A stretch of 61,466 nucleotides of DNA, the filler included, from Basidiobolus ranarum (Eukaryota), in assembly GCA_040143965.1 (NCBI GenBank). It is 22 parts of 22 records of this genome, joined end to end, with 100 filler letters (N's around TTAATTAATTAA, not from the genome) between each part and the next. Parts side by side here need not be neighbours in the genome. Positions count along the whole stretch, not along the records: positions 36,455 to 39,146 come from JASJQH010009937.1; 21 more parts are not named here. The stretch is one strand, 5' to 3'. The notes beneath the pieces are model-generated. The model was not told where the DNA came from and did no database searches. It was given only the letters and a program-made list of their open reading frames with translations. Numbering within the stretch: the stretch's first letter is position 1; the number at the start of each line of letters is the position of its first letter. The position numbers were made by a program, and so were the translations under genes. Positions 1-61,466 of this stretch are shown here, piece after piece.

Positions 1-84
1 GAGTCGGAATTGGATGACTCAAGTTGTAGAGGTCGTGGTCGCAGGTATCGTAGTCGTGGACGTCGCTTTGGTCATAGATATTGA
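1..84 (+). CDS. 3' end of a tandem paralog of the secreted protein at 1104..1886 (partial)
   Basis: Translates ESELDDSSCRGRGRRYRSRGRRFGHRY*. Bases 1..~122 are nearly identical to 1803..~1924, including the start of the 3'UTR. Confidence 0.8.
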   Translation, partial: ESELDDSSCRGRGRRYRSRGRRFGHRY

Positions 85-1103
85 GAAACTATCTCTCGGC
101 ACTGCACCATTTATGCATTCAACTTTACTCACACTCAGCAAAGTGAAAACTACTTCGTATGAAATTTACCCTTTTCATTTAGATGAGTATTGATATAGCG
201 TTTAATGTAGCTTCTATAAAGTATTGATTCTCTATATTTGGGTTCTTAGATCATAATTAGTGTTGGTAGAGGAAATATGCCATTTTACTGATCTACAATA
301 TAGCATCCTATACTCAATTGTTAGCTAATGTGGCTAGCTATTAACGCCCAGTTCATTCATATATCCTGCATACTGTAAGAAAACTAATGGAGTAGATGGT
401 TAGTACCATAGTTACTGTAGATCTTCTGTTAACAGTTGTTTATATGAGTGCTGTGATAGGCTATATTTCATGCTGTCAGAGTCTATTCAGAACCTACAAG
501 CCGTAGAGTGTGAAAATCGTTCTAACTTAGCTATTAAATTTATCGGCCAGCAAAAGCATGCAAGAAGCCTAACATGACAAGCGTACCGCTAGTCATTTAT
601 CTTCATATATGATATGATTAGAAATTAGGTCCAGGAATGTGCATATCTTACTGTGCTTCTATCCATCTTATTATTTGTCCTCACATTGAGCATTGTGTTG
701 TGACATTTAGCTACTTGTGGCCATGTAATTGATATTATGTGCTAATGTCCTTCAATTGAGTGTTGGTGGAAATCTAGTTAGTTTATAGAATTGCTACAGG
801 TAAATGAGATACAGTGAGCTGTTTATAATTAACAATCATTTTAATACAAAACATACTCCATTCTGATTATTCGGTCTTAATTCCCATTTATAGCAATCAT
901 GTATCTTACTCCGTTAATGAGTATTCTGAAAAAGATGTGAAAATGATGGCTTAATATAAATTCTGGTATCAGTATTATAGTGCTCCAAGCTTGATACATT
1001 TGAAACAAGATTTGTTGAATCTCGAAGATAACTCTATTATATCTACAATGTAGGTATATATACATACCTGGATGCCGTTGAAGAGTCAATACCTTACACA
1101 AAT

Positions 1104-1886
1104 ATGCATTTCAAACTCAATTTGCTTTTTTCTATAGCTTTTCTGTTTCAAGTATCGGTTGGAGTTCCTTTGAGTGCTTCTTCTACCAGTTATAGTAACT
1201 TAGTAGCACCACATTCTAATCAGCCGATGGAAACCATTAGAGATCAGTTTTTATCTATGCCACGGTCATCTAAACCGGAGAGTCAGTTTAGACAGTTCCC
1301 ACTCCTCAAGCAATTGTTTGGTACTGCGGCCAGAAAATATGCCAATTTAAACCACGCCAGTGTCAATAGTCAAGGAAGGCCACACATCAAATATCAGTCT
1401 GGACCCAACTTTGGAGCTGAAAGCACCATCGAGAACTCTAATCTAGGTGGACTCAGAGTCTCCAAGTCAAATGTTGGTGCCAACATCTTTGCAGGATTGA
1501 TTAATACTCCCCAGGGAGCTCAAGGTGATGAAGCGAACTACCCAATACAGTCTTCAAGGAACTTAGGGTCAGAAAGCAGAGCATCAGTCCAACAGTTCGG
1601 GAATACTCTGGGAAAATCCCTGCCTCAGCAAGCCTTACTTGATCGAGTTCGACGGAATTCAGCCCAGGCCGGACACGCTCTGTCAGATTCGAATCAGTTT
1701 GATCAAGTACAAAGAATTGAACAAACACTATACCAACCCTCTCAGCCTTCACAAGGCTCAGAATCCTCTCAAGATTTAGACGAGCAAGAGCCGGAAGATT
1801 CAGAGGCGGAATTGGATGACTCAAGTTGTAGAGGTTGTGGTCGCAGGTATCGTAGTCGTAGACGTCGCTTTGGTCGCAGATATTGA
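1104..1886 (+). CDS. Secreted 260-aa low-complexity protein with an acidic segment and an Arg-rich C-terminal tail
   Basis: Intact ORF, hydrophobic signal-peptide-like N-terminus (MHFKLNLLFSIAFLFQVSVG), TATA-like tract at ~1054, and an upstream duplicate of its tail. Confidence 0.8.
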   Translation: MHFKLNLLFSIAFLFQVSVGVPLSASSTSYSNLVAPHSNQPMETIRDQFLSMPRSSKPESQFRQFPLLKQLFGTAARKYANLNHASVNSQGRPHIKYQSGPNFGAESTIENSNLGGLRVSKSNVGANIFAGLINTPQGAQGDEANYPIQSSRNLGSESRASVQQFGNTLGKSLPQQALLDRVRRNSAQAGHALSDSNQFDQVQRIEQTLYQPSQPSQGSESSQDLDEQEPEDSEAELDDSSCRGCGRRYRSRRRRFGRRY

Positions 1887-2710
1887 GAAACTATCTCTCG
1901 GCACTGCACCATTTATGCATTCAATTATATTCTGAAACAGTAATAAAGTGAAAATTACGACATATTGAATTCATCGTTTCCGTTTGAATAACTATTATTG
2001 TGGTATGTAACAAGAGAAGAGAAAACACCCAAACACCCAAACATCCAAATACACATATTACTATCACTGCAACAATCGGACATATACAAAGTCTCCAACT
2101 GCTACTGGCTCATCCTTGAATTTGAAGCACGAAATTGAAAAGATGTTATACTATGAGGGATGCAAAGTACTGGATATTGCCAGAAGTTCTCATATACCGG
2201 AATTTGAAGTGGAGTGAGGAGATAGTATTTAAGTTACAATAGCATGAATGCTATGCCTTGGTGGTGATGGAAAGTGAACAAAAATAATACGTCGTGAGAG
2301 ACTACAACTATCTCCACAAATCAGAACTTTCATCCATAAGCAAGCCTGCAACCATAAGCAATCATCTAAAGACACTATGAAATTTTGAATCCAAAGAAAG
2401 ATTTAGCCAAAGGATTTAACCTTACAAATGTGATACATGCCCCAAAGGCAAACCTCATTCTTCGACAAGTGTTTTACCATTACCTAATCCAAACGTTGTG
2501 TTTATTTGTTTAGATTTACAGTAGTTCAATCTACCTAACAATCAACGAGGTTTTGGGTAAAGTATTGGCCAAGTTTTTGCACAACTGGGTCGACATAATT
2601 TAATATGTCATACAGATCGACATGTGATGCTCCTTGAACAATAAATAACTCCTTTGGCTCTTTGGCCTTTTGAATAGCGTTTTCACTCAGATACTTGGTG
2701 TCAGCTTCTG

Positions 2711-2810
2711 NNNNNNNNNNNNNNNNNNNNNNNNNNNNNNNNNNNNNNNNNNNNTTAATTAATTAANNNNNNNNNNNNNNNNNNNNNNNNNNNNNNNNNN
2801 NNNNNNNNNN
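2711..2810. other. Artificial 100-nt contig spacer (N44-TTAATTAATTAA-N44); first of 21 such spacers, about every 2.8 kb
   Basis: Identical spacer with stops in all six frames recurs at 5520, 8329, 11137, 13944 ... 58680. Intervening segments decrease from 2710 to 2687 bp, as for size-sorted contigs. Confidence 0.98.
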
Positions 2811-3351
2811 ATTTCTTCTTCTGTAACAAATCCCTAAAGGTCTTTGTCCTCTAGCACCATTTCCATCTTGAACTTTGATAGGTGAAGGCCTTCACCATAG
2901 AACTTCTCTGTGGATGCAAAAACATTGGTAAAAGTAGTGATGGACATTCCTTGAACAGCTAGCTTGAGGCTTGTTACCTTTTAAAAGTGCTCAAGGGATT
3001 TGGAAGTGCTTTGGAGAAGATCTGGGCTTGAGAATTAGACACTTAAGTCCTGTTGAAATGAATATGTCCTATTTATAGCTTACTGCAAAATAGGACTATT
3101 AGACATGTCTTGATGATAACAAATATGCCTGTTAAGCATAACTAACAAACCTGTTAAGCATGGGTGAAAATTTGAGGTGATTTGGGGAAACTTTGAGAAA
3201 ATAGTGAAAATTGATAAAAGTGATCTAATTGGTATTCCTATCAATTAGGGCAATGTACAAACACTTTTGATTGGCGGCATTGAGTGCTAAATAATCAGAA
3301 TGTGAATTCAGTAACTACTAAACAATGAGCTGCTTTTCACTAAATTTCAAC
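2811..3351 (-). mobile_element. Copia family B: 5' LTR (~2980..3351) and degenerate gag start
   Basis: LTR begins TGTTGAAATT on the minus strand and matches 39362..39713. Downstream reads ..FKMEMVLEDKDL*G (Copia gag N-terminus), matching 40330-40410. Confidence 0.75.
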
Positions 3352-4110
3352 AAGTATTGGTGAACACCAATATTGCAGACTTATAGAGAACACTCCCATC
3401 ATTAGTAAACTTGGAAGTTGTTGGGTAAAGAATGCACTATCTTGCCATAGATTTTTTTAGATACACAGTGCATACATTAGCAGGCACACTCATTATACTA
3501 TCTAAGAACAAAGTCACACTCCAGCATTATGCAGCAAGCCCTCAATGAAATATCACTATCTTTTTTGATGACAAGACACCCAACAGTCAGTAGATGATGA
3601 TAATTGGGCTCAGTCATATGCCCAAGATTATATTGTCCAAGGGGAATTGCAGGAGCCAGAATTTACCATTATGTACTTTGCATTTGATGTCTAACATGAT
3701 TAAAATATTAATGACTCAACTCTACAGTAGACAATTCACTCTGAACAATTCATACAAGATTGGATCTAAATTTGAATTAATTGGTATGATGCCTTTAAAT
3801 GCCAAGATACTTACATATTCTACAGGGTAACACTTTTGGTGAAATCAATAGAGTTTTCTCTACCAGGAATACAGATTACTACTATCCAAATATAACACTA
3901 AAATCCATGATTTTACCATTAAGAGCCTGGTCAGATTTCAAAATGCTCACTGATATCAATTCACTAATTAGCCAGTCTAGCACCACACTTGTGATTCACT
4001 ATAAGTCTACATTATATAAGTAAAGAGGATCAGTTAGCACCAGAGCTTCCCATTAGGCACCATGCACTTACTATTCAACCACATTGCAATAATACTTACT
4101 CAGTAGTGTA
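3352..4110 (+). mobile_element. Degenerate CACTA/EnSpm transposase fragments
   Basis: Matches 11720-12050 and the reverse complement of 55120-55450 (SQSFPLGTMHLLFN motif). Confidence 0.6.
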
Positions 4111-4919
4111 GTTGTTTTAGGATGTATGCAGCAACTATCACTGCAATGTCTTAAGGGTTTTGTGAGATGTCCAAACAGTGCAATAACCACAGTTGAATAC
4201 CTCTAAGATGTACTGTAATATGGGTCTGTCTCTTTCCTTTCAAGTCTTTGTGAAAGGAAATTGAGGCTTTAGAATGTCTAAGCACCAATAACCCATAATG
4301 CAATGTTCACCTTTCTGTTAAATAATATGCTGGCACCTGACAAAAGAATATACTGGCTTCAATATCCTCTGAGAATGATCAGATACAAGGGTATATCCAT
4401 ACAAAAACAACTGTAAACTCAGCCAGCAGGGTATAGAATGAGGATGCATTAGTAGTGATTTATCCAAGGATATGAAAAGTTCCTTTTCTATGCAGACAAA
4501 GCTAGGAAAAAATTAGAAGTATCAGAAATATAACTCCTACCTGTCAGTACTTCCTTTGAGCTAGTCAAGTCCTGTCTAGTCACACAGTAGCCTCTAACTA
4601 TCTCTAGTAGTCTCTATTGAGCTTTTGTTTCAAAGGTCTTCTAAGTGGTGATGGAAACAATGAGTGATCACAAGTAGTAACTTTAAGTTGAAAATGATTA
4701 TGATTTTTACTTGAAAAGATATGGCTCCTATTCATACTTTTCTGAAGGTAGATATGATTACTAATGAGAATTTCCAGAACATTCCCAACAGTTCTATTGG
4801 TGGGGATCTGGGGTTATGATATCACCATATATCATAAAATTAGTAATCCATGGAAGGTTCCAGAAGGTTGTTGAATAATCCAGAAAGTCAAGAAATATTT
4901 TGGCAAAATCAAGTTTTGA

Positions 4920-5519
4920 TTGGTAGGCTGAGTTCTGTTCCATCAAGTTAAGCTTTGTCATAGCTTCCACTATCTACAACTTAAACAATTTTGTATGGGC
5001 CTCTCCATTGATTGTCAAACTTCCTGCTCCATTGTTTGCCAACAGTAGAATCATATTCCGGGACAAGGTCATCAACTTGCGGTGGCTTTAGCCAGAGTTG
5101 ATAGTTTCTGTCAAAGAGTCCTTGTTGGGATTTCTGGCTTTCTGCAGTTCTTCAGCAGCTTTTTCTACATCAACATGGTGTCTACAAATTTGGGCTATCC
5201 TTTTGGTGAGAAGTTCTTTGGTCATCATGTTAGTCATCCAGTTCAGAGGGTTACAAGCTGTGTCTTCAGTTTCAATGGGAAGGATGCATTCTTGTCCATA
5301 TATCAGTCTGAGTAGTGACATTCCAGTTGATCTTTTTGTGTGATCCTGTCAGCCCTTAGTTGCAGCTTTTGTGGCCCAAGTTGTGATTTACATTGACAGA
5401 CTTGACTATTGAGTTCACTAAGGGTAAATGCACTCTCTCCATCATTCCATTTGCTTGTGGATGGCAAGCTGTGATGTGTGCAATATTTATGCAATAATTC
5501 AAGCATAGGTCCTGGATTA
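4920..5519 (-). mobile_element. Ty3/Gypsy integrase relic (second Gypsy family)
   Basis: Frameshifted motifs HPQANGMMER..PLVN, ADRIT.KRSTGMS..RLIYGQECILPIE. Confidence 0.7.
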
Positions 5520-5619
5520 NNNNNNNNNNNNNNNNNNNNNNNNNNNNNNNNNNNNNNNNNNNNTTAATTAATTAANNNNNNNNNNNNNNNNNNNNNNNNN
5601 NNNNNNNNNNNNNNNNNNN

Positions 5620-7001
5620 TTTAATCAATATCACACCATATATATGAATGTCCCCATGACAGTCTAGCAGAGCACACTATGTGTTGTGCCATTGAGCCTA
5701 CACAACAACCCAAAATTAGTTGGGAACATGAAAGCAGAAATCTCATAGGAAAACTAGCAAACCAAAAGACTCTGAATGTCAGAGCTACCATCAATGCTCT
5801 GATGATGAGTTGCTTCACAATTGGAAACTCTATGGAATTTTGCTTAAAATCACCTAAATATGAGCTAATTGGGGAAAAACAAAACCCAGGCATCACTATG
5901 CAGGTTCTTCATTATTAGGTGGCTTATCCTGAGCTTGTGCAAGCAAATGGCAACTGGGCTAGTATGCAACATCTCAAGAATGTACACAATTATTGACTTG
6001 AACAAAAAGAAAAGCAGCTAAAAAAGTACTCAAGGAGCTGGAAGTTGATAAAGCCAAGGGAATAGCAAAGGAGACAGTGAGCTTAGGCTCTTCTGTCCAA
6101 CTTACCAAGTTTTGCACAACATTACAAAGATATGTTGTCTCACAGTCAGCTATATTGTGAAAAAGGCTTAATTTTACCCTGTACCCAGAAGCACCAGTTC
6201 AAAGATGGCTAAATTTGTAAGTTTATCCAACACCTGGCACCTTTCTATTAGCCAAAACACCAGTAAGTCAAACTTATAGTTCTCCAACCTGAACTGGTAC
6301 TTTTCAAAGTGTTTAAATTAGGCCCAAACTTAAAGGCAAGCAAAAAGCCACACAAATATTGCAAAGCACTCTCAGTAGTGACAAACTACAACAACATATA
6401 AAAATAGTAAAAGTGCATGAGGAGTATTTTCAAAAGTAGGATGGGAAAATACAGTGCAAATATGAAGAGAGTTCTTTTAGAAGAAGAAAGTTCAAGTTCA
6501 CATTCAGTCAGGTGTTGACCATGCAGATATCAGGAAAGAACTTAATATGGAGTGGCACAATATCACAGGGTATCTGCCATATTGCCGGAACAATGTTGAT
6601 TCAGCAACTTTGATATAAAGGTGGAGTTTGATGAAGATATTGATACAAACTTGTGTTGGATATGAGCTAAACCTTGAGTATGACAAACTCTATAAAAATA
6701 TTCAGGAGATTGTATGAAAGAAACTTGGGATATTGCAAGTGACAAATTAGTGTTCAAGTAGAAAACATGTAAAATTTAACTTACATTATCACACATGTGT
6801 TGATTCTTAGTTTGCTGAGATTGTAGCCATTCATGTGCAACTATTTTGTAAGATCTTGAAATTTCACACCTGAAACTGAAAAAATTCATTAAAATCTAAT
6901 CAAACTTGATGATCTTACAATGGTTAGTAAGTAGCCAGTCCAGAAAAATTTAAAATTTAGATGGTTTCCCTATAATAACAATCCTGAAATTTCTGTCAGG
7001 G
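5620..7001 (-). mobile_element. CACTA/EnSpm 5' arm with terminus (CCCTGACAGAAATTT on minus strand)
   Basis: 5620-5810 matches 61290-61466. 6550-7001 matches 19660-20117 and, inverted, 22020-22260. Ends TTCTGTCAGGG. Confidence 0.7.
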
Positions 7002-7307
7002 AAGACTAATGAGTCAAACACACATAAGCAACAATCTAGAAAAAGAATACAAGGAAGTGGCTCTTTTTGGAGCAGGAAAATGTAGCTTTGGCTAGTAAAA
7101 AGATTACATGTAAAGCATACCAGGTGTATATTATAGCTGTGACAAATTTGGACAGCATACATAGGATTGAAAATCAAGTTGTTACAAGAAAAATGAGAAG
7201 TTGGGGCATGCAAATCAAGTTTCAACCAAAGAGGAAGTTATATTTATTTCTACCCTATTGCTGACCTAAGAATAAGACTCTAGGATATGGTTTATTGATT
7301 CTGGAGC
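7002..7307 (+). mobile_element. Copia gag/protease fragment
   Basis: Ends in WFIDSGA (Copia protease motif) and resembles the reverse complement of 42900-43200. Confidence 0.6.
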
Positions 7308-7658
7308 AGTCATGATTCTGGTCTTGGCACATTCAACCACTGCAAATAGAATTTGCATATTATCAGATTGTGACATCATAACTACTCTACCATCCATTCT
7401 TGGAAATCCTGTGCCTTTTCAATCATTTTGCCTTATATGAAAGTCATTTTCTTTGGAATCTCTCATAAGACCTGACCAATCATAGTATTTCACAGAGAGT
7501 ATATTTCTGCCAAGACCTACCATGGAAGATCACCGGATCATCCCTATGGTATCCCCCTTTGTGTTGTTTGTTGTAGTCTCCAACACCCCAACACTTGAAC
7601 TTGCCATGGTATATTCCCTTCTCAGTATTTTATGTTTTACCCCTAAAATTCTATAGAG
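7308..7658 (+). repeat. Truncated LTR of Gypsy/chromovirus family A
   Basis: Starts (A)GTCATGATTCTG and aligns with the first ~350 nt of 7659..8188. Confidence 0.7.
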
Positions 7659-8328
7659 TATCATGATTCTGATCTTGGCATACTCATGCACTGCATATAG
7701 AGCTGTTATATTATTAGATTATGACATCATATCTGCTGTGCCATCCTTTCTTGGCAATTATATGCTAGTTTGTCCAGGTTACTTTAGATCAAAGTTATAT
7801 TTTTTGGAATATTCCATGAAGCCTAGCCAATCATGTCATCCAACACATAGTGTATTTCCACCAAGACCTTCCATGGAAGGTCACCTGATCATCCTTACAT
7901 CATTCCTCTTTGTATTGGTCCTGGTAGTGCTCAACACCTCAACATTTGAACTTGCTACAGTATATTGCCTATTCAGTATATTGTGTTTTACCTTTCAATA
8001 TCTATACAAGCTCCATGTTTTCCTTGATCATACCTCAGTCTGATCAATGCCAGTTATCAATAAAAAATCTTGCCAAAGTATCTTCCTTGACCAGTCTAGT
8101 CTTGTCTTGTTATGCACATCCAAGTACTTTCCTACCTTTTAGCCTCCTGTTGTTGATTCCAGTCCTTGTCTAGTTTGTTGATGTGACAATTTGATCAGAC
8201 TACTTGTACTTGCCTGTAGACCTCTCTCCATCCCGGTTCTCCAACCTTGAACCCCCCCAAGGTTGGCTTCCCCCATCTTACTCAGCTTTGGCAAGAAAAT
8301 CACGAACTTTATTCTTCTCTTACTCAAG
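7659..8328 (+). mobile_element. Chromovirus family A 5' LTR (7659..8188) plus PBS and leader
   Basis: About 530-bp repeat ending GTGACA, TATA-like ~8003, AATAAA ~8059, followed by PBS-like TTGATCAGACT. Other copies at 13648, 39722, 43204, 44531 and 53476. Confidence 0.8.
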
Positions 8329-8806
8329 NNNNNNNNNNNNNNNNNNNNNNNNNNNNNNNNNNNNNNNNNNNNTTAATTAATTAANNNNNNNNNNNNNNNN
8401 NNNNNNNNNNNNNNNNNNNNNNNNNNNNCTAGTAAATCGATAAACTGACTCAAGAGTAGATCTAGAAAATATGGATTTGTCAGTGATTGGTGTGTGGGTT
8501 GAGAATATGTTGTTGTTATGGGAATATTAAAAATAGCACAGAGTAACAATATTAGATTCTCTGATCTGGAAGTTTCTACCTCTAATGCCTTCTATACTTC
8601 CTATATATGGAAAAGATTAGGTTAGCTAGATGGTAGCATTTTAATGATTCCTATTACAAACTTGTATAGTCATTCGTATTTGTGTTCAGTAGCCCAGGGA
8701 TTATCAAGTTGGGAAATTTTTACTTATAAACCAAGGTCTGTTCGCAGCATTCTTTTCACATCCATTCGTCCTTGTTTATATTGTGCTTTCCTTTGTGTAT
8801 ACCAAG

Positions 8807-10273
8807 ATGCCAGTCTCTATTGATGAAATCCAGAGCCTTAGGGAGTTTTATAATGCCGCCGGGCAGGGCCATGTATTCACTTTCTTTGACGACCTTTCCA
8901 CCGAGGAGCAACAGTCTTTAGTTGCTCAGCTCAAGGATATCGACCCCTCTTTGATCAACTGTATTTATAACAAAATCGCTAACCAGAAAGTTGAGCTTCT
9001 GAACGAAATCAAACCTTTTCCCTCTGAGCGGTCTGGCTCGCTTTTAACTGCAAGCAAAGAAACTATTGACGAATGGGAAAGCACCGGTATGAAGGCAATT
9101 GCACAAAATCAAGTAGCAGTTATTTTAATGGCTGGCGGCCAAGGTTCCCGCTTGGGTTCTCCTGATCCCAAGGGTTGCTACGATATCAATCTTCCTTCAC
9201 ATAAAACACTCTTCCAACTCCAAGCAGAGCGTATTATTCGTTTACAGTCACTAGCAAGTCAATACTCTGAAGAGGAGAATCCTGAAGTTGTCATTCTTTG
9301 GTATATCATGACTTCTGGTCCCACCCGCGCTGCCACTATGGAGCATTTTGAGAAACACAACTATTTCGGCCTTAAGAAATCCAATGTGGTGTTTTTCAAC
9401 CAAGGTATGATGCCATGTGTATCCAACGATGGTAAAATACTTCTCGAAACCAAGTCGAAAGTAGCTATTTCCCCTAATGGTAACGGCGGTATCTACGATG
9501 CTCTTCGTCGTGATGGTGTCCTAGATGATCTCACCGCTCGTGGTGTTCGTTATATTCACAGCTACTGTGTCGATAACTGCCTCGTCAAAGTAGCCGATCC
9601 CATTTTTATCGGTTACTGTATCTCTAAGGAGGCTGACTGTGGTAACAAAGTTGTCCGTAAAGGCTACCCTACCGAACGAATTGGCGTCACTTGTCTTAGC
9701 GATGGAAAGCCCAAGATTGTAGAATACTCGGAAATTGACCCTGCCATGGCTGCGTTGACCGACTCTGAAGGACAACTTGTTTATAAGGCTGGTAGTATTG
9801 CCAACCATTTCTATACTCTTGACTTCCTGCAACGTGTTAAAACTTTCGAAGACAAGCTCGATTATCACTTTGCCAAGAAGAAGATTAAGTGTGTTGACCT
9901 TCAAACTGGTGAGAAGATTCTTCCTTCGGATCCCAATGGTATCAAATTCGAAGTATTCGTCTTCGATGTATTCCCATTCACTGAGAACTTGGCTGTTTAT
10001 GAGGTTGATCGTAAGGAGGAATTCTCACCATTGAAGAATGCCCCTGGTTCAGGTTTTGATTGCGCAGAAACCAGCTTACGTGATATCACTGAACAGAGTC
10101 TCCGTTTCCTACAAAAGGCTGGCGCAGTTGTTGAGAATATCCAAGAAGGTGTTGTACCGGTAGAGATTTCACCCTTGGTATCTTATAATGGTGAAGGTCT
10201 AGAAACACTTGCTGGAAAAATCTTAAGTGCACCCGTCTACATCAACAGCTTGGAAGATCTTTCGAAACTCTAA
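8807..10273 (+). CDS. UAP1: UDP-N-acetylglucosamine pyrophosphorylase
   Basis: LMAGGQGSRLGSPDPKG signature, PNGNGG, YCVDNCLVKVADP, EFSPLKN. First ATG at 8807; no introns. Confidence 0.96.
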   Translation: MPVSIDEIQSLREFYNAAGQGHVFTFFDDLSTEEQQSLVAQLKDIDPSLINCIYNKIANQKVELLNEIKPFPSERSGSLLTASKETIDEWESTGMKAIAQNQVAVILMAGGQGSRLGSPDPKGCYDINLPSHKTLFQLQAERIIRLQSLASQYSEEENPEVVILWYIMTSGPTRAATMEHFEKHNYFGLKKSNVVFFNQGMMPCVSNDGKILLETKSKVAISPNGNGGIYDALRRDGVLDDLTARGVRYIHSYCVDNCLVKVADPIFIGYCISKEADCGNKVVRKGYPTERIGVTCLSDGKPKIVEYSEIDPAMAALTDSEGQLVYKAGSIANHFYTLDFLQRVKTFEDKLDYHFAKKKIKCVDLQTGEKILPSDPNGIKFEVFVFDVFPFTENLAVYEVDRKEEFSPLKNAPGSGFDCAETSLRDITEQSLRFLQKAGAVVENIQEGVVPVEISPLVSYNGEGLETLAGKILSAPVYINSLEDLSKL

Positions 10274-10776
10274 GACAGTTGTAAAACGCATATTTTATTG
10301 TCTTCTCCCCATTAGTTCACCCATTTTTGTAAGTATTTTAGAACTTTACATCTCCGTCCTTCATGTATTATCGAATCATCTTTCATTACTGATAACGAAA
10401 TACTTCATTCAAATAAATATTGTCTATATTGAACTTGCTCCCTAAATCTGGGTTGATAGCGTTAAATGGATATAATATAAATAATCCTGTATTTCCCCTC
10501 GGGTCAAATATTCTTGGTGTAGCCGAGATACACGTCACAATGATTGTTTTGGGTCCCAGTTCTTGCTTAAACTAAATACTGTTTTAAACACCTCCGGCAG
10601 GTACAGAAATGATCGTTAGTAGAAAACGAAATATTATTATTGGGTTTCAATGACGTCGAAGAAAAAGTGATTAAATTGAATTGAAAATGAACACCATAAT
10701 CTATAGTAACGATTTGGGCAATAAGGTCAGAATAACTTGCCCTCAACGTAATATTAAGTTTGGAATGGAGAATACC

Positions 10777-11136
10777 ATGGCCGAGTACCTCAGTAAAGCA
10801 GCAGCTTTCGCTCAAAGTGCAGCTAAAATATCGAAAAAAGTTTCTGAAGGAATAGTAGAGAATGCAAGGGAGTTTGGTTTCGACTCATCTGCACATTTTT
10901 TTGATACCTCGGAAGTGAAACTACGTGAGATTCATAAAAGTCTAGATTCTGGAAATGACCGGGAGAAAATGGATGGGTTGAAAAGACTTATTGCGGTATA
11001 TATTTATCTGACTTATTTACTATTCTTCAATGCTTCCAGAATCTCTCTGATGTTTCGTTAATTTTTAAGATGATTTCAAAAGGCCGTGACGTTTCGGAGT
11101 TTTTTCCAGATGTCGTGAAAAATGTTGCCTCTACTA
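10777..11136 (+). CDS. APL6: AP-3 adaptor complex beta subunit, 5' part (exons 10777..10995, 11070..11136)
   Basis: LDSGNDREKMDGLKRLIA|MISKGRDVSEFFPDVVKNVAS is the beta-3 adaptin N-terminus; GT..AG intron at 10996..11069. Confidence 0.88.
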
Positions 11137-11236
11137 NNNNNNNNNNNNNNNNNNNNNNNNNNNNNNNNNNNNNNNNNNNNTTAATTAATTAANNNNNNNN
11201 NNNNNNNNNNNNNNNNNNNNNNNNNNNNNNNNNNNN

Positions 11237-12331
11237 CTATGCCTATATTGCTAGGGAGTCTTAACCTAGTCTGTTAATGTATGATACTTTGGCATATCAG
11301 CTATATAAGCAACTGATTGGCCTTAGACTTTGGACTTGTTCCATTGTGGCAGGATTTATTGGACCTTGGATCAATATATTGGAGTAAATGTGAGTGAAAT
11401 TGATCATGCCAGAGGGTGATGGATAGTGCCAAATTGTGCCGCATATATTTTAGAATAATTGATCCAATATGATATATACAGCACAATCTGGCACTATCAC
11501 AGAGAACAAGTCCTTTGTGTTCAGATATAGTCACCATACTCCATATTTTGCTCTTTGGGAATTACTGCTTGTATCACAAGTCATCAGACTCTCAACCTTA
11601 ATCAAGTATGGACCTAAATGTCCAGTGGTCATAGATAGCTTATTTGATTTAGTAATACCTGAAATGTTATCCAATGGGAATCTGATGAGTGAATACTTCA
11701 TTAATGCTATAATAGTCATATGCTTTGGTGACCCTCCTTCCATTAGTAAATAGGTGCTTTTATGGGTAAACCTCACTATCTGGCTGTGTACTCTGTGCAA
11801 TCAATGGAGTTTGCTAATGTTAAAATACAACACTAAACTCCAGAATTCTACCATCAGGCACCCAGTCAGATTTCAACAAGCTCACTGATATTAATTCACC
11901 AAATAGTTAGTCTGGCATTAAGCTAGGGATTATACATAGGTCTCAGTTTTTATTGCTAAAGGGAACTGAGTAGAGCCAGAGCTTCCCATTAGGCACTTTC
12001 CACTTATTAATCAACAACAATCAATATTACCACTCAGCTGTAGAGTGGAGAATTGAATCTGCAGGAGCCATACCAGATAGGACCAATGTTTGAATCAACT
12101 GGGAAAATGCTTGTAAATATTAAGAGACCATTATATTTCACCAGGACTCCTATTAACCTCACCTCATATAGGCATTTATTAAAATACCAATTTGTATATA
12201 TTGAAGGGAAATCTTGAAAAGATTTCTACCTGCTTGGTATTGGCCACATTGGGAGTTGTCAATGGAGATTGTTTATATATTCTTGTGGTTTCAGCTCATA
12301 GGCAGATCTCAGGCTGATACAATCTAAACAT
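11237..12331 (+). mobile_element. Degenerate CACTA/EnSpm transposase (Tnp2 core)
   Basis: GPKCPVVIDS..EMLSNG..YFINAIIVICFGDPPSISK is homologous to the ORF at 55433..55870. Confidence 0.75.
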
Positions 12332-13647
12332 TGATAAAAGTATTGAGGGGATTTGCAAGTATTTTACAGAAGAATTGACAATATAGTGAAAATTGGTAAA
12401 AGTGATCAAATTGATAGAAATATCAATTAGAATAATAAACACACATTTTTGAATGACAGAATTGAGTACTAAATAAACCGTATATAAATAAACCAACTAC
12501 CAAAGTATGAGTTGCTGTTTACCTAATTTCAACATTCTAACTCAACTAATTCATTTGTATTTCTCTTAAACCTAACTTACATCATAATAATTCAAATTGT
12601 GCCTTAGCTAAAGGTTTAGTTAAGATGTCAGCAATCATTTCTTCAGTAGGGCAATAGACCAGTTCAATTATATCATTGTCAATTGTTTCTCCAACTAAAT
12701 GATGCCTAATATCTATATGTTTTGTTCTAGCATGAAATATTGGGTTTTTAGCCTATGTATTACAACTTTGATTATCTTCATATCCAGTATTAGCACATTT
12801 TTGAAAGTATCCCAAGTGTGTAAATAACTTCAATCACCACAAAGTTTCTAGTCAAGTAGCAGAGGCAGTCATGCACTCTGCTTCAGTAGTGGAAAGTGCT
12901 CCGGTAGGTTGCTTCTTACAATTCCAAGTTATGACTCCATTACCATGGAATAAAGTGTGCCCAGTTGTTGATCTTCTATCATCTAGGTTTCTTTCCCAGT
13001 CTGCATCATTGTAGCCTTCAATTTTTGTGCATCAGGACTAGCAGAGTATTCCAGAACTAGATCTACAGTTCATCTCAAGTACCTGAATTTTTATTTTACT
13101 GCAGTTTTGTGCTCAGATCCAGTATTTTTGAGATATCATCTGACTGTCCCACTGTCACAGCAATGTCTAGATATGTTCCAACCAATGTATACATTAAACT
13201 ACCCACCATAGATTGATAAGGGAACTCCTGGCTTTGATTTGAATCATTTTGGGCCAAATTGGATGAAATTTGTTTAATTTCACATTGAGATCCATTGGTA
13301 TTGATACAGGCTTGTTATTCTCCATGTTAAAGTGATTTAAGATTTCCAGGATATTTCTAGACTAATTCAGCATGATTTTATGATTAGGTTTATCTCTCTT
13401 GATTTGGATTCCAAGAATATAACTTAATTCACCTATAGCAGTCATCTGAAATTGGGTTGCTAAGCTGCTTTTGTCTCATAAAGTGCCTCAAGATCACTTT
13501 TGGCTATGATTAAGTCTTCCACAAATAGTGCCAACTTAAGGATCCTATTTCTGGTTGTTTAGATGTAAATACTGTGATCTGCTTTGCATTTTTGGAATTA
13601 GAGTAGTTCAAAATCAGTATCTATCTTGTTGCACCATGCCAGTGTGC
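12332..13647 (-). mobile_element. Copia family B RT/RNaseH relic, PPT and shortened 3' LTR (12332..12534)
   Basis: Minus-strand motifs GYNDADW..DDRRSTTG, KKQPT.ALSTTEAE, KHIDIRHH, MIADILTKPL. Purine tract abuts TGTTGAAATT. Confidence 0.85.
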
Positions 13648-13943
13648 TGTCACAATAAGGAACTGGACAAGGACTGGGAACAACAATAAGAGGCTAGAAG
13701 GCAGGAGAGTACTTGGGTGTAGACCACAAGACAAGACAAGACTGGACAAGGAGGATACTTTGGCAAGAATCTTTATTGATAACTGGCATTGATCAGACTG
13801 AAGTCTGATCAAGGAATACATGGTGCTTATAGAGATATTGCAAGGTGAAACATAATATACTGAATAGGGAATATACTGTGGCAAGTTTGAGAGTTGGGGT
13901 GTTAAGGACTACAAGGACCAATACAAAGAGGGATGATGCAAGA
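13648..13943 (-). repeat. Chromovirus family A LTR (partial) inserted in Copia RT
   Basis: TGTCAC terminus; matches 43204.. and 39722.. Confidence 0.85.
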
Positions 13944-14603
13944 NNNNNNNNNNNNNNNNNNNNNNNNNNNNNNNNNNNNNNNNNNNNTTAATTAATTAAN
14001 NNNNNNNNNNNNNNNNNNNNNNNNNNNNNNNNNNNNNNNNNNNATTATATATATCATCTACGTCTATATTCTCTCGAAATTTTTGGGCACTTCTCCATTA
14101 AGTACCATATATGATAAGTAAAGTAGTTGAATCCAACTGCATTGTAGTGTATTTTCAAAATGTCGAAATCCGTGTTGAAATTTATATGTATTCGGTATGA
14201 GGCGGTCTCATATTGTAAATAATTGCATGTTCTTTGAGCAGAACTCATATTTCCTTACTATTCTTCAAATCAGCGAATTACATTCAATGGGCTGTCGAAC
14301 ATGGATGAAACTACGTCACGTTACTTGACGATAAAATTGTCTGATTTGGTAAAAATTGTAGTCTCATAAATTGCATAAATATTCGAAAATTATGGAACAC
14401 TATAATAATATTCACTGGCTTTCCGAATAAATCATCGAGTTCCCTAAATAACGATTAAAATTAACTGATAATATAAAATTTTCCCTTTAACAGTTTATCA
14501 CTTCTGCAACATACATACAGTACTATTGTCGTTTTTGCGATAGACTGAGCAAATATTACTATATCACTACTGAATCCATAAAAATCCCCTTTTTTATTAC
14601 AAT

Positions 14604-15898
14604 ATGTCTTCTGAATGGGGAGATTACTTAAGTCAAGCTGTATCACAGGCAACTTGGAGCTTTACAAAAGGGCTTTTACTGGGACAATTGAGTATTTTAG
14701 TATTAGTCGTGGTTTGCGTCAAATATTTACTATTGGAGGACCCTGTACGTGGTGAACGCACTTCCCGTAAATCGGAGCTATTACAACGTAATAAGGAAGC
14801 AAGAGAGAAAGAAAAGGTTTTTGGTGTTGACTTGGTTTCGATAGTGTACTCAAATATTCAACCTACTTTACTTCCCTCAATATTTTTAGCGCCTTCATCG
14901 AGATTCTAGAACTTTCTTAGACGCCGAAATATTGGCTAAAACCGCCTATAACGCTTTCGAACACCCAGCTGAATCTTGTGATTGGTTGAATGTTTTACTA
15001 GCTCAAACCATAAGTAAGATTCGTCGAGATGCCCAAGCCAACAGTCGATTAATTCGAGTATTTGATGAGATACTGAATAGTGGTGTCAAACCCAATTTTA
15101 TGGTAACAACTCGAAAGAAGCCCCTTTTCTTGTTTAGAAGCTAATTCCTAAGGGAACTTTTAATTTAGGGGGATATTACATTGACCGAGTTATCGCTAGG
15201 AACAGAATATCCCATATTTAAAGATGCTCGAATTCGACCTTCAGAAGATGGCTCGAAAATGCGAGCAGAATTATCATTCGAATTTGATGATCAAATCTCA
15301 CTTGGTATAGACACTCAAATCTTAGTCAATTGGCCCAAGGCATATTTAGCAGCGTTGCCAGTTTCTTTGGTAGCGTCAGTAGTAAAGTTTAATGGAACCG
15401 TACGTAAATCCCATACTCTACAAAGAACCATCAATTTCAAGTTAAAAGCTAAAACCATTCTATTTTCAGGTCTATATTGAATTCACTGAAAATTCCGATA
15501 AAAGTACCTATTTATTTGTCTCCATTCAGCCAGATTTCGACCTTCAAATCAACATCAAATCGCTTCTGGGACATCATACTAAAGTAAAAGACTTACCCAA
15601 GCTTAGTTCTTTAATCATTGGGAAGTTACGTAATGTTTTTACTCAAGAGCTTGTGTACCCTAATGGAAAGAAAGTCAATCTTCCCACTTTTCTAAAAGCT
15701 ATGGATACTAAAACGAATAACGAAGCCGACTCCGATAAAGAGTCTCTTCGGAACCCAGATCTTGATGGTGTAATGACCCCGAGAAAGGTAGATAGTAGTG
15801 AAGAAGAAGAGTTGGTTAAAGATGGCAAGAAAGTAGATGTTAGTGAGTCGGTGAAGGAGAAACTAGCAAGAGTCGTGGAGGAAGTTAAGGCCGCCTGA
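14604..15898 (+). CDS. MMM1: ERMES subunit Mmm1 (exons 14604..14816, 14890..15102, 15169..15399, 15470..15898)
   Basis: WSFTKGLLLGQLS transmembrane segment, ESCDWLNVLLAQ SMP start, LGIDTQILVNWPK..AALPVSL, HHTKVKDLPKL. Three GT-AG introns keep the frame. Confidence 0.92.
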
Positions 15899-16595
15899 AC
15901 TCCCTAAGCAGATCCCAACATCTTTGCAACATCTGCACCCAACGCTCTCATTTAGCACTTGTTCTTTGAGCATGCAGCTCTCTATTTTTATCTACCTCTT
16001 ATTACATACACACCATTTATGCTCCTTTCACTAAATTCGATCTTGAGTTCAAATTGGATATCTGGTGAACATTCAGGGACATCCAAGAGTTTAGATTTAT
16101 GATTTCTATAGCAGAAAATATTTTACATCGACTTCTCATACTTCCATTGGTAAATCCTGAATTGAAAGATTCAATTAATTTCTCCTAACTGTACCAAAAG
16201 CTCATAAACTATGATCCAAGGAGAATACAATTGAAATAAACAATAAAAACATACATTGTCTAAAAGATAGTCTTGATTAGAATTTAAAGGCGTAATGGCA
16301 ATGATTGATTGTTTCAAACACAGTCGATGTATATTATTATTGGATGCTGATAGCAGCTAGCACACAATCCATGCGACAAACCAACTAAACGATATTGGAG
16401 TCCTAATATTCAAAGCAATAGAGGCCATTTTTATTTAAATAAACTAAAGAAAGATAGTTATCCATCCTGAGATTTAAACTAATGATGGCTAAGTGAACCC
16501 TCGTTTGCTTTATCTGGGATACTCTCGAAAGGAATCATGACAATTCCTACTCTCCCCAGTTACAACTATGGTGTTAGTGAGGGAGAGCAAGAGAA

Positions 16596-16749
16596 TTAGA
16601 CTGCGTGTGAGTCGTTCTCCTCGTTCTCAAGATCTTCCGGTTCTTTGGGCATCACCAGGTTCAGAATGATAGCAATGAGTGCGGCTATGGTGAAGCCGGA
16701 GTTCACAATCATCTCAGCTGAGATAATGAGTCCGTTCACTGTGGTGTTT
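16596..16749 (-). CDS. C-terminus of a NAT/NCS2 purine (uric acid-xanthine) permease, partial
   Basis: NGLIISAEMIVNSGFTIAALIAIILNLVMPKEPED...* resembles the last transmembrane segment of UapA/UapC (recalled similarity). Confidence 0.6.
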
Positions 16750-19247
16750 NNNNNNNNNNNNNNNNNNNNNNNNNNNNNNNNNNNNNNNNNNNNTTAATTA
16801 ATTAANNNNNNNNNNNNNNNNNNNNNNNNNNNNNNNNNNNNNNNNNNNNTACTATCAATACGCGGTTCATGCAGTAGTGTTCGAGTGTCTGGGAGGAGAA
16901 ACTTGATTTTGTTCCAGAGTTCGTTACACCGGATGCAGCATTATGAACCGCGTCGCGCTGAGCTCCATACTTGAACATGAGCCAAAGTTGATCTTTTCTA
17001 ATTGGAATACTAGCTGTAAGTAGCTCAACCTGCTTCATCCAATAAAGTAGGCTTGCCATAATATGCCCACCCATATTCATGCATCACACTCAGTCTCAAG
17101 CATAACGCAAATGCTGATATATTACCTGGGGACACCGGGATAATGGAAGGTAATGCGAATAGATCTTGATCAGGCTTAGGAAACTTAGCCAGAGACTGAT
17201 CTCCAGTATGGTTCTATTCTATCACTATTTCCATTTCATGTGAGAGAACCCAGTGGATGGGTCGCTGCAAATGATTTGTCAGTGGATCAAGTGATTAGAC
17301 CTGTCCCATCAGGCCAGAGGTTATCAGGCCTTGGCTCAAGATAAAAGAGCACAACACATCAAAACAGCCCATGCATGAGTGCTGGATGAATGGAGCTGCA
17401 TAGATTTTAGATTACTTGATCCAATACTAAAGATACATTACTATATGGCACAATAAATGGAACAAGTCCATTTGATGTGTTGAGATAAGCTGATACTGGT
17501 TTTCTAGAGAAATTCACCTGCTTCAGATCACCAACTTACTCCTAGAGTGTGTTACAAATAGACTACAGACAATATCCTGGAATACCCCTTTTCTCAGACA
17601 GACTAGAGAAGTTGCAAATAATAGAGATAGACAAGGTGAGGAGGCAGAGTAATGCTAGTTGGGCATGGCGAGAATACACATATGAAACCGTGCCAAACAC
17701 AGCAATAATGATATTTTAAAGTGACATATCAACTCCCTAAATACATATATAACTTTAAGACAACAAACTAAGCCCCACTTGTTCTGAAGTAGATATTCCA
17801 TTGCATGGAGATTCGATGAAGTATTGAAGATCGAAATCAATTTTTGCTTTACTGAGTAAAGTGATACATACATGGGATACGAGCTTCTCTTTAGCTTTCT
17901 TGAATGCCGGATCCAGGTAATTCAAGAGTAACAAAGCCACTTGGTGATAAGCATAACCGCAAGGTTAGTTGCGCCAACTGGTACGTAGAGCTCTGTGAAT
18001 TTGATCTAACCCAAAAGATACATTGAAGATAGTTAGTAATCATTCTAAATGAGCTACTTTGAATATTTCGAAGCAACTAACTCTCTACAGGTTCACTGTA
18101 ACACGGATAAGGAGTCAAATTAATGCTAGAGATATTGCTGTTTATAGGTAAAGCCACATTCTATTAAACCAAGTCACTAATAGAAACTCGTTTGCTTATA
18201 TTGGTGATGCACCCCACCCCATGCCATGAGATATGCTCCTGGCATATATAGGGGATATTTCAAACAAAGATATGACTTTTAATTGCCCTCTTTCTGCCAT
18301 ACTCTTTCTGCATGTTGTGTAAATGGTTACGACAACAAAAAGGTTATCCAATATTTCCAAGTTTCATTTATCGATGTTGGTATGATAAAGGGCGATGTTC
18401 TTAAAACTCATATAACTTAAACATTCCTGGTACATCATTAGTTTCCCGAAATTCAATATGAGGATCCAAGTCGATGTCCCTGTCGATGTCACTTCATTCA
18501 TTTTTACGTATTAATTTGCCGGGAACGAGGACATTTTTGCGGGCTATTCTCCCGCATATTTTACACATTCTGTACTCTAGATTACGAGTGATGTTACTCC
18601 TGATAATAGCATAGAGTATACCTCCATTGATTCTAAACAAGGCACCCATCTAGAGCTATTTGGATCAAACATGGCGTCTGTAGCAGTTCAAATAGATGGT
18701 CATGTTTGCTCGGCATTAGAGGTAAGAGTAGCATTTAAAATATGCAATTTATTTACCGGAATGAATAACATCTCTACTAGAGCAACTCCATCCAATTCCA
18801 AATGATAGTAATATAAACTCATATTCTTAGCTATGACTGAACCCTCTATATGTATTGGAAGCCATTTCTTCTCATCAATTATGGCTTCATGGCTTGCATG
18901 ATTAGAATATATAGTGCTTTGTAAAGTATTGGTGCAACAGAGCCAATAATGAGACGTCTTTTTTGCAGCTTGATGGAATATCTGGTAAATCAACATCTGG
19001 AAATTGATTAAAATTGAGAATCGAAATCTTGATCCCGAGTTCAATTGCGATGAGTAATAAAAATCGATTTATGTGCCAATACAATCCTTCTCTTTACCCT
19101 ATTGCTTCATCACAGTTGAAGGTAAGGCCAATTCATTAACATGTATATCTACCAATCCGTTTGTGTCCAACTATCCTTGAACCCTGTGATTACATCCATC
19201 TAATATTCCACGTTACCATCTCTTTAGTTCGGTAATTAACGCCAAAT

Positions 19248-19554
19248 ATGGGTGCCTACAAATACATTGAGGAGTTATACAAGAAGAAGCAATCCGACGT
19301 CATGGGCTTTTTGCTCCGCGTTCGTTGCTGGGAATACAGACAATTAAATGTCATCCACCGCGCTTCCCGTCCTTCCCGCCCTGACAAGGCTCGTCGTCTA
19401 GGATACAAGGCTAAGCAGGGATATGTCATTTATCGTATCCGTGTTCGTCGTGGTAAACGTAAGATACCAGTATCCAAGGGTGCTCAATTTGGTAAGCCTG
19501 TCAACCAACGTATCAACCATCTTAAATACCAACGTTCCCTACGTGCTACTGCCG
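19248..19554 (+). CDS. RPL15: 60S ribosomal protein eL15, 5' part; probable 5'UTR intron at ~19122..19228
   Basis: [36 protein letters not shown]; truncated by the contig end. Confidence 0.95.
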
Positions 19555-19654
19555 NNNNNNNNNNNNNNNNNNNNNNNNNNNNNNNNNNNNNNNNNNNNTT
19601 AATTAATTAANNNNNNNNNNNNNNNNNNNNNNNNNNNNNNNNNNNNNNNNNNNN

Positions 19655-22267
19655 ACTTAATACAGAGTGGCACAATATCGCAGGGTATCCACCAGATAGC
19701 TGGAAGAATGTTGATTCAGCAACGTTAATACAATGGTGGGCTTTGATGGAGATATTGATACAAACTTGTGTTGAGTATGAGCTAACCCTTGGGTATGAAG
19801 AACTCTATAAAAATATTCAGGAGAATATATCAAAGAGACCAAGGATTTTGAAGGTGACAAAGTAGCAATCAAGTGTTAATTGCATAAAATTTGAGTCATG
19901 TTTTTTGCACATGTGTTGATCCCTTGTTCTTGGAGATTGTAGCCAATCATGCACAACTATTTTGTGAGATCTTGAAATTTCACTCCTGAAACTGAAAAAA
20001 TTGGTTAAAAACAAATCTAACTTGACAATTTTATGATGGTGAGCAAGCAGTCAATCCCAAATAGATTAAAATTGTGATGGTTTTCCTACAATAACAATCC
20101 TCAAATTTCTGTTAGGGTTTCTGAATGGTATTGAAGCTTTGAGATGGCAAACTGGTTACAATGAAGTTGCTGAGAAACAGCTTATGCTGAACCAAAATTG
20201 CCATCCATGGCTGGGAATATACTTTAGATCCCCTGATGACTCATCATAATCAGCTGATGATAATGATGTGATATATCAAAAATACCACCGTTTGATATGA
20301 GGTATTCTTTTCTCCACAATACTCTTCTCCTACTGCAACATAAATGTATAAAGAAATTTTGCTCTTATTGTCACAATTTCTTGTGCTATGAAAGCTCAAG
20401 GCTTCATAGAGAAAATAATCATAAGCATGGTCACTGTATAAGGCCACTAGCTGCACCAAGCCCAGCAAATATCAATGGAAATATGTTCATAAAATCATCT
20501 TTGGTTTTGCCCACTCTGTTGACTGGCAGTGCTTTAACTCAAAGTTTTGGTAGCACTGCTCAAAGTCAAGATACTGTGGAGGTACCACAGTTATATGACC
20601 AGAATGATATAGGCAGAAATGCAACTTTGGTCAAACCAGTATGTCCAGACAACTTTGAGGACAAGATGCTAGATGCCAATCTTGATTATTCCAGTATTGA
20701 TGGTAGTATATCTCAAGATAAAGAAGACTATGGTTTTGTTATGGACACTTTGTTATTAGCAAGCATTTGTCTACTAATAGCACCTACACTAAGGGAAGCA
20801 GCTTTGATTATTGAGGAGTGTTGACTTCAAACTAATCTTAGCAACCAGGTGTTTGTTGCTTTTCTTACTATTTTATCACAGTTGATAGGAAACTGATGCT
20901 AGCCACAAACCTGGTGCAAGTGGAAAACACTTGTCAATTTTATGATTTCTAATTCTTCAGTAATCATTCTACCTTGATGCCAAAAAAGTTGTTTGGCTTT
21001 CAATGGTGATATGAAAAACCTGATGTCATGTTTTGCTTGCACACATTGGCAATCATAGAATCAGGTAAATACTGTTCATCTTTGGCTTACATACTGTTGA
21101 TTCCCCTTCTTAAAGTTTTGATAAAGTCCCCAAATATGGATGATTGATCCAATAACTGCTTTCTCCAGTGATCTGAAAACTGTCAGTATTGCCATTTGGT
21201 AATCTGAGTAATAATGTATGGGCAAAATTAGTGATGGAAATAGTGCAATGGGTTGAAGAGACTCCAGAATATAGCAGCCTTCCAACAAAGGGTTCTTTTC
21301 AATGTACTCATGGGTTTTTGCATTGTTTGAGCACAATAACAACAACAAAACCCAATCCATGGCCCCAGAGTTAATATCTCTATGATTTGAACTATTTTGT
21401 TTGTGTGGTAATCTGATAGTATTTCTAGGAAAGTTGCAAGGTAGACTTGTTCATGAGAATGATTGAAATACAAAGTATTATTGTTTTAGTAATGGGGTAT
21501 TCCAGTCAAGCAACAACATATCTACTTGAGGCAGGACATATGTTGATTGCTAGTCTGAGATAATTTAGCTGCATTTATACAGAAATTTGCAAAATCCAAG
21601 AACTTATTCTCATTGTCAATGGTAACCAGAGTCAGCTATTTGTTGGGTGGCAGTGCTACTCTAAACTTCTGATATTTAGCAGCTTTCCACAATTAGTTAG
21701 CTGGTAAAGTATATCAATGTTGTTGAGTTTGGTCTAAGGAGTCAAGATATGCATATATAGAGACTAAATACAACAAGATTCTTGTATTTTTTAATCCTCA
21801 TTATGTCTGGAACACAAAACCTAGAATCTTTAAATAAAAACATGCATATTGATTCAAATTCCTATACCAGTAAGCCCAATAATTGCAATATCAGAAAACT
21901 ATGGAGCAACACAAGTGCAAAATTATAAACCAAATTTTGCACATTTACTACTTGTATGCTAATTTATCACCTTAAAAATCCCAAGTTTAGTTGATATGTT
22001 CTTCTGGATATTGTTCTAAAGTACTTCTTACCAAAGGTTCAGCTCATATCCAACACATGTTTGTGGCAGGATCTCCTTCAAAGCCCACCGTTGTATTAAC
22101 AATGCTGAATCAACATTCTTCCAGCTATCTGGCAGATATCCTGCAATATTGCATCACTCCTTATTGAGTCCTTCCCATATATCTGCAGGGCCAAGACCAG
22201 CCTGAATTTCAAATTAAATATACTTCTTCCGAAGCCACTAACTTCAAACTGGTACTGTGTTATTCCC
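19655..22267. mobile_element. Mosaic of CACTA/EnSpm fragments: terminus at 20117, transposase N-terminus on + (20250-21060), 3' region
   Basis: ..TTCTGTTAGGG end, CQKSCLAFNGDMKNLMSCFAC (EnSpm Cys motif), and matches to 59850-60600 (inverted), 58920-59600 and 6500-7001. Confidence 0.75.
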
Positions 22268-22358
22268 TGATAAAAGTGTTTAGGGGATTTGGAAGTGTTT
22301 TGGACAAGATTTGGATTTGTGAATTAGACACTTAAGTTTTATTGAATTGAATATGTCC
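22268..22358 (-). repeat. Copia family B LTR end
   Basis: TGATAAAAGTG..GAATTAGACACTTAAG is the reverse complement of 39620-39713. Confidence 0.75.
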
Positions 22359-22458
22359 NNNNNNNNNNNNNNNNNNNNNNNNNNNNNNNNNNNNNNNNNN
22401 NNTTAATTAATTAANNNNNNNNNNNNNNNNNNNNNNNNNNNNNNNNNNNNNNNNNNNN

Positions 22459-25152
22459 TACCAAATTGGTAAAACAAAAGTGTTTTTCCGTGCTGGTCAG
22501 GTAACTATGAGTATACAGGATATTCTGTCCTCCTATGTCCCATACTGATTCCAAGAGAATCTCTCTTGCATCCATTGGTTTTATTTCTAGCTCGCTTACT
22601 TGGAGAAACTGCGCTCAGATAAGCTGTACTATTACACTGTCATGATACAGAAGAACGTCCGTCGATTCTTAGCTCGCAAAAATTACCTTCGACTCCGATT
22701 CCGTACTGTCGTGGTTCAGTCAATCATTCGAAAGAAATTCGCCTTTCGTTTATTGGAAAATATGCGCCGTAAGAAGGCGGCCATCTGTATCCAGAAAAAT
22801 TGGAGAGCCTATCGGGAACGAAAGAGATACCAAGCTATGCGTACTTTGATAATCAAAGCGCAATCCTGTGAGTCAACAATTCCAATCACGTGATACATCA
22901 GGTTACTGATCATCATTCACATGTAGATGTAAGAAGGCATCTTGCCAAGAAGTTGGCCCTCAAATTGCGACAGGTTAAGGCTACCATCAACATACAAAGG
23001 GTTTACAGAGGGTGGTTCGTAGCATTTAGCAACCTTTTCATTTTCGCTTCATTCATGAGTAATGCGAGTTTAATGACATGATTTTTTTCTATTTAGGCTT
23101 GTTCGTAGAGAATATCGTAAAACGATCAAATCTATCATTCTTATTCAAGCCTGTCTGCGCCGTTCTTTGGCCAAGAAAGAACTTCGCCAATTAAAGATAG
23201 AAGCCAGGTCAGCGAACCACTTCAAGGAGCAGTCGTATCAGTTAGAGAATAAGCTTGTGACGCTCACCCAGCAGCTCGCTTTTCAAAAAGACGAGAATAA
23301 GACTCTTATCGAAAAGATTAACTCGGCTGAGAATCAAGTAAACATCTGGAAAGACAAGTACGAAAAAGCTGAACAGAAAAATACTGAGCTGGCGGAGAAA
23401 TTTGCTGGTTCTTCTGAAGAATCTAAAGAATATGAGGCTTTATTAAAGGAGAAAGATCAGTTATTAGCACGGTTGAAGAGTTTGGGCGACTCTTTCAAAG
23501 CTAAGGAGTCTGAGTTCGATGGAGTTAAAGAAGAGCTTTCAACGACCAAAAAGGAGCTGTTGAAACTCAAGACAATCTCCAAAATGATTAAGACTAAGAA
23601 AGAAGCTGATGATAAAATGACTCTTAAACTTCAAGAAGAAGTTAGCTCGCTTAAGGCCCAGTTGGCCGTTCTCTCCAGAGGCCAGAAAGTGGATACTGTC
23701 ACACTACAGGCCCACTACAACCTTGTCTCAGCTAATTCTACTCCTGTTACTTCATCGCCGGTGCTTACTCCCAGTATTAGTAACCCAATGGTGATCAATA
23801 CGCCAATAGTACCACCTCGTCCAGATCTTGCTTCAATGGAGAATCCACAGAAAGGAGGAGAATTCCAGCCACCGCTGCCTATTCAAAACTTCAACCAAAA
23901 TATCATGAGACAGAGTGTCCCTCCACACGCTTTTGCCAACCACATGCGCAGCAACTCTGTGGAGGCTGGAGGAAACAATTTCGCTTCAGAAAAGGATTAC
24001 AAGCGTATGACTTTGGCGGGACTCCCAATGGGCAGATCACGACAATCAGTTCTTGGACACATATCACTTCCGGATATACAGGTACATGAGTTTTCAAATC
24101 TGGGCTCTTTTGACCCTTTGTACTTACGCTCCCTTTAGAATATTTTAATTAGCGAAGGTTTAGTCAGCGAAATAGAAACGTTCCTGCGATCAGTAGCCAT
24201 CCCAGTACAAAATCAGTCACGTCCTATTATGGGAGCTCATGAGATTTTGTTTCCCGCCAACATAATTAACATGTGCGTTACTCAGCTTTGGGCTAACGAC
24301 TTGGGTTTAGAATTGAAGAGATTCTTAAACAAAGCGACGTTTACAATTGAAAAACTTGTTTCGGTAAGAATAATGCTTTATATCACTATATCCATATATC
24401 TCCATATATCTCCAAATGATCGTGTTGTAACATATCTTTCTTGATTACAGAGACCCGAGCGAGACTTTATCTTACCCTTCTGGTTATCTAATGCTTGTTA
24501 TCTACTTCTCGGAGTTACAGAAACCGAGAATCGTTATAAACAAGAAACTGTGCCAGGTCTAACGCGCCGCAACACTGATTATGTAGACCCACTGCGTGTG
24601 ATTGAGAAGTGTAAACAAGACCTGGAGATGTTGATTACCAACATATATAATATTTATCTGCAAGAATTGAATAAGCAGGTTGGTAAGCTGGTTATCCCAG
24701 CAGTGGTTGAGAGCCAGCCACTGAATGAGTATTTCGTCAAAGAGTCTGGATTCTTCAGTAAGCTTATGGGCAACAGTAATCCACCACCTTCCAACAAGAT
24801 TCTGACCGAATGGTTGAACGAGTTGATTAATACCATGAACTATTACTATGTCAGCGAGCTGCTTGCTTCAAGGTTGGTGGCTGAATTGGTGAATTTCATA
24901 GGAGCCAGTGCCTTCAACCATATTATCATGAGGAAGAACTTCTGCAATTGGAAGCGTGGTACACAAATCCAAGCAAATGTGACTGCTATTGAGGAATGGT
25001 TCAAGGCACACATTTCACCCAAGTTGCCAACCATGATACACTTGGAAAGACTTAAGCAATCGGTGAAACTACTAACGTTACTACACCAAGTCCGAGCTGT
25101 GTCAATTCTATTCCAAGGCTGTTATCTCTTAAATCCAGCTCAGATATCCTAG
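22459..25152 (+). CDS. MYO2: Class V myosin, C-terminal part (motor end, IQ repeats, coiled coil, DIL domain); five introns
   Basis: YQIGKTKVFFRAGQ|LAYLEKLR, IQ motifs (IQKNVRRFLARK, IQKNWRAY), EARSANHFKE.SY.LENK, DIL motif FNHIIMRKNFCNWKRG. Introns at 22501-22590, 22868-22926, 23015-23096, 24082-24138, 24364-24450. Confidence 0.9.
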
Positions 25153-25810
25153 CTGCTATCGNNNNNNNNNNNNNNNNNNNNNNNNNNNNNNNNNNNNNNN
25201 NNNNNTTAATTAATTAANNNNNNNNNNNNNNNNNNNNNNNNNNNNNNNNNNNNNNNNNNNNGAATATTTAATCCACATACTTCAATCTACATACAGATCA
25301 ATCACCATTCTGTGTCTAGTCAATATTTATTTACAGGAAATGTGGATGAGGCGCTTTAGCAAGGCTGCCCAGTCTCCTATTAATATCACTAACACCACCA
25401 ATTAACCTCTTATCCACTTGCGCCTCAATGAATGGAAACTTAGGTTAGCACAGTTAAACCAAGTGTTATCGTATATATTAGTGAAAATTCGGAAGCTACG
25501 GAATGGTGAGAAGTACTGGTAGTATATTTACATTGACAATAACGTACGAAATAAAGAAAAAAGTCCAGGCAATAGCGTATCAGATCAATTCCCATGGTCA
25601 GTCTGATTGATATTCAAGGCATTGATGTTAGGGTGATGTTAGGGATAAAGGCAATCAAGAGCAAAATTTCACTCATCAAAAAAGAAATTCGAAAAGGAGT
25701 GGTTGAATTAAAATGTCAAATCTCAATGCTCTATGATCTCCCTTGTAGTCATAAAAGAATCAGAAATGGAAATAGAGGCAACTCAAGGAGGAATATGAAA
25801 AGGTCCTTAT

Positions 25811-27511
25811 TCAATCAGATAAATCCGATTCTGAATCTGACCCTTCTTCAGAGTCATCATTAGATGATATGGGCGAGTAGCCTCCACCTCGACCTAACAT
25901 TGAAGAAAGTGGCTTTTTGCCGCCATGAGTAGGGCGAATACGTGGTTGATCAACGTTACTTTCAAACACTGCAAGTTCTCCAGGTTCTGACTCCTCAAAA
26001 TTAATAACATCTTGCTGAACTTCCTGTTCAGCTTCCTGATCTTGGGCATCGCTCTCGACCTCTCCATCTTCAACTGGTGGAGAAGGTGAGGTCTCTGATT
26101 TGATTTTCCCGTTAGTCTTTCCATTCGCTTTACCGTTGGCTTTGCCATCTGGTGAACTCTTTTGTGCTTTCTTACTACCTGGCCCACGTCCAGCCATTAT
26201 GATGAATTCTTGCCAAATATACTGTTTACATTGGTCAGCATCTGGCAAGTCCTGTATCATTTTGGCGATGGTCGGATGAGAAAACCCGAAATAATCGGGG
26301 CCGGATGCAGAATTACTATGCTCTCTCTTACGAATTGTGTTCACTGCTTTGACAACTGTCGTCCAAGCACCTGTGGCGGTGTTCGCAATGATAGGGTTAT
26401 CGGGTTGATCTTCAGGTTCAATGTGAAACTATAGACAATGTTACTATCACAAATAGGCATTAGGAAATGTACAAAAGTGTTTACCTTGGGCCCTTCACCA
26501 CCATCAGATATTCTGCATACATATATAGTTTGGTTTTCAGGATCTACCATACTGGCGTATGACCTATACATTGAAGATTCATGGTTACAATGAGACATTT
26601 GAGGAGAGTTCATCTGATTACTAATGTTTACCTTTGGACAGTATATCCCACCGGCCAAATATAGCGTTCGTTATGAAAAGTGCTACGGTCATGAACAATA
26701 GTTCCCAAGTTGCTCACAGTTAACACTCCAACCTGAACTGGAAGAATATAATCGCCCTCATCGTTTTTGGGTAAATCTTGAACTCGACGTGCTTTTACCT
26801 CAACTCGTTTTTGTCTCCTCTTTTTCGGTGCAGTTTCCGCCAACGCTGTAGCGGTGGATGATTTTCGTTTCGCATTCACAGTTGGAGAAGCCTTTGCTGG
26901 ACTTTCTTTTGGTATCTTCTCATTCGGTACTTTCTCGTTTTTGCGCTTAGGTGGACTTCTTCTAGCCAAGGGTACGTCTAAACGAAATAAGTACAAGTCA
27001 GTAACCTTTGGTAACTAGTAATCTACGGTCAAGAGGAAACATACCTGACAAATCTGATTCAGGCTCTGAAGCACTCGAAGCATCGGAAATTGGGTCTGAG
27101 TCCTCTAGTTTAGCTAGTCGCTCGATTAAAATACTAGACATCGGGTTAGTTTGTTGAAATTTATATATAAAATGACTTTAGTCATCAAATAGTAAATAAA
27201 CTTACTTGTTTTCTCTCTTCAAGCGGTAAACCTTTCTTTCTTGCTTTTCGACGATTTCTGTTAATCTGTCTACTTCCTGTATAGTGAACTTTTTAGTCAC
27301 TTTCATATTTACAGAAATTACCCAATCAGGTTGTAGATGATTTCAAACGAAGCTGGTATTTGCGAAACAAGGGAAAATGGATCACTACCTCTAAAACTTC
27401 CTTGAGCTTTTGTTTAAGCTTCTTGTATTTCTCTGGAGAGGGCGAAGGCTCTACATCTTTATGTTTTGACGAACGCTCCCGTTTAATTGAAGGGTAGGTT
27501 GCTAAAGGCAT
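25811..27511 (-). CDS. FYRN/FYRC-domain protein, TBRG1-like, multi-exon
   Basis: N-terminal coiled coil EKYKKLKQKLKEVLE; LTVSNLGTIVHDRSTFHNERYIWPVGY (FYRN); SGPDYFGFSHPTIAKMIQDLPDADQC (FYRC). Confidence 0.85.
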
Positions 27512-28064
27512 AGTTTACTTGCGGTGTGATGTACCTTTCACAGTAATAAGTAAGTAAATGGTAGGATATGCTTTCTCAAAAACAGTGATAGGCACGATAG
27601 GTAAAGAAGGAGTGGTGAACCTTTACTAAAAGAGCTTGAAAAATGAAACGTTTAGAATAGGAGGAAAGAAGCAGGGGTGGGTTGAAGTTAGTTATCAGAC
27701 TTGCAAGGGAAGTCGGCTTGATAATGCAAAGAAATGATTGTAGAGAAAAGAAGGATCAAGCAGGATTGGGGAAGGAGGGTAGATCGTAATTGCATGGGGG
27801 AAGAAATCGCACGAGAAGGAAAGAAATCAATCTCAAATTGTACAGGAAGATAGACCAAAGAATCAATTAGCCAGAACCAGATACTACTGTATTAGGGTAT
27901 TATGTAGCTAAAAATCAGGCAAATATTGAGGATAATTCGAAAGTCCATATTAATCAAGGAAGAGNNNNNNNNNNNNNNNNNNNNNNNNNNNNNNNNNNNN
28001 NNNNNNNNTTAATTAATTAANNNNNNNNNNNNNNNNNNNNNNNNNNNNNNNNNNNNNNNNNNNN

Positions 28065-29114
28065 ATTTCGTTGATTTGTCACCTCGGAAGTGTAGATCAT
28101 TCTGGAATTCAATCTTACACGAGAGAGTTCTTTCAGAAGCTGCCGGTGAGTAAACGTAACATTTAAATTCGATTCAGATTTGCTGCCCACTATCAATGCT
28201 AAGCATATTTCACACATACAGCTGTGCCCATCTGGTGTGACTGGTAATTGCCAATATGAGCCTAATTGTCAGTTCATCCACGGCGCGCCTTGTCCATCTT
28301 GCAGTAAATTTGTTCTACATCCATATCATACCCCACAACAACATCAAGGTAAAATTAGTGGTATTTATCGACATTTCGGATATTTGATCCTGATGAGTAT
28401 CATATCGTTAGCCCATATTACCGAATGTATTTCCAAGAATAGTCACCAATCCGCTGATATAAAGTGCGGGATATGTCATGAAATAGTTCTCTCGAAACCT
28501 GATGGTTGTTTCGGAATATTAAGTATGTCTTTGTTAATCTATGTCTGTATTTTGTCCTCTAACTGAAGTTACACCACCAGACTGTGAGCATCCATTCTGT
28601 ATCAACTGCATTCAAGAATGGCAAGCAAATCAATCCCAAGAAAACGAACCAGCTGCAGGGTGTCCTCAATGGTAACACAATAGTATGAACGAACTTTGGA
28701 GAAATTCTCTAATATTTTTGCTTCTAGTCATGAGATATCCCATGTTATCATCCCAAGTACAACCTGGACAGTGGAGCGGGCCCAGAAACAACATCTCTTT
28801 AATGAATATAAATACAAACTTAGGTAAATGCTGAGAGCTCTAGATACAAATACGTATCAATGTACTGATTGAATTGGCTATACACTTGTTACAATAGTAA
28901 AACTCCCTGCAAGCATTTCAACTCTCCGGAAAAGCAGTGCCCCTTTGGCAACTCTTGCCTCTATGCCCACGAGTCTCTTCCGCTCAGGAACAACGGCAGT
29001 AGTTTTTATACCAAAAGTCCTCAAAAAATTCAAACTACTAAAGAAGTGATACGAGCACTCGGGTCGCCTACATTATCCGATGTTATAGGAAAATGTGACA
29101 TATCCCGGAGCTGA
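28065..29114 (+). CDS. Makorin-like C3H zinc finger/RING E3 ligase, 5'-partial, multi-exon
   Basis: CPSGVTGNCQYEPNCQFIHG, CPSC..VLHP, RING CGICHE..FGIL..CEHPFCINCI.EW..CPQC, terminal CKHF..CPFGNSCLYAH. Confidence 0.85.
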
Positions 29115-29968
29115 TCTCCGGCTGGTTAGCCCAGCCCATATCAGCTCCAGAGAATAGCCAAAAAATATAATCACCCCTAATCTGCCAATTTTATGTGAAC
29201 TATTTCACCTCAAAAACCTATCAAAACAGAAGATATGAAGCACTCTATATATATATATGTATAATACACATATAATATTGCTGAACTTGAACAAAATTCG
29301 ACCATTTGCTCCTTGGAGAGTTGGACCAAGCCCTCAAAATAATGTCGCATGGTAGTCATCAATATTCCATCCATTTCAGTCCATATTTCTTTATGCTTAA
29401 CTTCACGGAAGGAACAGAAGCGTAACTCTCTAGTTGTTGTGTTGTTGGAAAGTAGTCATGTATACCTGACTTGAGCCCGGAACCTTTACTTATTACTTAT
29501 ATTACGTTCAATACTCTTTTCTTCATTCGATTCTTTTTATCTGTATTTCGTCAATGAATTTCCTCTATTTTTCTTTGCGAATTTCACGTTAAATTTCATG
29601 TTCATAATAATAAAGCTGGATCAACCTATATACTCAAGTTACATTCTCTTTTACAACTTGTAGTACTTAATGACCACATCTCACTTAATGCCAGCTAAAC
29701 CAGATTCATTCAATAAAAGACTATTTTTTTAATTGTTTTGTATTCAATCTATTGTGCCATCAATTCATATTTACCCGAATACTATAGTCACGTGTCCAGG
29801 GGATTGAACTGTCGCAGATTGTAAATTTAGGGTATAGTTAAGGCTAAAGATACCCTGAAATCTTTTCAAGAAATTCGAGTGGATTTTTTTTTGCTATAGT
29901 GAAGACATGCTCATAGAGAGTTGTTGAATTTTTATCTTCCGGCTACTCTACAGTTAACGAATATAAGC

Positions 29969-30656
29969 ATGTCTCAAGTAGTTGGAAAGGTAACCGTAGA
30001 AAAGATCTACTTTTAAACCCGTTATACATAGAACTAACAAAAAATTTGATATTTTAATGGTAGACTGCATTGGCCTATTCTCGTGTATGGCATATGGTTG
30101 ATGCCAAAGACCGTGTCCTTGGTAGAATGGCCACTACCATTGCCACCACCTTAATGGGAAAACATAAGCCTATATTTGATCCAGCTTGTAAGTATTTCTC
30201 TTGTTCAGTCTTTAAATCTATTGCCACTTGCTGAAGCACAATTCCATTTAACTCGCATTACTCATTGTGTATATAACAGCTGACTGTGGTGATTACGTTG
30301 TTGTTGTCAATGCCAAACATGTTCACGTTACTGGCCGTAAAGCCGACCAAAAACTTTACAGACATCATACTGGACGTCCCGGTGGTTTGAAAGAAATTCC
30401 CTACAAGTATATGATGGAGCACAAGCCCGAAGAAATCATTCGTAGAGCAGTTTCAGGGATGTTGCCTAAAAACAAAGTCCGTGAACTACGTCTGTCACGT
30501 CTTCTTATTTTCCCTGACGAGAACCACCCACATGAAGGCAACATCATTAAGCGTTATGACGAGAAGATCAACCCAGATCCCAAAAACTTCATGAAATCAG
30601 AGAAATTCAAGCCCAAGTTGTACAAGAAAAAGTCTAGTGATGTGAAGAAAGATTAA
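29969..30656 (+). CDS. MRPL23: Mitochondrial ribosomal protein uL13m (exons 29969..29989, 30064..30187, 30280..30656)
   Basis: [60 protein letters not shown]. Confidence 0.93.
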
Positions 30657-30863
30657 ATATTCCCTTTTTATTCTTAGCTATGGCTTTTCGCAATTCTGCA
30701 TTATAGATATCAGAGTATTACTCAAGAACTAGCTTTTCATCGCATCTGGGGGGGCGCGGGGGGNNNNNNNNNNNNNNNNNNNNNNNNNNNNNNNNNNNNN
30801 NNNNNNNTTAATTAATTAANNNNNNNNNNNNNNNNNNNNNNNNNNNNNNNNNNNNNNNNNNNN

Positions 30864-31019
30864 GATAGCACTGAAAGCGGGGTTGCTCACGAGGCTAGTG
30901 AGTGTCTTGAGGTCAGCATTGGCAACAGTGTTGTCGACCAAGGTTTTCTGAGTATCTTGGGCCACAGTGCTGGCTACTAAGAAGAGAGCGACACTGGAAA
31001 GGAAGAGTTGAGCTTTCAT
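30864..31019 (-). CDS. Secreted fasciclin (FAS1)-like protein, N-terminus (partial)
   Basis: Signal peptide then TLVD..VANADLKTLTSLV, typical of a FAS1 start; TATA at ~31088. Confidence 0.65.
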
Positions 31020-33232
31020 GATTGAAGTTTGGTTTGATTCGGAAAAGAAATGGTTGTTGTCTTGTAATATGACTAGGGTACTACATATTTATAGAAATTT
31101 ATGAACATTATTTACTTGAGAAAGATCGGTCAAACTATATTGTTTTTACAATTACCCGATTCAGGGCCGTCTGATGGAAAGATAGAAGTTCATTTCTCAA
31201 ATATTTTGATGAGATTATGTCTGATCAGGTTTGCTCAGGACTGCAACCGCTGGTGGATAGAATGAAGATTAATGCCAAAAAACATAAAATCGAGCCATAG
31301 TTTGCAACTTGTAGATGACGATCGAGAATCGGCGGAATATAGCAGCTGGTTGCAATTCAACGTTAACCACTAGCATCATGCATCCTTGTTACTCTACTCA
31401 CTAATAGAATCTTCCAAGAGCTATTGATTTCCTCCGGGCGTTCTATAATCTCACTTCCAGCCAGAACAATATACGTAATTCACTGGTTTGCACCTGAACT
31501 GAAAATTGTTACTGACTTTATTGATGCGGAGATCATTAGGCTAAACAAATATGGGTGGTGTACTACGTTTTGGGTTAGTAGTATTGGTGTAATCACGAAC
31601 TACTGATTTACAATCACTTAGCTACCTATATCGGGTAGTTTCAGGCTAATTTAAGGTTGATGGGTATCACTCAAATTGTTAATACTCAGGTTAATATGTG
31701 TAAAATGTCACTAAAACAACCGATCATCTATTACTCCAGATAAGAGAAGCAATTTATACGACTCCCTGATTCGCAGCCTGCATATATGTCAAAGTGACTT
31801 TAAGTTACTAAACGCACAATTGGCTCGTCTAATTACCGATCTAGAAATATTCGGTACCCTGACGATGACTGAATTCATACGGGGCGTGTATATGCTAACG
31901 GTATAGATTGTATTTGGTCGGAAAATAAGAAATTGGTTACTGATTCATTGACTCTTAGGAGATACATTTCTCATCAACTACTACTTAATATTACTTCATG
32001 ATGAAGGCATTATTCCAAAACATGTTCTAATATGTGACTTATTCCCTCAAATTATAAACAAAATCAATGAGGTGGTCAGATGAAAATATAACACTACTGA
32101 GCATTATATTTGTAGAAACAAATATTTCTAACCAGCGATAACCAGGTTAGATTATTTTTCCTCTACAAACTCTGCCCCGTTTCTTATCAATACTCGATTT
32201 AGAGCCGTTCGATATGAATACAGAACTTCTTTATTGGGCATCCTAGGCTCATATTATATTAGGAATACTCGAATCGAAGTTGCGTATAAAACGAAACAAT
32301 TATTTCGGCAAAGCTGTAATCTTCAACTTGTGGATTTTGACCAACTCTGGGGAGGATATTGTTTAAGCGGGTCACAATTTAATCCGATCTCATAGTACCA
32401 ACCTCATATGGTAGTATACCCTGTCATCACTATTTCGTCACGTCATAATAGAAATTCCATGAAGAATTGTTGACTCCAGATGTTCTTTTGCCTAACTAAA
32501 AATTAAACTAGCGAATGCCTATACTAATGGTCCTAGCGAGACCTGGCTACTGGTACTAATTTCAATGCTGTGGTATTAAACTGAATAGTTGATGATTTTC
32601 ATATTCAGTACATGGTATTTATTAGTAGATAATGGCACTCATTTTAAAGTATTGCGAATTAAACCAGTAGATCAAACCCAAATATTATCATGTCAATATC
32701 ATTAGATTATTGAAGCTCCCAGTCCCTACTTTCCGGTGTTGCTCACCTATTAGATCTAGCCAGGCTGAACTCGCTGATGTCCTAACTAAGACAAACCTTG
32801 TTCAGACCGTGCAAAAAAGTCAACACTGGTCCTTCGAACACCACCGTACTGACTCCCCATCCTCAAATACCACGTAGTTAGAGTAATTTCTCAATGATCC
32901 CTTTATTCGTGACGAGTTGTGTAATTTGTTACCTAGATCATAGCTTTAACATACATGTTACATGAACAACTCCAAGTGCTTCATCCACTTTCATTTTTTG
33001 CATACCTTTGACTTAGCAAGATATACTAATGGGTATTCTTGGAGCTCAAGATATCCTCGGATATTTCGCCTTGTTCTTTCATTCATCAAGAAATGTCTGG
33101 AATTAAATTTCGTATTATTTTATTTATGATCAATAGTGCACAGTGTTTGCGAAACGGGACAGATGACTGAAGAATTATACTGTCACGTAGATAAGAGTAG
33201 TAATGAACTGTTTAATACACAATATTCGGGAT

Positions 33233-33560
33233 TTATAATACTGAGTTAGAGACTAATAGTCCTAAAATCAATCCGCTTATACCAAATGAATGTAGAGTGG
33301 AGGCAGAGTTTTGTGAGTTACCGGTAGGCTTTGATCCATTGGCAGGGCTAGTGGTGTCTGCTTGTTGACTAGGAATTAAGACTCCTTCCACAACGTGAAC
33401 CACTCCATTGCTAGTCAATACGTTTGCAATAACAACCTTGACTCCATTGATCGTGACACTTCCATTGGCAATCTTGACGTTTAGCACTCCTCCTTGGACC
33501 GTGGTCAGCTTGTCACCATCTTTGAGATCTGAGGAGTACTTGACACTGGGAGTGACCACG
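33233..33560 (-). CDS. Fasciclin (FAS1) protein C-terminus with GPI-anchor-like tail (partial)
   Basis: LTTVQGG..INGVKVVIANVLTSNGVVHVVEGVLIP (FAS1 H2 motif), Ser/Thr linker, hydrophobic end. Confidence 0.88.
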
Positions 33561-33660
33561 NNNNNNNNNNNNNNNNNNNNNNNNNNNNNNNNNNNNNNNN
33601 NNNNTTAATTAATTAANNNNNNNNNNNNNNNNNNNNNNNNNNNNNNNNNNNNNNNNNNNN

Positions 33661-35080
33661 AAAGTATGCGCTTTTCAGCTGTCATAGTGAAATCCTTGAC
33701 CATCAGTCCACCAAGACCCGATATTTCTCCTGCAGTTTTGATTGTCAAATCAAAGTAATGAACCATAACCGAGATGACCTGACGCAACTCAATCATAGCA
33801 AATTCCTGACCAATGCAGCTCCTTGAGAATTTGCTGAACGCAAAGAAGCACGACGATAACTTCGGATCTTCCACAAATCTCATTGGATAGTATCCCTTAT
33901 GCCCTTGATCATCCATAATCCTCTGATTGAGGGAGTAAAATGGCATCAGTACCTCAACGTTCGCGGGGAGAACAAAACCTTCAATCGTACATTGTTCCGT
34001 AGTGCAGCGGCGGATCGTGGCCGCTCCTGGTGGGAATAAGAATAGAGCCTCGTGAATCACCGCATTAAGAAATTTGGCTTGACGTAGAACACCACTTGGC
34101 AGCACTTGGAAATCACCCTGGATGGATGCGACAGAGTTTGCGTACAGTTCATCAATCTCAGATCGAAGTGTGGCCAACTCAGCTGGATGTTCAGCAAGTT
34201 GTTTGAATATGACTGACAATATTGAAACCGTGGTTTCCATCCCTGCTAGCATAAAAAGTCGCATCGTTTCGACAATATTATCTTTCTGTTCCTTGTCTAC
34301 TGTTTTTTCCTTACGCTCAGCTTCAATCACCATTTGCATGAAATCGTTTGGTGGGTCAGACATTGCCAAGCGCGTATTCAGCATGTTCAATAGGTGGTTG
34401 TACTGTCTGTTGTGGAAAATCGAGAAGGGGAACGTATCTTTGAGACGTAGACTAGTTAAGAATTGTAAGATTGTGACCGTGACATCCCAGTGAAAGAGGT
34501 CGACAAGAGGATGTACTTTTTTAGATGGATCTTACAGGGGATCAGCGAGTTTTGTGCCAAACGCCGTGCCACCCATGACATTCGATGCATTCTCTCAGCA
34601 AAGACGAGTCATGTCAAATGTCTCCCTCAACTCAGCAGCTTTCACCATAAGCTTGCACCATGCGACAGTGCATTCAGTAAAGAGATGCTCAGAGAGAGAA
34701 AGTGATTTGGTGGTGAACACTGGCTTAATCTGACGACGCATTGCACGATGAGTTTGACGATCACGAGTTATTAAAAGGCTGGTGATTGACAGGAATTTGA
34801 GGCCTTCGTAGTACGGCGATTTGGGTAATGTGTACAAGATAATGTCAGCCATAGTAGTGGATCGAATAGCAATCGTATTGTAACCAACACGGATAATGGG
34901 TGACTTGAGGTTCTGGAATTCTTCTTCAATACTCAAATGACGTAGATGCTGTGAAAACAACGGACGGCGCGGAAATAGCCATGTATATGGATAGCCGGGG
35001 ATGTGTACGTGTCGGCGACAATAGTTGAAACTACGCAACACAATAATAATAGCTATGGAAGAAAGAATCAACCAGAACAT
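33661..35080 (-). pseudogene. Cytochrome P450, one reading frame with two in-frame stops
   Basis: N-terminal anchor, AGMETT I-helix, PMRF, FSKFSRSCIG heme loop. TGA at 34595-34597 and TAA at 34532-34534, with the frame continuous across both. Confidence 0.8.
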
Positions 35081-36087
35081 GGGTAGGAATGAGTTGTGAT
35101 GAAGCCCTAGGGTTAGCCGTCAATAACTGAGCGGTCTGTCGATTTCACCAGCTCTACAGCTTCACAAGTGACCTAGAGTATTGCAAATCGGCCAGTCGTA
35201 GTACCTAATCCACAGCCCTCCTTTCATAAGATTTGAGGGGTTGAGAAGTTTGGACAAAATGAAGACTCAGACCTGTATCAGGGACAAATTGCCGGGTTCA
35301 AGATAGTATTATAGGTTGGTTCTATATGATTATATTCTGGCTTAAATCAGCATGTAATATACGTTAATAAATCCAAGTGGCTTAGAAGTAATACTACTCT
35401 GAGAGAAACATGAAACACTGAAATATTTGCAAACGTGGTTATATGGCTTGTCTATTCTTGTTATCTACCTCGTTGCGTAAGCTCTGCAATAAGCACATCG
35501 AAGTATTCATTATCCGTGAAGTTGTCAATTGTATATCAGTTCCGCAACTCTGAAGATCAATAATTGAGTGGGAAGTTTCCATATGATCCCATCTACTTTA
35601 CTGGATGGCTCAATACTGAAAAGTGCTGAATTAAATAATATAATCCCATTTCTGTAATATCGTGAACTTATTCTTACTGTATTGGTTAGAGTATTCAAGT
35701 AGTGCGGCTTAGGGTTAGGCTATATCATTTAACGGTTTGTATTTTGTACAACAAATGATTGACTCGATAAATGTATTATAAAACACTAACTCGAGTGCCC
35801 AATGCGATCACAGGAACCAAGCTTATTTTGCCTATGTGAGTGTACTTCCAATACATAATTTATTCATTTTGTCATCGAGTATTCTAACCGATAACAAGCA
35901 ATAAAAACGAAGGAATCTATATTACCACCTCATAAATTGACATGCATTATTGTACCAATTTCGGAACCAAATTCATTATGTGAGGAAAATTAGGAATTCA
36001 AAATTATAGTTAACATTTACTTGTTTTTAGATTTTATACAATTCATAAAAAGATGAGGAATTTAATTACTATGTACAAGTGGGAAGC

Positions 36088-36354
36088 TTACAAGGCAGGG
36101 CAGTTGGAACACTTGCAGTCATCACCACAACAGCACTTGCCCTTCTTAGCATCGCATGATTCACACTTGCAATCTTTGCCACAGCAACATTTGCTTTCTT
36201 TGGCTTGTTCGCATTTGCAGCCAGCTCCACAGTCACACTTGTCCTTCTTCACCTGCTCACATTCGCAGTCAGTTCCACATTCACACTTGTCACCACAAGT
36301 ACACTTGTTCTTCTTCACTTGCTCACATTTGCATTCAGCTCCACATTTACACTT
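36088..36354 (-). CDS. Long repeat-type metallothionein (5'-partial)
   Basis: 88 visible aa with 26 Cys in CxC/CCC motifs, no aromatic residues, repeated KCxCGxxCxCEQxKxx units. Confidence 0.85.
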   Translation of the reverse strand, partial: KCKCGAECKCEQVKKNKCTCGDKCECGTDCECEQVKKDKCDCGAGCKCEQAKESKCCCGKDCKCESCDAKKGKCCCGDDCKCSNCPAL

Positions 36355-36454
36355 NNNNNNNNNNNNNNNNNNNNNNNNNNNNNNNNNNNNNNNNNNNNTT
36401 AATTAATTAANNNNNNNNNNNNNNNNNNNNNNNNNNNNNNNNNNNNNNNNNNNN

Positions 36455-36765
36455 AAGTTCTCTAGCAAAATTAATAGACTACAATCTGACCAAGAATTAG
36501 CAAACAGTTTGAAGAGGAAATTCGGAGATGCTGTTTTAGTATTAGGTGACTGGTCATCTGCGAATGTGAAATTTCATGAGCCAATTAGAGGGAAAGGAAT
36601 GTGACGTATGCTGCGAAAAGCAGGGTTCGAAGTTCTGTTGTTGAACGAGTTCAGCACCAAGTTTTTTCCCCAAATGTGAGCTCTCAATTGGAAACATTCA
36701 AAACTATTCCAAACCCGAGAGTTTTTAGAAGAAACAGGATGTAAAATGGTCTTTTAAGGTACTGT
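36455..36765 (+). pseudogene. Fanzor (eukaryotic TnpB-like RuvC nuclease) C-terminal relic
   Basis: LKRKFGDAVLVLGDWS..NVKFHEPIRGKGM*RMLRKAGFEVLLLNEFST / PKCE / LETFKTIPNPR..NGLLR; stops and frameshifts present. Confidence 0.75.
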
Positions 36766-38061
36766 CCGAGATACAAAAAGAGAGAAAAGGAAATGAAAGC
36801 TAAGCCAGTAGTACAGGTAAGATTTTAAACAACATGTTGATCGTTTAGAAATCACCCCGGTCATGCCAACAAAAAAACTATAACGTCTAGTTTTCTGTTG
36901 ACATTCGTCTGAATGGTTTTCTATGATTGTCTAATTTTAATTTCAGCTTGTCTGATTATTTTTTGCAATCGTCTAATTTTAGGTTAAAACCCTGTAGATC
37001 ACCAACTATCAGTGTTGGAGCATTGTCAACACCACGAGGAGCAAAATCACGCATGAGCAGCGGTAGTTTGCTAGGACGAAGTAAGTGCAACTGCAAGTGG
37101 TCATTTGGTACAAAACAGGCGCCATCAGCTTTCTCGGATATGGCCAATCGAAATGTCAGAGGCACAAATTCAGGAATGTCGTAGCTGATTTCCCACGGAA
37201 AAACCCTGGAAGATATGGCTAATAATACAGCTATCCATGATTGGACAAACGACAATAGCAACTGTGATCAAAAGCCATTCTGACCAAAGTTCGCGATTCT
37301 TGAAGACGTAAGCATACTTGGTCGGCAACAAAGCAGCCACCATTACCATATTCCGTAGCTCCCTGCTCCCACTGGTTAGATATGCTCCATTGCGACTGTT
37401 GTATCTTCCAGGGGCGTGATGGATCAAATAATGGTGCAAAATTCTGTTGAGCAGCGAGATCCATTGTTCACACAGAATCTACGGAGTGGTTGGCTACTTC
37501 AGCTCTTGAGTCGCTAACTCCATTTCATGTATTCAACGGGTTTCTCCGCGTCTGCACTATGAGTATTTGGTTGGTTTTTCCATGTAAAGGGTAACAGATC
37601 AATTCAGGGTCTTGTATGTGTTCCACGTGTTTTTCACAAATTTAAATAAATCAACGGTTCCTACTTTATATTATTCAATTAATTGATCATCAATATAAAA
37701 ATTTATCGATAATCACAGAACCAGCCATTGTGTGGCCTTTAATTATCTGAGTCTTTCTTCCACTGAACTCTGTTTCCCTTGTTCCTACCCCTTTGCCTTT
37801 CGCTTCTTTCTCTCTATTTCAATACTTCTTCCTCTCCGAGCTCTTGGTATTGGCTCACTTATTATTCCTGTTCTACTAGAGTTTTATTGGTATGTTAACA
37901 AATCTCTCAAATTTATAACTCTTATAGTTTTACTCATTCGTGTCGAGATCATTTATTGATTTCTCACTTTATTCCTCGCACATAATCTTAACTTTGATTA
38001 CAGTTCTTGATACTGACTGAGATTTTATTATTAAGGGTTCTTGGTTTTAACCACACAAGTT

Positions 38062-39146
38062 ATGTCTAATTCACCGACTCCCGATCCCCTTCGGGGGTTA
38101 TCAACTTCACCATCTTTATCTTCTCCAACAGGAATACCTGAAAGACTTCTTTCGAAAAGGTACCTTTAGAGTGATTCCTTATGTGTTTGAGCTGTTTTGA
38201 GTTTACATAATAGAGAGTCTTTTACTATCCTAAAAAACTCCGCTTTAATTTATCTTTTGCTGATTGGTTTATATTCTACTTTGTAGAACCATGGAGATCC
38301 AAGCTGAAGAAGGTATATTACCTTATCGCTCCCCGTCTCATGCTTCCTCGACCAATTCTATGCTTGGGTCCTATAACAGTTCCCTTCTTGATGAAGGATC
38401 TCGTTCCAAAACCCCGGAATCTAAACTCGGCCTTTCCTTATTAGATTCATTTTCAGATCCCTCGCAACTTGGTTCTAGCACTTTTCCAACCGGAAGAAGA
38501 GCGCGTGCAGACACTATGCCTTCGTCCCTATCGGCATATCCTTTTCGCAGTAAATCCCCCGGGACTTCTTCCGAAGTTTCCACTCCAATTGGCAGCAATT
38601 ATTCTGCTTCTCCCGGATCTATTACTCCAACCAGGATTGGAAGCGGAAATACTACTCGTTCTCGCGGCAATTCATTGAGCATTCCATCAAGTGTATTTTC
38701 TAACGCTTTTGGATCGAGTGTTTTTTCTCCCTGGCAGGATTCTGTTAGTAACGAAGGCAACAATAATGATTTCAACGAGGGAGATCCTAATGAAGATCCA
38801 GTTAATCCTCTTGTTAAGACATTGGATTACCTAGGTCTTGATGACTCTTCTCAGCACTCTGTTCACCAATTAAGCAATAATCTTGGTGGTACTCGATACG
38901 ACTCGCCACCAGAGGCTAAATGTACATGTCCTTTAATATACATTAATATTAAGTGTTGTATATTAATCAGTTTTCTATTTTACATTAGCGGTTGCCAATT
39001 TAAGAGCTTCTCTTGGACGACTCCGGTCTCATTCAATGTCTTCCACTGCCAATTATGGAGATGACATGATACCTCCTCTTCCATCTTCCCTTCAACATCT
39101 TAGGAGGACACCTTCTCGCACGCGTGCAATTTCGGTCGGGTTTTTG
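38062..39146 (+). CDS. PUF2/JSN1-like Pumilio RNA-binding protein, N-terminal part (exons 38062..38159, 38287..38921, 38989..)
   Basis: Ser-rich region with motifs EIQAEEG, RARADTMPS, TLDYLGLDD, RTRAISVG recalled from fungal Puf2/Jsn1 N-termini. The PUF domain itself is not in the contig. Confidence 0.5.
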
Positions 39147-39246
39147 NNNNNNNNNNNNNNNNNNNNNNNNNNNNNNNNNNNNNNNNNNNNTTAATTAATT
39201 AANNNNNNNNNNNNNNNNNNNNNNNNNNNNNNNNNNNNNNNNNNNN

Positions 39247-39330
39247 CAATATTGTGACGGTTCTCTGACGGTTTTGCTATTTCGGAGGGTGGATCCGATC
39301 CGGATCAAATCGATTTTATTTTTGTTAGGG
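39247..39330 (+). mobile_element. CACTA/EnSpm 3' terminus, CpG-intact copy
   Basis: Ends TGTTAGGG; aligns to the reverse complement of 53683..53765 and to 59764..59847. Confidence 0.8.
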
Positions 39331-39713
39331 GAGAAATACAAAATTATTAGTTGAGTGAGAATGTTGAAATTAGGTAAATAGCAACTGGTCATTTAGTAGT
39401 AAGTTTGTTCATATTCTGATTATTTAGCACTCAATTCTGTCATTCAAAAACATGTTTTTATTGCGCTAATTAATAGAAATATCAATTAGATCACTTTTAC
39501 CAATTTTCACAATTTTCTCAAAACTTCTTCAAATCATCTCAAATTTTCACCAATGCTTAATAGGCATGTTTGTTATGATCCAAGCATGTCCAATAGTCCT
39601 ATTTCATAGTAAACTATAAATAGGACATATCCAATTCAATTAAACCTAAGTGTCTAATTCTCAAATCCAAATCTTGTCCAAAACACTTCCAAATCCCCTT
39701 AACACTTTTATCA
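39331..39713 (+). repeat. Copia family B PPT plus complete LTR (39362..39713)
   Basis: TGTTG...TATCA termini, 352 bp; matches ~2980..3351 and 12332..12534 inverted. Confidence 0.8.
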
Positions 39714-40255
39714 GATCAAACTGTCACAGTAAGGAACTGGACAAGAACTGGAAACAATAACAAGAGGTCACAAGGCAGGAGAGTACTTGGGTGTAGACCA
39801 CGTGACAAGACTGGACAAGGAAGATACTTTGGCAAGAATCTTTATTGATAACTGGTGTTGATCAGACCGAGGTCTGATCAAGGAATACATGGGGCTTATA
39901 TACATATTGCAGGGTTTAATAGAATATACTGAATAGGAAATATAGGAAATATGCTGTGGCAAGTCCAAGTGTTGGGGTGTTGGGAACTACAAGGACCAAT
40001 ACAACAAGGGATGGTGTAAGGATGATCTGGTGACATTCCATGGAAGGTCATGGCAGAAATATACTGTGTGTGGGATGACATGATTGGTTAGGTTTCATGG
40101 AATGTTCCAAACAACATGACTTCCACATAAGGTAACCTCAATGAACTAACACAAGATTGCCAAGAAGGGATGGCACAGCAGAAATGATGTCATAAACTCA
40201 AAATAGAAGAGTTCTATTTGCAGTGGATCAGTATGCCAAGATTAGAGTCATGACA
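39714..40255 (-). repeat. Chromovirus family A LTR (39722..40255) plus 8 nt of its PBS, located at the Copia PBS
   Basis: TGTCA..TGACA termini; followed on the minus strand by GTTTGATC, as at 8189. Confidence 0.8.
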
Positions 40256-41505
40256 ATGAGCCCCAAACTAGCTGTTGAAAGAATATCTACCAGTACTATT
40301 ACCAACATTTTTGTATTCATGTAGAAGTTTGATGGTGAAGACTTTCACCTTTGGAAGTTTAAGATTAAATGGTGCTGGATGACAAGAACCTTTGGGGATT
40401 AGTTACAGGAGAAGAAATAGGGCCAAAGGGACCACCAGAAGCTATCCTTGCCTTTCACAAGAAGCAGAGGAAAGCACTCTCACACTTTGTCTACATATCA
40501 GAGATTCTCACTCAAGGCACATACAATCAACTAAAAATGTTCAAAATGCTTGGGAAGCACTTGAGGGACTATATGCGACTTAAAGTCTGGCTAATAGGCT
40601 ATATCTTTGGTGATTATAACTCTCAATTCAGAGGAATCCTGATGATTCTATGCTTAATCATATAAATTGATAAAAACTATGGCAGATGAGCTCTCATCAA
40701 TTGAAACACCTCTAAATGAAGATGACCTAGCCATGACACTACTTGGGAGCCTGGCAGATGAGTTTGGAAACCTCTCAATTGCCCTAAAATCAAGATCAAA
40801 GCCATTAATAATGGAATATGTTGGTGCTAGGCTTTTGAACAAAGAATTATGGAGATCTAATTCTCAGCAAAATAATGCAGAACAGGCATTTTTTGGAGCT
40901 GTAAAATGTCCAATAGGCTTCAATAATGGTGCCCTTAATAGGAAATTAATCATATGTAAGTATGGCAAGAAGCCAGGACATTTAATCAAAGATTGCAGAA
41001 AAGGATTTTAGCCAAAAAGCTAAAATTGGAACCAGCAAATCAAGTAGGCACTGATAGAGATCATCCGTTTGTGTTTGCCCTATCAGTAACCACCTAAGAA
41101 GACTCAGAATCATGGCACATTGATTCAGGAGCTTCCCAGCATATGTCAAACAGGAAAGATTGGTTTTCCAGCTTTAAACCAATCCAAACAAGGGAAGTCT
41201 ACTTAGGTGAATACTATGCACTAGATGCAGTGCATAAGGACACAGTTGTGCTCAATTTAGATCAAAATTCAGTTACACCATCTGCAAAATTAGATGATGT
41301 ATTCTATATGCCAAATATAGCCAAGAATCTACTCTCAGTAAGCCAAGCAACAACTCAAGGACTAAATTCCATGTTCAGTAAGGCTGGATGCACTATCACC
41401 GATTGGAATAATACCAAATTAGCTACTGTGGTCAAAACTCAAGATTTATACAAGCTAGATATCAACCAATTGCATTCTGAGCATGCAAGCTTGCACAGCA
41501 TTCCA
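40256..41505 (+). mobile_element. Copia family B gag-protease relic
   Basis: KFDGEDFHLWKFK, Zn-knuckle remnant CKYGKKPGHLIKDC, WHIDSGASQHM, KNLLSVSQ. Confidence 0.88.
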
Positions 41506-41860
41506 AAGGTCTTGTGTCATTGTTGAGTGACTGTCTCACTGTTGACTAGTTGCTTCCAAATGCTGCATTAATTGCAATATTATGGTATTATAACTTGTCA
41601 TGCCCTGTATAGCAGCTTTGTAGTTTTTACTAATGATTGCATGCAAATCATTATGGTGTTCTGCCTGTGATTCCCTTGTTGTAATAATAATGCCAAATAT
41701 TTTGGCAGGTGGTTGTTCAATAGCAGGCAAAATACCCATTTTGGAAGTTGATGGTCTTGAAGGTGTTTTGTTAAACTTTGCTCAACTATTGACTTACTAC
41801 ATATTTGGGAGATTACAATCTCTTTTCCTGCACTATTGGTGGAAAGGAACACATCTGGTA
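41506..41860 (+). mobile_element. CACTA/EnSpm 5' arm fragment
   Basis: Reverse-complement match to 60860-61230. Confidence 0.6.
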
Positions 41861-42038
41861 AATTGATTACTAGCCTATTACGAAAAGAAAAGAGGGAACT
41901 TCAAGGAAGCTGAAGAATATGTCACGGAAGTACTTCAGNNNNNNNNNNNNNNNNNNNNNNNNNNNNNNNNNNNNNNNNNNNNTTAATTAATTAANNNNNN
42001 NNNNNNNNNNNNNNNNNNNNNNNNNNNNNNNNNNNNNN

Positions 42039-43203
42039 GGAGAATATGGCACTGTAGTCTGTTGTTTTATCCCATGTGTTGAGCAGAAGTTAGAGAAGAG
42101 TTTTGAGGTATGTTCCCCTCCATTTTCAATATGGATATTTGTAATCTTTAGACCTGTTGCAGTCTCCACAATTGCTTTAAATTTCTTGAAGGTATCAAAG
42201 GCATCATCCATACTGGCCAAAAAGTACTGCTAAGTATACTTTGTCTTATCATCAATACAGGTCATAAAATACTTTTTTTCACCTAAGGATTTTGGCTGCA
42301 TTGAGCCACACCAATCTGAGTGTATTAGGCACAAGGTTTGATCAATTTTGCTCATTCCAGAGTCCACAAGCAGCTGTCTGTGGTACCTACCATGTAGAAG
42401 ACCTTCACATAGCTCCAGATCTGGTGGAATTACAACATTTAGTTGTAAAACCATCATGTTTTTGATTAAATTTCTCATTTTTTGGCCCCTAGATGACCCC
42501 ATTTCTTATGCCAGATTTTCCAGTCTATTTCTTCAGCTGAGGTAGTATTAACTTGGTCATATATTGGCCTAATATAATAAAGCTTATACAGGTTATTTTG
42601 TTTACCTCCAGAAGCTACATGAGTCCCTTTTTGATCCCTGATTGTACACCAATTCTGATTTAAATTAAAGCTCTATCCCACAGATGTAGCTATGCTCACT
42701 GATAACAAGTTTTTTGCTATCCCAGGAACATATAGCACATTTTTCAGTGTCAAATACATGTCCCCAGAGATGCCCCCAAGATCTTCTTTAATTTCTCCCA
42801 TTCCTGAAGTTTCTAGTCACCAGTCACCTCCCATAAAAACCTTCTTGCTTGTGTCAGTTTTGAGTGTCTTCTACCAATTTTTTTGACTAGAGAAATGTTG
42901 AGAAGCACCAGAATCAGTATACCAGAACCTAAAGTCTTGTTCATATGTCACTGATAGGGCAGAAAGAAATAAAACCTTCTCTCTAGTTGAAACCTGAAAG
43001 TCATGTTATGACTTCTCATTTTTGTTGTAGGTTCTTGATTTGCATTCTTTTAACTGGGTCATGATTTGTTAAAACATAGCATAAACCTGGTTTCCTACTT
43101 CCGTAATATTTGTACTTGCCAAAGCTACATTTTCCTGCTCCAACAAAGACCCTTCCTCAGATTCTTATTTCAAATTCATACTTCTGAGGTTTGTTCCATT
43201 AGG
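42039..43203 (-). mobile_element. Copia gag-protease-integrase relic
   Basis: WYTDSGASQH, KNLLSVS, LIHSDWCG..KYFMTCIDD, ENGGEHTS..F.NFCSTHGIKQQTTVPYS. Confidence 0.88.
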
Positions 43204-44520
43204 TGTCACAACAAGCAACTAGACAAGGACTGGAAACAACAACAAGAGGTTGGAAGGCACAAGAGTACTTGAGTGTAGAACATTACACCAGACAAGAAAA
43301 GACTGGATGGGGAAGATACTTTGGCAAGAATCTTTATTGATAACTGGCATTGAACAGACTGACGTCTGATCAAGGAATACAAGGAGCTCATATAGATATG
43401 GCAGAGTGCAACATAGTATACTGAATAGGGAATGTAATGTGGCAAGTTCATGTATTGGGGTATTGGGGACTACAAGCACCAATTCAAACAGGGATGATGT
43501 AAGGATGATGTTGGGATGATCTGGTGACCTTCCATGAAAGATCTGGGCTGAAATATACTATGTGTGGAATGACACAATTGGATACGTATTGTGGAGTGTT
43601 CCACAGAACATGACTACCATAAAAGGTGACCTGGATAAACTAACACAATATTGCCAAGAATGGATGGCATTGCAGTTATCAGGTCATAATCTAATAATAA
43701 AAGAGTACTATCAGTTGTGAATTAGTATGCCAAGATCAGAATCATGACAGTATCACCTTCTTAAGTGATGGCTTCTAGACATCATAGGGCCAGATTTTTC
43801 TGGGTAGGCTTTGTGAAGCTGCTGGCAAAATTGCTAGGAAGTGGAAAGATTTGTTGCTGGCTCTCATGACTGATCATTTGTTGAGTATCCCCTCTAGTCC
43901 ACTAAATAATGCAATTTCATCAATAAATTCTGGAATCTAGAATTTTGCTAACTTAATATTAAGGGTGTTCTTCAACTTGGATTTCTAGGGGTAGGTCAAT
44001 GGATTGGCCCTGGAAGGTGTTTCTGGCATGCAGCTCTAGCAGAGACGCATGGAATACATTGTAGACTTTGAAATTGGCAGCAAGTTCAAGGCAAAAGGCT
44101 ACTGAATTGATTTGCTAAACAATTTTAAAAGGCCCCAGTCTCTTATGATGTAGTTTACCACAAGATCTGCTGGTTTTGATACTTTATTGGAGTAGCCATA
44201 TGTAATATCCTGGCTTGACATCTGGGCTTGGCTTTATTTTCTTATCCACAAAGTTCTTGTTATGGGATTGAGCATGCTCAAGCTTGGATATTAATTGTTT
44301 ATGGATGTTCTTACAAAGAGTGGCATGATCTGAGGCAGCAGGCCAACATAAATTGGATCAATCTCTGCCCTATCAGTGGAACTACTCAACAAGGAAAGTG
44401 TCATTACTTGAAATTGTCAGTGTGAAGTAGCTTTCCAATAGGTGAAAGGTAACCTAACAATGTACCTGCCTTGAGGATTCCAGACTTCAACTGGCCACTT
44501 ATTCTCACCACAAATGCATC
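43204..44520 (-). mobile_element. Chromovirus (Ty3/Gypsy) family A 3' end: integrase GPF/chromodomain, PPT, 3' LTR (43204..43749)
   Basis: KLHHKRLGPFKI, NVFHASLL, VSKILDSR..YLVD.RGY..EP..NL chromodomain. AAGAAGGTGATAC abuts TGTCATG. Confidence 0.88.
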
Positions 44521-44530
44521 AGATCATACC

Positions 44531-44730
44531 AGTCATGATTCTGATTTCAGCATATGATCCACTGCAAATAGAACTCTTCTATTATTAGATTATGACATCA
44601 TATCTGCTGTGCCATCCCTTCTGGCAATCTGGTGTTAGTTCATCCAGATTACCTTATATGGAAGTCATGTTCTTTGGAACATTCCATGAAACCTAACCAA
44701 TCATGTCATCCCACATATAGTGTATTTCTG
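44531..44730 (+). repeat. Chromovirus family A LTR, 5' part
   Basis: Reverse-complement match to 40055-40255. Confidence 0.8.
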
Positions 44731-45495
44731 NNNNNNNNNNNNNNNNNNNNNNNNNNNNNNNNNNNNNNNNNNNNTTAATTAATTAANNNNNNNNNNNNNN
44801 NNNNNNNNNNNNNNNNNNNNNNNNNNNNNNCTAAAGTTAAATATGATGTTGAATAAAGATTAATTATCCAACAGTCTTTAATATATTGTTAACCATTTTT
44901 GTCTTTTTGTTGCAATATGAAACTATTTGTTCATAATGTCATCTCCATATTTAGTTCAACTGCAATCAGTAGTTAGTGAATAGTTGTAAATGGAGTCATT
45001 CTCAATGTCATGCATTTTATTTCTCCTTTGAATATTCTTCAGTCAAATATATGTTGAAATAGTAAAATTAACCACCTAATTATTCATGTGCTGTTTAGCA
45101 TACTTGTTGCATATTCACCTAATAGCTTGCAAGCAAAAACCATCATATACTCAGGATATATTTGACAATTGCCAGAAATGTTCAGAATAGATAATCACAC
45201 TTTAACCCCAACTTATCAAACATCCTAAAGGCAAATCTCTGCTGTCCTACTTGTCATTTTCAATATAATTCTAAATACTTATTTTTAATTTAATAAAACA
45301 ACAAGTGTAAGATACATCATTCTTGTAATTATCTAAGCATGTCCAATTGATCCAAAATACTCACAAATTATAAAGTGAGAGGTAGCATAATATGTTTAGA
45401 AACTTGTCATCTTCTTTAATAAATAATTGTAAAAAATAAGCATGGTACCACCAGAGTGCTATTTGTATTGCCCCTAAGTTCCTCACCATATTTAT

Positions 45496-45843
45496 TGTTG
45501 AAATTAGCATTGCCTAAACACCAATATAGTCATATATAGCTTAGTAGTTAGTTCTCTTGTAATTCACTAACACATTATCAAATATTCTCATAAGAAATTT
45601 ACTTAGAATAGTTGACACCAAGTTGAAGTTCTCAGATATATAGATTTTGATAACTTGTGCTAGAAGCCCCAAACTTTGCACACGTGTTCCTGGGACCTTC
45701 CTTAGCATATTCCACATGTTAGTTTGTCTACATTTTGACACAACTATAAATGTCAACTTTCTACTCACTAAATCAATAAGTGAAAACCACCAATTCCTCC
45801 AATTCTCCAAACCACTTCCAACAGGCTCCCAAATACTTTAACA
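45496..45843 (+). repeat. Solo LTR of Copia family C
   Basis: TGTT..AACA termini; reverse-complement match to 50886..51236; no retro-ORF on either flank. Confidence 0.75.
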
Positions 45844-48633
45844 ATTACAATGGTTTAAGAAGACTTATTATGGTTATATACTTGTATAGTTTGGCTCTAA
45901 ATGATTACATCACAACCCAGGGTTATCTCACAATACCTCTACAGTATTTACGTATTGACTACTGATTAAGATGTTCCTTTAAATTAATCGATTGTGCTTC
46001 ATACGCATCAGTTGGGCCGCAATCATTTCTGTATTCGATCAATGATCTGAAACTCGATTCGTGTCGGATATTGATGAATCTCTCTCAATTAGACGCTTAG
46101 GTTAATATTTAATGGCTTTAATCCAGGGTTATAGATCAAAGAGAGTTAGGGATTGTGAGAAGGATATCATACCTTAGCCCACGTATGTTAGAGAAGATTC
46201 AATAAAAACCTATTGTAGTACCTTCTGAAATCGTAACACCAATGATTTAACGATATATTTGGGTTGAGCGCAAAGTACATCCGAAAATAACTCAAATATA
46301 AGCAAGATATCATTCCTTTAGTACGATAAGGGTAAAGATTAGCAATACTAACTCGACTGCTAGTCATTAGCATAGTTGCTTTACTGTTGCGCTGAAATTT
46401 AGAGCAACTCACAGAATACGCACAAACACAAATAAACGAATCGAAATACGAACTTTTTCAAACATTCCTTTATTCAGAATTGATAGCTGCTACATCGAAT
46501 GGTGGTTCATGAGTACTTGATTGGTTAATGCTGAAAGGTTCAAAAATTCAATTCCTTGCTGCATTGCATGAAGCTATAGGGTTTCATAATATGGACAATT
46601 TCCATCCACAATATGGTGAGCAGAGAACGTTGAGCTGGATACTTCAGTCAAAAACCTTCTTCAGAATATGGTTGATAATTCACTGCACCTGAATCTACAC
46701 GATCACACAATGTGAGTAATTTTCAAAGACCACAAGGCGAGCAGTGAATTTTCAACTGGATATCCCGGTAGAACCCTCTTAGGGATACCAGCAAGTCAAA
46801 GACTGGATAATGGAGATGTCGAATAATGACTCCAGAGTGTAGTGGATGTTTGTATACTGAGCTACAGATTGAAAGCTAGTTTTTATAAGGCATTTTTGCC
46901 TGATAGTTACACCAAGAACACATCGACATTATGCCAGTTTCTACAGTGCCACTCTTGAATCAAGACACAACATCGGGATTGATATCAAGATCGAACTGGT
47001 ATCATCCATATTGGAGTGAAATGTTGGTTGTATGGAGTTTAGTAAATCGAGGTAAGTCCGTTTGAGAATTAGCAGCTGGATTTCCCCCAATGGTTACTGA
47101 TACCGCCAAATTAAGAATATTGTTGAAATGCGTTATGTCTTAGGGTTAGAGTAGATATATGAAGCTATATGCCTCGCCTGAATTGGGCTGAAAAGGAAAT
47201 TTCAATTGAAAATATTCCTTTAAACCGCTTGAGTCTAAATCAGGATCTGGTTAAAGTTATAGACGACTTTGTGAACTAGAGTATCTCTTTCCTGTAATAC
47301 TATTGGGGTCAATAGAATAGAATTGGAGCATTGCTCACACTAGTAACCCATTATACATCATTCAATCTCGGTGCTAGACTACACTAGAGTGGTATTTTTA
47401 CCACCGTTGGGGTCCATGAATGCACTATCTGTCGGTGATGAAAGGGTTAACATGACGAAAGATAGAATTCTATACCCATGAAGCTGTATGAATACATAAT
47501 GTGAGCAATTTCCATCCACAANNNNNNNNNNNNNNNNNNNNNNNNNNNNNNNNNNNNNNNNNNNNTTAATTAATTAANNNNNNNNNNNNNNNNNNNNNNN
47601 NNNNNNNNNNNNNNNNNNNNNTAGGGAAGTAATACTTAACCCATAGGATATCCCAAATACCAGAAATAGTATGAAGTAAAAGGTACGCGTTAACATCTCA
47701 ATAAGAGTAAGCGTTTGTGAATCTCTATTTTTTAACAGAAAAACTCAAGTTTGTTCGAGGATGAATGTCATGATATCATTGATTTTACCAGTCACCTATT
47801 GCGAGCAATTGTGACATCACCACTATCCACTATATTACATCAATGTATGATCACTGGTTACACATGGCCGAAAGGACGATCCAGATCGGTTTACAGTGTT
47901 GGAATATGACCGATCTGTGCTCGTGGGTTTTTGTTTGATTACATCATTGCTATGTCTATTTTCATTAACTTTCTAGTAGGAGATTTCTTCATAGCTTGAC
48001 CTTGCAAAGGGGTTGGGACAACTGAACAGTGCGCTGATTTAAAAATCACTAATCAGGATGTGTTAACATGTTTAGGTTAGGCGTAGCTCACATAAACATA
48101 CAGGAAGTAAGTATCTTGAGTTTAAACATTCATGTAGAACTATGAAGACATGTAGGACTGCCAGGGGAAACAACAAGTAACAAAAGATACATTGCCGTAA
48201 GTAGCCCAGCTATCAGGTTTCCTTGGAAACTTTAATCTAAAACACGTTCGGCGCCTTCAAGAAGTGGATTCTTCGGAGAAGGTAATTTGACATTGTGTCT
48301 ATAGAAAACTCGATTTGTTCAAGGTGAGCTTAGCGATGATTAAATAGTAAAATCATCTCAATTATGGGCTTATGGGAGTGATTGGGTGGATATTATTTTT
48401 GAAATCACTCTAATTTTTGATCAAACATTGAGATGATACCGAGAAATTCAAACCAATCATTTGAAATTATCACAAACTCCCTCAAATCTCAAATAACTCC
48501 CCCTCCCCCTCTCCTCTAGGCCCTAAGGGGGAGACAGCATTAACCCCATTCGATGACATCAACAAAGATTTTGATATAGTTATTGTAATACACGAAACTC
48601 TTCTTTTAATTCCTCTTAATCGAATTGAAAGAA

Positions 48634-49874
48634 ATGTTGTGGCTCTCGCGTTCGACATTGTGGATAGCATTAATCTGTGGCTTAGGTTCGTTAACCCTAT
48701 CTCCAGTACATGGTCAAGAAAACGATTGTACCGTCGTGAATCCTGATACGAAAGAGTTCTACGATTTACGTCCATTGATAAAAAAATCCGTGTAAGAGTC
48801 TACTTTATGTCAATTGACGGTTTAAATAACTGAAGGAAGTTTATTAATAATACTATTAAATATTGTAACTTCATAGTGAAGACTGGACCGTAAAATCTAC
48901 TGATGACCGTACATACAAGCTAAATGTTTGTCATGATATCTTGGATGAGACAACTGGTATGAGGGAACCAGTCGGTGTTGGTTCTTTTGTTAGAAAAGAT
49001 GCTAAAGGCATTTCACTTGGGTAATACTGGTCGTTCCGACCACTTTTCGTATTAATAAGAAAATTAAGAAGTGGCTAATCTTTTGAAATGCTCATCTTTT
49101 AGGAAACAAAACTCTTCTCCACTTATTGCAGGTAATCGTCAAGGAAACGCGTCCAATATATATTTTATTCATTTAACTCATACTTGATTCATTTTTTAGA
49201 AAATAGATTAAAGCTCCAGTATAAAGGTGGAGACGAATGTGCCAAGACCACACAACGTCGTAGTACCCTCATATATTTGGAGTGTGACAAAACAATCAAA
49301 GGCTTGGTATGTTTCCCAAAACCATTAGCGTGTGTTTAACTATATTCGAATACTTACCTGTTCTGGTCAACTAGGGTGCTCCAGAATATCTCGACAATGT
49401 TGATGAATGTACCTACGTGTTCTTATGGAAAACTCCACATGCCTGCCCTACTGTCCAAGGTGGCAGCTCTAAGATGAGTGGAGGAGGCATCTTTGCTATT
49501 ATGTAAGCTATATATCCAAAGTGCTAGTGCAGGTTATATTATGACGCTAACCACTGAATTCTATCTAGCCTATCTGTATTGTTTGGGCTTTATTGGATTG
49601 GAGGGATCCTGTACAAAAGAATCGTCATGGGACAACGTGGACTTAATCAACTGCCAAACGTAGAATACTGGAGAGCACTCAGCCATTTCGTTAAGGTAAA
49701 TGGACTTCAGTCTTTAGTATGTGTCTTCTCAACACTTATGTTTATCTTTCTTGTAAGAACCTCTTCGGTATGGTTTTCCCTTCATGCTGTGGTAATCGTT
49801 CACGTCAATATGATTATGGTCATATTAACACTGACGAAGCGAATATCTTTATTGATGATGATGACGAAGAATAG
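48634..49874 (+). CDS. Cation-dependent mannose-6-phosphate receptor-like (MRH domain) protein, 7 exons
   Basis: Signal peptide, CTVVNP..FYDLRPL, YKLNVC, LQYKGGDEC..RSTLIYLECD, ECTYVFLWKTPHACP, TM, GILYKRIVMGQRGLNQLPN, acidic tail. Confidence 0.88.
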
Positions 49875-50183
49875 AAGTATTTTTGCTATGCCTATCGGTT
49901 CAAATCCAAAATTCCATTTCATAAATAAACTGTTGTTAAGCCAATCATTTATGGCAGAGAAAAATCTACGGAGCCACACATTCCTAAATTGGTATAATTT
50001 ATTCGAAAATGCCTATATTAAAATCTGTTCAAAAGGATGGTTTTTAATAAAAATGCCTATATTAACTGCGGTAGATAATGATGGTTTTTAATGAACATCT
50101 CGACTGAATTAATGGTGACTAAATGTTTTATTATGTGTTAAGGAAGTGACAGGTGTGTATACATTGAAATTGAGAATATAGTA

Positions 50184-50312
50184 TTAGAATGCAAAATCTC
50201 CCCGGAACGCTGCCATGGCTCTTTGGTCACAAGCTGCAATAAGATCGGGACGTGCGATCCAATCCATAGTCATTCTCAGAGTGTCCCAAATATTATCAGA
50301 CATCATTGAATT
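50184..50312 (-). CDS. C-terminus of an unidentified protein (partial)
   Basis: Open frame from the contig end, ..IWDTLRMTMDWIARPDLIAACDQRAMAAFRGDFAF*, convergent with the M6PR gene and with CpG retained. Confidence 0.35.
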   Translation of the reverse strand, partial: NSMMSDNIWDTLRMTMDWIARPDLIAACDQRAMAAFRGDFAF

Positions 50313-50412
50313 NNNNNNNNNNNNNNNNNNNNNNNNNNNNNNNNNNNNNNNNNNNNTTAATTAATTAANNNNNNNNNNNNNNNNNNNNNNNNNNNNNNNN
50401 NNNNNNNNNNNN

Positions 50413-51860
50413 TTGATCAGTAGTAGGTACTCCAATGCATTCCATTTCATCCACTAAAAGAGTGACTCTATTAATAAGTGATTTAATGTCTTTTCCTGGC
50501 TTCCCCTTTATGTTAAAAAATTGTCTTCTTAGAAGCATCTTGGTGGCAGCAGAACTTGTTTAGTAGGTGTCTTCTAAGGCTTTCCATATATTCTTGGTAG
50601 TCTGAGCTCTTGAACATTGAATCCACAATTTGTGTTTAACATTAAGACAAATTGTGTTAAAGGTACTTTGTTCTTTTTTAACCTGGAGTAAAGCTTTGGT
50701 TTCAGAGAGTTTTGCATCATTTTCTTCTCCTACAACTGTGTCCCAAAGTCCTTTTTCTTGCAGCAGCATTTTCATTTTCAGTTTCCAAACTTGATGTTTG
50801 GTTCCATCCAATTTTTCAGAAGAGGCAAAAGTTCCACAAGTTTGAGAAGTAGATATCAAGAGAGTTCAATCTTGGGGCTCATAGCATGTTAAAGTATTTT
50901 GGAGCCTGTGAGAAGAGGTTTGGGGAATTAGAGGAATTGGTGGTTTCTTACTTATTGACTTATTGAGTAGAATGTTGACATTTATAGTTTTGTCCAGATG
51001 TAGACAAACTAACATATAAAATGCTGTAAGGAAGGTCCCAGGAACATGTGTGCAAAGTTTGGGTCTTCTAGCACAAGTTTGAAAAAACCTATATATCTGG
51101 GAACTTGTAAGTTGATAAAAACATTCCAAGTAAATTCAAATTGAGAATAATGAATAATAGCTTAATGATTTATGAGACAACTAAGTACTATGCTATATAT
51201 GACTATACAGGTGCTTAGGCAATGAAAATCTTAACAATCACAACTAAAGTTGACTGAGATGTTGAACAATGATGAATTATTCAGCCAAATTGTCTTCATA
51301 TAAACATCTTGTCAGCTGTAGAATATAATTGGTAGGTGTTTTCTAAGGCTTACCATACCATCTTGGCAGTTTTTGCACTCAAACATTGAGTTAGCTACTA
51401 GTCTTTGACATTAAGACGTATTTTATTAAAGGCACTTTGTTCTTACTCAAACTAGAGTTAAACTTTGGTTTCAGCTAGCTTTGCATTGTTTTCTTCTCCT
51501 AAAACAGTGTCCCAAAGTCCTTGTTCTTGCAACAGTATTTTCATTTGATAATTAGTTCCAACCAATGTGTTAGAAGAAGGAAAGTTCCTGATATTTAAGA
51601 AGTACACCTTATGGAGAGTACAAACCTGGGGTCAGTATCCATCTAAACAATTATTGAAGGCTATTGGCAGTGTCTTTAGAATTAAAGAATTTGGTGGTTG
51701 CCACTTTTGATTGATTGAGTCAAAAGTTGATATTTTTAATTTTGTCATATTGTAAGCAAACCAATATGTAGGATCTGTTAAAGAAGATGCCAGGAAAATG
51801 TGTGCCAAGTTTGGGGCTTCTAGCACAAGTTTGAAAAATCCGTATATCTGAGAACCTTTG
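50413..51860 (-). mobile_element. Two Copia family C 5' ends: LTR 50886..51236 with PBS and gag; second gag with partial LTR ~51240..51860
   Basis: EKLDGTKHQVWKLKMKMLLQEKGLWDTVVGEE, with its second half duplicated at 51490-51550; LTR shared with 45496..45843. Confidence 0.82.
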
Positions 51861-52884
51861 AAGCACAGCACATAAATCAACATGTTGAACATCTCAGTGA
51901 GTGGCTTTAACCTCAATCAAAGCCTTGATACTGCTTGTGTTTTTCCTTGCATATTGCTTATTTTCTCTGTAAAATACTCATGGTGATGTAGTTACCATTA
52001 ACACTATGAAAGCAAGAATAAGCAAAGTGAACATGGTTTTTGGTGACTTCGTGATTACTGGCCTTTGCTTCTTTGGCCATTGCTTGTGAGTAATGCTTTC
52101 TCTGGCAAAAGTTATATTAGGCTTCATGACATCTATTCACTTTGCATAAAGCTTTCACCCTCTCTCTCATTTCCAGTGGTAAAGATTTAATGGTTTTTGA
52201 ATTCAAGATTGTCTTTTTTCATATCATGGATATTGCTGGCTATAGCTCAGAGCTGAGTTAATAGATGCACTTCTATGTTGCTTTCTCAGAGCCTTCTGCT
52301 TAATCTGAACAGGTAGTTATGTTCAAGGCCAAAAGCCAGTTAGGATCAAGCCTACAGTGTCATGTGACCTTGGAGAACTGCCAATCTGATACATATATTT
52401 GTGACTCTGGTGTAAATATTTTCTGGTTTGTTATTATGTTTTTCTTGTTTGCTTATATTATTGCTTGCACTAATTATAATCCTAGCATTCTTTTACATAA
52501 GTTTAGTTGTAACATGTTAAACTGAGGTGGCAATAGCAGTGCAGGCATAATTACCTGTTCCATAGTGGCACTGTGTACATGATTTATTTCCATTTATATA
52601 CCCAACCATGTTGTATTAAGAATAATAAAAGATATTCAAGCCTTTTCCTGGGACAGATATGCAATAATTATGTTTGTCAGTATATCATGTATTTTGACAA
52701 GTATGCTTCCATATTGCAAATATATATACAGTTTATAACTTTGCTGGGATGAAACTTATTTTTTTCTTATTGCTTGCTAGGCTGGTATAGAGCTAACACA
52801 CTGGTGAAGACATTAGCCTGGATAGCTGTTCCTTGTGCAGTCTCTAAGTAGGCTATCATGAATTTGTGATGTGCTAGCGGATTT

Positions 52885-53102
52885 TGATTCTTCACATTGT
52901 TGAAGTATTTTGCGAGTATGTAGAAGTGTTTTGGAGAACTAGAAGAATTGATGGTCTTAACTTACTGTTTGATCGAGTAGAAAGTTTACATTTTTTGTTT
53001 TGTCATACTGTAAACAAATAGACATGTATAATGTGTTAAGGAAGGTGCTAGGAACCTGTGTGCAAAGTTTAGGGCTTCTTGGAAAAGTCTAAATATGTGA
53101 GA
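52885..53102 (-). repeat. Partial Copia family C LTR
   Basis: Matches 50870-51090. Confidence 0.7.
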
Positions 53103-53202
53103 NNNNNNNNNNNNNNNNNNNNNNNNNNNNNNNNNNNNNNNNNNNNTTAATTAATTAANNNNNNNNNNNNNNNNNNNNNNNNNNNNNNNNNNNNNNNNNN
53201 NN

Positions 53203-53682
53203 TGGTAAATTGATTCATGCTTCATCATTACTTGAGTTAGTTTCTGGCATGTTAATGCCTTCCAAAGTGGATAGTGGATTGCTAGACTGCTCATCAATTA
53301 AGTCCTCTGTTCTTGCTGGTTTTTTTCCTTTTGTACCAGCAGGCTTTGGCTTAGAAGCCAATTTCGGACTTAGATTTTGAACCCTTTTTGAATGGCATTG
53401 AAATTTTCAGATGATAAACTTGGTTTAATGAAATTTCTTAGAAATAGCTTATAATAAACCAAAATTGCCATCCATTAGGATGGCATAGCAGATATGATGT
53501 CCTAATATATCAATAAAAGAATTCCATTCACAGTGGATGAGTATGCCTAGTTCAGAATCATGACAGTATCCTCTCTTTTAGCGATGGCTTCCAGATACCA
53601 TAGGCCAGACTTTTGGGTGGGCTTCATGAAGCTCCTGGCATAGTTCTTCAGAGTTGGAAAGAATTTTTTACTGGTTCCCAAT
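53203..53682. mobile_element. CACTA fragment (53203..53475) followed by chromovirus A LTR piece, PPT and chromodomain end (53476..53682, minus strand)
   Basis: 53203-53475 is the reverse complement of 60605-60875. TGACA at 53561-53565, PPT AAAAGAGAGGATAC, WEPVKN chromodomain end as at 43750-43860. Confidence 0.75.
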
Positions 53683-55892
53683 TCCTAACAAAAAAAAATT
53701 GATTTGATCTGGTTTGGATCCACCCTCTGAAATAGCAAAACCAACAGAGAACCATCACAATATTGCTGGCTTGCAATCTGCCAGGGATTTTGATGGTGTT
53801 ACGGCAGTTTCTTGATGCTATCTTAATGGTATTCATACATGTTAAAATATTGATCCTCAAATTTGGTATGCATTATTCAATATCCAGCAATTTTTGCAAA
53901 AGTATAATTTTTGAATGGCAAATTACTAGGTTTACTGCTGTAGGAATTCTAATTAATATACAAGCCTTTATTTGGATATTTTAGGCTTTGTATTCCAGCC
54001 ATAATGAGAATCAAAAAATACAAGAATCTTGTTGTGTTTAGTCTCTACATATGCACATATTTGACTGATTAGACATAACTCAACAATATCAATATGCTTT
54101 ACCAGCAAATTAACGATGGCAAAATGGCTAAACATCTGAAATTTTGAATAGCACTGACACTTGGCAAATAGCTGACTGCTGTAACTGTTCACAATGAGAA
54201 TATGCTCTTAGATTTTGGCAAATTTCCATAATGAATTCAGCCAATGCATCCTCAAATTGCAGTCAACAAATGTCCTGCCACAAGTAGATATGTCATTGCT
54301 TGAATAGATTATCACATGGCTAAAATGATAATACTGCATATCTCCATCTATCTCACCAAGAAGTCTGTCTTGCAGCTTTCCTAAAAATAACATCAGATTA
54401 TCACACAAGCATATTAGTCCAAATATAAAGATACTTACTCTGTGTCCATGGCTTGGGCTTTGTTGTTTTAATTTTGCTCGAACAATGCAAAAACCTGTGA
54501 GCACATTGAAAAGAGCCGTTTGTTGGCAGGTTAATATACTCTGGAGTCTCCTTAACCCATCACATTACATCCATCACTGATTTTCCTGATACATTATTAA
54601 TCAGATTAGCATAGGGTATTACTGACAAATTCACATGGAACATCATTTCACCACAGGTGTGCTCCATTGGGAACTCCCAGAATGTATAGTAAGGGCGCAT
54701 AATCTCTAATCATTGCGGAAGATGCAGCAGGGAATGTATTGAAAAATGGCTAACATTCAGTCTATCTACTTTAAAACTGTAATAAAGTTTTTCATATCCA
54801 ATTACAAAATCTTTGCAAAAGTTGCTGTGTTTGCCTGAGATCTGCCAATGTGAGTTGATGCTATAGGAATATATTAAAAATGTTCACAAACAGCTCCCAA
54901 TGTAGCCATTACTTATCAGGCAGAAATCTTTTCAAAATTGCACTTAAATATATACAAATTCAATACTTCCAGTCTTTGCATTTGAATAAATGCCTAGATG
55001 AGTGGATATTGATGGGAGTCCTGTTAAAATACAATGACATCTTGATGTTTCAAGCATTTTTCCAATTGATTCAAACTTTGTTCCTATCTCAAATGGCTCA
55101 TTCATATTGAATTTTCCACTTTATAGCTGAGTAAGTAGTATCAGAATGTTGTTGAATAGTAAGTGCAGGGTGCCTAATGGGAAGCTCTGGCTCCAGCTGA
55201 TCCCCTTTAGCAATATAATCTTAAGCTTACAGCTAATACCAAGTTTGATGTTAGACTGACTTTTTGGTGAATGGATATCAGTGATCATGTTGAAATCTGA
55301 CCAGGCTCTTGATGGTAAAATCATGAAGTTTAGTGTTGTATTTGGATAGTAGTAATGCATATGCCTGTTTGAGTAAACTCCATTGATTTGACAAAATCAA
55401 CAGCAAGATAGTGCATTGTGCCTGCAAAAACCTCAAAGTTTACTGATGGCAGGAGTGTCACCAATATATACAACAATATTAGCTTTAACAAAATATTCAC
55501 CCATCTGAACCCCATTAGATAACCATTCAAATTCCACAATCAAAGGCTCCCAGAAGCTATCTATAAGCACTGGTGATTTAGGTCCAGATATAATGGATAG
55601 TATCAAAATATTATGAGTCTTATACCATTCAGAAGGAGGAAGATTTAAGTTGATCAAATGTATTGGCCAGCATGCCTTTCCAATGGTATATTTGTTTAGT
55701 GAGAAACCTTCCAGAGCCAATGCAAATGCATGATCATACATGTTCTCAAAGAAACCTTGACTTTTCAGATTCTGATAGTGATATCCATCAAGTATATTGG
55801 TAATACCATCAGCTTTATGATGAGTACTTTGGTATTGGATCAATGATCTATATTTGGGTGATTGCATCAAAACTTTAAGATGGGGAATTAAC
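53683..55892 (-). mobile_element. CACTA/EnSpm transposon 3' half: Tnp2 core, DUF4218-like region, terminus at 53683
   Basis: ILDG..CWPIHLINLNLPP..ILSIISGPKSP..DSF..PL..GDTPAISKL, then YTFWEFPMEHTCG..PYANL, running to ..TGTTAGGA. Confidence 0.85.
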
Positions 55893-56912
55893 NNNNNNNN
55901 NNNNNNNNNNNNNNNNNNNNNNNNNNNNNNNNNNNNTTAATTAATTAANNNNNNNNNNNNNNNNNNNNNNNNNNNNNNNNNNNNNNNNNNNNTTAAGAGA
56001 ATAATACCGGTTTCATAGCCAATATTCGTTCAAGTCATTTTATTGGGTGACTTGATTTTTCTGATCAGCGAGAGAATGCTACTTTCAAATACGGCCGCAA
56101 GTAGGCTTATTTTAGGAAATTTTTATCTTTTATGCTTGTTAAGTGCATTTCCTATTTCAACTCTAATGCTGATTCAACAAATGTACATCAAGATTAATTG
56201 GCTAAGCAACCTTTTTTAAGTTACCGAGTGTTATCCCAATTTCTGGAATGATTAGGTTATTTTAGATTCATCAGTTCGATGAATCCTGATTTGTTCAGTG
56301 AAATAGATCCGGATTGCTTCTCCTACTTCCTCTGTATTTTATTGGATGTTTTCTTTTTCAATCCGGTAACGTAGATACAAAAACTTGATGATCATTGCAG
56401 CTAAGAGTAGAGTGACAATCAACAATATTCATTATGTGAATCTTGCGATTGATGTGAATTTTATCGCTTGACTGTATGTTTCTTGATTTAATCTCGATTT
56501 TTATTTTGAATGCAATAATAATCACACGAAGTTACACTTGAGGGGGCCTAGCTTGGTTATTGTAAGTTTGGTGGGAAGAATAACTAATATTTCCACAAGT
56601 TACAGCATACTCCATTGGTTAGTTAGGGGCTACCTTAGGATGTATATATCTGAGCATGTAATGGAATGGTGATCCGCGGACTGCTATGGTGAAGACGGGT
56701 TTTGACTCTAGAAGAAACGGATAGGCCCCACGGCATACGAACCGCGAGAGTATTCTTTGGTCACAGTTTATACTAGGAGTCACACTGAATAAGTTCAATA
56801 GACATGTTTTTTTCTCGATTAAATGGTAACGAAAGCATATAAAATGTCCACGTTGTGCTCGTTAATAAACATCTTCACAGGATTCCAGCCACCCTCTGCC
56901 TTACCGATTAAG

Positions 56913-57381
56913 ATATTCAAATCAATCATTACTCTCTCCCTCTGCCTTTTCTCTGCTCAAGTTGTGCTTAGTGCTCAATTCGGGATACGCCGACCTTCAT
57001 AAGAAATCCTCCTTGATCAAGCGTGATTATAGTGGAGATGGTACTTACTTCACTCCTGATAGAGATGCTTGCACCAAGCGAGGTGATACCTCTAGTGAGA
57101 ATGATATGATTGCTTCCCTCAGTAAATATCAATTTGGTCAAGATACTGATGAGGCAGCTATGTGCGGCAAGTGCGTGAAGGTGACAGGCCCCAAAGGCTC
57201 AGTTGTTGTTCTCATCCGTGATTTATGTGGCTCCTGTCGTGGTGGCGATATCGATCTGACACCCGCAGCATTCAAAAAGATAGCCAACCTTAAGGATGGT
57301 AGAGTTAAGGTTACCTGGAAGCAAGTTAGTTGCTGGATAAACATATATGGAATGTATGAATGTCATTCCAGAACAATTTGA
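56913..57381 (+). pseudogene. RlpA-like DPBB (loosenin/expansin-like) secreted protein, apparently disabled
   Basis: SGDGTYF, CGKCVKVTGPKGSVVV.IRD.C..C..GDIDLTPAAF..IA..DGRVKVTW. The signal-peptide frame starts ATA at 56913 and is out of frame with the domain. Confidence 0.75.
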
Positions 57382-58649
57382 TTGAATTTTTCAATAAGTT
57401 CAGCTTTTGATCAATTAAATGGATTACAACTTAATCTTTCAATCGCTTAATCCATTGGTTACTAGAAGATTGAATTTTCCAAGAATATCGATTGAATGCA
57501 AATCAATTGATCTTCGTCCCATTAATCACTTTGGGGGGTGCAATCGCTACATTTAGGTTCAATCAGCAATCAAATAGTGTCTATCTAAATCTCATTTGAT
57601 GTATGACAATGGTTGTTACGTTATACAGATTTGGTTATTTTATCGTGTCGCTTTGTGTCGCTTCTTATACAGTTCCCGGTCTTCTCTTAATCATTACAAT
57701 ATTCAACTATGTCCTGGTCACTACTCAAATTGTACAAATCTTGAATACGAAAGTCCTTTGAGGTATAAGCAGTCTGGTTCGACATCACTCTTACCATTTA
57801 TGTTGCTGGTCATACTGGAGCGATGACAAATCGTTGAAATCTACTGAAGAACTGATTCATAGCAATCACAGTATATCATCTTTTATTTACCCCATTCAGA
57901 ACAGCAAAGGCTGGAATCAGTGCTGTTATATTTCCCTTATACAGAGTAGGATGAGTGGAGACACTAGCAGGTTAACTCTTTTGATTCTTAGATATGGCCA
58001 TCGTGGATTGTAGAGGTGGATGATGGTCAAAGTCTCACATAATCCAGGCCCGACAAAGCAAGATTATTCATATCTAAATAGAATAAGCTATTACAAATGG
58101 TTTGGTTGGCGGTGATTCTAGAGTTGGTGATAGTTGTGGTGTCCGTGATTCGCAATATAACCTGACAACTAAATGATCGGAGTAGTAATGAGTCCCCAAT
58201 GATTCGAGAGCATGCTATCCATTCCAAATTCGTTGGGGTTGAGTACAAAGAGGCTTGTGCAAGCGAAACAAAGATATCGATGATGGGAATGTTAACTGAG
58301 CGACGGTTCGCAGCAAGAGACTTCGCCTGCTACCATACTTGGATGAATACCAATGAAGAGATGTTGGAGCCATTTTTCAGCGATGTGATGAGTAGACTAT
58401 ATATGGTAGTGGCATCTATATTGGATATATTCATGGTCAAAGAAAGAAAGAATGGAAGTGAAGTTGGATATATATAGAAAGAAGCAATATTTCTGACAAA
58501 AACGGAATGTGGGTTTCGTGGAATCTAAAATGCTCAGGGAACTGAGAGTGTGTGCAAATTGCTATAAAATTAAGCTACGGAACTGAAGATTAGAGTACAG
58601 CAAACAGGATATTTGCATCTACTACAACCACCACACCGCACCGCACACC

Positions 58650-58679
58650 ATGTTCAAATCAATCGCTACTCTTTCTCTT
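58650..58679 (+). CDS. Start of a tandem paralog of the DPBB gene (partial)
   Basis: MFKSIATLSL versus (I)FKSIITLSL at 56913; TATAAAAT at ~58563. Confidence 0.6.
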
Positions 58680-58779
58680 NNNNNNNNNNNNNNNNNNNNN
58701 NNNNNNNNNNNNNNNNNNNNNNNTTAATTAATTAANNNNNNNNNNNNNNNNNNNNNNNNNNNNNNNNNNNNNNNNNNNN

Positions 58780-61466
58780 ACATACCACATAAGTAAAATA
58801 AACTGTTTCAAAAATGGTAAATAACATCGTGCCGGATAGTGCCCAATCATGCCAATTTGTGCTGGCACACTTTTTAGCTGGCCTGATCTGGCTCAATAAT
58901 ATGGAACAAGTCTAGTATTACCATATGCTTATCTGATGAACAATATATCAGCAAAATCACTGATGGTGGTAATGCAATGGGTACAGGAGACTGCAGAGTA
59001 TGTTAACCTACTAACAAAGGGCTCTTTTCCATGCACTCATGGGTTCTTGCATTGTTTGAGCACAATAACAGCAACAAAGTGCAATTGATGGACACAGAGT
59101 AAGTACCTCTATGATTTGGACCAATTTGTTTGTGTGATTATCTGACAATATTATAAGGAGATCTGCAAGACAGACTTCTTGGTGAGAAAATTGAGATATG
59201 AGGTATTATTGTTTTAGCATAGGGTAATCTATTCAAGCAATGACACATCTACTTGTGGCAGCATATTTATTGATGCAAGTTGGCTGATATACTGGCTGAA
59301 TTCTTTATGGAAACTTGCCAAAATCCAAGAGCTTATTGTCATTGTGAGCAATAAGTCAGCTATTTGCCAAGTGTTAGTGCTATTTGAAATTTCAGATGTT
59401 TAGCAATTTTCCACAATTAGTTTGCTGCTAAAACATATTGAGATTGTTGAGTTATGTCTGATCATTCAAGTATGTGCATATATAGAGACTAAACACAATA
59501 AGATTCATGTATTTTTTGATTCTCATTATGGCTGGAATACAAAGCCTTAAATATCTAAATAAAGGTGTGCATATAAATCTGAATTCCTACAAAAGTAAAT
59601 CCAGAAATTTGCCATTCAAAAATTATATTTTTGCAAAAATTGCTGGAAATTAAATGACACTTGCAAATATGAGGATCAATACTTTGACATGCTTGAATAA
59701 CATTAAAATACCATCAAGAAGCCACCATCACACCATCAAAATCCCAGGCAGAATGCAAGCCACCACTATTGGGACAGTTCTCTGATGGAATTGGAATTCT
59801 TAAGGGTATATCCAATCCAGATCAAGTCTATTTTATTTTTGTGAAGATACAAGTCATTCAATTGTCAAGTGTTTTTGACTTGTACAAGGTTTGTAGCAAG
59901 CAACGGTTGCCAATGAACTGTGGTAAAAGTATAATAGGACCAATAAACACATGGTTGCTAAGATTGGATTGAACTCTCCACTTCTCAGTAATCAAAGCTG
60001 CTTTCTTTGCTGCAAGTGTTGTGATTGGACCAATGCTTGCTAATAACAAAGAATCTGTAACAAGGATGTTGTCTTCCTCTTCAACTTCTGATATACTATA
60101 TTCTGTACTGGAAGAGCAGAGGTCAACAGCATGCATCAAGTCCTCAAAGTTGTCTGGACTTACTGGTTCAACCAAAGTTGCATTTCTATCTACATCATTC
60201 TGGCCATATAATAGTGGTAACTCCATACTATCTTGACTTTTTGAAGTGTTGCCAAAACTTTGCGGCGAAGTACAGCCAGTGGACCTAGTTGGCAAAGCTA
60301 AAATAAATTTTGTGCACTTATTACCTTTGGTATTCACCAGGCTTTGTGCAGCTGGTGGCTTTGTACAGTGCCCATGCTTGTGACTATTCTTTCTATCAGG
60401 GCTCTGGCTTTCAGAGCACAAGAATTTGTGACAATAATAGCCAGACTGCCTTCAACATTTGTGTTGTGCATGACCAGGAAGTTGTACAAAATGAACACCA
60501 CCTATGTGAGGGGGTATTTAGGTATATCCTATCAGTATCATCAGCTGATTCTGAGACTGTGCCAAAGATGAGTCATCAGGGAATACACAAGATATTTCTG
60601 GTAATTGATGGCAATGTTTGTTTATTATAAACTGTTTCTAAGAAATTTTATTACACCAAGTTTACCATCTGAAAACTTTAATGGCATTAAAAATATTCAA
60701 AATTTGAATCAAAAATGGCTTCCAAACCAAAGCCTGCTGGCACAAAAGGAAAAAAAACTGGCAAAAACAAAGGACTTAATTGGTGTGCAGTCTAGTAATC
60801 CACTATCCACTTTGGAAGGCACTAACATGCTAGAAACTAACTCAAGTTTTAATGAAGCATGGATCAATATAATAGATGTGTTCTGCTTCCACAATATTGC
60901 AAGTGAAGATGTTTTAATTCCCCAATTACATAGTAAATCCGTAGTAAAGCAAAGTACAACAGAAACACCATCAAGACAATCATGTTCCAAAATGGCTACT
61001 TTGCCTACAATTGAACAACCTGCAAAGAAAATTTGGATAGAATTAATGCAACAAGGGAATTGCAGGCAAAACACCACAATGATTTGAGTGTAAACATAAG
61101 CAAAAACTACAAAGTTCCTGTACAGGCCATGATAAGCAATAAAGCTGCAACATGGCAACTAATGTGGTGTTTGGGAGCAACTAGTTGACAGTTAGGGAGT
61201 TACTCAACAATGATGCAAGATCTGCAGCATGCTGTACTTGAGCTACAGCAACATGCTTTTCCCACTGTCCATTCTCATATGGGATTTTAATCAATCCCAC
61301 ACTATACATATGAACATCACCATGACAATCTAGCAGAGCAGAATATGTGTTGGACCATCAAGCCTACGCAATGTCCCTAAATTGTTTGGGCACATGAAAG
61401 TAGAAATCTCATATGAAAACCAGCAACCCAAATGACCCTGAATGTCAGAGCTTCCATCACTTGCGA
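58780..61466. mobile_element. Two CACTA/EnSpm pieces: 3' end on + (to ~59847), 5' arm and transposase N-terminus on - (59848..61466)
   Basis: 58920-59847 is the reverse complement of 53683-54620. ORF 59858..60421 is homologous to 20297..20824. Confidence 0.78.

Follow-up and report, generated by a model that had tools for sequence, protein, structure and literature searches.

A probable Fanzor1 pseudogene fragment at a contig end in an assembly of Basidiobolus ranarum

A short stretch of DNA in the Basidiobolus ranarum assembly GCA_040143965.1 raises the question of whether this genome hosts, or once hosted, an RNA-guided nuclease gene of the Fanzor type, and of how much of such a gene is left. 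The window (the whole stretch of DNA that was analysed, 61,466 bases) consists of 22 contigs of 2,687–2,710 bases each, placed in descending size order. The spacers between them consist of 44 N, TTAATTAATTA and a further 44 N (for example, 36355–36454), and the adjacency of contigs has no biological meaning. The sequence of interest lies at 36455–36765 and very probably represents a decayed, truncated Fanzor1 pseudogene fragment of the Mucorales type, of which the Parasitella parasitica protein PpFz1 is the solved representative.

The relic starts at base 1 of contig 14 (36455–39146, 2.7 kb). The initial annotation described a plus-strand frame running from the contig start, and this is literally so, as the preceding spacer ends at 36454. 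Because the relic begins at the first base of its contig, the DNA upstream of 36455 is unassembled, not absent, and the 5' truncation is an apparent one produced by the end of the contig. Translation of the frame from 36455 gives KFSSKINRLQSDQELANSLKRKFGDAVLVLGDWSSANVKFHEPIRGKGM, a TGA at 36602–36604, RMLRKAGFEVLLLNEFSTKFFPQM and a second TGA at 36677–36679. The frame of 36456 gives PKCE (36669–36680). The frame of 36457 gives, across 36685–36765, QLETFKTIPNPRVFRRNRM, a TAA at 36742–36744 and NGLLRYC. All three frames therefore translate as originally reported, including the stop and the frameshifted PKCE and NGLLR peptides. The parts of the contig are as follows.

36455–36601, plus strand: relic piece 1, 49 codons (KFSS...GKGM), with GDWS and HEPIRG; 5' side cut by the contig end
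36602–36604, plus strand: in-frame TGA, where most relatives have Arg
36605–36673, plus strand: relic piece 2, RMLRKAGFEVLLLNEFSTKFFPQ, with the relocated RuvC-II Glu codon (GAG, 36647–36649) and the conserved Thr68
36662–36687, plus strand: frameshifted first half of the zinc ribbon, by comparison with relatives such as P0003 (...TSSFCPECEIGELETFK)
36685–36765, plus strand: relic piece 3, QLETFKTIPNPRVFRRNRM-TAA-NGLLRYC, from which four residues of the relatives are missing and in which homology ends at a candidate 5' splice site (GT, 36759–36760)
36766–39146, no strand assigned: remainder of the contig beyond the 3' limit of the relic, with no recognisable Fanzor sequence

The 73-residue read-through from 36455, with the TGA written as X, was used as the query for similarity searches. 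Among 177,635 PDB sequences, the best match is the MBP-tagged Parasitella parasitica Fanzor1 (PDB 9cf0; E = 1.1e-16), in which query residues 1–71 align with chain residues 1100–1171 and 36 of the 71 positions are identical, as counted from the match line. The Spizellomyces punctatus Fanzor1, SpuFz1 (PDB 8gkh), is matched over residues 1–69 with E = 2.3e-5. These two proteins are the sole PDB matches at E <= 10, and no TnpB or Cas12 chain is among them. A library of 1.84 billion protein representatives returned 503 matches at E <= 1e-3, 90 of them at E <= 1e-10, with a best E value of 2.7e-20 and a top identity to the relic of 68%. When the search was restricted to longer relatives, only two Rhizopus microsporus proteins were found, and none exceeded 68% identity.

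A profile built from 22 long relatives (651 positions) places 36455–36658 at positions 498–566 (100 bits, E = 4e-32) and 36670–36759 at positions 571–605 (E = 4.4e-4). By this placement, the relic spans about one sixth of a Fanzor1 protein. The long relatives are genuine Fanzor1 homologues, as indicated by their full-length matches. For example, P0009 (732 aa) matches PpFz1 over 6–707 with E = 5.6e-197, and P0053 matches both PpFz1 (1.7e-114) and SpuFz1 (2.5e-35). No Pfam family was matched by five pieces of the relic at E <= 10; for ten full-length relatives, PF07282 appeared below its cut-off in four and reached the cut-off in none. Pfam is thus blind to the relic, and it is the matches in the PDB and in the library that support the family assignment. 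A fragment of 70 residues that Pfam misses is nevertheless securely assigned through solved structures and large-library searches. The comparison with Fanzor and TnpB proposed in the initial annotation was made here by PDB, library and profile searches; it gave significant matches to experimentally characterised Fanzor1 proteins and so bears out the reading as a Fanzor1 relic. The Fanzor1 motif string given in the initial annotation also agrees with the relatives retrieved. Judged from its alignments, the relic descends from Fanzor1 and is closer to the characterised Fanzor1 proteins than to any other family.

The closest named relatives share 61–64% identity with the relic, and the annotations of Rhizopus, Cokeromyces and Spinellus contain many short 'hypothetical protein' fragments. 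Many of the relatives are themselves fragments of 100–370 residues that cover the same region, which indicates that such debris is common in their genomes. Names were found for 12 of the 20 clusters looked up, and all 12 are from Mucorales (Cokeromyces, Spinellus, Rhizopus, Mucor, Helicostylum, Benjaminiella) or Kickxellomycotina (Coemansia, Dispira). Basidiobolus, in contrast to the Mucorales hosts, is not a member of that order. Fanzor1 families in Rhizopus, Phycomyces and Mucor were catalogued in 2013 in Table 1 of Bao and Jurka (PMC3627910). The searchable supplementary tables of PMC10432273 contain no Basidiobolus entry, and file 3 of these (cluster representatives) contains 30 Rhizopus, 22 Mucor and 5 Parasitella entries. 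Basidiobolus and Fanzor were not found together in the literature searched.

Several other contigs of the window carry recognisable genes. On contig 4, an intact, single-exon UDP-N-acetylglucosamine pyrophosphorylase gene of 488 codons (Pfam UDPGP) occupies 8807–10270 on the plus strand. Its product is 84% identical to the Basidiobolus ranarum UDP-GlcNAc pyrophosphorylase, and the next matches are at 58% or below. No other taxonomic clue was found in the window, and the gene points to a Basidiobolus-like host provided that all the contigs belong to one assembly. The C-terminal part of a cytochrome P450 (33661–34531, minus strand; Pfam p450, E = 2.5e-31) is cut by a contig end. A DIL domain ORF (24445–25152, plus strand) and an FYRC domain ORF (25811–26428, minus strand) lie on neighbouring contigs and are ordinary eukaryotic genes by Pfam; the DIL ORF is presumably a myosin-V-type cargo-binding tail. 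At the end of the contig that precedes the relic contig, a Cys-rich ORF with C-x-C repeats (KCKCGAECKCEQVKK...) occupies 36088–36354 on the minus strand and is truncated where that contig stops. No Pfam family matches it at E <= 0.001, and it looks metallothionein-like.

The host distribution of the relatives bears on whether the relic belongs to Basidiobolus at all. The relic contig could be contamination contributed by a fungus of the Mucorales or Kickxellomycotina, and the relic would then be uninformative about the host genome. Such an origin would fit the named relatives, which include the two Rhizopus microsporus proteins and of which none of the 12 clusters is from Basidiobolus, and the Basidiobolus-like gene at 8807–10270 is on a different contig from the relic. 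It is nonetheless unlikely. With a best identity of 68%, the relic is no copy taken from a sequenced library relative, the G+C content (0.40) and CpG observed/expected ratio (0.78) of the relic contig are within the range of the other non-repeat contigs, and the contigs follow one another in size order, as in a single assembly. The apparent host lineage is the only mildly new element of the finding, and it rests on that different contig (8807–10270).

The preferred reading, a decayed Fanzor1 fragment, can be examined residue by residue. In SpuFz1, the metal-binding residues are given in PMC10432273 as E541, D383, N385 and D606. With a tag offset of 394 in 8gkh, counted along the aligned chain, IDPN contains D383 and N385, LLDEYKTS contains E541 and WNRD contains D606. 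Glu65 of the relic (GAG, 36647–36649, in LLNEFST) aligns with chain residue 935, which is E541 of SpuFz1. The RuvC-II Glu that had been reported as present is therefore the counterpart of a catalytic residue. Among the 150 relatives listed, this column is Glu in 129 of the 141 aligned. In the same set, Gly31 of GDWS (36545–36547) is Gly in 145 of 150, the Trp33 column is Trp in 134 of 150, and the Thr68 column is Thr in 119 of 126.

Fanzor proteins are described in PMC10530073 as having Pro or Gly in place of the canonical RuvC-II Glu, with a relocated Glu downstream, and G500 and E536 are named in PMC3627910 as two extremely conserved residues. The relic has this arrangement, with Gly31 at the canonical Glu site and Glu65 downstream of it. 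The retained part is the second section of the split RuvC domain, in which the family's Gly stands where the old Glu was and the relocated catalytic Glu is kept, and, of the zinc ribbon (TNB domain), the first half. The RuvC-I Asp (IDPG/IDPN) would fall upstream of 36455, beyond the contig start, and no RuvC-I was found in the other contigs of the window by tblastn with the relatives or by the 22-member profile.

The lesions of the relic comprise two in-frame stops (TGA 36602 and TAA 36742), two changes of frame and a gap of four codons (12 bases). The TGA at 36602 aligns with an Arg of PpFz1, in a column where 98 of the 149 relatives have Arg, 28 have Ile and 6 have Leu. The initial annotation had read this stop as a CGA to TGA change. 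The position of the stop at an Arg column is in agreement with this. The change itself is a candidate only: AGA to TGA would likewise need one substitution, and CpGs are not depleted in this region. The first frameshift is in or near a T6C4 run (36662–36671), after NEFSTKFF, and the TGA at 36677 is met in the 36455 frame after it. The second frameshift is between PKCE and QLETFK. No reading frame runs uninterrupted through the relic.

The retained half of the zinc ribbon is damaged. The position of the first zinc Cys is occupied by Phe. The second Cys (TGT, 36675–36677) is retained but is out of frame, the TAA at 36742–36744 falls at the third zinc-ligand Cys of most relatives, and the fourth Cys was not found. 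Thr68 is kept and the next Ser is replaced by Lys, which leaves the [TS][TS]-x-x-C4 pattern of the zinc ribbon (TNB domain) incomplete. Piece 3 is 51.6% identical to residues 560–590 of P0003, and the 4-residue gap is present also relative to P0002, P0013, P0021 and P0039. Of the zinc finger originally reported, the first half is recognisable but damaged and the second half was not found.

Sequencing errors are common in homopolymer runs near contig ends, and the frameshift in the T6C4 run, taken alone, might be a sequencing artefact. This raises the alternative that the gene is intact in the organism, with the stops and frameshifts due to sequencing or assembly errors and the missing parts unassembled. 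Both that frameshift and the position of the relic at base 1 of a 2.7-kb contig are compatible with such an explanation, which is very unlikely on the remaining lesions. Homopolymer errors do not account for TGA 36602, TAA 36742 or the 12-base gap, Phe stands in place of the first zinc Cys, and no RuvC-III is present in the 2.4 kb assembled downstream. In addition, other contigs contain long, clean ORFs (for example, the 488 codons of 8807–10270), which indicates that the assembly is not riddled with indels.

On the 3' side, the homology to Fanzor1 stops at NGLLR(YC). A 60-member C-terminal profile and the 22-member full profile, run over all six frames of the window, detected no RuvC-III (WNRD). 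The C-terminal profile (60 segments, HGLL...WNRD...) matches 36688–36762 only, apart from a noise hit with E = 2.2 on another contig. Neither a RuvC-III nor a second exon was found by tblastn at E <= 10 on the plus strand downstream of the relic. A weak match at 37414–37545 (E 0.5–0.85) runs along the minus strand, opposite to the relic, and was put down to chance. Since neither the profiles nor tblastn recovered WNRD, RuvC-III and the second half of the zinc ribbon are missing.

Among the closest predicted relatives, P0002, P0003, P0021, P0033, P0066, P0139 and P0152 either end at HGLLR or run into unrelated residues after it, and other relatives continue as HGLLRC.N..C...WNRD. Captured introns have been reported in Fanzor genes in PMC10530073. 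Judging from where the predicted relatives stop, the family may have an intron at HGLLR that is left unmodelled, and homology ends at this point. The relic has a candidate 5' splice site where homology ends (GT, 36759–36760). No downstream exon is recognisable, so the intron is putative.

An omega-RNA was sought by several routes. Rfam gave no match on the relic contig at E <= 1, although Rfam may hold no Fanzor omega-RNA family. The 20-base motif common to two PpFz omega-RNAs (PMC10432273, supplement) has no match with three or fewer mismatches. For the 241 nt that follow the relic, folding is no more stable than for shuffled sequences (z = +0.90). The earlier observation that neither RuvC-III nor an omega-RNA end is visible thus stands after profile, tblastn, Rfam, motif and folding searches, all of which were negative.

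No marks of a carrier element were recognised on the assembled contig either. No terminal inverted repeat was found on it; the upstream half of such an element would lie in unassembled DNA. The repeats of the contig amount to one direct repeat of 23 nt and one weak inverted pair of 21 nt. The direct repeat is imperfect, lies at 36917–36981 on the plus strand (TTTTCTATGATTGTCTAATTTTA / TTTTTTGCAATCGTCTAATTTTA, 42 nt apart), approximately 150 nt past the relic, and may be due to chance. No transposase domain was found: none of the 26 ORFs of at least 45 codons outside the relic reached the Pfam cut-off, and the two minus-strand ORFs at 36956–37478 have Atlas scores of 0.80 or less, which is chance level. 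None of the other 21 contigs has sequence in common with the relic contig, and tblastn with 150 relatives and the profile found no second Fanzor copy in those 21. The 179 tblastn matches of the 150 relatives at E <= 0.01 are every one inside the relic. From the known biology of the family, the parent gene would presumably have been carried inside a DNA transposon, and by analogy with the experimental findings on PpFz1 and SpuFz1 it would presumably have encoded an active, omega-RNA-guided double-strand DNA endonuclease. The relic itself is inert DNA and cannot make a nuclease, because two of the three catalytic motifs are missing in the assembled sequence, the zinc ribbon is ruined and no frame is open.

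The contigs of the window fall into two groups by CpG content. The CpG observed/expected ratio is 0.03–0.15 in 9 of the 22 contigs and 0.52–0.85 in the other 13. The contigs of the first group are at the following positions.

2811–5519, 5620–8328, 11237–13943, 19655–22358, 39247–41938, 42039–44730, 50413–53102, 53203–55892 and 58780–61466: CpG-depleted contigs, by observed/expected ratio

These nine contigs have a TpG/CpA excess of 1.24–1.59 and share mutual similarity of up to 1.6 kb. They are a repeat compartment that bears the signature of cytosine-methylation-driven or RIP-like decay. Four of the 24 ORFs tested in them have a Pfam match, to copia-type gag/pol or to a tnp2-type transposase.

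40658–41523 (plus strand), 50563–50865 (minus strand) and 55436–55891 (minus strand): pieces of copia-type LTR retrotransposons (Retrotran_gag_2, Pol_BBD, DUF4219) and a tnp2-type Transposase_21 fragment, by Pfam

Two further ORFs in CpG-depleted contigs, at 20267–20821 (plus strand) and 59861–60451 (minus strand), share the motif ...HKHGHC...PAA..., belong to one repeat family and have no Pfam match.

The relic contains 7 CpG in 311 bp, an observed/expected ratio of 0.64. As the initial annotation had noticed, the fragment is unlike the repeats in this respect, given the ratio of 0.03–0.15 in the nine related contigs. The relic escaped the CpG-stripping of the repeats of this genome, which fits a low-copy fragment. 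The retention of CpGs also slightly weakens a CpG-deamination origin of the TGA.

Kept CpGs, together with the 51–68% identity to relatives that the relic retains, would also be compatible with co-option, in which a host gene uses the fragment as an exon, as untranslated sequence or as a regulatory element. Co-option is very improbable, as no frame is open across the relic and the neighbouring ORFs match no known family. The identity of the relic to its relatives is at the level found between intact members and so does not point to selection on it.

The affinities of the decayed fragment are clearest in comparison with known systems. PpFz1 (PDB 9cf0–9cf3; Cell 2024, PMC11423790) is the best solved match, with about half of the residues identical over 71. 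The two sequences have the same order of motifs: GNWS or GDWS, (Q/H)(D/E)P.R.KG, the Glu in (D/N)EF.T, and CP.C...NPR...HGLL. With a tag offset of 410 residues, derived via P614/P616 of the published account, the relic corresponds approximately to residues 690–761 of the 849 of PpFz1. As described there, PpFz1 is intact and binds its omega-RNA, whereas the relic has stops, frameshifts and half a zinc ribbon and lacks RuvC-III and the omega-RNA motif. Cleavage of DNA in vitro with a 5'-ATN TAM is reported for PpFz1 in PMC11423790. The FRI insertion of the parent of the relic is not visible because the FRI region lies upstream of the contig start.

SpuFz1 (8gkh; Nature 2023, PMC10432273) is far more distant from the relic than the Mucorales-type proteins are, with its catalytic E541 matching the relic Glu. 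Its elements are described in PMC10432273 with an omega-RNA and with defined inverted repeats of 30 nt, neither of which was found at the relic. For the Mucorales Fanzor1 families catalogued by Bao and Jurka in 2013, G500 and E536 as numbered in PMC3627910 both have counterparts in the relic. No carrier transposon, whether Mariner, MuDR, Helitron or another, is assignable at the relic.

TnpB and Fanzor share the ancestral fold and, in the description of PMC3627910, the motif order D...[TS][TS]..C4 zinc finger...RD. Prokaryotic TnpB (IS200/IS605, IS607) has the canonical RuvC-II Glu, and the relic has the Fanzor-type Gly there. The relic does not group with TnpB: the window contains eukaryotic genes, and tblastn of 185,579 bacterial and archaeal genomes, a scan that reaches close relatives only, found no relative of the relic. 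That the similarity is to a prokaryotic TnpB or Cas12-like gene, or to an unrelated zinc-ribbon protein, is scarcely credible despite the RuvC and zinc-ribbon core common to Fanzor and TnpB (PMC3627910) and the weak PF07282 matches of the relatives, since the two PDB matches at E <= 10 are both Fanzor1 proteins, the prokaryotic scan was negative within its reach, and the Gly-for-Glu and relocated-Glu arrangement is present.

As a pseudogene fragment of the PpFz1 type, the relic has a modest bearing on the distribution of the family. Early-diverging fungi have been known since 2013 to carry Fanzor1 genes and Fanzor1 debris, and solved structures have given the mechanism of the family; on its own, the relic matters little. 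A break inside the ORF fits a multi-copy element. It is possible, though doubtful, that a Fanzor1 of this type reached the Basidiobolus lineage or persists in it, with intact members elsewhere that have their own omega-RNA and TAM. A Basidiobolus host, if true, would slightly widen the recorded host range of Fanzor. The relic serves as a flag that the genome was once invaded by an element carrying a Mucorales-type Fanzor1, and intact copies, if found in the full assembly, would be candidate compact genome editors.
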